This document shows positions 1 through 64,000 of a stretch of DNA of 64,000 nucleotides, piece after piece. Below the pieces are notes generated by a model that saw nothing but the letters and a program-made list of their open reading frames with translations, did no database searches and was not told where the DNA came from. Location: the NCBI RefSeq assembly GCF_032062105.1, contig NW_026933222.1, positions 186,001 to 250,000 on the forward strand. The letters are read 5' to 3'. The position numbers and the translations under genes were made by a program. This DNA is from Saccostrea cucullata (lineage: Eukaryota). The number at the start of each line of letters is the position of its first letter. Within the stretch, counting starts at the first letter, position 1.

Positions 1-229
1 CAGATGTTCGAGTGAGCACACTTAAAGTTGTGGTCTAATTGATAGCATAGATTACTGCTTTAAAATGAGAGAATTCTGATATGAAACAAAATCAAGATTA
101 AATCAGAGCATCTACAGTCAAATGGTATCAGGAATACCTACAGTATAAGCTTAATTTCCGTATTTTATTTCCACTTTTTCAGTTTATCGGGCGTAAAAAT
201 GCAATGCAGTTCCGCGTACTAAAACATGC

Positions 230-735
230 TACGTACTATGGCCAACCTCTTACGCGTACATGTACCTACAGTGTACATACAGACTCACGTATTATGACAT
301 ATCTATCCCGCATAATATGATAGTATTCACGTGTTATGACATATCTTTTGAAATTACTATTTCAACTACGGCATACTATAACATACCTATTTCGCATATT
401 ATGACATACCTATTCAACGTACTATATCATACCTATTCCACGAACTATGGCATACCTATTCCGCGTAAAGTGACATACATATTCACGTACAAGCTAGGAC
501 ATACCTATCCCGCGTAATACGACATTCGCATTCATGTACTGTGACATACATGTATACGTGTACCTAATCCGCGTACTATGCCATACCTATTCCACGCAAT
601 CCACGTGCTATGTTTTTCCTATTCCTCATACAGCAGCATACCTCTTTCGCCCCATATGACATACGTATATATTGCATATCTTGTCTGCATACTTTGAGAT
701 ACCAATTTTGCGTACTATGACTTACCTATTCCTAT
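230..735. repeat. Degenerate 23-bp minisatellite (ATGACATACCTATTCCGCGTACT) abutting the NCX-A splice donor
   Basis: Units start at about 401, 424, 447 and 470 (23-bp period), with further degenerate copies either side. Confidence 0.85.
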
Positions 736-1401
736 TTCCAGTTCTGATGAAGTTTTGTTTCTCCTCTTGCACCAACAACCTTTGTCCACACCAAACGCTG
801 TCACAAGAAGAATGGGGAACATACAAAACGTTATCACGCTTTCAAATATATCAACAACGCCTGGTGTAATCAACTTCAAAACCACAACCATCCAAATATA
901 GGCACACATACTAAAGCATGTACACGTAATATATACCGGCATACTTTTAATTTTGCGAATTTCTCCATCTGGAATACTAATGACACATATTCCTGTAATA
1001 ACTAAAAGATTAAAAGCTGCTGAACCGACTATAGTTCCAGGGCCAAGTTCGCCTGCTTTGAATTTGTTTCCGACTATTTCTATAACAGACAATAAAATTT
1101 CTGGAGCACTTGTTCCAAAGGCCATTAGACTCAGGTTGGCCACAGTATCGTTCCAAACTTTCACTTCTAACACTTTATCTTCTTTTTTCTCGACATTTGG
1201 AATTCGAATAATTTTTGTTTTACTAGTTATTTTCTCAATTCCACACATGAAAGAGTCTGCAACTATTGATGTGCCAATGAAGCACCAGAACATTGCTATA
1301 AAATAAAGAAAGATCCGCACCCCTGTCGCCCATGTGTATTCACTCATAACCGGAAGTAAAAGCCCCTCATAGGAACACGTGTAATTGTAAAGATTTGCCA
1401 T
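726..1401 (-). CDS. NCX: Na+/Ca2+ exchanger (SLC8/NCX) paralog A, first coding exon (TM1-TM5, alpha-1 repeat); gene continues beyond the left edge
   Basis: ORF contains WNDTVANLSLMAFGTSAPEILLSVIE and GELGPGTIVGSAAFNL (NCX alpha-1 region). Donor G|GTAAGT after 726 is phase 1, as in paralog B. Acceptor lies just upstream of 1431. Confidence 0.95.
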
Positions 1402-2308
1402 GTTTATCCTCTTCTTTTAATTGACAATTATCTGAAAATAAAGAGTAAAATTAAATTAACAAACAATGCATCAATCACAAGTTCTGAGGTGTATCGCGTC
1501 ATTCGAGCCGATTTAATCAATTATCCAGTGTAGTTTTTACTTGGCAACACTGATACAAACTTTTTATTCTGAGGAAGAAGACGAACTTGCTGTTTCATTG
1601 TACAGGAAAACGAAATGCCATAATGGAACCGAATTTAACACAGGAAAATGAATGCCTGAACGTATCATCAAAGAAACGAGAACAAACACATAAAAATTTC
1701 TAATTTAAGCTTCTGTGTGACAAATTCTTTTAAATGAATCTCAAAGAAAAAGAAAATCAGTTCGATATCAGAGCTGCAGAGAAAACTTCAAGATAGACTG
1801 TTTTACATAAATGAAAATAGCGTAAATTAACACCCTAATTAAATAAAGCATTAGTTACCTTCCTATTTTAAATGCATAGCGATGCCAAATAATTGTAATG
1901 TTTATTGCCCAGATGCTGAATTTCAGGCATTTCTAAATAAAGTAATATTCAACCTTTGTTGAACTGCAAAGAACAATAGGTCGCAATCATTCTAAGTCTT
2001 GAATTCATATTTTAAAGATCTAAAAAGAAAAAAAAAGTAAACATGTTTCATTAAGTATCGCGTGAGATCTTTTACCTTTGAACGACTTTTGTTGCACTTT
2101 TGTGTTGTACTTTAAATTATTTTACATTTTTTTAAATTGGAAAACAGTTTTCAGTGCCTTTTTTAAAAAATGATGTTTACCCCCCCCCCTTTTTTTTTAA
2201 ACATACAGGTATTTTGAAGTATTGAGGAAAACTACATGTGGTACAAACCGTGATTTTTGGGACATAATATTCCATTTTATGATAACAATTTTAGTATATA
2301 GATAGTCT

Positions 2309-2420
2309 ACAGTACACCATCGTCTCAAGCCACGGTCCGGAGTCCGCATATAGCTCTCCAGAATGGGAGAGGATCGTACAATTTGGCCGTGGTTTGCGAC
2401 GATGACAGTACACTGACACA
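2309..2420. mobile_element. Short MITE-like element; a related copy lies in the opposite orientation at ~43441-43680
   Basis: Shared segments CCATCGTC..CCACGG, GCATATAGCTCTC and ATGGGAGAGGATC; imperfect terminal inverted repeats. Confidence 0.55.
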
Positions 2421-3363
2421 ATTTATATTGTGACATGACCCGGCGAGTTTTCCTTTGAAGTCAAGCATACTGTAACTGCGATACAGAACACTTTTTGTGG
2501 GCGTTTCTTATGCAAATGAGCAGAAACACTGTATCTGCAAAATATCAACAACGGTTTATTTTTAGCGATGACGGAAAGCTGTATCCGTATACAGACATAC
2601 CAATCGTTCAATTCGCCATAGCAAAAATTGAGGTGAATTAAAAATAAAATTTTACAACGTAAAGGTATTATCGGATTCAACATTTTAAAAAGGAGTGGGG
2701 CAGTTCACAAATTATTACCCCCCCCCCCCAAAAAAAAGCGGAAAATCGTATTCCATGGGGGTAGACTTATAATCAACCAACACCTATGTGCGTCAATTCG
2801 TTACTTGTTGTTGAAATAAAAACCGTATGTATACAAGTTCAGAAAAAAAAATTTAAGAAAGCGAAAAAGAAAAAAAACCTCAAATTTGGGATGGGGGCAG
2901 CAGTGAGTGCTGTATCCCCGTTTGGTTACTCTACATTTTAATGAAAATTACCCCCCCCCCCTTTTCCTTTATCTGCTTATTTAATTTTGTAAAGACCGGT
3001 GGAGGATCGGACATTTCTCTAAATCTAATCTCCCGAAGCATTTTTGTTTCAAAAATATTCCCACATGATTCTCATATATCAAAAGCATTAAATCGTAGCT
3101 TAAACTAATAAAAAAATGTCAGCGAGAGCTGCATAGGGAAAAAACCTGCGCAATCAAATCCAAATAAAATTTTTGGAAAACAAATTAATTTATGCATCCC
3201 TTAAATAATTTTAAAATGATAGATACCTGCACGTCCATCTCACTCGGCATTTTAGTTGTAAATGCTTGAAATGTGATACTAAATCAACTTTCTGCAAAAT
3301 CATCTGATTGGATGAGTGGTATACGCATGTAAATATGTGAGGTTATGAAAGGTCATGTCACAA

Positions 3364-3490
3364 GTCATTTAGAATACTTGTTTCTTACTGTATCAGAGAT
3401 ACAGGGCGGGGCCCGGCTCGAGCTATCGCTCTCGCCTCAAGCCCCGCCCTGTATCTCTGATACAGTAAGAAACTCGTACTCTAAATAATA
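3364..3490. repeat. Long palindrome (~48-bp arms), probably the end of a non-autonomous DNA element
   Basis: GTTTCTTACTGTATCAGAGATACAGGGCGGGGC followed by GCCCCGCCCTGTATCTCTGATACAGTAAGAAAC. Confidence 0.8.
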
Positions 3491-6400
3491 CTTAAAAAAC
3501 GATCCGGACAACTAAATGCCGTCACAGCGAAAGCGAAGTGCATTACGTCATAATCCAAGGATTATAATAAAGCATATTTCAAAAACGTGTCAAAATCAAC
3601 AAAAGCCTGGCATAATTGTTGATTTAAACTTCATAAAAATATCATTTTTCTTTCCATTGACCATTATTGTCCAGCTGGGTAGAAAATGGCCTATTGAAAA
3701 AGAGAGTCTGATACGTAACTCTCCCAACAGAAATATGATATTATGCAATAGTAATAACATGAACATACTTAGAAAAACAATATCAAAGTAAAGAATTTAT
3801 TTTCTAATTTTTTTTTACAATTCAGAATTATATTAAACTAAATCAAAACGACATATTTTTATCCGAATTTAAAGAATAAGTTAAATTCAAAATTGAATAT
3901 TAATCATGTTCCTTTGCTCCTTTCATTGTATACCTTTTCTAATGAAAAAAAAATCTTTGGTGGAGTTGAAATATCGATTCATTGATTATTTTTAAATATA
4001 CATGAATCATTCATAATCATAAATTTATTGCGTACAATAGCTGTCGGCAATTGCGAGTACATGGTGTAGCGTTTTGGTGGGTTGGGGAATAAAACGAAAA
4101 CAAAGTAGCCGGGAACCTTACGTTGGTCTTACCATACAACAGATTATTTCGTATTAATAAGGAACTATATCTTTAAACCCCACTTTCTCATTCGCTGAAT
4201 TAATCCTACATGAGTTCGTCTTTGTGAATCCTTCAAAGACTTTTGATTTGACACTTTCACTTAATTAACACAGACGAATCGTTTTTTAAATTTGATATAT
4301 TTGATGAATTTTAGCTTAATATGCGATTTTTCTTTCAAAGACTGTTCATTTGACACTTTCTGTTTAGCCAGATGAATCAGTTTTTAAATCTAATAAATGA
4401 TATACATAGAACACACTTTGGTTCAAAGTACAGTTTGATGCAAAGTTTGGACTGTCGTAATTTCCTAAATTACTTAGTATATTGACACAAAATTTTAATT
4501 AGAATATTTCTATTATAGCAAAATCTGATTAAAAATGCCTTCCGTTAAGAAAAATCTCGTAAACTATATAAAAATTTGGGTAAACCTAAATAATACCCGA
4601 GAGCAGTTGCACTTAGTCACATTGCATTGGATATTATCTTCAAGGCAGCTCGGGGATTTCCGGGAAATCGGTAATTTAGATTAAAAATAGTAATGTTTCC
4701 GAATTGAAATCAAAGCAGAAGCATAAAATTTTGCCTCTCTTGGTATCTTTACACATGTTGGTACACGTTTTTCTTTTTCTTTTTTTTTTTTAATTTTTCA
4801 AACCTTTCAAAACATAACAGTTTACCGGCCTTGCTTGTCCGCCCGTCTGTCCGTCTATAACGCCTTAAATCCCGAGAACTTAAAGAGAAATACATATGAT
4901 ATTTTGCAGATATACTGTTTGTTCTTTTGGCTTTAGTAAATTGCCATATTTACCGACCTCTTGACCCTTCTTCTTGACCTTATACCTACTTTTCAAAATT
5001 AAAAATCACAGAGCCGATACAAAGCATTCTATTTTAATTTTAGTGGTTGGTTTAATTCAGCCATTTAGCAAGTGTATGATTTGTTATAAAATAATACAAA
5101 AACAGGAATCACATAACCTTTGACCTCTTGAAAAAAAACTATCGGTGGTTAATTCGGCTCACGTGTTTAAATTTTTTTGGGAGAAGTAGCATATAACACA
5201 TGTTTGAGCTAAAGATACTGTAAAGTGAAACTTCAAGATACTAAAAGTATACAGTTAGTGTTACCACAAAAACCCTGAAATTTGAGAACCTTCTCTACAC
5301 TGTGCACTAAAGAGAACTTTTCAGTTATTTCGGTTTTCTTTGTTTTAATTGTCTCCATTGTCGTTTTCAAAGATGGTAAAGAGTTAAAAGTATTTTACAG
5401 TGAAATTTTTAAATTACATGTATTTCATGATTTTTGTAAGTCTCGGCAATTTTTCAAGATTTTCAATATTAAAAAGGGACCTAAAATTTATACGTACTAG
5501 GCAAGCTTTTGGAGTATATAACATCTGGATGAGACAAGTTTCACCGTAAATGTGTATGATTGTGCATATTACATTTGTTCTAGACTTGTACCTTTTATCC
5601 ATGTTGTTTTTCTGCATTCTCTGTATTTAGACATTTCGATTTATTATGACTTTCCGAAAAAGTGTCCTACAATGTAATCAGAAGCACCTGACATTTTAAA
5701 TATCTCTACGCAAAAGAAAGTTTCACCATATTTTTTTTATTTAAGCAAACAATTTCTTATTGATAAAGAGAAGTATGTGACAGTCGGTTGCTCCTGGTTA
5801 CAATGCAAAACTTATAGTTCTGTGTTAAGGGGAATACAAATGATAACTGGTATACACTGAAAAATAATTTGAAAAATAATCATTAAACTCGCCATGAAAC
5901 TAAATATGGAATGGGAAGATGTTTTGTACCCATGTCTTTCCCAACTGCAGCAAAAGATGGTCATGCCAAGGTTGTGTGGAGTAATCTATATATTTCAGAA
6001 CACAGTTTGGTTTGTGGAATAGTTTTGCTTAAAGACAGTGATACTTTTTTAATGTTTTACACACTCTAGCAATAAATTGTAGAACATATGTTATAAAAAA
6101 GAAGAAAATATATAAGATTACAAGCATTTATGGACAATGCACATAACGCAGTCAAGTAGTTGGGTAATCTCTCCATTATTACCAAAAGATAAAAAAAATA
6201 ATGATGTACATCGTTTTCTGTCTCAAAACATTTCAAGAAATCATAAATAAGACATTTTTGTTAGATTAACAATAAAAACAAGCCTACGGCGGTGATGTAT
6301 CGCCAAAGATTTCACCAGGAAATGGTGTGGTAACATTAAAAACCCGGATCCTGTCTGCTGGAAATTGAATCGAACGCGAATCTTGACATTTTTTTTTTAT

Positions 6401-6999
6401 TTTATTCTATTCAGTCTTTTTATTTCACATCTTAGCGTTGGTATCGAATGACCTTGGAAACACAATAAATTGCAATGCCCATGATTAGGATAGTTCGATA
6501 TCGAAACTATTAAGTTTTATTTTTGTTTATCGACAGGGAGAGTATTTCTTAGAATAGATGGTAATGGAATATATCATTTAACAAACAAGCGGACGACTAA
6601 TCAATGACAGGAATTTAGTTTTGGTCGTTTACAAATGTCGATAGCAGCTCTTTATGACTTCTGCTCTGGGCCACAATGGCTAATTTCTGACACAGAGACA
6701 AATGTGTTAAATAAATAAAACCGGTCACGGTATACCTTAAAGCAAACTCAAAGAGAAATTTTAAAATAAAATAATTTCGAAATACAACTCCAAATTTTTT
6801 TTGGAGAAAAACCGAGATGACATTAAAAGGGAAAAAAAAATATATGAAAAAAGCTGATTAAAATCATTTACAATTTAGCTATATCAGATATTTTATTTCA
6901 TCTATAAATGTATATTTAATACAGGAAAAAAATCACAAACTAACAAACATACAAATAAAGTGAATAAAAAAAGGGAAAAGAAAAGAAAAGAAATCTTAC

Positions 7000-7130
7000 C
7001 TTAATTTGATTTCGCTTGTTTTATCCATGATCCAAAAAGATGTTAGAATCCTCGTCACGTCAAGCTTTCAGCGAGTAACATGAATCTTTAATCGTGCCGT
7101 CTTTCACCGCGGGACAATATTAACAGTTTC
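7000..7130 (-). other. Probable 5' non-coding exon of NCX paralog A
   Basis: Minus-strand donor AAG|GTAAGA at 7000/6999; layout mirrors paralog B. Upstream limit is approximate. Confidence 0.45.
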
Positions 7131-8926
7131 AAATAAAAATTTAAATGATGCAGAAGGTATTATGCATAATGTTGATGGACTAACCATAGCGACTGATTTC
7201 AGTGAAAGTGGCATATCGCTGTTCATCGTGGCACGCAGATCGATAGGACCTACCCGGTTTCAGCATGTTGCCCTTACTTACTTGGTTCAAATATTTGATC
7301 ATTGGCCGAGGAGCCTGCATCAGGTTATTTCGTCATATCAAAAGATGGCCAAGTTTGATACAGAGGCGATTTGCAAATGGTATCACCTAATCAACAATCG
7401 ATTAGGATTCCAAACACTGTTATCGATCAAATGAAACAGAATAAATGGCAGCGGTAACTTAAAGAATTTAGTATTGACAGCCATTTAAGAATCTCAGTTT
7501 TGCAAATTGATTGGAGTCGTTTTTACAGCCAGTTGAATCTTATAAATTTAGATTAAGGTGTATATGTTCAATAATCTCTCTTTTGATTAAAACATAAAAC
7601 CCGGAAGAAAAGTTCCGTAAAATCTGAAGAGGTTGTAACCTTGGCAAAACGTAAACCAAACAGAGCATTTGATTTCCGGCAGATGATAATTAATAGGCCA
7701 AAATTCCATCAGAAGTCATAGCAGATATTGGAATATCGCAAAAAATTCCGTAAAATATAGACATTTGGGTACACTGGGGTTATTGATGTGAAAATAATTT
7801 ATGTCTCTGTTGTTACTGTGTAAAACTGATGTAATTCTTCACATATAACCCTAAGACTTTAGTCGTATTATTCATTCGTAAATATTTTGCATAATTTCGC
7901 AAGACTGTCTCCACTAACGAAATTTTCATTTTTGTGAACATTTTTAAAATTAAAGATTACATACAGCAAAATCCAAACTTCATGATGCGTTCATAAATAC
8001 CAAAACATGAAAATAAGGTTTCGAAAATTTTTAAGCACTACAGTAGAACATTTTTTTTTCTTGAACGTGGTTTTTACAACATGGAAATTCGGACGTAGGA
8101 GACTGGATGCAAAAAAACTACACTTATCTTGAACAACGAAAGGACTTTTTAAAAAAAAAAAAAAGCGCACAGTTCTTAAAACACATTTTATTAATTCAAA
8201 AATATTATTAAACTACATTACGCTTATTACTAATGCATGTATATTCAATAGCTTAGAACCTTTACTGCTATTTTAATGACAAAGGTTAAGAAATATACAC
8301 CCAGACCTAGAGCTAACGGTACCTCCAACTACAAATATACCTCTCCCTTCAATATTTATAAAGCTTTATATACATGTATATACATATAATTATGATCTTG
8401 ATTATGTTTGTTGAGCTCCAAATCGCGAAAACCATGTCTTATGAACAAAAGCGCACCTACATGTATTTTTCAAACATGTTCTACATGTAGTTAAGATAAG
8501 TAGAGTAAAAAAAATCTACAATACATTAAATAACATATACTAACTAAGTAGTTTGAATTGTAAAGCAGAATTTAAAAATGAATCGAATTTATAAAGAAAA
8601 TCCAAGAAAAGCTCCTTGACATGAAATTTTGCAGAGCCTGGAACTATATATTAATGATATGATGATTCTAATTATAGTGTTTGAAGGACACGGCTTGTAG
8701 AAAATCGTTCGCACTTCGGTCCATTTATTAGAGACAATATATATATATCGTCAATGTGAAATCAATGAGAAAGCATAAAAGAATTCGCCTTTTTTGTTCA
8801 TTATCATGATTAAAATAACAACTGTGGATACAGCTGACTTGACATGGGCTTCTTGTTCAAGAAACCCTGAAGTCAGGTTGTAAGCATCCAAACTCTTAAT
8901 TTTTATTTTAATCAAAGACAACGTCA

Positions 8927-9261
8927 TTTTTATACCCCCGTAATCGAAAATTCGGGGGTATATAGTTTTTGCCCTGTCCGCCCGTCTGTCTGTCTGTCTG
9001 TCAGCAAAAACTTTAACCTTGTCCATAACTGTTGAGTGGGTGGGACTAGAGCTTTCATTGCATGGGTTAAAAACAGTTCACCTTTTGACCTTGACCTTAA
9101 AGTTTGGTCCACTTTAAAAAAAAAAACTTTAACCTTGACCATAACTTTTGAACCGTTAGTACTAGGGCTTCATATTTCAAAGGTGTATTCTTTGTGAGAA
9201 GGCCTACCTTTGGGTACCAACAACTTTGACCTTGGAGTTTAACTTACATTTGAGAAATTTC
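8927..9261 (+). mobile_element. Helentron-associated non-autonomous element (HINE/DINE-like), left part; right part at 21132-21240, split by the Gypsy insertion
   Basis: T-run start, hairpin TATACCCCCG..CGGGGGTATA, (GTCT/GTCC)n microsatellite, TGACCT-rich core. Terminal hairpin GTGTTTCACAAACAC at ~21216-21230. Confidence 0.7.
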
Positions 9262-9961
9262 TGTAACGTGCCCGAGGTATGAGGCTTATGTAATTTGATC
9301 AAATCTCCAATGAAGGAGATATATTTCATTGTAACCAATATATATGGTATTTCCTGGTAATTTGTTAATTGGTAATCCTTGTTGATTTGGTAAATAAATC
9401 CCTGTGTTGGTCAGTAAAATATTGCATTGCAGAGACAAACAAGAGCACAACATAAGATTATGTAAATTTCAACAATGATTTAATTAACGTAATAAATGTA
9501 ATACAGATGGCTGGATAACCAAATAATCAAACAATGGTGATGTAATACATTTGGTCAGATCGGACGTCACATATTATGATTTGGTCACGTTTTATGATTT
9601 GGTAACGCTATTATGATTTGGTAAAATGATGACTGTTGATTTTCCGTAATAAATCAATTTGGTCAAATGTAAACAATGGTAAAACTTCGTAGAGACTGTT
9701 GAATTCCTTAATAAATCTATTTGGTCAATATAATCTATAGTAAAAACTCCCCAACCGTTAGTTATATCAGTATTTATGTACAATTTCTATGAAAGTTGTT
9801 GAGCAGACGTTCTGCAGAGTCAAACTGAAACTTCAGCGTCCGTGGCGACGCTTATATAGGGTAAACTACCGGACATGCGCAGTGCGCTTTACCTAACCAA
9901 AAGGGAAAGTATAGACCAAAATGGCAGACGATACTAACAACATCGCCGAAGTGGGACAAAC

Positions 9962-12500
9962 GAATCCGGGATGTTTCGCGCCGATTCTGTTTCGCACTGA
10001 GATGGTTCGCGCCAGGATGATTCGCGCCGATATCGGTGCGAAACATCTCCCCCTCTTTTTTTAATATTTCATTTATAATGTAATAAATTAAGATCATTTA
10101 TTAAATCATAGATATAAATATGTGTTGTATGCTCAAAATCATGACTTTATAATATGCGGTGCCACAGGTAACGGATCGTAAATGTTAATATTGTGCCCGT
10201 TTGCTGAGCGTGTGTGTTCAACTATTTAATTGTAATTAGTTGGAGATCAAAAGGTGAGAATTATTTCATTACAGCAATTATAAAGTCGTACAGCAATTAT
10301 CTGCGAAAGCTTGAAAACATATAATTTGTGTTACTGAGAACATGTGTATAGAATAATTCACCAGGATGAGCTTAACATATTTTATTATTAATTTTGATAA
10401 ACTAGGCTTTATAAACGACAAATTATTTTTTCTTTCATCTCTATATTTCTCTACATCAATATTAATTTACAAGTGAACCATCTTTTTTTACGTCGTACGG
10501 TACTCCTCTTCCTATATTAATTTAATACATCACAGGAGCCAGAAAACAATTTATTTCATTCAAAAACCTAATTGTTTTCATTTAAACAAATCAATAAAAT
10601 ATTGTACTTTCATGTCAATATGTTTCAAAATTCATGAGATCAGGTTCTATAGTTTTAAATCCGAAATTAAAGTATTTTTGTGGGAAACTATATTAAAATA
10701 TACATGGACAAAAAAAGGGGGGCAGACAAACTTTGCGCACATGTAGTAACATAGAAACGCTGAAATAAAATTTGAAAGAATTATGCTTATGCAGAAGGAA
10801 ATCCAGTCAAAGCGCCCCCTAATAAAACCGTCCCGGTCAAAGCGTCCCATGATTTTGGTCAAAGCGTCCCCTTTATTTGGTCAAAGCGTCCCCTAATTTT
10901 GGTCAAAGCGCCCTTTATAGAATTTTACAGTAAAATGATGTTACAAAACCGCCCCAAAATATTGGTCAAAGCGTCCCCGGATTTTGGTCAAAGCGTCCCC
11001 GGATTTTGGTCAAAGCGCCCCGTACAGTAAAATGATGTTACAAAACCGCCCCCAAATATTGGTCAAAGCATCCCCTGATTTGGTCAAAGCGCCCCTTAAC
11101 ATTTTTTTCTTAAGAAAAATCGTCTGGGAAGCAATGGTCAAAACGTCCCCGATTTTGGTCAAAGCGTCCCCTGATTTTGGTTAAGGCACCCCCTAATATA
11201 TTTTTACAAACATGTTACGGAATAAAACTGTTTTGTATTTATAATTTTATCATTGTTTCGCAGTTAATTCTATAGGAGGCGCTTTGACCAAAATCAGGGG
11301 ACATTTTGACAATTACTTTGGGATCGACTCGAAACGCTTTTTTCCCTGTAAAAATATATAAGGGGGCGCTTTGACCAAAACCAGGGGACGCTTTGACCAT
11401 TTCTTGGGGACAGTAAAGATTGTTTCTATAAATATATTTTTTTCTGTAAAAATATGTAATTGTTAGGGGGCGCTTTGACCAAAATCAGGGGACGTTTTGA
11501 CTAAAATCAGGCGACGTTTTGACCATTATCATGATTATTTGGGGGCGATATTTTTTCTATAAAAATATGTTAGGGGGCGCCTTGACTAAAATCAGGGGAC
11601 GCTTTGACCATTATTTGGGGGCGATATTTTTCTATATAAATATGTAAGGGGGCGCTTTGACCCAAATCAGGGGACGCTTTGACAAATATTTGGGGGCGGT
11701 ATTTTTTCTATAAATTATGTTAGGGGGCGCTTTGACTTAAATTAGGGGACGCTTTGACCAACATCTGGGGGGAGGTATTTTTTATATAAAAGTATGTTAG
11801 GGGGCGCTTTGACCATAATCAGGGGGCGCTTTGACTAAAATCAGGGGACGCTTTGACTAAAGTTAGGGGACACTTTGACCGGGACGTTTTAATTAGGGGG
11901 CACTTTGACTGGGTCCCTGCAGAAGGGATATTTGATTTATACAATCTACCGGTACATCACCAACTTTTTTTTTATAGGTGCATAGACACAGATCTGAAGT
12001 AAATATATTCTTAAATATTCAAAATTGAAGTTTCAATGAATTTTACATGAAATAAGATTTTTTTTTCCATTTATTTTTATTTGAAATAATGTTAAGTCTC
12101 CAAATTTTGATTCTCCAAGCCAGCAAATTTACGTTGATAAGTTCCCCAAGCCGGCAATGATTACAGAATTACTTAATTAGATGGCGGTATGCTAAAGTAA
12201 CTACTATAAACATAATTATCAGAGTGTAAAAATAATATACAATTAGACTTAGTACTTTTAATAAACTTCTACAATTAAAATATAAACTAATATTCTACAA
12301 AATTTCGATACTTACATCAATATTCACAGATATTATAATTTATTATTTTTTTAATTCTTTTTCAAAATGAACGAAATAAAAAGCATACATTTTATGTTCT
12401 GGGAGCGAAACATCGCGGGGCGAACCATCTCAGCGCGAAACAGAATGGGCGCGAAACATCGCGGTGCGAACCATGCATCGGCGCGAAACATCCCGTTACC
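9962..12500. mobile_element. Non-autonomous DNA transposon with 8-bp TSD (MULE-like, uncertain), inserted in the left LTR
   Basis: TSD GGACAAAC at 9954-9961 and 12501-12508; the intact LTR has one copy. TIR core CGGGATGTTTCGCGCCGAT; subterminal TTCGCGCC repeats. Confidence 0.9.
10798..11917. mobile_element. Foldback-type non-autonomous transposon with 8-bp TSD, nested in the previous element
   Basis: TSD TGCAGAAG at 10790-10797 and 11918-11925. TIR core CCAGTCAAAGYGCCCCCTAAT. Inverted arrays of GGTCAAAGCGTCCCC on the left and GGGGACGCTTTGACC on the right. Confidence 0.9.
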
Positions 12501-13064
12501 GGACAAACCATGAAAAATACGAACAATGTGACGCCGAATCGTAAAACAAATACATAGTAATAAACAATGAAGGTAAGTTGCATAAAAATGTACAATACAA
12601 GTTGCGTATAAGTTAACAATAATAAAATAATGACGTTCGAGGACGGAGAACAATAACCTAAACCCCCCTTGTAAATTAGAATCTTCCGAATCGCCATGAC
12701 CAAAAAGGAAAACAACGTGATCGACAGACACACATGAAAAACGGTATTTACGATCAATTTAAACAATGTACTGTAAGTAAAATGAAATAAACATTCATAA
12801 TAAATACTGTTTCAATCATAAGAGTCCATAATTTTACGTATCAGTCCATATTTCCTCCGTGGTAAACTTGGTCATTTACCAAACATGAAAGTGTAGGATT
12901 TACCAAACATGAAATAATAGGAATTACCAAACATCGTTTTATAGTACACTTGGTAATATTTACAGTTCAAATATAATTGCTGTAAGAGAAATCATGTACA
13001 AATAATGATTACAAACTAATTATACACATATGACATATAGGGGGGGGGGTCTCAAAACACAAAT

Positions 13065-15102
13065 TGATTGAAATCGATTGAAACATTGATTGTAAAGAAA
13101 ACTTAAGGAAGGCCCACACTTTTACGGATCCGGTTCTAATTTTACACATCAATATAAATTTCTGATTTTCACTTGTCTATTGATATAAAATCTTTTTGGG
13201 TGATTGAAAATAATTATGCAAGTATATATTTATTTATTATAGTGTTATTGTGCATACAAAGCATTTTATATACATTGTTTATGGAAATTAACACTTTGCA
13301 CTCTGTCCATAAGATCTATCTGCCATTAAGTACATACACAGACACAAAATTCTTAATTACGTTCATGGACCTAAATCTTTTTAATTTTCTTTTAAGCAAA
13401 CTAACCTGAGATCTATTTTTATTAATTTAAAGCCTATATAATCCATTTAATTATTTCTTTTTAAAAATTTTGCAATGAATAACTTAAAAAATTGATATTA
13501 CAAAAATGGGGGTATACGTATTCAAAAGACTGTTTTGTTAAAATTCTCTGGCCAACCACAATAAAGTATGTATTTTTGGTAACATCAGATATAATTCTTA
13601 ATAGTTTTAAAGAAAAAATGGTATCTAAACAGGTTGGATTTTGAGAATTACAAAAAATGAAGATATTTTGAGATTTTTTTCTGAGAGACTTGGACAGATT
13701 CAACATCAATTTGTTAATGTTTTGCAGTAAAGATTTCAAATATTCTCTTGGCAAATGAATATTTTTGATCTTCATAAGTTTTAACATAAATTTGATATGA
13801 TTTGGTGCATAACTAAAAGAAATATGATATCACACTTCTTCATGTTCAATTTTGGCTGTTGAGTTTTTAGAGGTATGTGCTCTGAGACATGTTTTATGAA
13901 AATTAACTTGCAAAGATATGTCTTTTATGGGTGTTTTAGTTAGTTTAAGACTTATTCAAAGTATTTACATTAAAAAATTATTAGTTTGACAGAAAATTCT
14001 GAAAGTACGGACCTACCTTAAAAGTTAAATATCTTGGAGTTTTGATCGACAAATGTTTAAGTGGTGAATACATTGTTGAATCGATTGTCCAGAAAGTAAA
14101 TAATAGATTGCGATTTCTGTACCGACAGGCCCGGTTTTTAGATACTTTTTGTAAAATGACTGTGTTCAGCATTAATACAATGCCATATTGATTACGCCTG
14201 TAGTGCTTGGTATGCAGGGCTATCCAAAACTTTAAAGAAAAGGTTACAAATTTGTCAAAACAAGATGGTTCGTTTTATTTTGAATTTAGGTCCACAGGCA
14301 TCTGTTAATTACGAAATACTTAGTCAATTAAATTTATTAAATATTCAAGATAGAGTTTCTCAGCTTAGACTCAACCATGTTTTTAATATTTTTCAAGGAA
14401 AAGCCCCTTCTTATCTTAATGAACATTTTATACTACGGTCAAATTTTAGTAGCTATCATACTAGATCAGTCTCAAATGCAGATTTTGTCGTTCCAATAAC
14501 TAAGCAAAAGCAATCTGAATCATTTTATTTTAATGGAATCAAAGACTGGAACATGTTACCAGCAGAAATTAAACCTGTTTTAAATACTGGAAATAATTTT
14601 GCTTTTAAAAGAAGTGTCAAGAAATTTTTATTAGAAAGGGGAATTGCCCAGTGTAAAAGTCAAGTTGTGTTTTATTAGTTTTTATTATTAGTATAAGTTG
14701 TTCCAATTACAATCATGTGAATATTTGGTATACATTCATAATACACTTCATTTTTAAGGATCTCTGTGTTGTCAACTTGATCCCATATCTTAGCTATAGT
14801 ATTTTAATTTTATATTTATCTGCTTATATTATTTAACATCCAATTAAAATATACATGTTTGAGTATAAGGACCCCATTGGAAATAAGCCATTGGCTTTCA
14901 TGGGTTATCCTTGGTATACAAATATAATCTTATGTGAATCAAATTTATTAATTCATGTCTTTCAAAAATGATTGATTCCGATATTTTATATTAATTATAT
15001 TGTTTAATGCCATCTTTTATATATATATATCTTAAATTATATTGTGAATATTGCAACGTATGTGTAGTACTGTATACCAAATAAATATCTATCTATCTAT
15101 CT
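13065..15102 (+). mobile_element. 5'-truncated CR1/L2-group LINE inserted near the end of the left LTR
   Basis: RT C-terminus VKYLGVLIDKCLSGEYIVESIVQKVNNRLRFLYRQA from ~14024, ORF 14265-14678, then AATAAA plus (TATC)n tail. Absent from the right LTR. Confidence 0.85.
13107..14017. mobile_element. Kolobok-like non-autonomous DNA transposon nested in the LINE
   Basis: TTAA TSD at 13103-13106 and 14018-14021. Termini GGAAGGCCCACACTTT and (reverse complement) GGTAGGTCCGTACTTT. Confidence 0.8.
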
Positions 15103-15113
15103 AATATTTCACA

Positions 15114-15128
15114 TTATCCCCTCCTTTG
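15114..15128 (-). promoter_or_regulatory. Polypurine tract of the Gypsy element
   Basis: Minus strand AAAGGAGGGGATAA directly before the LTR start TGTGAAAT. Confidence 0.85.
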
Positions 15129-16686
15129 AAAAATTGTTCGTCCTCGAACAAAAAATGTTAAAACAAGTAATATTTGTATGCAATGGTATAATAAACAATT
15201 ATAATGAAATATCGATTTAGAATAGCCCGTAGATTTACAACATGAAATAATACAATTTTTCTTTTCACATGAAGACACTGAATCCAGTAATGTTTGCAGT
15301 GATGATCCACTCAGATGAAGTTAAGATACAGTCAAAGGTAATTGTATGAATTATCACACAGTTATATTTCTATACATATATCATAAAATATTGCAACTAA
15401 AACATGATCCATTACAAAAATGGTCATCATTCCTTTCAATAAAATAAATATTTTCAAAAATCCATCCCCCTCCCAAAGCATACTCAAAGTTGCTTATAAT
15501 TCTAACTAATACCCCTATTAATATAAAAGTCTTTATACCTATACCATATAGTCTCACAGTCCATAAGTCAGCATCATCATTGTGAAAGAAGAAAGTTTGT
15601 TTCACATCACACAGAATTCCTGTTTCCCTTAACTTCCACAAGTTAGAGTATAAATTGGCGGTTACCACGTCTAATTGACATCTCTGGCGATCTTAACAAA
15701 TTAGTTTATTAATCAGGTTAATATATCTGGAATGCCTGTAACAAGGAGTGGATGATCCGTTTTAATATTGCTCATAATTATGTGATCTCTAATTGTAGGT
15801 GGTTACTCAAGATGTAGGGTAGAGTGTCACTTGACAGCTAGAACATTATGGCATGCAGGCAGGAGTCTTGGTTTGCATTTATCCTTCCTGTGCTGATCAA
15901 ACTGCATGTGGACTTGTATCAAACTTTTTCAAACAACCATAGACCAGTGCTGTTTATTCTTAAAGGCACTCATAAAAAGGTAAACAGGTCTAGTAAAAGT
16001 AATACAATCATATGTGATGTCCAATCAGTCAATTGACTATTGTTAATTCATAATAATTCTGAAGGATTGTAGAAAATGTTACAGTTTTCCATAAAACTCT
16101 GAGAAGATAAAGGTGTACTGCTTAATTGCCACTGTCATGTTGTACTGTATCCTGTACTCTAGGTCACTAAGTTTATTTTATTTATTAAACTGATGGTATA
16201 ATGTCACTCCAATGTTTTAGTAAATTTTGGATAGATGCCAATCTTTTGCTTTTTATTACAAATTAAGCCAATGGCTCTGTCTTGAAGGAAACTTGTTTTG
16301 CATTATGATCATAATGACATTTCTGTCTGTGACTTAAGCTTCAATTAAGCATTTTCAATTAATATTGTAAATGTTGAATAATGAAATTTTAAATCTATTG
16401 TAGGCGGTCAACCAAATAAAAGATCCACAGGCAGTGCTGGTTCCCTGCCCAAATCAACAAACTGCACTGGTAACTTTATGCTCTCACAAACTGAAGATCT
16501 GTATGCCAGTAGTTATACAAAAGGTAAGTATTTATATCCTAGTCTTTCCAAGAAATTGACATATATATTGTAAGTATAGCTGTGAGAGTCCTGTTGAAAT
16601 GTTCAAATCTGTCACTCTGAGGTGAATGGATGCTGCTAATTTGTTTTATCTATTCTGAGAATTTCATACTTCTCTTGAAACATTAG

Positions 16687-17010
16687 TTAAAATTGTGTGC
16701 CTTGGTCAGTATGTACTTGACGATGAATACCAAATTTACAAACAAACTCATTGAGAAATACTCTTGCAATTGTTTTTGCTTTAATATTTGGAAGTACAAA
16801 AGCCTCAGTCCATCTAGTAAAATAGTTGACAATGACTGATATATCTGACTTTCCTTTAGGAGTTCTGTTCAAGGGACCTACAATATCCAGAGCAACCCTT
16901 TCCAGTGGACCACCAACAATATATTGGTTCAATGGAGCCTTAGGAGTGCAGGTTGATGGATTGCTTGATTGACATCGTTGACATTCCAGACAAAACTGTT
17001 TTATTTCCAA
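16687..17010 (-). pseudogene. Gypsy integrase core fragment
   Basis: CLECQ zinc-finger end, ERVALDIVGPL, VNYFTRWTEAF, HTDQGTQF; flanked by stops and frameshifts. Confidence 0.9.
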
Positions 17011-17971
17011 CCCAGTAAAACCTCTGTCTGACTTAGGCTAAAGTTCTGTTCACTCCAAAGTGTCCATCTGTAGGGTCACTATGCAACATTGTTAGGGCCT
17101 GAGGTATGTATTTTTTCAGGTAAAATCATATATAATAACAAGACATTTTCAGTTTTAGCAATAAAACCTTTTTTTTTTTAAATATATAAAATATTGACTG
17201 AAACAAAAATTCTGTCCCACTGGGAACAGTTTTGATTTGTGAACTCTTGAGAAATATCCTCTCACCCTGGTCTAGGAATATTATTCCTCTTCCAAGTATA
17301 TAATTCTTACACTCAATCTGTTCTTCTTTTGCTGAACTTCCAAATCAAATATTATAACAATTAAAGTAAATCTTGATTATCTACAAAACAAAAATGTCAG
17401 ATTCTTGAAAATTCTGACCAGTTGTAGGTGTAAATCTGATCATCCTGACTGCGATGCTTTGAAGTTTTTCTTCATGAAAATAGTTAATTTTCTTTTTAAC
17501 ACAATGTGTGCACTCAGCATATGCACGACTTTACAACCCATCAGCATTTTCATGCTGGGAATCTACTCTATGATGAATATCGAAATCATGTGTTGATAAA
17601 ATTTGTGGCCTCTTGACCTTCTCAATCTGGGTTTTTGTATTTAAGGAATGATATCTCAGTGCACCATAGTCAGTGCGAATGAGAAACTTTTTACCAATTC
17701 AGTAAATGGTCAAAATCTTTGACTGACTCATTTATTCCAAGTAATTCTCTTTTGATAACACAGTACATGCAGTTTATTTCACTACATATAGTGACTTGCT
17801 TAAGTAAGCAACAACTTTATCTCTAACTTGACACGCGTTTGTAACATGAATTCTTCAATATGCCAAATGCACTGGCATCTACATGTATATATAAAATGAA
17901 ATTCTCATCCAGAGATGGGTATCCTTAAATAAGGAAGGTAACAAGGCAATTTTTATAATGAAATTGCGTAT

Positions 17972-18124
17972 NNNNNNNNNNNNNNNNNNNNNNNNNNNNN
18001 NNNNNNNNNNNNNNNNNNNNNNNNNNNNNNNNNNNNNNNNNNNNNNNNNNNNNNNNNNNNNNNNNNNNNNNNNNNNNNNNNNNNNNNNNNNNNNNNNNNN
18101 NNNNNNNNNNNNNNNNNNNNNNNN
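17972..18124. other. Assembly gap (N run)
   Basis: Run of N inside the Gypsy pol region. Confidence 1.
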
Positions 18125-18185
18125 TCCAACTTTGTTCTTTTCTTCAATCGTTGATAAAATGATATTTGATGCCACATCAGTTTTT

Positions 18186-18900
18186 TCACCATTGTCTCAA
18201 CTTTGATATTGAACTTGATTTTTTTTTATTTGTCATTTTGTATATTTTCAGCTTCTTGAGAGAAAAATGACGCAGCTCGTCATCCCTTGAGAGTGGGGTA
18301 GCATCATGCGCCACCTGCATTCCTACCCTTCCATGTTTCTGAAATATTGTGTGCTTCCTACTATTTTGGAAGGCTTCAAATTCAAGAGCGAGTTGGACAG
18401 CATCTTCAACAAATTTTGATTTACCTTGGTGGACAGTCCATTCAATTTCATATTTATTCAGTGAATCTATAAAACAGTTCCGAGCCAACTGTTCTCGGCC
18501 TTCAGATGATGCATCTGGATATGCATATCTAACCAACTTTTTAATTCATTATAAAGGTCAGTGAGAGATTGACATCTCTTTTTCTCAATCAATTCTTTAT
18601 TTGTGCTCTGTACAAAGTTTTGTATTTGAACCTCTATGATAGAGTTTGAACTATATAGTTATAAATCTTTTGTATATATATATTCAGTAACAATCACCAT
18701 GAGCACTATTTGTGCCCCCATAAACTTGTTGCAAGCTGAATAGCTTTAACTTTGTTGTTCCCATCATTAAGTTATAAATAAATATGATACAATTCTAAAT
18801 TGAAATTGAAGGTATAAATAATCTCTCCAACTGCTCTTCCCTTCAAATGTTGCAGATTTCATCAGATCCTTAGCAATCATCTCACCAACACACTCAGCAG
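18186..18900 (-). pseudogene. Gypsy gag fragment
   Basis: ATFEGKSSWRDY and VRYAYPDA..REQLARNCFIDSL..AVQLALEFEAF; frameshifted. Confidence 0.8.
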
Positions 18901-19835
18901 TACGCGCTCGACCCTGAGGGCTGTGAGATGGAGACTGAGCCATTCCCTGGGCTGCAGGTTGGGTGGACCATGACCATGCGTCCATGGCCGAATGTGAACA
19001 TACGCCTTCCATAGGCGGCTTATCCATGCAGGACTGTTGAGCGGACTTACCTGCCGTCTCACCTGATGGGATCCTAGAATAATATTATTCTTCTCCGAAC
19101 ATACCTGACCATTTATGACAGTATTGAACTTAGGCCTATGAGAAAAACATGATTTCATCTGACATAATGAAATGTCAGGGCCAAAGGAACCAGCCTCCAC
19201 TAAATTATCAGTAGTCCCAAGTTCGTATGAACGGGCACATCTATTAGTAGTACCCAGACCACCCGAGAGTATCCTATTGTTAACTGACAGTGGGCCCTGG
19301 TCGTCAGAAAACGATACAAGTGAATTCCATACGGAATCGCATCTCCGTGGCCCTTTAGTACCAATTTTGGTTTCTAAAATGTTCACCCTTTCCACCACGT
19401 AGTACTCATCTCGCTGATCTGACCTCAAAATGAATGCTCTTCAGGCATTCCTACAAAGAATTACTATAATTTATACTGACTCCAGACATCAATGTTCTGG
19501 AACACTGTGTAGATTCAGATTGCTCATTTCTCTCAAATGTGTTATATTTTACATTAAATCAATAAATGGTACTTCTCCATTAGGAGTGGCATCAAATTTT
19601 TTTTTTAACCAGACTTGTTTCATTACTTTGGCCATCTGGGAGTTGAGTCTGCAGAACGTCCACTAATACTGCTGTGCCCTCACCTGCCCCTGACTAACCA
19701 ACACAGAATTTATTAAGTAACATCATTTGGTCACTATCTTCGTTGCTAAGTCACAAAAATATGACAAAATCAAAATATTCTGTGAAATTGAGATGATCAA
19801 AAGATTCTCTGGTAATGAAATGATCAAGGATTTTC

Positions 19836-19853
19836 ATCCCACCGCTGCCACCA
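19836..19853 (-). promoter_or_regulatory. Primer binding site complementary to the 3' end of tRNA-Leu
   Basis: Minus strand TGGTGGCAGCGGTGGGAT, 6 nt from the LTR; the plus strand reads ATCCCACCGCTGCCACCA, like a tRNA-Leu 3' end with CCA. Confidence 0.85.
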
Positions 19854-19859
19854 AATTTC

Positions 19860-21131
19860 TGTAACGTGCCCGAAGTATGAGGCTTATGTAATTTGATCAA
19901 ATCTCCAATGAAGGAGATATATTTCATTGTAACCAATATATATGGTATTTCCTGGTAATTTGTTAATTGGTAATCCTTGTTGATTTGGTAAATAAATCCC
20001 TGTGTTGGTCAGTAAAATATTGCATTGCAGAGACAAACAAGAGCACAACATAAGATTATGTAAATTTCAACAATGATTTAATTAACGTAATAAATGTAAT
20101 ACAGATGTCTGGATAACCAATTAAATAATCAAACAATGGTGATGTAATACATTTGGTCAGATCGGACGTCACATATTATGATTTGGTCACGTTTTATGAT
20201 TTGGTAACGCTATTATGATTTGGTAAAATGATGACTATTGATTTTCCGTAATAAATCAATTTGGTCAAATGTAAACAATGGTAAAACTTCGTAGAGACTG
20301 TTGAATTCCTTAATAAATCTATTTGGTCAATATAATCTATAGTAAAAACTCCCCAACCGTTAGTTATATCAGTATTTATGTACAATTTCTATGAAAGTTG
20401 TTGAGCAGACGTTCTGCAGAGTCAAACTGAAACTTCAGCGTCCGTGGCGACGCTTATATAGGGTAAACTACCGGACATGCGCAGTGCGCTTTACCTAACC
20501 AAAAGGGAAAGTATAGACCAAAATGGCAGACGATACTAACAACATCGCCGAAGTGGGACAAACCATGAAAAATACGAACAATGTGACGCCGAATCGTAAA
20601 ACAAATACATAGTAATAAACAATGAAGGTAAGTTGCATAAAAATGTACAATACAAGTTGCGTATAAGTTAACAATAATAAAATAATGACGTTCGAGGACG
20701 GAGAACAATAACCTAAACCCCCCTTGTAAATTAGAATCTTCCGAATCGCCATGACCAAAAAGGAAAACAACGTGATCGACAGACACACATGAAAAACGGT
20801 ATTTACGATCAATTTAAACAATGTACTGTAAGTAAAATGAAATAAACATTCATAATAAATACTGTTTCAATCATAAGAGTCCATAATTTTACGTATCAGT
20901 CCATATTTCCTCCGTGGTAAACTTGGTCATTTACCAAACATGAAAGTGTAGGATTTACCAAACATGAAATAACAGGAAGTACCAAACATCGTTTTATAGT
21001 ACACTCTATAGTAATGTTTACAGTTCAAATATAATTGCTGTAAGAGAAATCATGTACAAATAATGATTACAAACTAATTATACACATATGACATATAGGG
21101 GGGGGGGGTCTCAAAACACAAATATTTCACA
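19860..21131 (-). repeat. 5' LTR of the Gypsy element
   Basis: Roughly 99% identical by eye to the joined segments 9262-9961, 12509-13064 and 15106-15113. Confidence 0.95.
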
Positions 21132-21544
21132 GCCTACCTTTGGGTACCAACAACTTTGACCTTGGAGTTTAACTTGCATTTGAGAAATTTCATTCCTCGA
21201 TATGAGCTGCCATCAGTGTTTCACAAACACATTTTGTTTCTTCATGGGATTTAATGGTCTCTTGATAATAATACAACACTGTAATGGATCCCTAGAAGTG
21301 TACAGTAAAACTGATAAAGGTTGATGCATTGCCTATATAAAAGCAATAGAAATATGGAATTTAAAACAAAATGGTCAGTGTAGTACTCCGTAACAAATCA
21401 TACGTAGCAGATCAATTTAATTGTCTGTACTCGCAGTGTTAGTACTGCATTCCTAATTTACAATATCAATATATAGATTCAATTAAAACAAATAATGCTT
21501 TCAAATATATGATGTTGTTGTTTTTTTTTCAAAATAAAACAGAC

Positions 21545-24075
21545 GCGATCCCACTGCACCACCAGAATCTCTAACCCAGGGGTCATGGATTTCATAGTAT
21601 TTGGAGATACATACTCGTACTTGCTCGGCATAACCATGGAGTACGTTTGTCATCTAAATACCAAGGAGCATAGATTTTTGAAGATTTTATGCATTTTTGT
21701 ACAATCAATAAAACCCCACCCTAATACGAGACTTTTAAAATTATTTCAAGGGCCACAAATTTGGAAAAATGCACCCTTGGCATCCATGACCATACAATTA
21801 TTTTTTCTAGTTAATACCCAAGAGCAGAAAAGATTTTCAAAGGATAAAAGCATTTTATTTATATGTATAATAGATCTTCGCCCTAACATCAGAATCCCTG
21901 ACCCAGGGCCATGAATTATACAGATTTGTACAAAGCACCTTTTTTTCATATTCATGCACATAGTTTGTCTGCCTTCTACATCGAAGCAGAGAAAAATGCT
22001 TTTTAAAGAATTAATGTATGTTCACAATTTGATCAATAGAGCCCCACCCAACATCAGGGTCCCTGATTAAAAGGCAATGAATTTCACAATCTTTGCTCTT
22101 TCTAACCATGCAATAATAGTTGTTTACTTAATAAATGGGAGCAGAGATTTTCGATGAAATATCTTTGATACTGAGAACCCAGTCCTTAGACCACCACTGA
22201 CCAAGGGACCATGAATTCACAACTTTAGAAGATTCATGTACATCCCTGCTTACCATAGTCATGCTCTTAATTTCATCCTCCCATCAAAACACTCCTACAT
22301 CTTTTTGATCACATGATAAAGCCTGTTGCATTATATGGCTGTGAAATTTGGGGAACCCTTACAGCACGCATACAAGATAAAAACAAACATTTATACGATA
22401 TTTTTAAAGAGTGGGAGGCAGAAAGCTTAAATATCAAATTTTGTAAATATCTATTGGAAGCTGGGAAGAAAAGTACTAATATTGCAATAATTTCTGAACT
22501 GGGAAGATACCCTATGTATTTTTCAATTATTCAAAACATCTTATTATACTGGCATAGGTTGCAATCAAGTCCAGAATCTTCCCTGTTACATAAAGCATAT
22601 ACAGAAAATATTAACCTTAGTCAAGGCAATATTAACTGCTGGTACAAAAATGTAATTTATTATAGTAAGAAAATTAATCTCTCATTACCAGAATGTAAAA
22701 CATACAAAAACACATTTTTAAAAAAACAAGTTAAGAAACATTTGAAAAAACACTTCCTACAATATTGGAAAATGAAATGTGAAGAGGGACTGGAATCTGG
22801 AAAACTTACTACTTATTTTATGTTTAAAGAAAATTTTATAATGGAAAAATATATGTACATTAAATCTCATGAAATAAGAAAATCCATTTGCAGATTTAGA
22901 ATAAGTGCTCATGACCTAAGAATTGAAAAAGGCAGATATGAATCTGTAAAAAATAATGCTGGTCAAAGAATCCCCTTAGATAGAAACAAAAGAATATGTT
23001 TCATGTGTGACCAAAACAATATAGAAGATGAATATCATTTTCTTACTGAATGCCCATTATATACTGAGGAGAGAGATAAATTTTTTCGTGATATCTCATT
23101 ACTAAACAAAAATTTCATATTATTATCAAAAGGAGACAAATTTCTCTGGTTAATGTCTAATGAAGATAATCTAATTATTACAAAGCTAAGTGAATATCTT
23201 GTCAAAGCCTTCAAAATAAGGCATAATGCCATGAGTTTTCATAAATAATGTTATAGACACATATTTATTTGTAAACTGGTATATATGTATATTGATAATA
23301 TTGATTTTGATTGCATGTTAATTAACAATTTGATAACCCCAACTGCTGCATCTACATGTCCAGTTACTTGTAATATTATATCAGATATATACATGTGTGT
23401 GTATGTGTGTTTATGTTTGTATATGTTTACTATAACCTTTCTTTTAGAACTTTCTATCTTGTCATTGTAAGAAACCTTTATGCCTTCTGGGCCCAAAATT
23501 GGAAATAAAATTATCTTATCTTATCTTATACTAATTTTCCAAGAGCAGAGAAGTTTATTTAAAGAGTAGTCCTGTTTGCAATAGAGCCCGCTTTACATCA
23601 GAGCCCCTGATCCAATAATATCTTGTAACTTTAGGGACACCTTTACTTAGCATTATTTAAACCATGTACTGTGTTTATGTGCTAAATATACAGGGAAAGA
23701 GATGATTTTGTTAGAGAGAATTTAAGCATTTTTAAAAAAATTATCATTAGAGCCCCGCCTTAACTCAAGAACTCTTGATCCCGGGGCCTTGCTTTTCAGA
23801 ATTTTGGTAAAAAGCTTTATGCTCATATCAATCATATTAACAGTTTGCTTTATGTCCAGGAGTAAAAAAGGGTTTTAAAGCTGGAATTAGTTTTGATCGT
23901 TTTAGCAACATACCTCAAATTAAAAAAAAATGATTTCCTTAAACATTTGATGTTATATTCTAAAAATGATGGAAATTAGTTCAGCGGTTCCTGAGAAGCT
24001 GAAAACGTTAAAGAACGCCGAACAACGACGGACAATAACAGAAAGCAATAAGATGTGTTTGTGAACCACTGATGC
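21545..24075. repeat. Old, degenerate HINE/satellite array related to the 166-bp repeat; hosts a LINE fragment
   Basis: Recurring GCCCC(A/G)CC..CCAGGGGTCATGAATT..GAGCAGAGAAGATTTT motifs. Boundaries approximate. Confidence 0.55.
22285..23530 (+). mobile_element. 5'-truncated non-LTR retrotransposon (RTEX/RTE-related), C-terminal ORF 22313-23248
   Basis: LYGCEIWG, ELGRYP, RFRISAHDLRIEKGRY, C-terminal CxxC..EDEYHFLTEC zinc finger; AATAAA plus (TATCT)n tail. Confidence 0.85.
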
Positions 24076-24079
24076 TCTC

Positions 24080-24580
24080 GTGTATCAACATAGTGAAGAT
24101 TAAACTTTTCTTAAATGCAAATTCAAATTGTTGGTACCCAAAGTAAGGTCTTCTCACAAGCAATAGAATTGTCAAATATGAAAGCCCTAGCACCACCTGT
24201 TCAAAAGTTATGGCCAAGAATACGTTTTTGAAAGGTGGGTCAAACTCCAGGGTCAAGATCAAACGGTCAACTTTGTTGGTTTCTAAGGAAAGGTCTTGTC
24301 ACAAGGACTATACATGTGAAGTGTAAAGTCCCACCCCCTAACCCTTCAAAATTTATGGTCAAGTTTTTTTTTAAAGTATGTTAAACGTCAAGGTCAAAGG
24401 GTACAAGGTCTTGATATCAAATGAAAGGTCTTCGGATTGTAAAAAGCCTTAACCTTACCGTTCAAAAGTTATTGCCAAGGTTTTTTTAAGTACGAAAATC
24501 TCCAAGGTCAAGGTCAAAGTTGTTGGTGTTCAATGGAAGGTCTTGTCACAAAGAATCTTCGATTACGGGGGCATAAAAAA
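24080..24580 (-). mobile_element. HINE-like element related to 8927-9261, in inverted orientation
   Basis: TTCGATTACGGGGGCATAAAAA is the near reverse complement of the 8927 start; AAGGTCAAGGTCA core. Confidence 0.6.
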
Positions 24581-24964
24581 GGCATAACGGACCTAAACTC
24601 TACATGGATCTAAAATTATTTCTTGCGGAAATCTATTTATTTCCATCTGAGGAAATGCATTACTAGTAGTCTTATGGTATTAGTTCTCAGTTTCATACCA
24701 ATCTTGTGCACAGAATGAGATGACAACATATATTGCACCATTTGATTTGTTCATCATCATACCATATTATTTGTTCCAGTACATCAGTTGTAAATTTGAT
24801 TTGTTCGTTTAAGGGTAGATATATTACATGTATGTGCTTCTTAATCATCCCATCCCGTTAATTCAAAAATTTCAACATGTAGCCGAACATTTATATATCT
24901 TGATTTCTCCTTTCTTGTGGACTTAAATTCCACCTCGTCAATAATAATGGGTCAAACTCTCTGG

Positions 24965-25375
24965 CACAGGCGCTTGTTTCATGCAATAGGCTATTTTTTA
25001 CACTATATAATAACAGTATAAACTAGAGGTACTGTGAGCAATGAGCTCACTAAATGATACCCCCCGCCTCCCATGTGAATATAATGGCAGTGTCCATATT
25101 TTGCTCTGGAAAATCAAAAATATATGTCAGATCAAAAAGTAAAATAGGAGGTGCACAATGGCAATATGTAATTAAGAATCTGTGAAAGTTTCTTTAAATT
25201 TCCTTCAGTGGTATGAGAGGAGTTGCGGATAAGAGATGGGTACCCCAAAGCGTAACAGACGGACGGACAGACGGACGGACGGAAATACCGATTACTATAT
25301 ACCCTCCCACTTTTCAAGCGGGGGGGGGGGGGGGGGGGTATGAAAATAGCCTATTGTGTGAAACAAGCGTCTGTG
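24965..25375. mobile_element. CACAGG-terminated MITE (8-bp TSD, P-like) with a small HINE (~25020-25342) inserted in its centre
   Basis: TSD CTCTCTGG at 24957-24964 and 25376-25383; TIR CACAGRCGCTTGTTTCA..CAATAGGCTATTTT. The inner element carries (GACG)n and hairpin termini. Confidence 0.8.
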
Positions 25376-26954
25376 CTCTCTGGATAGATTTTTTTATAGT
25401 GTGCCGTTTTTAGAGAATGAAGAAAATTTACACCTGATCCTGTTGATTCTTTCACGGCACTTTCAATAGCCAACGGAACTGGCAAAAAATTCCGTTAAAA
25501 ATTCAAATTTTAGAGGTTTAAGGTCTCGGAATCTTTCCCATTGAACAAAACCAGTAGTGGGGCTTGCAGTCTAAGATCCTTTTAAATTGACGGAACTGTT
25601 AAGAAGGCCTGCCGCCTTGTATTGTTTCAGTAAGCTTCCTTGGTTCTTTCAAAACTATCAGTATCCCGAGTCTTCTCTTTCAGTACCACCCTTAATGTTG
25701 TCGGCAGAACAAAGAAAGATAAGTCGTTGACTGTAAACATGCATTCTTGACGTTTTCGCAATCAGAACGAGACTAATATACATGATTAGGATCGATGTCA
25801 TGATGACAATTAATACGAGTCGAAGAGAAAGAGAATACTTATGATCCTATTAAACAGAGAAAATGGGTTCCAGGATTATAAAGAAGTTTAGACTTTAGAA
25901 ATCAGAAATTATAGATTGTGTATTCTGTACACAAAATCATCTAAAGTAGATAACATGTTGTATTATTGATATGTACATCATCGTACGTTTCATTGACGAG
26001 GAGTAACTGGTCAAGGAATCTGTACGGGAAAAAATAGTATGCTTAACTATGTTTACTGGTTGATGGGTTACTTAAGCAATAAATGACAAAATATTCAGGG
26101 GATGCAAACATTACACCATTATGGAAGCCCAAGACTCAAAATTTGTAAACAGATGAATACCGGGGTATTTCCTCCTAAAATCGTCAAAAAAAATGATAAA
26201 TTATATAATCAACTCAAAACTTCAAAAAGTCTTTATTTCTCTCTTTAAAATGCGAGAACCTCACCACATTTGTCGTGTATTACAAATAGAAATGAACTGA
26301 AAATCACGGAATAAAATTCTAAAGTGCAGACTCTTCTATGTTACAACTCGAAACGAAAGGTTGTAAACAGCATCTCAATGACAAATACATTTACATATGT
26401 TTTTAAAACATTCAAAATTTACTTATTTACACGAATCTCCTTTTTCTAAATTTCGAAAATGAATGTATAAATGTAATTTGTCAATAGCACTTTACATAAT
26501 TTAACATGAAATATTGTATATAAATTACATGTACTACTATTCAATTTTTTGTTCGTGTTGCAAACAAGCTCTAAGTTGTAAGTTCAAAAGAACACTGCTA
26601 GCAAGTTTAAAAGGTTTCTATAAAAATATGAATACTTCCTTAAGGCACTATCACAGATAAAGCTGGAGAACGATTTCTCACGTGTGTAAACTAAGCACTA
26701 TAATATCAACTCTCTAGTTTCCGGAAGTTAGAAAAAGTTACATATATATGCATCCACTCATACTTTTAAACATCTCACATAACGAACACTCTCTTAACAA
26801 AAACACATTTACTAAGATGAACAAATTCTTCACTATTTGTTCCCTAAAGATCCATCTTATAAATAAAATACATATTTGGAGTATTCATTAAGTACAGCTG
26901 AGTTATAAAAATACTACAAAATATCTGTAACAGACAATATAATACAAAATTAAT

Positions 26955-29900
26955 TTAAAATCCTTCAATATACTCATAGGTTTGTAATGACGCAAGAAGA
27001 ACATAAACAAACCACAGAAAAATCATAGTGCCCCCAGAAAGGATTTTTGGAATTTTAGGTCCGCCTAATTCGGCATTGCCGAACACTCCCACAAATCTTC
27101 TGATGACGATAATAACAAGAGTCACCACAGCTAAAACGGCGAACACCACAACACTGAAACCGAGACTGCCAGCCGGGACTTCAAACGACACGCCCTGAAA
27201 TAATGATTAAACAGGGTGAGAAATCTGTTTCACATCTCGTTTTAATTTAAAATGTAAGAAGACAAGAGCTAGCTTTTACGTTAAATGTTAGTGAGATTTT
27301 TTTTTTGTTTAAGTCGAATAGAGTAATACTAGTAACTGCTACGTATCTGCACATTTTCACTTTTTACATTTTTAGAACTACAAAGAAGGGGGTTGTCAAA
27401 AGAGTTGTACGGTAGAATTTCAGCAGTGGAACAAACATATTTCTCTTATGCTTACCTTGGCAGTCCAGTAAGCTGAAGCGACAACCCAGGCCAATCCCAA
27501 TCCTAAGAATACGTTCACTGAGTTACTTCCGGTCACATTACCAATAGCAGAATCCGCATGTCTCTCCATGGTAGCTGCTGTTTTACTGGCAAAAAGATCG
27601 GGTAAACTGGTTCCCAGCGCAACAAATGTTATAGCAGTGACTTCCGACTCTAATCCGATGAGACAGCCAAAAATGTTAGCCAGATCGGCAACTATTGCAG
27701 TCAGAAGACCAATACAACCAAGCGAGACAAAGAAGCAGAGCCATCCGCCCCATATCGTAGGTGGTGGAACAAGCGCAAAAATACTCTGCAAAAGAAATTT
27801 ATATTTTTAACAGTTTTCAAAGATGCTGAATTAAGACGAACAAACATTTTAATATTGGAAGAGCATACTCGTTTTAAAAAATTCATGCACTTGCCTTAAA
27901 TCCAAATGTCATGAAGTGAAGAACGTATGAGAATGCAGTTGCAGTTTCTAAATCTCCTCCATTTACATTTAAGGCTTCCTGAATCTGATCTGCCCATGAT
28001 TGTTTGCCAACTCTTAAGGCATCAAGATTGGCATTTGTCAGATCAGCTAGCCTGTTTACGAATCCGGCAAACTCTGTAAAAACAGATGGTAATTTCATGA
28101 AAATGGAAAGAAAACCAAAGTTCTTGAATATAAGTTGAAGAAAAAAGTCTGGAATATGAAAAGAGAATTTGTTTCCTACCGTCATCATTAACAATGGTAA
28201 CAACACAGCGTTTCAGTTTTCCAATTTTGGCACCTCCGCTAACTTCAACGAGATCCACTTCAAAATTTTCATCTTTTTCAAATTCCTAAATTATAATTTT
28301 GTAAAAATATAGAGCTATAATAATCAAACATTCAAAAGAACAAAAATGAGAAAGGACACTCTAAGCTAGGACTGGGAACTTTGCATATGTCTTGGCTTAC
28401 CAAATCGTCTTTAATGTTGATCTCAATCATTTTCGTCAATTCTCCATGCTCAAAAACAACTTCACCGGATGTATTTTCGTAATCGCGCCCACCAACAGCA
28501 GTGATATCTTTTGTCTTCCATTTGGCGACAATTTTTCCATCACATCCATTTGACCGGTCGACTTTTACTTGTGCAGTTCCAACGCTCTCTTTGAACAAGA
28601 AACTGGGATTGGCGAACTGTATGGTTCCGGGCTCTGGAGAAAAAGTATTCATATCGTAAAGAATTTAGTAAAAACACTATATCACAAATCTAAATAAATT
28701 CTTAAATATGTCTTTCACTTTCAAAATCTGCTAAAGGCACAGCACCACTTTCCGTAAAAAGAATATACGGTGAATTTATCGTAGGTAAAATGTTTCAACT
28801 AGGATTCATTTTTACTTGTCATACTGCAATAAATATCCAGCTTGTTTCAGAAGTCAATACTAGTATTTCTATTCTTGTCTTTACCGTCATCGTTGAGGAT
28901 AGTGACTTGTGTGACCGGGTGTTTTCCTAGCACCGCTTCCTGTTCCGGTTCTATCGACAGACGGACAAAGAACACCTCATCTGGTTCCCAGACATTGTCG
29001 TCGATTATCTCGATATCGATGTAAAGCAGAGTCTCGTTTGGTTCGAACACCATTGTCTTCTTCACAGCTTTGTAGTCTGACGTCGCTTCCGCTGTTCCGT
29101 CAACTGTTTCCACTCTGGAAATCAACAATAAAATTCAAACTCAAGTCTTTTTTGAACATCACAAAGAACGGTGCTTTTTAGCTAAAATTAATAAGTGACA
29201 ATATGCTGGAGTCAAATATGGATGATGGGCAAAAAAACCTTAAAAGGTGAGTAACTCTACCTGAAGATAACTCTTCGGTTTAGGTTGCCGTGTCGGATGA
29301 TGTTGAGTCGAACTCGCCCTTCTTTCTCGATGACGGCGGTGCTGGGGGATTCGAACTCCACGATAGCCTTCTTACCTCCCTCACTGAGATGGACAAAGTC
29401 CGGGTCTCCACCTGCCTCTTCAGCGATCAACAGAGTCTCCAACAACTAGATTATAAATTGACATTTTTGTTTCACATCGTATAAAATTCAGAATAAATAT
29501 TCAGTGATTCTGTTCCATTTGAAGCATTTAACTTTTTAAAAAAATGATTCCTCTGAAAATGTTTATGCTTATAAAATATATATATTTTTTATTTTTAATT
29601 TTTTGAGTGGCGAAACTTTTAGTCTTTTTCTGATATATACATTTATATCTTACCTCGCTAGATTTGTTTGTGAGTTTGGTGGTGAGGGGTGATCCTCCCG
29701 TCATGGTCCTGATGGCATTGATTCGGTACCACGCTCTGTTGTGAGGCTGATTTTGTTCCATTAAGTGGGCAGTCAAACGGGCAATTTCTTTCTCGTCCGC
29801 ATCTGGGTTGGATTTTAGTCTCTGTGAAATATGGTAGATTTTATTCAATTATAAGGAATAATTCAGCATATAGATTATATTTTTTAAAAGTATATATGCC

Positions 29901-32466
29901 TTTGTTTTCATTTTTTCAGTGTTGCACTTTGATTGAAAACTCACCCGCAGCATTTCAACGATAACTTGTTTATCAGCATGATCTTGTGATAAAAGGTTGT
30001 CTGTAAAACAGAACGAAAACAATAAAACTTATTCGACAAACATATTTATATAAAAATTTAAAATGTTCTTTTAAAAGTAATTGAAGAAACGATTCAATTC
30101 ATTTTAAAAAATTGAAAGTTTCAAACAGATTAGTTGAACAAATATCTATAACCAAATATACAACTTCTAATGCACAGTTCCATCTATAACTCTATATAAC
30201 AGACTAAAACTATAGAAGTACAACTTGGAATGAAATCTAAATTAAACAAAACACAGATTTTGCAAAATTTATTGAAATTCGTAACATCATCCTTTGATAA
30301 GTCATTTTTCGTAAATATGTGTTAATCTAATGCAGTTCTAGTGTAATCATGTTTTTCAAGTGTATTATTGAAATATGATTGAATATCAAAAACCGTGCCA
30401 TATGATATATTAGTTCAAGCAATTTAATTTACAACGATGAAAAATTTACATTGCAAGCATTGAAATCGCCCATTTTTCACCATAAAAAAATAACAGGGGG
30501 CTGCCATAATACTGTAAAGTAAAATGTTTCATATCAAAATCTCTTTCTGATTAGCAAAGAAGGGTGGGAAAAAAGAAAAATGAAACAAAAAATCACTCCA
30601 CTTTAGAAAAGAAGGCATTTAACAGACCGGGATAGGGAAGGGCAAGAGAAAATATTTTGGTGTTAACTCATGGATTTGCTATTTTTAAAAAAAAAAAGAG
30701 AGAAATGTGAGGGGAAAAAAAATCATCGTACACTTGGTTTCATTATATCATTTTCTGGATAATATTTACATATAGCTATTTGCAAAACAGAGAGGTCTTT
30801 TGGACACCTCCTAAATCCGCAAACGATTTGAGCCTTTTTTAAAATTATTTTCGGAATGAGTGGTCTAGACAAAGTGAAACACAAAGAGAGAAACACAATG
30901 AATGGTGGAGAGTTATAAAAGAGAAAACTACAAAACACAGAAATATTGAACCTCTGTCTGCCCTGCTGACTGGAATATATGTAAAGAGTGTGTTAACTGG
31001 ATAATGATAAACTAAATACGTGTATTATTGCTGCGTAAACTTATTTACCTGACCCCACTAACGAAAAAATAAAATACACAACAATATTAGATGTGACAAG
31101 TACATATATCTAAATACAATTCTGTCATAATATACTGTAGATTCCTAAATATACGCATGGAATTAATTATCGCGTCTTTTCCCTCGAAACACCACACGCA
31201 AAATAAAATTACTTGCCTTTATTTTTATGGTGCTGAAATTCATGTAAATTCTCTTGATCAGCCGTCCATTCGCGAGTTATTATTCTCGATCGCGAGTTGA
31301 CGTTGAAGAGACTTTTCGCGATAATACGTACCAGCGAAAAATAAGGAATCTACAGTAAAGTATGTACAAAGACAAAGTCATAGAACTCTCAGGGATTTAC
31401 ATTGTTGGAAGATATAAGTAGTGTAGTGAATCATGAATTTTTGTCCTTCTTTCTTTTCTTTTTTTTCCCCTTGAGATTTGGTCTGATGACCTTCGTAAAA
31501 ACAATAGGACATCAAACAAAATATGTTTATTGTATTTAGTTTTCCAAGAAGTAGCGTTTTGGAGAAACTTTTAACAGATCAAATGCCCCTTGGAACCGTT
31601 ACCCTGTCCAAACTCGAAAATCCTATTTCATGAGGTGGGTATGGGTTTTGATTTTTCTGTAACATTTTGGTAAATATTGTTTTTAAATGCTGGAATTTGT
31701 CTGTCTTCTTTAAAGAAATTGTATGTTATTCAATTTATACTGCATGCAAGTTCTTATCTCTCCTTCATTTTCAGAGAAGAAGTACAGACTTACCAACTTC
31801 TAATCCTGTTTCGTCGTCTACGGATGCAGATCCAAAGTAATCTTTGTCTAGAATGTAAGCGAAAATGACTAAAATAGGGAACATTAAGAGCGTAACGATG
31901 GCCTCCCACAGGTCCACAAAGTCCGGAGTGTTCACCATTAGAATTATTATAAGCCAGACGTAGGCCAACACAGAAAACACAGCGGTGATGGCGAACACCT
32001 TCAACTTTCTGATCCGCCTAGTTTCATTTGCGGGGATCGCAAAGACGCATACTCCACAGATGACCATGAGGTTAAATGCTGCTGACCCCACGACAGTACT
32101 GGGACCTAACTCTCCAGCTTTGAAATCATTGAATACAATTTCAATGATGGAAAGTAGAATTTCTGGAGCGCTAGAGCCGAGGGCCATAAGAGTAAGGTTG
32201 GCTACAGTGCCATTCCAGCGCTTCACTTCTACTGTTCTGTAACCACTCTCGCTGTCGTCTGGAATTTTCACTTCCTGTGTAAAACTTGTAATGGTTGAGA
32301 TGGCTGCCATGAAAATGTCTGCTATGATGGAAATGGCCATAAAGCTCCATAGTAGTCCCACTAGATATACAGTGGCCCGGGCACCAATGGGCCACGTAGC
32401 TTCACTCACGATGGGTAACAGTAGCCCTTCATCTGAGCACGTGTAGGACGTGGGGCAAGTCGACAT
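26955..32466 (-). CDS. NCX: Na+/Ca2+ exchanger paralog B, complete, ~799 aa. Exons 32466-31794, 30000-29945, 29821-29654, 29445-29261, 29114-28885, 28633-28401, 28285-28180, 28073-27895, 27785-27456, 27194-26955
   Basis: alpha-1 ANLTLMALGSSAPE, two Calx-beta domains (DDNVWEPDE; IKDDLEFEKDE), alpha-2 ALGTSLPDLFAS and GNVTGSNSVNVFLG, C-terminal GNAELGGP. All exon phases join in frame (2400 nt). Confidence 0.95.
31132..31357. mobile_element. TA-flanked MITE (CTGTA..TACAG termini)
   Basis: TACTGTAGATTCCT at the left end and AGGAATCTACAGTA at the right end. Confidence 0.75.
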
Positions 32467-32598
32467 TGTTGCTTATTTTTGTATGTAAAATCACCACCTA
32501 CAGTATAAAAGAAACAAAATTATTGCCAAATTTATTCTTGAATAAATTGAATAAAACAATCCATCCAATCATTTACAAAGAGGGATTAAATTTTGCTG

Positions 32599-32908
32599 GT
32601 CGCGACGCCCGCGTGGCGCAGTGGTTAGAGCGTCTGTTCTAGAGTCGCTAAGTAAGGAGTTGATCCCTACGTCGCGGGTTCGAATCCCACTGTGGGACGT
32701 GGAGACGGTCCTTTGGATGAATCCGTATAAACCGAGGTCCCATGTCGCAGTAGGTGCTGGCGCAAAAAAGATCCCTCCCTGCTCAATGGCCGTGATTGCC
32801 GAGTATAAGCCAAAATTTGTAGCTCTCCACCGGGAAGTGTTGGCGTCTACATATGAGTGAAAATTTCTCGAGAGGGACGTTACACAACATACAATCAATC
32901 AATCAGTC
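32599..32908 (+). mobile_element. tRNA-derived SINE
   Basis: A box TGGCGCAGTGG, B box GGTTCGAATCC, (CAAT)n tail, 10-bp TSD AATTTTGCTG at 32589-32598 and 32909-32918. Confidence 0.9.
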
Positions 32909-33844
32909 AATTTTGCTGCAAAGCTAAGTATTATTGTGTGAAATCGTTTTTCTTCTAGATTACTCCTTTGATGGCATAGTTGTCTTCAATACAATGTACT
33001 TGCATATATTTGCTACCCGGTAGTACTGGTCTAAAATACTTTGTATATTTTTTATTGATCAGTTTGTGGGGGGGGGGGGGGTTTGATTTTTGTAAAATTA
33101 TTTCTTAAAAAATAATATATAGTTGATAGTACAACATTTCACTGAGAGCGCAAACACACAGAGGCTCTACAATTGCAAGGTCGAAAACAAAAGAATCAAG
33201 TGATAGTTGTGAAAGTTCATTGAGTCCTTTGATTTAAAATTCTTTTGCAGTGCATTTAAAGTTTATCAATGAACTAAAGGTTTTTTTCGATTGCAAAACA
33301 AAGACACGTGCAATGACTACTCCTACAAGTAAGAGCCTCGGTTAACGTCCCTATGCTCCTTATATAACGCGGCGCCAAGTCAAAAGTATCTCGCCGTGAA
33401 CCTCTAGCATGCTGGAGTAGTGCAATGACATGATCTTCGGTTTTATCAAACCTTTTGTTTCATATTACTATTGTTATTAGTATTATTATAATTAAATGTC
33501 TTTTTTTTCTTGTCTATTTTGAGGCTTTATTTGTGTTTGTATATTTGTATGCTTGTACCAGGGATCTAGTAATACAAAGAATCAAATTGCCTAATTTCTT
33601 GATTTCTTGTCATAAGGCAGATTAATTTGCCCTTTTACCAAATTAATCTCATTTAATTGACGGAAGCACACAGATAATATGGTTAAAACTAATAATGGTA
33701 CGAATTGGCAAAATCGAAGTCATCTTTGTACGAGTTAATTAGTGTGTATCACTTCCGCTTCCGCCACTAAGAAAAAGAGCGCGGCAAAGGAAACCTCCAT
33801 TAAAATTATTATCGAAACAATCTGCACAAACCAATCGCCGGAAA

Positions 33845-34912
33845 ATGCCGCCAGTGAGAAGTAAAGTAACCACGCGGTCAAGGAAGGACCGGGACCGAAG
33901 TTTCGTGTCACCAGGCAGAGGGCGAGGGATCCGGAGGCGACCCAACCATCCCAATCGGCCCCCGCACGAAGTCCCACCAAACACAAGACCATCACAAAGG
34001 GGAAACCCGGCCAGGAGGCCAACCACACCAACGCAACCAGCCACAGTAACGGTGGCGGACCCCATGCTTCACACTGCAGATATCTCAGAGGGCCTGGACG
34101 AGGCCGAGACCTCGAGTAACACGGGTGAGTTAAATATTTTGAGCCTCCCCACAGCAAACGATTTATCTTTTAACACAATCAATGAGGAATTCGACGGCCC
34201 CCCTTTTAACATCTCAGACTACCAACCGGCCCAGACCCCTAGCTGTATAGACCCTATTAGCGCCCACGTCCCCCAAAAAATCAAGCGAAAGATTTGGGAG
34301 GGAAAATTTATTGATCTATCAATAGTATTAAAATCGGCGCGGGAAATCTCAGACCACTTAGATACACAAGGCCAAATACAAATACGTAATGGCACAATGT
34401 GCCTTGTTAAGCAAAAAATGCGCACCTTTTTGTCAATTGACAAATGGACGTCGGCCTTCCTCATCTTTACAAGTATAATGTTAGAAAAATACAGAGCAAG
34501 AGCCCAAGAATTTCTGAAATATATGAGGGACATAAGAATGGCTGCTGATAGATCTGGGAACGGTTGGTTCACCTATGATGAACAATTTAGGCTGCGCAAA
34601 GTAACTGACCCTCATTCATCTTGGGGTATCATAAATTCTGAACTCTGGTTGATACACGTTACAAACAACTATGTTACACAGGCCCAAGGAAATCCCATAT
34701 CCCCCTCACAAAATTCCTACCCTCATCACAAACAGTCCAACATTTCAATGGCTGAGAAAAATGCAAACTTCACATCAAATCGTTACTGCTATGATTTTAA
34801 TTCAGGCAAGTCATGTAAATTTTACCCAAATTGCAGGTTTGTCCACTCGTGCGATTCCTGTGGTGGATCACACCCCTCAATCAAATGCAGTAATAGAAAC
34901 GCCAAATTCTAA
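33845..34912 (+). CDS. Ngaro/DIRS Gag-like ORF1 (355 aa)
   Basis: KIWEGKFIDL, WTSAFLIF, GWFTYDEQFR, W..INSELW and C-terminal CYDFNSGKSC..C...H.CDSCGGSH....C, typical of DIRS/Ngaro ORF1. Confidence 0.85.
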   Translation: MPPVRSKVTTRSRKDRDRSFVSPGRGRGIRRRPNHPNRPPHEVPPNTRPSQRGNPARRPTTPTQPATVTVADPMLHTADISEGLDEAETSSNTGELNILSLPTANDLSFNTINEEFDGPPFNISDYQPAQTPSCIDPISAHVPQKIKRKIWEGKFIDLSIVLKSAREISDHLDTQGQIQIRNGTMCLVKQKMRTFLSIDKWTSAFLIFTSIMLEKYRARAQEFLKYMRDIRMAADRSGNGWFTYDEQFRLRKVTDPHSSWGIINSELWLIHVTNNYVTQAQGNPISPSQNSYPHHKQSNISMAEKNANFTSNRYCYDFNSGKSCKFYPNCRFVHSCDSCGGSHPSIKCSNRNAKF

Positions 34913-35561
34913 CATGGATATCAACAAATTGATACTTTGTCTGCTTATCTACACACACCTATCTAAAATTAAGGACATTTGCTCACCTATGGGGGGGAGG
35001 GATAATTGAACGTTTATATAGTTAATTTTTAACCCATAACTAACCAACCCAAAGCATTGCAGGTCAAAAAATATGGATCATAGGGTCTTCCATTCCTTAC
35101 TGGGCAGGGGAAGCAGCCAAACACTGCCCAGGGGGACAAAGCCTGAACCTCCCTGCCACACTGCAATGGAGAACACACAGGGGGATGCACTGGCATGAAC
35201 TCGACCCAAAAATCCTACAGCTCATCAAACAAGAAGCACCCCCCCATTACTTAGTAATTCATTTAGGATCCAATGACTTGGTAACGCCAAACCTAACTAG
35301 CAAAAAATTCATACAAGAGATTCAGTGCAGCTTCCTGCGATATAATGCCCTTCTCCCAAATACAAAATTGGTGTGGTCACACATTCTACCACGCCGTTAT
35401 TGGCATGGAGCCCCATTGAACAGTGGAAAAAAGATTGACAAGAAACGCAAAAGAATTAACAAAAATATATCTAAATTTGTTACAGAATTAGGTGGGGGTG
35501 TTATTTCTCATGCAAACATATCCGTCGCTAACACAGACTTGTTCAGATTTGATGGAACCCA

Positions 35562-38500
35562 CAGGGCCTGGGAAGGGGCTGCGCCACGCGCCATATGCGC
35601 ATACTGCCGAAAAATGGGGCATTGTAATGATGGTGCGCTGCGCCATGCGGCGCATCCCCAAAAATAATGTAAAATGCGCACACGCATTATTTCTACCACG
35701 TGATTTTATCGAGATCGACGTTATCGGTAATCTTCATCAAAGTTAGATGGAATTGTCCGATGAGTACGGAATGATAGAATCGGAACGCCATTTTTAAATA
35801 CTGACATGCCGCCGGCAAAGAAAATGAAGTTTTCACTTCCACGTGGTCAAAAGACACTAACCTCCATGCAGTTTCCAACCGGCTTAAGTTCAGAAATAGA
35901 ATCGAGTCCAGAGGAAGGAGATACAGCAAATGTAAGAAATGCTGATGCAGAAATGAACAATGACGAGACCAGTAAAAGTGCTGAAAAAAGAAAATTTCAG
36001 TCATCGTGGCTTAAATTGTGGCCCTGGATGATTTACGAATCGGAAAAAATGTTTTGCACTATATGTAAAGAAAGGGGTAAAGACAATATATTTACGCAGG
36101 GTTGTGGTACATTTAAAACTTCGTCATTAAATAGACATGAAAATTCTCAAGATCACAGGGATAGTATACAAGCACAGTCACTTAGTAAAGAGATGAACGT
36201 AGCTGTAGCTAAAATGATGACAGACCACGATTCAGCTTTAATAAAGGCTATAAAGACTGTACATTGGCTTGCCATTGAGAATTTACCACTGTCAAAATTC
36301 GAAAGTATGATGGATTTTCTTAAAGATGTAGGCACACCAAATCTGAATTTTTTACAAGTTGGAAATCGAATTGATTATCAGTCGTACTATTCAGCTAATG
36401 AATTTCTACATGCAATTAGTGATGTGATAGAAGAGAAAACAACTGAAAACCTACAGAAGTCACCATTTGTAACAATATATGCAGATGAAAGTACAGACAT
36501 TTGTAACAAGAAAAGAATGACAATGACAGCTAGGATAATTAACCCAGAAAATTCTAGAGCACAAACTGTATTTCTGAGAGACATTGAGTATGAGAATGGG
36601 ACAGGGGAGGGATTGACTTCAGAGATAATCAAGGAGTTGAATTTACGACACATATCGATATCAAAGGTCCTTGGTTTCGGATCAGATGGTGCATCAGTCA
36701 TGACGGGGTTAGATAAAGGTGTAAGTGGAAGACTGAAAGAATTGAATCCTCACATTTTAAACATTCATTGCATGGCACATAGATTAGCACTTTGCACTGC
36801 ACAAGCAGCAGAAGGAATCCCTGCTCTGAAAAGATACCAAGAGTTTATGACAAAATTATTCTATTATTTTAAAGTCTCAGCAGATAGGGAGAAGGAAGTT
36901 CACAAAGTTCAAGCTCTTTTGGATCATCCCATGCTGAAGTATAAAGAAATTCATGCTGTGCGCTGGCTCTCATTCTACGATGGATTAGAAACCATTTACA
37001 AAACTCTTGATCCTCTTTTAACTTACTTGCACAACCGAGAAGCCAAGAAAGACCCTAAAGCCAAAGGACTCCTAAAGCAAATGGCCACAACGCAATTCAT
37101 CTATATCACCTATCTAATGATGGATGTTCTTCCAATTGTAATGAGATTGTGTCTAACCTTTCAAAAGGATGACTTAGATATTGCTCGTGCTAAGGTACAT
37201 AATAAAATATTGTGCATTTTAATTTACAATACATATTACAAAAAAGCACAAATTGTAATTCTGTATAATTTTATTTATAAATCCACTTTTTTACAAGACG
37301 TTTTAAAATTAGATTTCAGTTGACTCCTGTCTGAGTGAGCTGGAGGCTTTCAAAGAAGGAAAAACTTTCCACACTACATTTGTTGAGCAGTTTGCTTCAG
37401 ATATTACAGAAGTTGATGACCATCCTGAATTCAAAGGACACAGAATTCACAAAGTTCCTGGTGCGAATTTCCAGTCACTTAAGAGCCAATTTATAAATAG
37501 TTTGGTCTCAAATATTAGGAAAAGGTAATTTATTTGGTTATTCCACTCCAGTCATAGACAATTACATACTGGTACACACTACTGTAATAGAAATATTTTT
37601 TTCTTCATTCTGTACATCAACAATAGACTAGACAGATAAGTTAGTTTTAAGAGAACCTACATTAATTGATTAATGTTATTGTTATTAAACAATACAAATT
37701 ATTTGAAAAAAATATCTTTGACTTCAGATTTCCACAGAAGTCCCTGATGGATGCCTTCTATGTCCTGTCCATGCGAGCCATTAATTTCAGTGATGTGGAG
37801 ACATATGGTATTGAAGAAATAAATGAACTTCTTGACTACTACGGAACTTCAAAAGTAACTATTTCATTCTTCAAAATAATTTTATTTGTCAATAAAAAGA
37901 TAATTTCAAATCAGTGGAAAAAAAAATATGTTCATATAAATATACTTACCTCTATTTAAATTGCAGTGTCACAAATCTGCCATCTCACAGCCGGTATTAT
38001 GTGCAGAAAAAGTTAGAAATCAGTGGATGTTGGCCAAGCAGATTGTCAAGTCTGCAAGATACCCAACAGACCAGATGCAAGAATTATGGGAACTACTCAC
38101 AAAACACCATAAAGAAGAATTGAATGAACTGATCAAGCTAGCACAGATTGCACTCACTTTACCCCTGCACACTGCAAGTTGTGAACGAGTGTTCTCCCAG
38201 CAAAACATTATTCTTACCAAGCAGAGAAATTCCTTGGCACCCAAAATTTCCGACCGACTCCTAAGAGTTCGATTAAACAAGCAAGAAACTATCAATTATG
38301 AAGATGTTTTGAAAAGATGGAATTCTTTAAAAAAGCGTATCATCTCTGCTCAGTAGTATCATATTGTTATGATATGTCAATAAAGCAATCCAATAATTTT
38401 TTTGTTTTATTTTATTTGCATTAATTTTATTCTCTGAGAAACAGAGATGTGCATAATCATAGCATTAACAGAATAAGTTCATAATATGACAATTTTTGAA

Positions 38501-38609
38501 AATGGCCCATTGTATTCTCATTCGGCCCCATAACTTTTAAAATGGCCCCATCATTTTAAGAAGAGGGGGGCCATTGGCCCTATCACTTACTTGTCCTTCC
38601 CAGGCACTG
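35562..38609 (+). mobile_element. Full-length hAT DNA transposon with 6-bp TSD
   Basis: TIRs CAGGGCCTGGGAAGG and (reverse complement) CAGTGCCTGGGAAGG; TSD AACCCA at 35556-35561 and 38610-38615; subterminal GGCCC(A/C) repeats. Confidence 0.95.
35806..38356 (+). CDS. hAT transposase (ZNF862-like), 705 aa. Exons 35806-37194, 37313-37524, 37728-37854, 37967-38356
   Basis: N-terminal zinc finger (FCTIC..RHE...H), ADESTD, GSDGASVM, HCMAH, RWLS, TASCERVFS. Three GT-AG introns join in frame (2118 nt); AATAAA at 38379. Confidence 0.9.
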
Positions 38610-41600
38610 AACCCACCTCTCCGAGCTGGGCAACAGAACCTTCTTAAATAATGTAAAAAGTGGTTTGTGGTTCCTTATTCAAGGGAAGGGGAAAGTATCC
38701 CCTAATATAAAGTAATGGAGGAACATCATATCGATGTCTATGGCGGGTCCGGGGGGATAAGTGGGAGGGTTGTGAACATATCTGGCTCGTTGTTTCCTGC
38801 CCAGCCAGCAGATAAGTTGGTGGGCACTTTGTTGGGTAGACAGGTTGTCTACAAAACATCCAACCTATGGCAATGTTTAACAAAAAGTAAAGTAAAATGT
38901 CAAGTAACAAGTTTTTCGATTGGGGTCTTTGCCAAGCCTGCAGGCCTGGGGCCCCCTCTACCTCTTGTAACAGGAGGGGAGGCTTAGTACTGGAGTACTT
39001 GGGTGTTAAAGTACTGCTGACCAGAAGCAATCTCAGGAAGCAGGGTATACAGATGTGCTTGCAACTCTCCCGGGCCCAAATGTCTAGTACCCAAATTTGG
39101 GATCCCAGGCACCTGTGACCAACACAGGGCCACTGGTTTTGCCCGGTACTCTTTAGTCGGTATGCCAGTTGTCCTTCCGGACCCTATTCTTTATTGTACA
39201 TCTATGCAATGCGGCCTATTAACGCCAACTCCCTTTTTGCCCATCACAGTTATGTATAACACAAGATTGTACATGTATCCTTTTTAAGTCTTTAATAAAT
39301 TTAATGAAAACCATCCAACTGTTGTCTATTGCAAAGTTGACACCAAGGAAAGGGAATAGAGACCTTATGAGCATAAGGAATCATGTAGCAATGCAGGTCA
39401 GGCCCCGCAGGGCAGCAATTACCTGACTGTTCAATTAAGGCAGATTAATTTGCCCTTTTACCAAATTAATCTCATTTAATTGACGGAAGCACACAGATAA
39501 TATGGTTAAAACTAATAATGGTACGAATTGGCAAAATCGAAGTCATCTTTGTACGAGTTAATTAGTGTGTATCACTTCCGCTTCCGCCACTAAGAAAAAG
39601 AGCGCGGCAAAGGAAACCTCCATTAAAATTATTACCCACCCACCCACCCCCTTCTAATAAGGGTAACTTTTATACTTATGTGAAATCGCATGCTTTTGGG
39701 GGGGTTGTTCTTTTTCGTGGTTCGTAAACTAGGGGTTGACATGGGTTTCTGGGGGGACTCCTCAGGCCTCAAATACAGCCAAAAATTGGAATGCCACAAA
39801 AGTTTGCTATTCCACAGTACTGAATCCACATGTCCCTATACACAATCCCATATATGAGATGTATCTCTAGAATTTATAGGTATATTGATATATATATACA
39901 TCCCAAACATACCGACAATATTAATATCATTAGACAATGCAACCATTGGCTAATGAAAATACCACCAAATTGCAGTAATCTGCTGTCAGAATTTTTTGCC
40001 TTTTTCAGACACCCAGCAACAAAGAGGGCCAACCAAAATCCAGCTCACAGTAATTGATGTTGAAAAAGGGAAGCCAATCCAATACCAGATCAAAGCCAGT
40101 CCAAAAAGTGATTCAGGACTGTGTCAGTGCGATTAGACTAATGTCAAGTGACAGTAATTATTATGTTTATCTCATAGCCTAATTAAATAGCCAAAATACA
40201 TAAGACCTATCAAAATCCTCGTCGCATTGTATTAAAGGGGGGTGGGTCCGGGGGGATAAGTGGGAGGGTTGTGAACATATCTGGCTCGTTGTTTCCTGCC
40301 CAGCCAGCAGATAAGTTGGTGGGCACTTTGTTGGGTAGACAGGTTGTCTACAAAACATCCAACCTATGGCAATGTTTAACAAAAAGTAAAGTAAAATGTC
40401 AAGTAACAAGTTTTTCGATTGGGGTCTTTGCCAAGCCTGCAGGCCTTCTGTCAATATGTGACCGTTTCAAAAGTAAATTCTAATACATGTATATTTTAAT
40501 TAATATTTATGTTGTTTTCTTATTGTTTTTCTACAAAAATGCAAAATTAAGACTTAAACAAAATATCCAGGTACATTTAAGTCATTTATATACATGTAAT
40601 TGCAAAAGCTATAAGAAGCTTACGATATTTCAAACATTTAAAAACTTGGGGTCAGTATAGAAGGTCTCGCGGCTAATGCATAATTCATTGTCTGGGCTTG
40701 TATATTATGGCCAACTAAATAAACTAAGATTTTGAAATAAATTCTTAACATTTCTCCCTCACCTTTAGGGTTTTAAAATGGGTGTTGACCTATATTTGAT
40801 TTATTTTTAGTGGTGTCATGGAGCGAAGCAATGATCGACGGTTTTACGTCACCAATACACAGAGGTTTTGCGTTCACGTCATCCGTTCTTGTTTTTTAAA
40901 TGCATTCACAAAATAGGTATTTTGCAACAAGGCTCCCCACACAACAGAAATCTTTCGTGTACTAAGTTTTTTAAATGACCGTTCAATAGGTATGGATTTT
41001 CTATAACCATTGATTGGCCAACTCTCTCTCTCTCTTTTATTGTCTAAGGAACTGATTTGAAAAGTAGAGACTGAAACCGATCCAATATTGTGTATATAAA
41101 GCAATTAGCTGCTTGTATTACTAGCTAATAAAATATCAGTAAATAGTAATGAAACTTTTCTTAAAAAAATCTTTTACATGTATAAGAAATGAAATAGCCA
41201 GTGATTCGTACCTGATCAAACTAATCAATTTCATCATCTTGGAATTAAAAAAACCCATAATAGGGTCATTTCCTTTTAATTTGAAATTATATTATGGAAG
41301 TATAATTTATCCAGGTACCCCTTGTAAGCAATGGTAATATATTTTATCCAAGCATTAGTTTATATTATTTGTAGATCATTCTGTTGTGTAAATCAGGTTT
41401 TCTTGTGTTGAATAATTTATCGTAATATCGTCGATAAATCCAACAGGCTGAACCAAACATGACAATGTGGGCATGAAATAATCAAAATATAATGAGGCTT
41501 AGGTATCAATGAAAATGAGTTTATGCTGCAACACTCGCTTTTAGAAGATTCCATTGAGTTAGAAGTGATAAAATATTGATTGCGGTGTTTTAATAACCCA

Positions 41601-41991
41601 GCTCTAAGGAAAATATCCAAAAACAATGTCCAAGACATTGACCAGTTCAACAGAGCTCAGAAATATATCTAATCTAGCAGTAATTTTGAAACAATAGGGC
41701 TGATTCTTTTAGAGATATGTACCAAATAACTGAAAAAAATATTCAGTTTAATAGCAATAAAGTATATCACTGGTATAGATTAAACTGAATGTTTCATACA
41801 AATAAATATAAACATAAATAGGCATTGTAAATGCACATGTATCTGACACATATTAACGGCATATTTTAAATCTAAAACAATCAAACCTTTAACTCCTCTT
41901 CCCAAAATTACATGAAGAATAAATGTTTAAAATTAATTCCGATGAATAATTAATTTAACTAACCTTTAATTTTATGTTTTTTAGCTCCTAC

Positions 41992-42120
41992 CTTTATTTA
42001 ATCGCTGGACTGGGATCAAGCATGGTCCTTTTCTCGCCTGATCGTAGCCATAGATCTTCTAAACAAGGTTCATGGCGTGTTGACTTGTTGCTAACGCAGT
42101 GCTTTACACGCGCTTACTCG
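41992..42120 (-). other. Probable 5' non-coding exon of NCX paralog B (intron 32498-41991 hosts the SINE, Ngaro and hAT)
   Basis: Donor AAG|GTAGGA at 41992/41991; acceptor TGTAG upstream of 32497. Upstream limit is approximate. Confidence 0.45.
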
Positions 42121-44098
42121 GACGAAACATACAAACAAACCGGGTAGCTAATAAAAGGAGACAACTCGTATCGATAAAAACCATTGTGTATTGATCTTTA
42201 TCATCAATACATTGTTCTTTTGCATTTTCTTATTTGATTTCATTTCCGCATGCTTCCTATATGAACACTTGTACAATGCATCGGATACAGCCTTTAAATC
42301 GTTTCTAGAATAATAGATTACACTTTCAAAAGAATTATTTATTGCACGTTGTTTGATTTAAATAGAATTTATACATTAACTAAAAATCCCGTTTATTGAT
42401 TAAAGGTACTGCTACAGGCATGGGCTTTTGCATATCACTCATCTTTTAAATAGTTATCTGACATTATGAGGATTAAATGCTCAAAATCAGCCAGAAGTTA
42501 ATAATGGGTTTGGTTATTATGCATGCTTTTAAAACAACATTTACAGTGTTGTAAATGATAATAAAAATAATAAGATTGGCCCTAAAGTTCCATTGATTAA
42601 TCGATTTTCTGTGGCTAGGATAAACTTTATATAGCCACCAAACATGGAATGGACATTCGATGTACGTATATAAACTTCTGATTTAATTTCTTTAAATACA
42701 AGTAATGTGGGGATGATTTGAAGTGTTTACAATATACATGATGTTCATTGAAGCAAACTACGAAAGTCCATTGCGCTTATTTTTTAAGGTTAAAATAAAT
42801 ATCGCGAATAAATGCAAAACTTTCGCCATAAATAAATTCGTAACTTTTGTGTTATAAAGCGAAAACTGGCGAATAAATGCTTAAGTTTTGCAGTATAAGG
42901 CGCAACATTCGCGAATAAATGCTAAACCTTCGACTTTAAACTAAGACATCTGCATAAGTCTCAATTTTCATTTTTTTATGATCTAGTTTATTCATTACAA
43001 TGAAAAACGAAAGACTATATTTGCTTATATTTTCTATAATAAATTGGTTCGGTAGTCCTTTTTTATAATATTCGTCGATTGTTCTCGGTGTATATTTGAG
43101 ACTTCTCTTATCAACGGAAAAGGTGGCAATTTGATTTTTATGTAAGGGCACTGTATGAAAATACTGGATTCATATTATAACCATTTTTTGTCAACACACA
43201 CCGACACGATAAATCAAACGTTCAGGGTACGTTGAGAACAAAACACTTAAGATTGTAGGTTCATAGCACTTGTTGGACTGTAACCGAATATATTTACATC
43301 CATTGAATATTTTCTTCTTTAAACTTCTGAGTACCAAGCAACATGTAGATAAATATTCTTACTAGTTCATGATGCGGTCAAAGTAAGCCTTTCCAACTGA
43401 TTACGTTTACAGATCCAACATTTATTAAGTACTGTATAGTATTGTACCATCGTCGCCAACCACGGCCAAAATGTAAGATCCTCTCCCATCCTGGCCGTGG
43501 TTGAATGAGAAGAGAATATCTCGTAGTTCATTAAAATATTTACCAATGCAAGTAAAGCACAGTCGGATACTGAACCTCAAGATTATGACACTTTTTGTGA
43601 TCAAGCAGCCACGGGTAGGAGAGAGCTATATGCGGACTCCCGCGGACCATGGCTTGACTGAGACGATTGCATTGTACAATATCACTGAATTTAGGTTTTC
43701 ATGCTCTTGTCTTTGATATATTTTGTCAATTACTAAGTATTTCGACAGATAAAAATAAATGGATTGTAAGAGATTTAATTTTGCGTATTTTACAGGATTT
43801 AACAACAAAACTGAAAGTATACTTCTCAACAATTTTATTTGACTTGTTCTTGTAATCAGACATTTGTCTAGACATAAAATAATAATGGAGGTGAATGTCA
43901 TAACTTTTTATTAAAATGGTGAATAAAACTTCATAAAATTGTTTCATGATTTGAAAACAAAATGAACACAACAGTTGATAAATGATTTTGTCAATCCCAT
44001 GTCTGTTAATTCTAACATACTCTTACAGCTAGACATGAATATTTATGTAGAAAAATTCACTAGCTGACCAGGCCTTTCAGTCTTGTCCTGTAGATGAT

Positions 44099-47000
44099 TT
44101 AGATGAGGAGTTTTTCAATGTTCTGCTGAATGGTCTGGATCTTGGGTCGGAGTTGAGATCCCTCGTTGACTGTGACGGAGCAAGCAATGACAGCCCTGGA
44201 CACACCACAGGCTCGTCCTAAGGCTACAAACACAAAATATCACATATAGGTGCCTTTACATTTAATCAAGTTAGTATTTGATAAATATTAAAGGTCTCCT
44301 TTTAAAAAGAAGTACGATTTTACATCACATTCAGTTTCAGGCAGATTTTCCTGAGTCCATCTCTTTTTTCCTAACCTACTCTTTCTAAAACCCTAACAGA
44401 GCCCCTTTGTTTGCACCAATGACAATGAAATAAGCAAATGTTAAGTCTTCATGAAATCAATTCCATATTAATGTGAAAATACCAGATAATCTACACTTCA
44501 TTCTTCAGTAATATATACATGTATTACTGTAAACCAGCTATTATTCGCTATTAGTCAGTTAGAAATCAATCCACGACGATTAATGTTCACAAATAAGGAA
44601 ACATTTTCTACAAATACAAAACAAAATAAATGGTTCACTGCGATTTATACTCGCAACTTAAGTTGGTTCAGGTTGCTAAACTCACCAATATTTCTCATAC
44701 GTAAATAAATGTTGGTATACAGTATTTGCCTAAATCTAATTACAAAACATTGTGGCAAAATTTTTTGCTATAATTCAGTTTAATGTTCACCATGAATACA
44801 TTTGTATGATTTTTTACCTTGTTTGGATCTCACAAACACATAAGGAACATTCTACAAAAGAGAATTACAAATATTTGTAAATTAATACTACTGTATACAG
44901 GGAAAATTTCGCCCCCGTTTTATTTTCGCCCCTTTCGCCCTATCCTCCTTTGGGCGAATTTAAAACAGGGCGAATTCAAAGAATACAGTATGTTTTCTTA
45001 AACAAGACCCTGACTGGGCGAATTCAAAATGGGACAAAATTATTTTCAAGTGTCAGAGGGCGAAAACAACATGGGGCGAAAATAACCCAGTATACAGTAT
45101 TAAAATCTAATTTAAATAGTAAGCTTTAAAGACCCAATTTTTTTACCGTACGGTTACCTGAGGGGAGGGAGTGGTCAAAGTAACAGTGCTGTTATTTACC
45201 TGGAGACCCCCAATACCCAAGATGTCAAAAATCTGTGTATACGTAGCATTACACAGGAAGTCTGTGTTTGGTAATCAGGGTCAACATTACGTGTTTTGTG
45301 TCTGGTTTTGAGTGAAACTACGTAAAATAATTATTTTAATATGGAATTTATTTGTAAACTAAACGCATTCATTGTAATCATGGTAATGTTTTGAAGGTAA
45401 AAAAAATAATAAGATACATGTATATCGTTTTAGAAAAAGTTTTCCTTACATAAAAGAAAAATTCACGAGTAAAAACTACAAATCAATAATATTTATCTTT
45501 TTTAATCTTCAACAAAAGAAATCACTTGATTAAAAAAGTCTGACTATTGAAATAAAAAAATTATTGATCCACCTATTCGTCGTGCATGTGAACATGCATT
45601 TACCGCGATCTGAATGTTTTGGTTTTTTTTATGGCCAACAATGTTGTCCAAAATATTCCATATTTTCGATTCTTCGTGTGTTAACAAAATTTTATTGTTA
45701 GGAAGATTTCTTTTCAGAATCGATCACTATTAATTATCTTCACATTTTCACTACGTATATATACAGACGCTAGAGGAAATTCGAGCATTAATTCTGACAT
45801 CAATTTCTAGCCATAGTACAAACCAGGGACGTATATACTTAGTATATAGGTCCCTGTACAAACTAAAACATCTTTTAAAAACTATGCTATGCCGTTTATT
45901 AGTGCTGAATACAATTGTATTTTTCTTATATCCCATTTTTTAAAAAATAATTTAATTCGTCGGACTTCTATAAATTACGGCAAATATAGCCGGTTTCTGT
46001 GGACGCGGTCTTTTTTTCCACAGATAAATGTGAACGATATAACACTTACAAGTAACATACAGCAGTGAAGATAGGAAAGAAATATTTTATTATCTCAATA
46101 TTTTAATAATCTACTTTCAATTATTTTTTGAAATAAAATTCAAACATTTTGGAGTTTTCTAATCCGCGTGTATACTATGCGGGTACATGAAAGCGTTTGA
46201 CGCGTGACCAGGTTATTGTTTTCAAAACATGCAAACTCAGATTATCAGGAAGCACAGGGGTAGCTGACCTGTCAATCAAATTAGAAGCTATTGTTTTTTT
46301 TGATGATTGACAGGCGGTAAACTACATGTACTGATCTTGAATCAGGTAGATTTTGGGGGCGTTAACATAAAATTGGGTGTTTAAAGCATTTGTCCCTCTT
46401 TCACCTCCCCTCCCTCCTCTTTATATTCCTCCTAATGACCCTTCTTTTCTCTACCCCATTTTAAATTCTGAAGCTTGAAGAAAAACCTTGTGCCATACTT
46501 AACATTTTATCAACCTTTGAAATAGTTCTGAAGAAGTCTGAAGAGCTAAAGTCTCATCGGCCTTAGATAAGCGCCTGAGGATTCTACACACTGCTGCTTT
46601 GAACAGAAATTCATTGTGAGGCTTTTAGATCCTGTGACAGTGTAGCAAGTATATAAGAATATCAAGGAATTTATTTGTATACAAAATTCTTTTTTTTCAA
46701 TGAAAATAATAAATAAATTAGGTATCCAAAAGGTGTTGGAATTTTGTGCAGAACTTGCTTTATAGTTATTCATCAAGGATTGCTAAAAACTCTTAACTGT
46801 CAGACATTGATTGTTTTCACATTTACAAAAGGTAGAAAATATTTTTTTAATTTACTGTGTGTTACTTGACTTATATAAGGTCACAGTATGAAGTATTTAA
46901 TTACCTTGTCTTCACACAACAGAGGTAGATGTAACAAGATCTCCAGTGGCTCTGCATCAGCCGCCATAACAATAAATTCAGATATCCCTCTATTCAGTGT

Positions 47001-48022
47001 TTTAGTTGCTGAAAACAAAGAACATACAGACAATAGTTTTGCTGAGAATCATGTCCAGAACCTGAGATTTGTAAGTGATGAGTACAAAGAACACATACAA
47101 AGAGAATGAAGGCAATGAAATGCCTACACAGGGTTCATAATAGACTTTTCTGTTTCAAATTCAAAGACTTTTCAAAACCTTTTAACTGATTGCCTTCAAA
47201 TGTGATGACAACCTCAGGCCTGGAGCTGATGGCTTGAAGGCGAGACTTCAGAGATTTCATGAAACGGTATTTTATTTTAAAAATTTGTAAATTTCAAGCC
47301 CTATCCATAACACTTCATGTGGGCCCGTGTCAGAAATATATAAGCAATAGGGCATAAAGGAAAATGTGCTTAATGACTTCAAATAAATTATGATACATAG
47401 TTGTACTGACAGTACATGTAACTGTTATTTGTTTTTTGTGAGTTCTTACACTTTAAAGCAACTATTCTTAACATTTCATTGCAGATTTTCCTATTTCAAT
47501 TGTGAAATATTTTGATAGGTACTAAACACAATCAAAACACAATTTCCAGAATCACTTTGTATAGCACTGTTCAAAGATTTGGTAGAGACATCAGTACAAT
47601 TTTTTAGTCTCTACAAGAGAGTTAAATTATGCTAATTTTCAATTAATTGTTCTATTACAAACCCTCATTTGCTCCTTTCTTTAGCTGCTTATAGTGTGAA
47701 GCTTGTTGAACCAAATCTAGAATCTCCTGCGTCAGCTGTGCATCAGCCAAAGGATATGCCTTGGGGTTTACTTCATCAGTCTGTAAAAAATAAATGCCAG
47801 ATAAATCGATCAGTGTATCAAAAAAGGGAAAATGTCAAGTAATTATAAATTCAACTGGAAAAGAACGATTAAGTTCAACCAAATATTTTTTTATCCCTAA
47901 ATCTTAATATTATTCACATTCAAATCCAAATGGCGGCACTTTATCGTGCAACAATAAAAGTCTGATACAAGTAGAATTATCTCTGCTTAGGGTCAGACCA
48001 TCGATAGATGAAAACTTACCAT
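44099..48022 (-). CDS. SNU13: SNU13/NHP2L1 (15.5K, L7Ae family), 127 aa. Exons 48022-48020, 47780-47663, 47008-46905, 44851-44818, 44223-44099
   Basis: Spliced translation [88 protein letters not shown]. Not present in the ORF track. Confidence 0.97.
44526..44723. mobile_element. TA-flanked MITE
   Basis: TACTGTAAACCA at the left end and TGGTATACAGTA at the right end. Confidence 0.6.
44889..45099. mobile_element. TA-flanked MITE with internal GGGCGAA repeats
   Basis: TACTGTATACAGGG..TTTCGCCCC and GGGGCGAAAA..CCCAGTATACAGTA. Confidence 0.75.
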
Positions 48023-48725
48023 TTTTCTGAAATTTAGTAGTTACAAAATTCAACAAAAATTGATAAAACGCCGTCCTCTCTGCGAATTTCGCTTCACTGA
48101 GGACCTCGTGGTTAAAACGCTATTTGTTTATTGATGTCAGTTCAAGTCTGTGAAGCAAAATGGCTTTTTAACGATGGGACAAACGTTTTGGTGACTAAAA
48201 TAATCTCGCACTGTACAGGAAAAGATAACTCTAAAAATAATATTGCATATAAACAAAGAGAAGACAATCCTTTGATTTTGAGCAGACGATTTCATTACTG
48301 AGGTATGATTTAATATTCTATTCTTTTTTATGGATAAGTGCAGAAATATAGAAACGCAAGGAAATATTAATGATTATATAGGCCTAACTATTACACTTTT
48401 CGTCAAGGAAGTGTTTGGACAGGTGCCTGAGGCGGGGCCAAGCATTGAACATACGGTATTCTTACATAGGGTCATGTATTGCACATAGAAATGGAAATGT
48501 TTCTGAAATATTTGACATTTTTTAAAATTTTTATTTGGATATTTGACATTAAATAAGAAAATATTGCGAAAAATACCATCAGAAAAATGAACGAGGTAAG
48601 GTCTTGTACGGTGTTATTAATAAAACTGAAATAAAAATACAAAATTCGAAACTTTTCACAACTCTTAAATGACTTTCTCTTCGTAATCAGGTGATATCTG
48701 CATGTGACAAAATTGAAAACACAGT
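48023..48725. promoter_or_regulatory. Bidirectional promoter and 5' UTR region between SNU13 and DMC1
   Basis: Divergent start codons ~700 bp apart; plus-strand donors at ~48302 and ~48596 and an acceptor at 48690 suggest DMC1 UTR exons. Confidence 0.65.
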
Positions 48726-51700
48726 ATGGAAGCAGAAGATCAAGTGGTAGCTGGGGAAGTGGTCAGTGATGATGAAGAGGTAAGGCTTGTTTCTAAAATG
48801 GTCAATAAAGAAAAATATCATGTCATTGTTTTAAAGGAACGAGAAAGGAAATAGCTATTGTATTGACTTTTACACAATTATTGTTAAGAAAGGTATAAAT
48901 TCGCTTACGTTTATATTTCTTATTTAGGAATCTTTATATCAAGACATAGATCTCCTTCAGAACCATGGTATAGTAAGTATTTGAAAAAATATTTTAATAT
49001 GTTAGTTTATAGGCCCTATACTATATTCCTTAGGCCTAAAAAAAAAATATGTTTGTTTCCTGTAACCCGACCGACCCATTCAAATTATCCCGGGTGGATT
49101 TTTTTTCTGACAAATGGCAAAACTTCGTTTGATCAATCAGCTGATTCCATTTATTAAATTTAAAAAAAAATAGCTTGTAGCTTAATTTGAGACATAAAAT
49201 ATGTCAACTTAGTGTACATTTACCTTAAATATAAAGAGTAATCATTATTGTAAGAACAGTTTCCCCCTACAGAATTTCCGACCTACCGACCCTTGATTTT
49301 TTGGGAATGTTACAGGAAACAAACTTATTTTTTTTTAAGCCTTATATTGAAAAATATATAGGATGGACTGGTATTGATATATACAATAGTTTCTAAAAGA
49401 ATATATCAGTAAAGTGTTGCCATAACTGATGTCACACATATTGCCATTCAAACAAATCTTTGATCTTTCAAAAAAAGTCGGGAAAAAATCGTCAAAGTTT
49501 TCGAATGATGTAAAAAGAAAAAAAATATTTTCGATAAGAAGAAAGATTTATGTGAACTGATAGTATTATTTGGTGTTAACATCTACATCTAAGTATTTAA
49601 ATTGAAGAATGTTGCCGACATAAAGAAGTTGAAACAGTCCGGAATATGTACAATCAAGGTGAGATAAATACAGTATGATGAAATGCACACACATGAAGTT
49701 AAGAAAAAAAAGTCCTTTTTTAATTCTTGTGTAATTTTTTTAGCGGAAAATTATACAAAATGAAAAATAATGGATTATTAAAATAAATATTACTGTAGTT
49801 TCTCTGTAAATTCAGGGTATTCAAATGACAACAAAGAAAAAACTTTGCACAATCAAAGGAATATCGGAGGCTAAAATGGAAAAGATCAAGGAAGCATGCA
49901 ACAAGCTCGCTGTAAGTAAAAGTTAACAACTGATAAATTATAAATACTACTAATTTAAAACACATTTTTATAGTAAGCATCTTATGCATTAAAAAAAGAT
50001 ATACCTTTTGTATGTAAACGAAAAAGTTATATTTATTTTACAGGACCCAGGCTTTCTTACTGCCCTTGAGTATGCTGACAAAAGGAAACAGGTGTTTCGT
50101 CTGACCACAGGAAGTCAAGAACTGGAGTAAGCAACAATGGGGACATGCATATTCACTTCCATTTTCCGAATTACTTTTGCACACTTTTGTAGATGATAAA
50201 TTCCTAAAGGGCTAGAAATATTTTTTTTTTAATCTTTAAAGACAACTATATCCTATAGGATCATCTTTAAAATAACGTTTGCTTGTTCTCTCCCGACTCG
50301 GGGTAAAATTATAGGAAAATCTTTTTTCCAGAAAAGAACATATTTGTTGATTTGGATAAGATTAAAAAAAAATATCGCGCCCGGGAATTTAAAAAAAAAA
50401 TTGAGTCGGACAATTTTAGTCGGTCGGGAAAGGGCAACCAAACATTTTTTTATGATGGCCTAGTAATGCAAAAACGGTGTAGTAAAAAGAGAGATCCCCC
50501 CTTTTCCCTTCTCCAGATTATTAGAGAGGGTGTGTATATGAACCTTTGTGTAGATTGAAACTGAAAAAAAAAATACGACGGGAATATCTACGTTCATAAG
50601 TTTTTATAACCTGGAGAAATCTGGTAGTATTTCTGTTGTTTTTACATCTTTTCATATAAAGGTACATAAAGATAACGAACATCGATGGATCTCAAAAAAT
50701 CTACAAACAATACAACTTTCCCCAATTTTTTTTTTATAATGGACATCTTAAATTTATAAATAATTTTTTATTCTAGTCAAGATATTTTCACGTGATACTT
50801 ACAATGAAACAATCATTCAATCATTAGTACAAATTTTTTTTACGCAAGACTCTGCCTGTTTCAGTAGCAGTTTTAAATTTGCTTATAATAATTTTGTATT
50901 ACACTTATAATTTAGAGTTTGTTTTTTTTTCATTTAGCAAACTACTTGGCGGTGGTATAGAAAGTATGGCAATAACTGAAGCATTTGGTGAATTCAGAAC
51001 GGGAAAAACTCAACTATCACACACTTTATGTGGTATGTAAGCACTACAGTGTTTTACAGGCATTAGTACAGTGTACCTCCATCATGGCAAAATTGTTTTG
51101 TAGGAGTTGGGGGTCCCCCAACCACTACAAAACAATTTTGCCATGATCTTTCGTTAATTTGGTCTTTTTCAATTTTTTAATCTTTTTTCTATCTTCTTTT
51201 AATGTTTTGTAATTGATTAGCATGCCGAAGAAATTTGTCAGGAAAGTTGTCTGTCGTTTTAACCCCCCCCCCCCCTCCAACTAGCAGGAACGATGCTAGT
51301 GTCTGTTTTTGTTATATTTTTTTTTGATACAATTATTTCACTTAAATATGCTAAGCGGCTTATGGTTGAGATGGGTTTTTTTTTCAGTGACTACGCAACT
51401 ACCAGGCAATAACGGTTACACAGGAGGCAAAGTTGTCTTCATCGACACAGAAAACACATTGTATCCTTTGGCAGTAACTAATTTTCATGCCGAAATATAT
51501 ATTAAAAAATCATCAGTGCATGGTTTTAAGAACACTTGTACTTGCTTAAACATCCAAAATGATAAATAACTCTAATACAATACAATGTCAAGTCTTCAAA
51601 AAGGGGGTAGTGTCAAACACATATATTTCATGTTTCTCCTTATCAACAATAAAAGTCGACCTGACCGACTTAGAGCTATTGCTGATCGCTTTAATTTGGA

Positions 51701-53086
51701 TCAAAATGCTGTGTTAGACAACGTTTTGTATGCCAGGGCATATACAAGTGAGTAATACTACAATTCGCAAATTCCACTATTGAATTTTATAAACACATAA
51801 ATGATTTATTTCAAACTCTGTGTAAATGTGCTAAAAAACCGTAAGGGATTGAGTAAAAGACAAAACAAAAAACAAGCCAGAAGCTACTGTTATTAAATGA
51901 GTTGATATTAAATTTTCTAATTTTGAAAAGTGCTATCGACTAATTTTGCTTTTTAGGTGAACATCAGTATGAGTTACTGGACTTCGTTGCTGCAAAATTT
52001 TATGAGGAATCGGGGGTTTTTAAACTTTTGGTAAGTTTTTTTTTCTAAAAATAAATATGCAATTTTTATTTGACCAACATTTCATGCTTTCACTTTAACT
52101 ATTTAATTTATTTTCTCGTCAATACAGATAGTGGATTCCATTATGGCACTCTTTCGCGTCGATTTTAGCGGTCGTGGGGAGTTAGCAGATCGGCAGCAAA
52201 AACTTGCACAGATGTTGTCCAGACTTCAAAAAATAGCTGAAGGTAAATCATTTGATTAAATTTAAAGATTTGATAAAAAAGTAGTCGGGTAGAACAGGTA
52301 TTTATTTTCAAATGGGGGGGGGGGGCTGGTGCAGAAGAGGCGCCTCGACGTATGCGTCAAATTGCACAGAGTGTGATTTGGTACGTAAATATCGTTTACT
52401 AATAATTGAATTATTAGAAATTCACATCATGAGAGTATGACAATAACATTTAAGAAATGTTCTGAAAGGGCATTTAGTTTTGTTTCAATAATCCCGATGC
52501 ACAAAATGATCACTATTATTATAGAAAACTAATATGCAAATGATCAACATTCGTTTCAGAATACAATGTTGCCGTTTTTGTTACAAACCAAATGACGGCA
52601 GATCCTGGGGCAACGATGTCGTATGTATATCGACTATATTACCCATTGTTCCCTTATAATTTGGAATTTTTAAGTCGTGTGTAATACTTCAAATAAATTC
52701 GCTGGGTTTCTTGTGCGAGAATTTTATCAGTTTAGAGAATGGAAATTTAGACACTAATTTCTTTAATGTAAAAAAACTTCTTTTTTTTTTCATTTAACAA
52801 GTTTTCAAGCAGATCCCAAGAAACCAATCGGCGGAAACATTCTTGCACACGCTTCTACAACGAGAATCAGTTTGCGGAAGGGGAGAGGCGAAACCAGGAT
52901 TGCTAAAATATATGACAGGTACATGTGTATTACAATGAACTAAGTTCAGATACAATATTTATGGAAAAAAATATCAATGTAATTTTAGTTCCAAGCTTTA
53001 AAATATATTTTTATAGTCCTGACCTCCCAGAAAGCGAGGCGACATTTGCAATAACTGCCGGTGGAATCAATGATGCAAAGGAGTGA
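48726..53086 (+). CDS. DMC1: Meiotic recombinase DMC1. Exons 48726-48779, 48928-48972, 49608-49658, 49816-49911, 50044-50126, 50938-51032, 51388-51460, 51656-51747, 51957-52030, 52128-52242, 52560-52620, 52802-52918, 53017-53086
   Basis: [28 protein letters not shown] (Walker A), [79 protein letters not shown] and RQQKLAQ distinguish DMC1 from RAD51. Confidence 0.97.
49031..49345. mobile_element. MITE in a DMC1 intron; a related-type element lies at ~50254-50462
   Basis: TAGGCCTAAAAAAAAA..TTGTTTCCTGTAAC and GTTACAGGAAACAA..TTTTTTTAAGCCTTA; internal CCGACC motifs. Confidence 0.7.
51461..51655 (+). other. U12-type (minor spliceosome) GT-AG intron in DMC1
   Basis: 5' site GTATCCTTT; branch-point-like TCCTTATC at 51637-51644 close to the AG; no polypyrimidine tract. 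Confidence 0.9.
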
Positions 53087-53499
53087 ACTAGAAGCAAGTC
53101 AAAATAAATCTTGGACTGGGGAGAAATAGCATAATTTAAATTATTTATTTCTGAATGTTTTCATTTTTCTGTTTGTATAATGCAATTATGACGTAAATTA
53201 TTATGATAAATTAAAATATTAAATAAATACTTTTTTTTTGGCATTTGAAATTCTATTTCATAGAACCGTTTAGCTTGCAGGCTCCGTAATCAAGATGCAG
53301 TTTTAGACCCCAGAAATGCGAATAAAACATAGAGTGAAGACATATTTCGGATGATTCCAGCCAGACTGAAAGTTGCAAAGCAGATATAAATTTTAACAAC
53401 AAGCAGTCAAAGTTAAAACAGATTTATTTCATAATTTATATATTAACTTTATGATAAATTGATATATAAGTACATGTACATGAAAAGGAAAATAATTGT

Positions 53500-54065
53500 G
53501 ATCATTTATTTTCCATCGTTTGCCTCCATATTGATTTTGGCCTTTCCTCCTTTTTCCTTCTGGGGTCCATCTAAGTTCCATTCTTGTCATTTCTTGGCTT
53601 TCAATTCTCAAGACATGGCCTATCCATCTCCGCCTGTATTTTCTTAGCAAGATCCTCATGTCTGCTGTTTTTGTTGTTGCTTCATATAAATTCTTGGTAA
53701 TTTTTCCTCAAGATTTTTCTGAGGCACCTGTTATGAGAACTTGATAGTTTGATTATATATATCTTTATGTCATCCTCCCACATTCAGCACCCTACATTAA
53801 ACAGATGGTACACAGCTATTATACAGCTTGATCTTAGTACGTATGCTGAAGCTGTTTGACTTCCATATATTCTTAACACAGGCACTTGTTTTGGAGATAA
53901 AATTTTAACCCATAGTATAATAATAATAACACTGTTAATATTATACTATGGGTTAAATATTTATCTCCAAAACAAGTGCCTGTGATTCTTAAGCTTGACA
54001 AAAAGATCCTCTGGCTTTCCCTAATCTTGCTATTATGTCCTTGTCAGCACCACCATACTGCCATC
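53500..54065 (-). mobile_element. Degenerate RTE-clade LINE 3' fragment
   Basis: RWIGHVLR..LRWTPEGKRRKG, with an upstream GAECG-like remnant. Confidence 0.75.
53877..53984. mobile_element. 108-bp palindromic CACAGG MITE with 8-bp TSD, inserted in the RTE fragment
   Basis: TSD ATTCTTAA at 53869-53876 and 53985-53992; near-perfect hairpin. Confidence 0.9.
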
Positions 54066-54309
54066 AGTAAATTCAAAATATGCAACAAGACAGAAGAAGC
54101 TGACCCTTCTCCAATGGGAGATAATCAAGGAACCGTAAAATAACTGTTGGGTCTTTAAAAATCTTCTCAAGAACCACTGGCCCCAAACAACTTATGTGGA
54201 AGCTCTCTGAGGTAGTATTAATTGATTCTAAATTGTTCAAATATTAATTACTCACGAAGGAAAACATAGGGCCGCAATATAGAATAAAATTTAACAGTAA
54301 GTTTTAGTT

Positions 54310-55565
54310 TTTATTAGCTCTACTGGTCAGAGACCAGAAGAGCTTATGCGATAGTAATGCGTCCGGCGTCCGTCCGTCCGTCCGTCTGTCTAGCTGTCCG
54401 TCTGTCCGTCTGTCTGTAAACAATTTTTCAAAATGCTACTCCTCCTACAGTTTTGATCTAATTTCAATATAACTTGGCACACAAGTAGACTACACTAAGA
54501 TACATAATTCTGTGTATCGGTTTTTGATTTCGATGAACGGTGTTGCCGTGGTTACTAAAAATAGAAATTTCTGTGAAATTCTTTCAAAACGCTACTTCTC
54601 CTACAGTTTTGGTCTGATTTCAGTATAACTTGGCACACAAGTAGACTACACTAAGATACATAATTCTGTATATCGGTTTTTGATTTTGATGAACGGTGTT
54701 GCCGTGGTTACTAAAAATAGAAATTTCTGTGAAATTCTTTCAAAATGCTACTCCTCCTACAGTTTTGGTTTGATTTCATTATAACTTGGCACACAAGTAG
54801 ACTACACTAAGATACATAATTCCATATATCGGTTTTTGATTTCGATGAACAGTGTTGCCGTGGTTACTAAAAATAGAAATTTCTGTGAAATCCTTTCAAA
54901 ATGCTACTCCTCCTACAGTTTTGGTCTGATTTCAGTATTACTTGGCAAACAAATAGAATACACTAAGATACATAATTCTGTGTATCGGTTTTTGATTTTG
55001 ATGAACGGTGTTGCCGTGGTTACTGAAAATAGAAATTTCTAGGAAATTGTTTCAAAATGCTACTCCTCCTACAATTTTGGTCTGATTTCAATATAACTTG
55101 GCACACAAGTAGACTACACTAAGATACATAATTCTGTTTATCGGTTTTTGATTTCGATGAACGTTGTTGCCGTGGTTACTAAAAATAGAAATATCTGTAA
55201 AATTGTTTCAAAATGCTACTCCTCCTACAGTTTTGGTCTGATTTCAATATAACTTGGCACATAAGTAGAATACACTAAGATACATAATTCTGTATATCGA
55301 ATTTTAATTTTGATGAACGGTGTTGCCGTGGTTACTAAAAATAGAAATGTCTGTAAAATTGTTTCAAAATGCTACTCCTCCTACAGTTTTGGTCTGATTT
55401 CAGTATAACTTGGCACACAAGTAGACTACACTAAGAACATAAAGAGACTTTATCAACGATCATTATTCTATTTAGTTTCAAATCCCAGCTGCTTAAGTAC
55501 TTTTCTCCTCCTTTGCTATAAGTTCAAACCAGTAGAGCTGCAGTCTCGACAGAGACTTCTGGTTC
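54310..55565 (+). mobile_element. HINE/Helentron non-autonomous element with ~6.5 x 156-bp tandem repeats
   Basis: Subterminal inverted repeat AGCTCTACTGG / CCAGTAGAGCT, (GTCC)n, repeat units ~156 bp apart from ~54426 to ~55362, 3' hairpin AGTCTC..GAGACT. Confidence 0.9.
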
Positions 55566-56596
55566 ATGATATCAAACATTATAATGTATTTTGCTGTCAT
55601 GACTATACAACCTAGTCTCTTAAACTCAAAGGTAAAAAATAAATGAAATATTTCTTCAAATATTGTATAGGGTCAACATCAACATCAGAATTAAATTGAT
55701 ACAGAAAAATTGAGTATAAAAAATATAATTGATATTACTAGTAATATATTAATATAAAGTCATATATATATCTTTTGATGGACATGGTCCTGTTGTAAAG
55801 AATGTACACAACTAATAAACATAAATTTCAATAAAATCACTACAAGTACAACGAACAGGTATACATGTACAAACTCAATAGGGATACATTAACTACCGGG
55901 TATATCCATGTATGTATAATATACATTGTTACTGTCTTTAAATATAAACAATATTTGGCCGAGGGTAAAAAAAATGTGACAAAGGGCAAGAGTTGACAAG
56001 CCCTCCATCAATTTTCGACCCAAATAACCATATATTTTGATTATCCTGCAACATAATTTACATCTGACCTCCAAAATGAGTTATTTTCAACCTGATTTAG
56101 GCACATCTCTGCAGTTGAATCTGACATATAACATAGCAAAAAAATGCAATATGTATGATGTCACAATGCTATTAGAACATCAGAATGCATACATGAGGCA
56201 TTCTTAGGGCATTGATGAAATAAAGCTTTTGTTTCTTAGTTTACTCGTACCTTTATTAAGTCAATGCAAGGGGTAGTTGCAGGATAAATGAATATTCATG
56301 TATATATTACAAGAAATATGTGCTACACAGATATTTTTCCAATCTAATATCATACTGTTCATATATTTTGCTACCAAATTTTGAATTTTATTACTGCACA
56401 GTATGCTGCAATTTTACCATCTCTGAAAGTGTGCAGGGTTTTTTGTCAGAACTTGGCTGTCATATTTGAACATTTATATAAATGGACTAATACATAATTG
56501 ATACATTCTATATATATTCTAGTTCACAATATCTTCATAAAGTCTCATTAAAAAATAAAATAGCATCAACAATCCATCCTTCACAATGTAAAAAAA

Positions 56597-58571
56597 TCAT
56601 CTTTCAAATTCAGCATACAGTTCATCTATCACAGGCTGAAATGTCTTCCTCAGAACTGGTCTCTTGTTTTTAAAGGTGGGGGTCAGCAAGTTATTCTCAA
56701 GGGAAAATAGTTCGGGAAAAAGATGAATGTTTGCCACCTATAAAAGAAAATTTAATATGAGGCTGGCCTATAATGCACTCTTAGGTAACATTAATCTCTC
56801 TCTGAAATTAATGTTAAAGAGCACTTCCAGCGGGTCACATTCAAAGTCAAAAGTCATATACAGTACCAGCATAACTGTAACAGTGTCTGTAGACATGCTC
56901 CTCAGGAATTTTATATACTGTGAAATCAACAATTTTTGTGGGGGTTAAATTTTGTCGTTTTCAGGGTATGGAGACACCCATGAATTCATGTCCATCAAGA
57001 AATGTCAAATTTTATTTATATATCTATGCAACATCAACATATTCAAATCCCCACAAACCCATTTTTCCCTCAAACCTTAACAAGAGGCCCATGGGCCACA
57101 CCGCTCACCTGAGCACTATTGTAAAGTTTAAATCCTAAAGTTGTCCCATGACCAATCATGGCTTTGCTATTCTTGAGAAAAAGATTTTTTAAGAATTTTT
57201 TCTATATTTCTATGCAAAACTTTGGTCGGCCATTGTGACCCCGCCCTACCCCCGGGGGTCATGATATGAACAAACTTAAATCTACACTTCATGAGGATGC
57301 TTCCATATAAATATGATCAATTATAACTTTGCTATTCTTGAGAAGAAGATTTTTAAAGAATTTTCCTATATATTTCTATGTAAAACTTTGGTTGGCTATT
57401 TTGGCCCCGCCCTACCCCGGGAGTCATGATTTGAACAAACTTGAATCTACACTACCTGAGGATGCTTCCATATAAATATGATCAATTTTGGCTTTGTTAT
57501 TCTTCAGAAGAAGATTTTTAAAGAATTTTCCTACATATTTCTATGCAAAACTTTGGTCGGCCATTGTGGCCCCGCCCTACCCCCGGGGGTCATGATTTGA
57601 GCAGACTTAAATCTACACTACCTGAGGATGCTTCTATATAAATATGATCAATTATGGCTTTGCTATTCTTGAGAAGAAGATTTTTAAAGAATTTTCCTAT
57701 ATATTTCTATGCAAAACTTTGGTCGGCTATTGTGGCCCCGCCCTACCCCCGGGGGTCATGATTTGAACAAACTTGAATCTACACTACCTGAGGATGCTTC
57801 CAAATAAATATGATCAATTATGGTTTTGTTATTCTTGAGAAAAAGATTTTTTAAGAATTTTCCTATATATTTCTATGTAAAACTTTGGTTGGCCATTGTG
57901 GCCCCGCCCTACCCTCGGGGGCCATGATTTGAACAAAATTTAATCTACACTACCTGAGGATGCTTCCATAAAAATATGATCAATTATGGCTTTGCTATTC
58001 TTGAGAAGAAGATTTTTAAAGAATTTTCCTATATATTTCTATGCAAAACTTTGGTCGGCCATTGTGGCCCCGCCCTACCCCCGGGGGTCATGATTTGAAC
58101 ACACTTGAATCTACACTACCTGAGGATGCTTCCAAATAAATATGATCAATTATGGTTTTGTTATTCTTGAGAAGAAGATTTTTAAAGAATTTTCCTATAT
58201 ATTTCTATGCAAAACTTTGGTTGGCCATTGTGGCCCCGCCCTACCCTCGGGGGTCATAATTTGAACAAACTTAAATCTACACTACCTGAGGATGCTTCCA
58301 TATAAATATGATCAATTATGGCTTTGTTATTCTTGAGAAGAAGATTTTTAAAGAATTTTCCTATATATTTCAATGCAAAATTTTGGTCGGCCATTGTGGC
58401 TCTGCCCTACCCCCAGGGGTCATGATTTGAACAAACTTGAATCTACACTATGTAAGGATGTTTCCCCATAAGTTACATCTTTCCTGGCACAGTGGTTCTT
58501 GAGAAGAAGATTTTTAAAGTATACCACCAAATTTTCATTAATTCCCAATTATCTCCCCTTGAATGAGGGCT

Positions 58572-58623
<52 letters not shown>

Positions 58624-58624
58624 G

Positions 58625-58655
<31 letters not shown>

Positions 58656-58711
58656 TGAGAAGAAGTCGAAAATGTGAAAAGTTTACAGACAGACGGACGC
58701 TGGACAAAATG

Positions 58712-58757
<46 letters not shown>

Positions 58758-61700
58758 TTTAACCCACAGAAATATGTGATTTTACAGGACTTCTCTTCAT
58801 TTTTTAAATATCTTCATTTTTAACCTTAAGTCCATGGGAGCATGAAGTGATCAGACTTAAATCTACCTTAAATTGGAAATGCTTTTATATCTCTTTCCAA
58901 TGCAATACAGTTGCCCTTAAATTATATGGAAACCATAGTTTGATCAATTTAGAATCTGGTATATCCAATACATGTTTGTCAACATTACCTGTTCAAATGT
59001 CTTCAGTCCTGCTTCCTTTCCAACTTTTGTTATGTCCTTAAAAATCATTTCTCTGACTTTCTGCAATATGCAAACAACAAAATTTTTTATGAACAAAAAA
59101 GGTTTAAAGTCTTGACAAGACTGAAGCTCTTATTATATGTACAAGGGGGTATTTATAAGTATACTGACACACAAAAGAAACGCAAGCAGTAATCTACAAA
59201 TGTTTGATTTTTTTATCTTATGATTTTCAAAAGCAAATAAAGTAAGGCTAAACTCAATTTTCAGAACATCAGAGATTTAATAAAAATGTTAAATGTTTAT
59301 CTGTTTACTTTACTAAGTAAAATATGACTGTTAAAACACCCCCCTCCCAGCCATTCAAGTGAAACGTGCAAGACTGCCCTAAACAACAATTGCAGCTTAA
59401 TTTCTACGATATGATAGGTTCATTAATATTGATATCTGAGTGAAGGAAATATTCTTTGGGATTTTTAAATGCCCGTTTTTCAGATGATTAGGTCAAATTT
59501 TCTCTAACTTAGAGCAGTGTAGCCACCCTTGGACTTCCGTTACAAGGACTGTCCTTAATGCATATGATACATAAGACCCTGTTGAGGCGTAATGTAGTGA
59601 AATTTCGCATCAGCAACTCTCCATCACCTGTACATTGAAATTTTCCAGCTAGAGCAATGGAAATGCGTACATAAGCCATTTTCAAGTAGCCTTAGCATCG
59701 TTATGGGAAACGAAAGGAGAGTTTATTTTTTGAAATATTGCTGCATTACTTATGATGAACAGTAAAAAACCCTTAAAACTCCATAATATTGCCAAATGTT
59801 TTGTTAAACATGCAAATTTTGATTTCTGTTAAGCAGACTCAAACTTGACTTCCGGTTATGGTATGGAAATCGTTCAACCGTTAAATTACCGATGTTTACC
59901 AAATTGACGATATTCATAATTCTAAGATACAAAATTCTTTACTTTACATAATAATTTCCCCCTAAAGTAGGGTGTTGCGTTTCTTTTGCGTGTCAGTATA
60001 TTTTTTTCTCTTTGAAAAGATTTTTTTAAAAATATCTCTGTTCTCTTGCACTTTTACTGGAATATTGGTTATATATTTAACTTTGTGTGCCATGCTTCAT
60101 TTTTCCTTTTCAAAATAACTGACTTGGAATGATCAGTATACCTTATTTTTACAGAGTTCTTCCATGTCTGGTGACATTCCCTGTTCTTTGGCCCATCCTG
60201 GCATGACCTCAGGGTCAGGTACAATTATCCCCACCACATTATTCTGTACAAAGAAAAGCCAAAGATAACACATTTTTAATATAATGTGCTTTTTATTTAA
60301 TATGAAACTTTTTAAGTTTTGGTTCTCATGAATACTAAACTATACCATAAATCTGCCTCATATACTGAAAAATACTGCATACAGTAAAACTCGGTTATAA
60401 CGAAATCATTGGGACCTAGAAGTCACTGGGACCTATAAAATTACTTCGCTATATCCATAATTCGTTATATAAATATAAGGAATTAGTTAAATTTATATAA
60501 CTGGGAATCCAAAATAATTTGAAAGTTCGCTATATCCGTGAATTTTCAATATCTGTGTTCGTACTAAACAAGTTTTGCTGTAAGTAAGTAACAGATGTTT
60601 ATTTAAGAGCATCTTTAATGCACAAAATGTGATCTTACCTTCAGACTGTTTCCATCTACAAATGCCTGAGCAACAAATCTACTTCTGGTATAACAATTTT
60701 CTATCTTCTCTGTAGCAATGTATTCTCCCTACAATTGTAATTCAAGCTTGAGATAATGAGTTTGGCCATCCTGTGAAAATTTTAATCCCAACACCACTGG
60801 TTCCATAGAAATTGCTGGATTAGACGAACTTTTAAATCACAGAATTTACTGAAAGGGACTTATAATTATGATCCTATTAAACAAGATCTTGGAATAAACA
60901 ACAACCAGGTAACACAAGTTTTACTGTATTTTAGATTGCTTAGCTACTAATTTTATGGGTTTATAAATATATATATATATTTTCATTGAACTACTGCCCT
61001 TTATTTCAAGACTGAGTGACAAGCTATTTCCTATATCCAAAAATCGTTAGGACACAAATTTACCTGAGAAAGTTTAAATATGTTCTTCTTTCTATCAATA
61101 ATTTTCAGTGTTCCATTCTGAAATGAAAGTATATTATTTTGACTGCCATTTTGGAAAAGAATAATAATCTCTGTTACACTGTTATGGATGTATAAATGCA
61201 ACTTCAAGATGCCTAAGACATTGCGAAGTAAATCTGAAATGAGAGACTATATTTACTGGTAACCACTGGCCAATATCTCCTGTGTGAAGCCAGCCATCAT
61301 CATCTATAGTTTCCTTTGTCTTCTCTTCATTCTTGTAATATCCAATGAAGGTACTGGGACTGTAACTGCAAATCTAGTAGAAAAGAACAGAAAATATTCA
61401 TTGTACTTCACAGTGTACTCCTCTTTATATGATATGAAACTAAGTAAAAGAAAAAAGAGGTACTATGTACCTTACTAATACCTGAATTTCATCTGTGTGA
61501 ACTTTCATGTACAATGGTATGATTCCAATTTTGAACAATCAAATTTTGAAAACTGTGAACAAACTTTTTTTATAGCGGGATTTTAATTCAGTGGAATCAC
61601 AATTTCTGTTTGCTCCATGATTAGAAAATTATGCAGATTTTTGGGATTGTCATTATAATTCCTTAATGCATTTCTAGTACACTTTGACAAATTTCAAAGG

Positions 61701-63423
61701 AAAAACGTGACCACATATATAGTGTAAATCAATCTCATGCTCAGAATAAAAGTACTTTTATAGAATATTAATAAGCTATGCATTAATTTATTAAATAAAT
61801 AAATTTTATCAGGTTACCTCTCCTTTATTGTCCTTTGCATAATAATCCATTTCTGGCACATCAACCAGTTTAACTTTGGCACAAGGAAGAGGGCAACCAA
61901 CATGGCCTACATTTCACATATAAAGTGACATTTTATGTAGTAGGATATTAAATCACAAAAGAAACTTAATTTTAAAACAATTTCAATATAGATCATTAAG
62001 CTGTATGAGAAAAGTAACCCTATAATTCATTTTAAACCTTTAAATAAAGTTAGCTAGGTATGCAAAATCAGAAGATGAGAAGTACTATCTTCTCTATTTA
62101 ATCATCTTTACCTATTGAAGGATCCCCTGGTATACTGAATGTAATTCCAGCTGTGGCCTCTGTCTGTCCATACCCCTCCATGACCTGAATAAAAATGATA
62201 TTTATGGCAATGATGAAATGATATTGTTAACAGAGAACAAGCTAGCTGAATTAGAACTCACCACACAACCCAATGCTGTCCTGATGAATTTAAAAACTTG
62301 ATATACAGTATAAAGAGAGAGTAACTAGCTGAATTAAAACTCACCACACAACCAAATGCTGCCCTGATGAACTTGAAAACTTTGGCCTCCAGTGGAGCAG
62401 ACCCAGTGATGACAATCTTCACTCTTCCTCCCAATAATTTCTGTACTTTCCCAAACAGCAGTTTATCCCAGATACTATTTTTTCTCACAATACCACTGTT
62501 ATAAAAAGAAATTCTTATTAAAATCATATCTTTGTTGCACCCCAAAATTTTGATAGTCATTGTACGAGGACTATCAGAATTTTGAAGTGTTTCACATTCA
62601 CCTCGCCCTTTGCATCCTGACAGTAAATTTTGTACTCCTCAGGTAGTTAAGGTCAAGATCTAGTAATAAATGACATTACACTGATTTTTTGTGTAGATTC
62701 ATTATGATGTCATAATCAACTCTCTTTTTCCCGTATTTTACGCCTTTAGCAGAATTATGTAGAAATTAGGGTATTTTCATGGCATTCAATTTAAAATCAA
62801 ATGAAAAGTAATCCTGATACCTATATCAATTTTGATACTATTTTAAAGAAGAGGCCATGAAGATAAAATTACTGTTTTCTGAGAGACTGAATGCAATTTC
62901 GATACGTTTCCTTTGTCGAATATGGGAAAAAAACTCCCAACAGCATATTCATTGTTTTTCTTAATTATTCATTGAAAATGACAGTTTAAAATATGGTTTT
63001 TCGTCTTATTTACCTACAAATTATGCCCAGAAACACCTTATTTGACCAAGCTAAAGTTGTAAAGCATCATTAAAGGAATTTATTTCTCAAATTTGACAAA
63101 TCAATAGGCATCTTTCATTTACTAGATCTTGACATAATATCATTGTTTCATTGACCTAAAAAAGAGCAAATTAATATTTCAAAGACCTGAAATTTTCTCT
63201 GCGACACATTTCTTATATATATGAGGTCATCTAACCAGGTTTTACTGATATTTACCCCCTGGTACATATTTGCTTATATCCATAATGTATGCATCTAAGA
63301 ATTATTACCGTATATAAACAGAAAAATCACACAGACTGACCTTTCAACTTCCTGAGATTTTGCTGCCACTGCCCATTCCAACAGCTTTGACTTGAATGCA
63401 CTGCCTTGTACACTGTTTTCAAT
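56597..63423 (-). CDS. ACSL: Long-chain fatty acid-CoA ligase (ACSL1/5/6-like), 3' portion. Exons 63423-63341, 62495-62345, 62184-62112, 61906-61818, 61373-61257, 61117-61064, 60728-60639, 60243-60142, 59060-58989, 56737-56597; 5' part lies beyond the window
   Basis: [56 protein letters not shown]; phases join in frame. Confidence 0.95.
57078..58757 (-). mobile_element. HINE/Helentron element carrying ~8.5 x 166-bp satellite monomers (oyster Cg170/HindIII-like)
   Basis: Ends AACAAGAGGCCCATGGGCC..GCTCACCTGAGC and GCTCACTTGAGCCTTCGGCTCAGGTGAGCTAAAAA; 166-bp period. Confidence 0.9.
59161..60000. mobile_element. Non-autonomous Tc1/mariner-like element
   Basis: TIRs TATACTGACACACAAAAGAAACGCAA and TTGCGTTTCTTTTGCGTGTCAGTATA; TA flanks. 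Confidence 0.8.
60381..60583. mobile_element. Tigger/pogo-like MITE
   Basis: TACAGTAAAACTCGGTTATAACGAA and TTCGTACTAAACAAGTTTTGCTGTA. Confidence 0.65.
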
Positions 63424-64000
63424 CTATAAAAGGATAAAAAAAACCCTGGTATTTCAGGACTGAAATACTGCAGACATACTTTTTTCCACGGGGTCATAAT
63501 TCCGCGGAATCTCAATTTCTGTTTAATCTGCGGGTAGAAGATTATGCGGATTTCTTAGACTGTCACTATATGCTTTACGTTTATATTAAGTATGCTTGGA
63601 CAAATTTCCGCAGAAAATTTGTAACCGCGTACATAGCGTTAATTAATACCATGTGGAAAAAAGTACTTCTAGAGTATTTAAATTTTGTCTAAAATGTTTG
63701 AACTCTTTTTTCTGCATAATTGGAAGCCTTCCCTGAATTTGCTGCACTCTTTTGGCATACATCTTTTAAAGAAGATTGTGTACCTTCTCCAAATATAATA
63801 CAGTTGAACTTCTGCATTTCAAGCAAAAATATCTTGAACAACATAAATATGTTGATGTGTGTTCAAAGTCACAACACGACAACATCATGTATTTTAACCT
63901 CAATATCTCAGTTTTTCTCAGCCCCACTGAGTTCTAGATAACAAATTTTACTGTATATAAGCTTTTTTAAATCTAAAACATGCTTTAATGAATAAAAAAT

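Follow-up and report, generated by a model that had tools for sequence, protein, structure and literature searches.

Ngaro elements of animals, such as DIRS-53_XT from Xenopus, follow the order A1-ORFs-B1-A2-B2, in which ORF1 is gag-like and the last ORF encodes an SGNH hydrolase, while a methyltransferase is lacking (PMC9210276). The element described here occupies positions 33613-40446 of a 64,000-nucleotide stretch of Saccostrea cucullata DNA (hereafter the window), and all of its features lie on the + strand. It resembles the DIRS-53_XT-type Ngaro in repeat order, in its ORF1, in having a hydrolase as the last ORF and in the absence of a methyltransferase, but it is devoid of RT/RNase H (RT/RH) and YR, its B2 repeat is cut and its hydrolase contains a hAT transposon. 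The split repeats and the hydrolase support its classification as a Ngaro-type tyrosine-recombinase retrotransposon, and the original assignment to Ngaro stands, with a TTAA junction and a homologous ORF1 as further features. The closest relative is a full-length Ngaro from Magallana angulata (L007, CM046778.1; 6634 bp) with 76-90% DNA identity; its A repeats are 76-83%, its B repeats 86-91% and its hydrolase 91% identical to those of the window copy. Both copies have the same TTAA junction and splice signals, whereas only L007, in addition to gag and hydrolase, has an intact RT/RH (549 codons), an intact YR (316 codons) and a complete B2. Between YR and hydrolase, L007 has neither an ORF for a methyltransferase nor room for one, and the hydrolase follows YR as in other Ngaro elements.

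The split direct repeats A1...B1-A2-B2 are present in the S. cucullata copy, with B2 being incomplete. A1 (33613-33811), the left terminus, matches the L007 A1 over its full length and is identical to A2 (39436-39634) at 199 of 199 positions, as had been predicted. The predicted identity of B1 and B2 holds for the portion that they share (38745-38947 and 40244-40446; 203/203), but the B repeat itself is much longer than the 203 bp originally assigned to it. The B repeat of L007 measures 701 bp, adjoins A2 via a common TTAA and aligns in its entirety with window positions 38742-39438 at 86% identity; B1 is therefore about 694 bp long (38745-39438), and B2 (40244-40446) is cut after 203 bp with loss of the right terminus. 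What looked like a 488-bp gap separating B1 from A2 is in reality the 3' part of B1. B1 contains an AATAAA at 39294 and joins A2 through an intact TTAA at 39435-39438, the predicted circle junction. L007 has TTAA at both element ends; in the window copy A1 begins at the TAA of this motif and is preceded by an A instead of a T, the left end reading ATAA. The A2-B2 spacer (39635-40243) is 609 bp long, compared to about 440 bp in L007. The missing 491 bp of B2, including the right terminus, are absent everywhere in the 64-kb window. The B2 end does not represent an RNA poly(A) site, as the signal lies at about B position 550 and the cut at 203, nor does another repeat appear to have inserted in B2: no B remainder was found downstream, and the right flank matches none of the retrieved sequences. 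Of the span first proposed, 33613-40453, the start is correct, while the last base of the element is 40446 and 40447-40453 belongs to the flank. Without the hAT, the element measures 3780 bp, in agreement with the predicted size of ~3.8 kb. Across 402 bp of repeat there are 0 substitutions (95% upper bound 0.74%), and this identity supports the recent insertion that had been proposed. Autonomous Ngaro elements are expected to have two complete termini and no target duplication. Here the right terminus is lost, and TGTCA (40449-40453, no strand assigned) is repeated directly left of A1 at 33608-33612, a possible target duplication for which a chance match, judged post hoc, has a probability of ~0.7%.

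The distance from the gag stop to the hydrolase acceptor is 150 bp, which confirms that there is no room for RT/RNase H or YR. With the RT of the relative as query, tblastn recovered only RT residues 1-24 at 34860-34931, and with its YR nothing was found in the 64-kb window; the intact RT/RNase H and YR of an autonomous Ngaro are absent. RT or YR remnants were also sought in the B1-A2 "gap" and the A2-B2 spacer, again with none found. Comparison with the full-length relative delimits a 5' RT remnant with 16-bp and 6-bp deletions at 34860-34953, followed at 34954-35062 by the YR-hydrolase spacer, which carries a branch-point-like CTAAC and the acceptor AG (35061-35062). Relative to the M. angulata element, ~2.47 kb of pol and YR was lost at the joint 34953|34954. 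Both small deletions are found no more than about 30 bp from the large breakpoint, a clustering expected of a single complex event. The extent of the large deletion coincides almost perfectly with RT and YR, leaving both the gag stop and the acceptor of the hydrolase untouched; the probability of a random deletion this neat is about 4e-4 to 6e-3, in a scan that favours striking cases. Three deletions fall in the dispensable remnant, compared to none in the 520 codons of gag and hydrolase. Both the neatness of the deletion and the confinement of all three to the remnant speak against a one-off event. Retro-copying of a spliced RNA does not account for the deletion, as the joint is not at GT-AG and precedes the acceptor by 109 bp.

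ORF1 (33845-34912; 355 aa), termed gag by its position, is free of internal stops over 355 codons and is thus intact, as predicted. It is 71% identical to its L007 homologue, which is of equal length, and such homologues stand ahead of RT and YR in full-length members. The protein consists of a low-complexity N-terminus, a helical core and C-terminal CCCH/CCHC zinc fingers, and sequence searches returned CCCH zinc-finger matches only. Two confident structural models (pLDDT 87 and 92), used in three fold searches, gave no Foldseek match to a capsid/Gag fold at E <= 0.001, either in PDB, searched with both models, or in BFVD, searched with the longer one. A retroviral/LTR Gag capsid (CA) identity was rejected on this basis, and the suggestion that the element supplies particle proteins finds no support in the modelled structures. 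Comparison with M. angulata yields dN/dS values of 0.07 for the gag core and 0.12 for hydrolase piece 1 (full range 0.07-0.37); these are below 1, as anticipated, but do not discriminate between the explanations, because they cover the whole time since the Magallana split including any autonomous period. A low-power test for relaxed selection revealed no excess amino-acid change on the window branch.

The hydrolase was correctly described as intact apart from the hAT, with piece 1 at 35063-35562 (91% to L007) and piece 2, comprising the C-terminal helix and stop, at 38611-38715 (85% to L007). Piece 1 contains the motifs GSS (Ser at 35086), GxND and DGTH, without an in-frame ATG ahead of the catalytic Ser. 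The hAT sits just 3' of the catalytic His codon, leaving Ser, Asp and His in piece 1 and severing the last helix (32 aa). The hAT itself (35562-38609) is intact, with 15-bp TIRs and a four-exon transposase of 705 aa (35806-38356) that includes the hAT dimerisation domain. For hAT transposons, an 8-bp target duplication is expected. The duplication is 6 bp here (AACCCA; 8 bp only when terminal bases are counted) and 7 bp at a second locus, L027, at which a 99.97% identical hAT copy resides. No Ngaro surrounds that copy; the hAT alone is common to both loci, which rules out L027 as a further copy of the entire element. Because introns are kept and a nearly identical copy exists elsewhere, we infer that the hAT arrived after the Ngaro insertion.

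In five oyster families RT, YR and hydrolase each have a phase-1 acceptor fitting one gag 5' donor, and judging from these sequences oyster Ngaro elements appear to express the three genes by joining a common gag 5' exon to different acceptors. In L007 the predicted junctions run from 10283 to 10993, 12588 and 13706. In the window copy, the putative phase-1 donor lies at ORF1 codon 94 (34122-34130, the exon ending at 34124), and its 9-mer is identical in L007, in another full-length Magallana element (L001) and in L028, a second Ngaro family of S. cucullata. The putative phase-1 acceptor for the RT frame (34834-34837) opens a dead frame here, with a stop at 35009. If true, splicing from a common leader would account for the expression of Ngaro genes, which overlap and often lack an ATG, and this side result may outlast the main finding. 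No description of alternative splicing in Ngaro was found in the literature searched, with key older papers outside its coverage.

The relatives retrieved include further full-length Ngaro elements of M. angulata and M. gigas (L001, L008-L016). L028 carries gag, RT, YR and hydrolase together, with frameshifts, and has no A/B sequence in common with the window copy; a helper type with matching termini occurs in Magallana (L007), while the S. cucullata relative belongs to another family. Among 30 gag-bearing relatives with context, RT follows directly in 29 and the last is no more than a fragment; all six hydrolase-only contigs have YR directly upstream. No second copy with only gag and hydrolase was found among the relatives in other oysters; one locus, P0308, looks like a close relative that has undergone another internal deletion. 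This sample derives mostly from other species, represents for the most part about six families in repeated runs and was partly picked for long contigs, and a short family specific to S. cucullata would have escaped it. The protein search is restricted to candidates whose length is 0.55-1.75 times that of the query. The window proteins, including ORF1, have no exact entry in the protein collection, which has no bearing on copies in the genomic DNA; a metagenome scan, equally silent on S. cucullata DNA copies, returned one distant gag fragment, and the relatives from a 50%-cluster search came without context.

According to the accepted Ngaro model, copying of the RNA yields a circle, and YR integrates this circle into the genome by recombination at its B|A junction (TTAA). 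With a slight preference, we interpret the element as a single, recently integrated and now defective deletion derivative whose parent belonged to an ordinary family of autonomous oyster Ngaro elements. This parent would have been A1-gag-RT/RH-YR-SGNH-B1-A2-spacer-B2. The observed loss of pol and YR and the two small neighbouring deletions may have arisen during reverse transcription or repair; most of B2, whose loss is likewise observed, would have disappeared at or after insertion, and the hAT would then have landed in the hydrolase. The intact appearance of gag and hydrolase would then reflect the youth of the copy. ORF1 and a truncated leader-hydrolase could still be produced, while the poly(A) signal and introns of the hAT should block faithful full-length RNA. 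In favour of a one-off event, B2 is cut with loss of the right end and a hAT has inserted, while the repeats still have 0 substitutions. Large structural damage struck the copy at least once, and probably twice, while its repeats stayed identical, so a third such loss, that of pol and YR, needs no special cause. The gene order of the relatives with context, the P0308 deletion and the clustering of the small deletions around the large breakpoint also favour a one-off event. The main competitor, a distinctly less probable but serious candidate because the deletion is unusually neat, is a replicating non-autonomous TR-GAG-like subfamily, whose ~4.3-kb form would be trans-mobilised and of which this copy would be a damaged member. 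The pol and YR deletion would then predate insertion, full-length relatives would lend RT and YR, and ORF1 and the spliced hydrolase would be retained under selection as both act best in cis. The confinement of the extra small deletions to the RT remnant, the retained splice donor and hydrolase acceptor, the low dN/dS values without excess amino-acid change and the intact B1|A2 junction are consistent with this. Furthermore, the RT of DIRS-1 is able to act in trans (PMC7192593), and TR-GAG elements transpose in plants (PMC8704663). However, no second copy was seen in the sequences covered, all relatives with context (mostly from other species) are full length, the dN/dS and rate tests blend autonomous time with time after the deletion, and the right end of this copy is broken.

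The remaining explanations are far less probable. An assembly artefact, in which pol and YR or the B2 end are missing through a collapsed or mis-joined repeat, is very improbable: the repeats are 100% identical and the analysis covered one assembly, but the sequence around the joint is internal and unique, has two separate small deletions and contains neither N nor a long repeat, and the locus is situated within a 558-kb contig. Slightly less credible still is the bipartite system of the original prediction, in which a partner has RT and YR, lacks gag and hydrolase and has common A/B termini. Apart from the complementary look of the missing genes no evidence for it was found, whereas the nearest relatives with matching A/B (76-91%) encode all four genes, as does L028 without A/B sequence in common, and the RT remnant indicates that the ancestor had four genes. 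Gag and hydrolase are present at every RT+YR locus of sufficient length for this assessment, although these loci are mostly from other species and were reached via gag or hydrolase queries, which biases against a partner with RT and YR only. Least probable of all is host domestication of ORF1 or the hydrolase beside a sodium/calcium exchanger gene. ORF1 is intact and lies head to head with this gene, ~1.15 kb upstream of its start codon, but the identical repeats indicate that the insertion is very young, the hydrolase has already been interrupted and the gene table for the locus has no ORF1 gene.

Broken retrotransposon copies are common, and a one-off copy would matter little. A short family, if true, would separate the Ngaro proteins required in cis from those that other elements can supply, and would provide a natural test of the role of the conserved SGNH hydrolase, suggesting that it acts in cis. 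Neither a bipartite nor a gag+hydrolase-only Ngaro is described in the literature searched.

Several known systems share part of this organisation. The best solved-structure match to the hydrolase profile is the ZfL2-1 ORF1 esterase (PDB 4C1B; E 5e-4), which has the same SGNH motifs, is active and binds lipids (PMC3905857); it stems from a non-LTR element, however, whereas activity of the Ngaro hydrolase is predicted. TOC1 of Chlamydomonas (10.1101/2022.06.16.496473) and SIRE of Trypanosoma cruzi (PMC6681497) are likewise non-autonomous derivatives of YR-retrotransposons with split-repeat ends, SIRE consisting of the A2-B2 region only, and the cited papers describe an intact gag and hydrolase in neither. 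The plant TR-GAG elements (PMC8704663) are alike in retaining termini and an intact gag without pol, but are LTR/Copia-derived, rely on helpers with a DDE integrase, lack a hydrolase and are multi-copy with transposition shown, whereas the locus described here is one damaged copy. If it did belong to a short family, that family would be the counterpart of TR-GAG among the tyrosine-recombinase retrotransposons.

The copy at 33613-40446 opens with an exact 199-bp repeat, A1 (33613-33811), which recurs as A2 (39436-39634), while a second exact repeat of 203 bp is shared by the 5' part of B1 (38745-38947) and by B2 (40244-40446). ORF1 (355 codons, 33845-34912) is followed by an SGNH hydrolase in two pieces (35063-35562 and 38611-38715), split by a hAT DNA transposon at 35562-38609, without which the element measures 3780 bp. 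When the whole window was queried with the RT and YR of the close relative, RT residues 1-24 were the sole trace and YR was absent. The original prediction was right in this inventory of two repeat pairs, ORF1, hydrolase and hAT, with YR and most of RT gone. The first exon of the hAT matches a Saccostrea cucullata protein at 100% identity, and the locus of that protein (L026; GCA_032062105.1, JAVVLV010015359.1) agrees with the window at every base of 25806-48356.

The closest relative, L007 of Magallana angulata (CM046778.1), is a complete 6634-bp element in which A1 (211 bp) is followed by gag, RT/RH (549 codons), YR (316 codons), hydrolase, B1 (701 bp), A2, a spacer and B2 (701 bp), with TTAA at each end and at the B1|A2 junction. 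The same layout is described for Ngaro elements (PMC9210276; PMC7192593), and TTAA joins B1 to A2 in the window copy as well, as expected of it. Because window 38742-39438 aligns over the entire B of L007 (86% identity), B1 is about 694 bp long. B2 ends at 203 bp; the remaining 491 bp, which were not found elsewhere in the window, and the right terminus are gone. The copy is therefore not the tidy unit that had been envisaged. The A2-B2 spacer is ~170 bp longer than that of L007, and 39654-39926 has no alignment there.

TGTCA lies directly left of A1 and again 2 bp right of the truncated B2, a pair with a ~0.7% chance of occurrence, although it was spotted post hoc and local repeats occur in the left flank. 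The ends (33604-33612 and 40446-40453) can be read as TGTCA or as a 9-bp match with one indel, and the left junction is ATAA, not TTAA. A flanking duplication of this type is unexpected for YR insertion, and the pair may be the mark of a faulty insertion in which one end was correct and the other was repaired.

Internally, the counterpart of L007 ~11135-13600 (2.47 kb, comprising nearly all of RT/RH and all of YR) is missing, the breakpoint lying at window 34953|34954. The 41 bp of RT left 3' of the gag stop carry extra deletions of 16 and 6 bp. This breakpoint does not coincide with a splice junction. The gag core and hydrolase piece 1 diverge unequally from L007 at synonymous sites (dS 0.79 and 0.38, respectively); recombination between subfamilies may have given the copy 5' and 3' halves of different origin.

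The hydrolase retains the SGNH blocks GSS, G, GxND and DxxH, and the best solved structure for its profile is 4C1B (E 5e-4), the esterase of the ZfL2-1 retrotransposon (PMC3905857). No in-frame ATG precedes the catalytic Ser in the window copy or in five full-length families, and in the window and each of these families a putative phase-1 acceptor lies no more than a few codons from the motif (chance ~0.001-0.004). A putative phase-1 donor is present in the 5' region of gag (window 34124|34125), with an identical 9-mer in L007 and in L028, a second S. cucullata family; candidates in two other oyster loci (L002 and L003) are weaker. Phase-1 acceptors also precede the RT and YR frames in all five families, the conservation of the YR acceptor being weaker evidence because it overlaps conserved RNase H codons. 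At an M. gigas locus (L019), RefSeq models join 10001-10367 to RT and to hydrolase, with exon boundaries deduced from model lengths and protein sequence. Since donor and acceptors match in phase and these models agree, the data suggest that the downstream genes of oyster Ngaro elements (RT, YR and hydrolase) are expressed from one leader exon with alternative acceptors. The window copy retains the putative donor and both remaining acceptors. Putative splice sites lie at 10283, 10993, 12588 and 13706 in L007 and within 34124-35063 in the window.

The hAT transposase is intact (four exons, 705 aa), and since its introns are retained the transposon would have arrived after the Ngaro copy had integrated. 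On sequence divergence the jump is very recent, because another copy within this assembly, with no Ngaro sequence around it, differs at only 1 of 3049 bases. This second copy (L027 9757-12805, 99.97% identical) lies inside an intron of a DEAD-box/SPRY helicase gene. The target duplications are 6 bp (window 35562-38609) and 7 bp (L027), not 8, and the hAT is annotated as 'zinc finger protein 862-like'. The insertion point immediately follows the DGTH His codon, so that Ser, Asp and His all remain in the upstream piece and the last helix is severed. Hydrolase pieces and hAT exons were searched separately and unjoined. The AATAAA of the hAT (38379) should terminate Ngaro transcripts early.

Named relatives of ORF1 are all bivalve, the nearest (71% identity, likewise 355 aa) coming from M. 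angulata and related sequencing runs. The ORF1 models are confident (residues 121-355, pLDDT 87; residues 135-280, pLDDT 92), and at E <= 0.001 neither has a PDB match and the longer has no BFVD match; sequence matches are to CCCH zinc fingers. ORF1 is 'gag' by position only, RNA binding would be safer to assume than particle formation, and the 'particle proteins' originally proposed were not borne out. Its conserved core (window 34247-34684) is a predicted helical domain with a beta-hairpin (pLDDT 92) without a solved-structure match, and has 4865 relatives at E <= 0.001 yet no Pfam family. The suggested bipartite system fared no better: the relatives sharing A and B with the window copy encode all four genes, as does L028, which is decayed and has no termini in common, and no partner without gag and hydrolase was seen among loci reached by gag or hydrolase queries. 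L028 has frameshifts in RT and YR, and a 321-bp stretch 3' of its hydrolase (14491-14811) is repeated inverted 3.5 kb away at 18299-18620 (96%); split direct repeats were not found in it.

The copy is flanked by a sodium/calcium exchanger gene on one side and an L7Ae-family gene on the other. Apparently tandem exchanger paralogues have their first coding exons at 715-1401 (-) and 31771-32466 (-), which share a 191-bp stretch at ~70% DNA identity; the copy lies ~1.15 kb upstream of the latter exon and might influence the expression of that paralogue. Elsewhere in the window, a 99% repeat occurs in two places (9255-9961/19853-20563 and 12501-13064/20556-21123), its first copy interrupted at ~9960-12500 by a block that has 22-bp and 75-bp tandem units as well as inverted repeats inside it and is probably a non-autonomous transposon nested there. 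Tandem arrays at 54422-55442 (156 bp, 6.6 copies) and 57148-58519 (166 bp, 8.3 copies) are probably oyster satellite or Helitron-related repeats, ORFs at 14265-14678 and 22313-23248 resemble, by eye, C-terminal LINE reverse transcriptase fragments, and an N run spans 17972-18124.

The reading that we favour, without great assurance, is that of a real and most likely ordinary one-off damaged Ngaro copy, internally deleted and end-truncated. A non-autonomous gag-plus-hydrolase subfamily mobilised in trans is less probable, though a serious contender. Such a subfamily would suit the neatness of the deletion, as a random one would spare both the gag stop and the hydrolase acceptor with a probability of 4e-4 to 6e-3, and the confinement of all three deletions to dispensable remnant. 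The original prediction had looked for dN/dS below 1, and values against M. angulata are indeed 0.07 (gag core), 0.20 (whole gag) and 0.12 (hydrolase piece 1), and the window branch shows no acceleration, but both comparisons include the autonomous past. The relatives speak against it: among about six families, mostly from species other than S. cucullata and sampled with some bias towards long contigs, 29 of 30 gag-bearing relatives with context run on into RT, the other being a bare fragment, and YR lies upstream in 6/6 hydrolase-only contigs. P0308, a protein of a close relative in which a close gag N-terminus (72%) passes at codon ~128 directly into the peptide that opens B1, is probably, judged from the protein, an unrelated internal deletion derivative within the same group. 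Moreover, the window copy took at least one, probably two, large structural hits with 0 substitutions in 402 bp of repeat.

In the split-repeat model, no templates are required beyond the B1|A2 junction and the 5' portion of B2. Mobilisation in trans would be mechanistically possible because these needs are small, the DIRS-1 RT is functional in trans (PMC7192593) and TR-GAG elements, non-autonomous plant LTR retrotransposons keeping gag, are capable of transposition (PMC8704663). The damaged copy that we favour differs from the full-length L007 in being without the RT/RH, YR and complete B2 that L007 carries.

Follow-up and report, generated by a model that had tools for sequence, protein, structure and literature searches.

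A predicted splice junction between the basic Gag N-terminus and the SGNH hydrolase of Ngaro-type retrotransposons

The hydrolase ORF of animal Ngaro elements is probably a 3′ exon, and no gene in its own right, that is spliced to a basic leader taken from the N-terminus of Gag, as judged from the splice-site sequences of one element and of its relatives. Overall, the feature is real and conserved at the level of sequence, with a strong predicted acceptor, a moderately supported donor and a putative function. In the proposed scheme the unspliced RNA would serve both as genome and as Gag message, and a fraction of the RNA would be spliced, with a donor in phase 1 closing the basic, low-complexity Gag N-terminus and a TTNCAG acceptor, also in phase 1, lying 5–11 nt before Block I of the hydrolase. 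Splicing would skip the Gag core, the reverse transcriptase/RNase H (RT/RH) and the tyrosine recombinase (YR), which in full-length relatives would all be held in a predicted intron of ~3.5 kb, and would give a product of ~260–310 aa consisting of the basic Gag leader and the SGNH esterase. That a leader–hydrolase junction is used in vivo appears very likely, and it is only slightly less likely that the donor is the one in the Gag leader.

Architecture of the element

The window, meaning the whole stretch of 64,000 nt of DNA that was analysed, contains a Ngaro-type element with the following features, given by position in the window.

33613..33811, plus strand: split direct repeat A1 at the 5′ terminus; its 199 nt match 39436–39634 at 100%
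33845..34912, plus strand: Gag-like ORF1 of 355 aa (open reading frame, 63 homologues, alignment)
33845..34124, plus strand: Arg/Pro-rich Gag leader of 93 codons plus 1 nt, the coding portion of predicted exon 1
34122..34130, plus strand: predicted splice donor CGG/GTGAGT, phase 1, reading G-E-L in the Gag frame (best of 47 GT sites)
34125..35062, plus strand: predicted intron, 938 nt in the window copy
34913..34966, plus strand: probable remnant of the pol start, ending H-T-P-I-stop, after which the internal deletion follows
35040..35044, plus strand: branch-point-like CTAAC, overlapping the in-frame TAA at 35041–35043
35057..35062, plus strand: predicted splice acceptor TTGCAG, phase 1, with the Block I Trp codon 11 nt downstream
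35063..35562, plus strand: 5′ part of the SGNH hydrolase exon, with Block I GSS, Block II RG, Block III GSND and Block V DGTH (alignment, PDB profile search, structural model)
35555..35562, plus strand: target-site duplication, left copy, GAACCCAC
35563..38608, plus strand: hAT DNA transposon with short terminal inverted repeats and a multi-exon transposase (PF05699, E = 7e-9; PF25431, E = 7e-16)
38609..38616, plus strand: target-site duplication, right copy
38617..38715, plus strand: last 32 codons of the SGNH hydrolase (38617–38712) and the stop (tblastn with P0002, P0011 and P0001 at 38611–38703)
38742..38947, plus strand: split direct repeat B1 (206 nt, 99.5% identical to B2)
39436..39634, plus strand: split direct repeat A2, identical to A1
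40241..40446, plus strand: split direct repeat B2, the 3′ end of the element and the pair of B1

The order A1 ... B1-A2-B2 gives the window copy split direct repeats of the Ngaro type, and the SGNH hydrolase is the final ORF ahead of B1. Split repeats are also found in PAT-like elements, from which Ngaro elements differ by RT phylogeny and by lacking a methyltransferase domain. Gag is composed of a basic N-terminus, a low-complexity linker, a conserved core (W..YDEQFR) and a C-terminal Cys/His finger. A Pfam search with it returned no family; the named ones among its 63 homologues belong to Mytilus, Ostrea and Magallana, which makes a mollusc host probable, and relatives of this Gag are located upstream of RT and YR. 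The window copy possesses neither an RT/RNase H ORF nor a YR ORF, and the gag stop is separated from the hydrolase by only 150 nt, showing that RT, RNase H and recombinase have been deleted. The window element is a non-autonomous deletion derivative of a Ngaro-type retrotransposon in which a hAT transposon subsequently interrupted the hydrolase, and the near-identity of its repeats suggests recent mobilisation in trans. No further copies of the element are present inside the 64,000 nt.

The segment at 34913–34966 resembles, by eye, the TPV/TPI/SPV motif of the pol starts in six related loci (L001–L006, see below) and in the protein P0001. A reading of this segment as the end of the recombinase was dropped in favour of a pol start, an identity that we infer only, since a tblastn comparison gave no significant match.

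The hAT transposon, flanked by an 8-bp duplication, inserted at the DGTH motif of the hydrolase, where it cuts off the last 32 codons. A protein of 292 aa had been predicted from the sequence; as the insertion splits the hydrolase, this length is valid for an uninterrupted element only, and the window frame as it stands would encode 294 aa with a foreign C-terminus, the final 34 residues being hAT-derived. The intact leader–hydrolase product is beyond the reach of the window copy, a point left unsaid in the earlier sequence-only reading.

Predicted splice sites in the window

All coordinates of the gag donor, the acceptor, the CTAAC, the stop, the phase and the missing ATG before the catalytic Ser were re-read and agree with those given in the earlier sequence-only reading of this DNA. 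From the gag ATG at 33845, the donor at 34124/34125 is reached after 280 coding nt (93 codons plus 1 nt, phase 1); TTGCAG ends at 35062, likewise in phase 1, and joining G to GT yields a Gly codon in frame. The hydrolase frame is closed upstream by the TAA at 35041–35043, and no Met is found between this stop and the GSS block.

On a scale built from approximate base frequencies, the donor at 34124/34125 scores 7.0 bits, the top value among 47 GT sites in gag and the 150 nt upstream; the runner-up scores 1.7, and three inferred donors in the adjoining hAT transposase score 0.5–3.4. In the window, the chance of finding an in-phase donor this strong within a leader of 420 nt is ~0.017, and that of a TTNCAG in phase no more than 30 nt from a fixed point is ~0.015. 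The pyrimidine tract is weak, with 9 pyrimidines in the 18 nt before the acceptor, and an out-of-phase AAAG is located 8 nt upstream of the acceptor.

The SGNH hydrolase domain

Block I (Ser) reads GSS, block II (Gly) RG, block III (Asn) GSND and block V (Asp-x-x-His) DGTH, and 23 aligned sequences show no variation at the catalytic positions of the last two (G69, N71, D72, D164 and H167). Structure prediction, a check named beforehand, returned an SGNH alpha/beta fold with a pLDDT of 93.6, which Foldseek matches best to sialate O-acetylesterase and TesA (TM 0.66–0.74). The top match of a PDB profile search was the esterase of zebrafish ZfL2-1 ORF1p (4C1B, E = 4.7e-6), which ranks 24th by fold comparison. 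The Pfam family Lipase_GDSL_2, searched with the 5′ part only, reached 16.8 bits (E = 0.01) against a gathering cut-off of 32.9. Active site and fold of the domain both look intact.

Related loci and hydrolase homologues

A scan of a genome collection with the Gag alignment yielded seven loci (L001–L007), which are apparently eukaryotic contigs binned into bacterial MAGs. RT/RH is present in L001–L006 and YR in L001 and L003–L007. L001, L003, L004 and L005 hold gag, RT/RH, YR and SGNH in that order, with the hydrolase after YR in all four loci that are long and intact enough; the sequences of L002 and L006 stop short of this, and L007 is degraded. Three of the four full-length loci come from one MAG, and the four are therefore not fully independent. 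Scanning the genome collection with the hydrolase alignment produced 51 pattern matches, none of which was confirmed, and a plasmid collection scanned with a hydrolase homologue gave no match.

From the 3784 representatives matched by a hydrolase profile, the best 150 were taken; together with earlier hits these made 177 proteins in addition to that of the window. Block I could be anchored in 105 of the 178; the other 73 start downstream, are multi-domain or lack the motif, and the mis-anchored P0051 was dropped.

Fusion-shaped proteins

Proteins with the predicted layout and size, a leader followed by the hydrolase, do exist, and in many families. In the set drawn from the best 150 of 3784 representatives, 11 GSS-type protein clusters consist of a low-complexity leader (55–135 aa) and the hydrolase, with overall lengths of 258–316 aa. 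The first 30 residues are basic in all 11 (net charge +4 to +12, Gag mean +6.8), and against a profile of the Gag N-terminus eight of the leaders score above 196 or more of their 200 shuffles, a result that may partly reflect just the placement of basic residues; three leaders are not clearly above shuffles (15, 16 and 47 of 200). In pairs of closely related enzymes from one family, one member has the leader and the other read-through sequence; they part at the predicted Gly in P0076/P0078 (97.9% identical) and P0138/P0158 (81.5% identical), and no more than a few residues from it in P0041/P0042 (98.9% identical). P0001, a Magallana gigas gene model, has a Gag-type N-terminus (GTPARAPG) at its start and the hydrolase at its end, with a pol-like piece between leader and enzyme; its alignment with the window Gag is not significant. 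Atlas clusters with representatives of 249, 292 and 333 aa have 54–76 members and include molluscs and chordates.

The fusion proteins may derive from transcripts or from ab initio models. In P0068, P0113, P0123, P0112 and P0226, pieces of YR, RNase H or the Gag core are joined to the same hydrolase start, which shows that gene predictors do invent upstream partners. None of 45 Gag leaders represents a same-family Gag for any of the fusion leaders (best leader BLAST E = 0.001), the whole-Gag profile matches the fusion leaders with iE values of 0.02–0.8 only, and 282 candidates include no direct leader–hydrolase fusion from the window's own family.

Conservation of the donor

A GTRAGT donor in phase 1 forces the peptide [GSRC][EK][SFCLYW] in the Gag frame, a pattern that was noted before the Gag search. 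Out of 64 Gag sequences, the 49 with a full basic N-terminus were kept and 15 were dropped, leaving 26 groups at 60% identity. When their whole N-terminal regions are covered, the tripeptide is found in 19 of the 26 groups against a shuffle mean of 8.7, with none of 2000 shuffles reaching 19, and three control patterns show no enrichment. Grouping at 50% identity gives five of seven groups against 1.8 (27 of 2000 shuffles), and G[EK][SFCLYW] alone, a pattern chosen post hoc, is found in 11 of the 26 groups against 2.7. Seven groups lack the tripeptide, and 10 of 18 G[EK]x cases are GES or GKS, possibly conserved at the protein level.

The donor signature is positioned at aa 42–99 in most Gag groups, and many Gag relatives possess G-E-[S/C/F/L] at the donor position. 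In the alignment, a prominent Gly column stands within a gap-rich, poorly conserved region and is followed by E-L, E-C, E-F or E-S in the closest relatives. Scoring every GT, which recovers a site in L002 that a pattern scan had missed, gave best phase-1 leader donors of 6.0, 3.7, 2.8, 1.9 and 0.4 bits in five loci, with no convincing leader donor in L004. We regard donor conservation as moderate, with apparent support in the subgroup of the window and uncertainty in the more distant groups. The expectation that the splice sites would be conserved in relatives has been borne out for the acceptor and its phase (see below) and is less clear for the donor, given the count of 19 in 26 groups and the case of L004.

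In another reading, the acceptor is real and a different donor is used, located in the A repeat or 5′ UTR, at the gag start or in the Gag core; the protein would then have a shorter or different N-terminus, and the GTGAGT at 34125 would serve a pol or YR junction. In L004 the top donors are those of the Gag core, at aa 152 and aa 188 (4.4 bits, both phase 1), L006 has a donor at aa 4, some gene models link Gag-core or pol pieces to the hydrolase, and the YR starts are also acceptor-like. A non-coding first exon, however, would leave the protein without an initiation codon, and there is no Met ahead of the catalytic Ser in the window, L001 or L004. The basic leaders of 64–126 aa in the 11 fusion clusters match the donor-signature positions in Gag. 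We consider this reading unlikely and prefer a donor in the Gag leader.

Conservation of the acceptor

Conservation of the acceptor and its phase across relatives had also been named beforehand as a check, and it is strong in the sequences compared. In all four full-length loci a phase-1 TTNCAG (TTACAG, TTACAG, TTGCAG and TTTCAG) precedes the Block I Trp codon by 5 nt, against a background of 0.010–0.020 per locus, and the stretch from the upstream stop to this codon contains no ATG in frame in any of them. CTAAC-like pentamers precede the acceptor in three of these four relatives. The enzymes of the four loci are 25–53% identical to each other and 31–35% identical to that of the window, and just 11–20 positions match among the loci in the 54 nt upstream of the acceptor hexamer.

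An imprint of the acceptor can be found in the hydrolase proteins. Short read-through N-termini are present in 34 proteins (window excluded; the set includes the best 150 of 3784), 19 of which have a Gly at −8 to −4. The residue before this Gly is NYA-codable in all 19 (background 0.53, p = 5e-6), and the residue one position further up is I, F, V, L or Y in 18 (background 0.40), according to binomial tests that ignore relatedness. This codon constraint is absent from the 37 long-leader proteins of the same best-150-of-3784 set (12 of 21 and 4 of 21, respectively). The codon imprint N-TT-N-YA-G is what would be expected of an acceptor that is read through in frame and is removed by splicing.

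Alternatively, the hydrolase could be translated from unspliced RNA by means of an internal promoter, reinitiation or internal entry, with a near-cognate codon or a strand-1 Met as the start, and the splice-like sites would be relics of a captured host exon. Two of the four loci, L003 and L005, have a Met within strand 1, 3–4 codons before the catalytic Ser, which counts against splicing; the ORFs of Xenopus Ngaro elements are all described as overlapping in the pertinent passages of PMC9210276; and many database hydrolases, among the matches listed, begin at or past Block I. No start is conserved, however, and unlike a relic, the acceptor and its phase persist across 25–53% protein identity where the neighbouring DNA has diverged. 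Read-through or frameshifting from YR was rejected as a source of the hydrolase, as the YR stop is 52–388 nt upstream, further stops lie in between and the two frames stand in no constant relation. Translation without splicing is, in our view, quite improbable.

That the window sites are chance matches and the fusion proteins artefacts of gene prediction is more improbable still: TTGCAG occurs 21 times and GT[AG]AGT 22 times on the plus strand of the window, and the fusion proteins may come from ab initio models, but the joint probability of the window sites is ~0.017 × 0.015, and for the acceptor, found in all four loci and imprinted in 19 of 19 proteins, a chance reading seems already largely refuted.

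Putative function and possible further junctions

Under the spliced reading, the leader might direct the enzyme to element RNA, to the Gag particle or to the nucleus. Acidic phospholipids might be bound or hydrolysed by the SGNH domain, allowing the particle to engage membranes, a role also proposed for the esterases of LINE ORF1p. Both the tethering and the lipid role are drawn solely by analogy with the ORF1p of the ZfL2-1 LINE, and we place them somewhat short of an even chance.

A wider scheme, which we put forward just as tentatively, would resemble the expression of complex retroviruses and have one Gag-leader donor serve several phase-1 acceptors, with the hydrolase, YR and perhaps pol sharing an RNA- or particle-targeting tag; as an accessory protein that engages membranes, the hydrolase would have arrived at the layout of LINE ORF1p by convergence, through splicing. 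All five loci with a YR 5′ end have a phase-1 YAG after pyrimidines, 2–14 codons past the opening of the YR frame, and at this site all five have CAG instead of CAA (product probability 0.013). The first Met of the YR frame is residue 28, 37, 83, 83 or beyond 100, leaving three of the five without a Met before residue 83. The YAG at the YR start overlaps the conserved S-R-L/F..Q end of RNase H, a possible explanation for it, and we treat it as a lead and not as a result. No shared acceptor emerges at the pol start: each locus has several phase-1 YAG, none of them clearly common, and a Met is present in three of six.

If the spliced reading is correct, the real hydrolase protein differs from the annotated one in being a basic Gag tag plus an esterase, a layout that matches LINE ORF1p, which gets there in a single ORF, and subgenomic splicing would be added to the recombinase retrotransposons. 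It would also supply a precise junction, the right biochemical construct and a single acceptor site bearing on the role of the enzyme in transposition. A ready-made phase-1 acceptor would favour exon capture, which would explain the domain being found in tandem in long host-like proteins.

Comparison with known systems

That Ngaro elements carry an SGNH ORF is already known, and the passages concerned in PMC9210276, PMC7192593 and PMC6681497 leave its function unproven. The Xenopus Ngaro-like elements DIRS-53_XT and DIRS-54_XT, as described in the corresponding part of PMC9210276, share the split repeats A1...B1 A2 B2 with the window element, and the order gag, RT/RH, YR, SGNH is common to Ngaro-like elements with an SGNH ORF, in the passages describing them, and to the relatives of the window element. 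The window copy differs from such elements in that RT/RH and YR are absent and a hAT transposon sits inside the hydrolase. Published accounts of Ngaro, in the passages dealing with the hydrolase, treat it as a separate ORF, whereas here it is a predicted spliced exon.

PMC9210276 does not mention splicing or introns, and we found no report of elements of the DIRS group splicing their own ORFs in the Ngaro and DIRS literature searched, although an earlier mention may exist. Splicing in the DIRS-related passages of PMC7192593 concerns reporter introns, another mention relates to a blot, and the passage at issue in PMC4495291 describes host exonisation of a DIRS1 gag; those of PMC8547959 and PMC4021074 hold nothing that bears on the splicing of DIRS-group ORFs. 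How the downstream ORFs of the DIRS group are translated is not stated in the passages of PMC9210276 and PMC6681497.

The SGNH domain is homologous to that of ORF1p in ZfL2-1, a LINE of the CR1 clade. The ZfL2-1 ORF1p esterase (4C1B) is active, binds acidic phospholipids and sits behind an arginine-rich motif, and in isolation it does not bind RNA; DIRS and Ngaro are unmentioned in that study (PMC3905857). The predicted product likewise has a basic, Arg-rich segment ahead of the esterase. In ZfL2-1, a non-LTR element, the esterase is part of one continuous ORF1 that includes a coiled coil; the window element, by contrast, has the context of a recombinase element (split repeats, gag, and YR in its relatives), and the Gag N-terminus would be joined by the predicted splicing.

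The env of the Drosophila errantivirus gypsy is made from a spliced subgenomic RNA, according to the relevant passage of PMC4276936. In gypsy and retroviruses env is the last ORF, and splicing of its message removes the ORFs in between; the predicted hydrolase RNA would likewise skip the ORFs between leader and enzyme. Some retroviral env messages retain a few gag codons. The proteins are of different kinds: env is a membrane fusion glycoprotein with a signal peptide and a transmembrane segment, whereas the predicted product has a soluble SGNH fold behind ~93 Gag residues, and by inspection the window leader is basic and hydrophilic and not of the signal-peptide/transmembrane glycoprotein type. 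The description “Env-like” in the sequence-only reading therefore suits the logic of expression, with the last ORF reached through predicted splicing, and does not extend to the protein, which has an SGNH fold and is not a fusion glycoprotein. A further likeness is to the Ty1/Copia group, where a spliced subgenomic RNA of Copia reportedly makes Gag alone, with host splicing yielding several proteins from one retrotransposon RNA. The assignment would be the other way round in the window element, whose unspliced RNA would make Gag and whose spliced RNA would make the accessory enzyme.

Sequence context of the retroelement

The Ngaro-type retroelement is situated about 1.1 kb from a sodium/calcium exchanger exon and on the opposite strand, and the feature with a tRNA-Arg-like head at 32607–32910 is probably a SINE. 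The hAT transposase carried in the hydrolase is apparently intact, with a coding region split by three probable introns. Elsewhere in the window, the inverted arms resemble a foldback or MITE element.

Features of the window
9255–9820 and 19853–20422, near-identical dispersed duplication of several hundred bases
10803–11912, long imperfect inverted arms composed of 22-nt sub-repeats
12501–13049 and 20556–21107, near-identical dispersed duplication of several hundred bases
31771–32469, exon of a sodium/calcium exchanger on the minus strand (PF01699, E = 1e-20)
32607–32910, tRNA-Arg-like head followed by a body with CAAT repeats at its end
35563–38608, hAT transposon, zinc finger of the C17orf113 type
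37195, 37525 and 37855, probable intron donors in the hAT transposase
54270–55505, tandem array, 156-nt period
57051–58619, tandem array, 166-nt period

Related elements and hydrolases

Ngaro-type gag was found on seven contigs (L001–L007), four of which hold complete elements; all are catalogued within bacterial MAG records, most likely through contamination of those assemblies by host DNA. At the 5′ end of the tyrosine recombinase frame, five of these loci have an acceptor-like YAG in phase 1 (L001:2827, L003:2763, L004:3494, L005:2328 and L006:3819) that overlaps the end of RNase H, and the recombinase of these loci often misses an early Met.

Among the database relatives of the hydrolase, twelve long proteins (P0034–P0036, P0038–P0040, P0047, P0072, P0075, P0091, P0117 and P0121) contain two to six tandem Ngaro-type SGNH domains joined by low-complexity linkers, with Block I, which bears the catalytic Ser, altered in several; they look like host genes assembled through repeated capture of the hydrolase exon. 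Long leaders of 200–430 aa precede the GHS-type hydrolases P0096, P0097, P0131, P0149, P0152, P0165 and P0167. A helix-like G..WL motif recurs at the N-terminus of several of these proteins, which possibly represent the same splice in a different host group.
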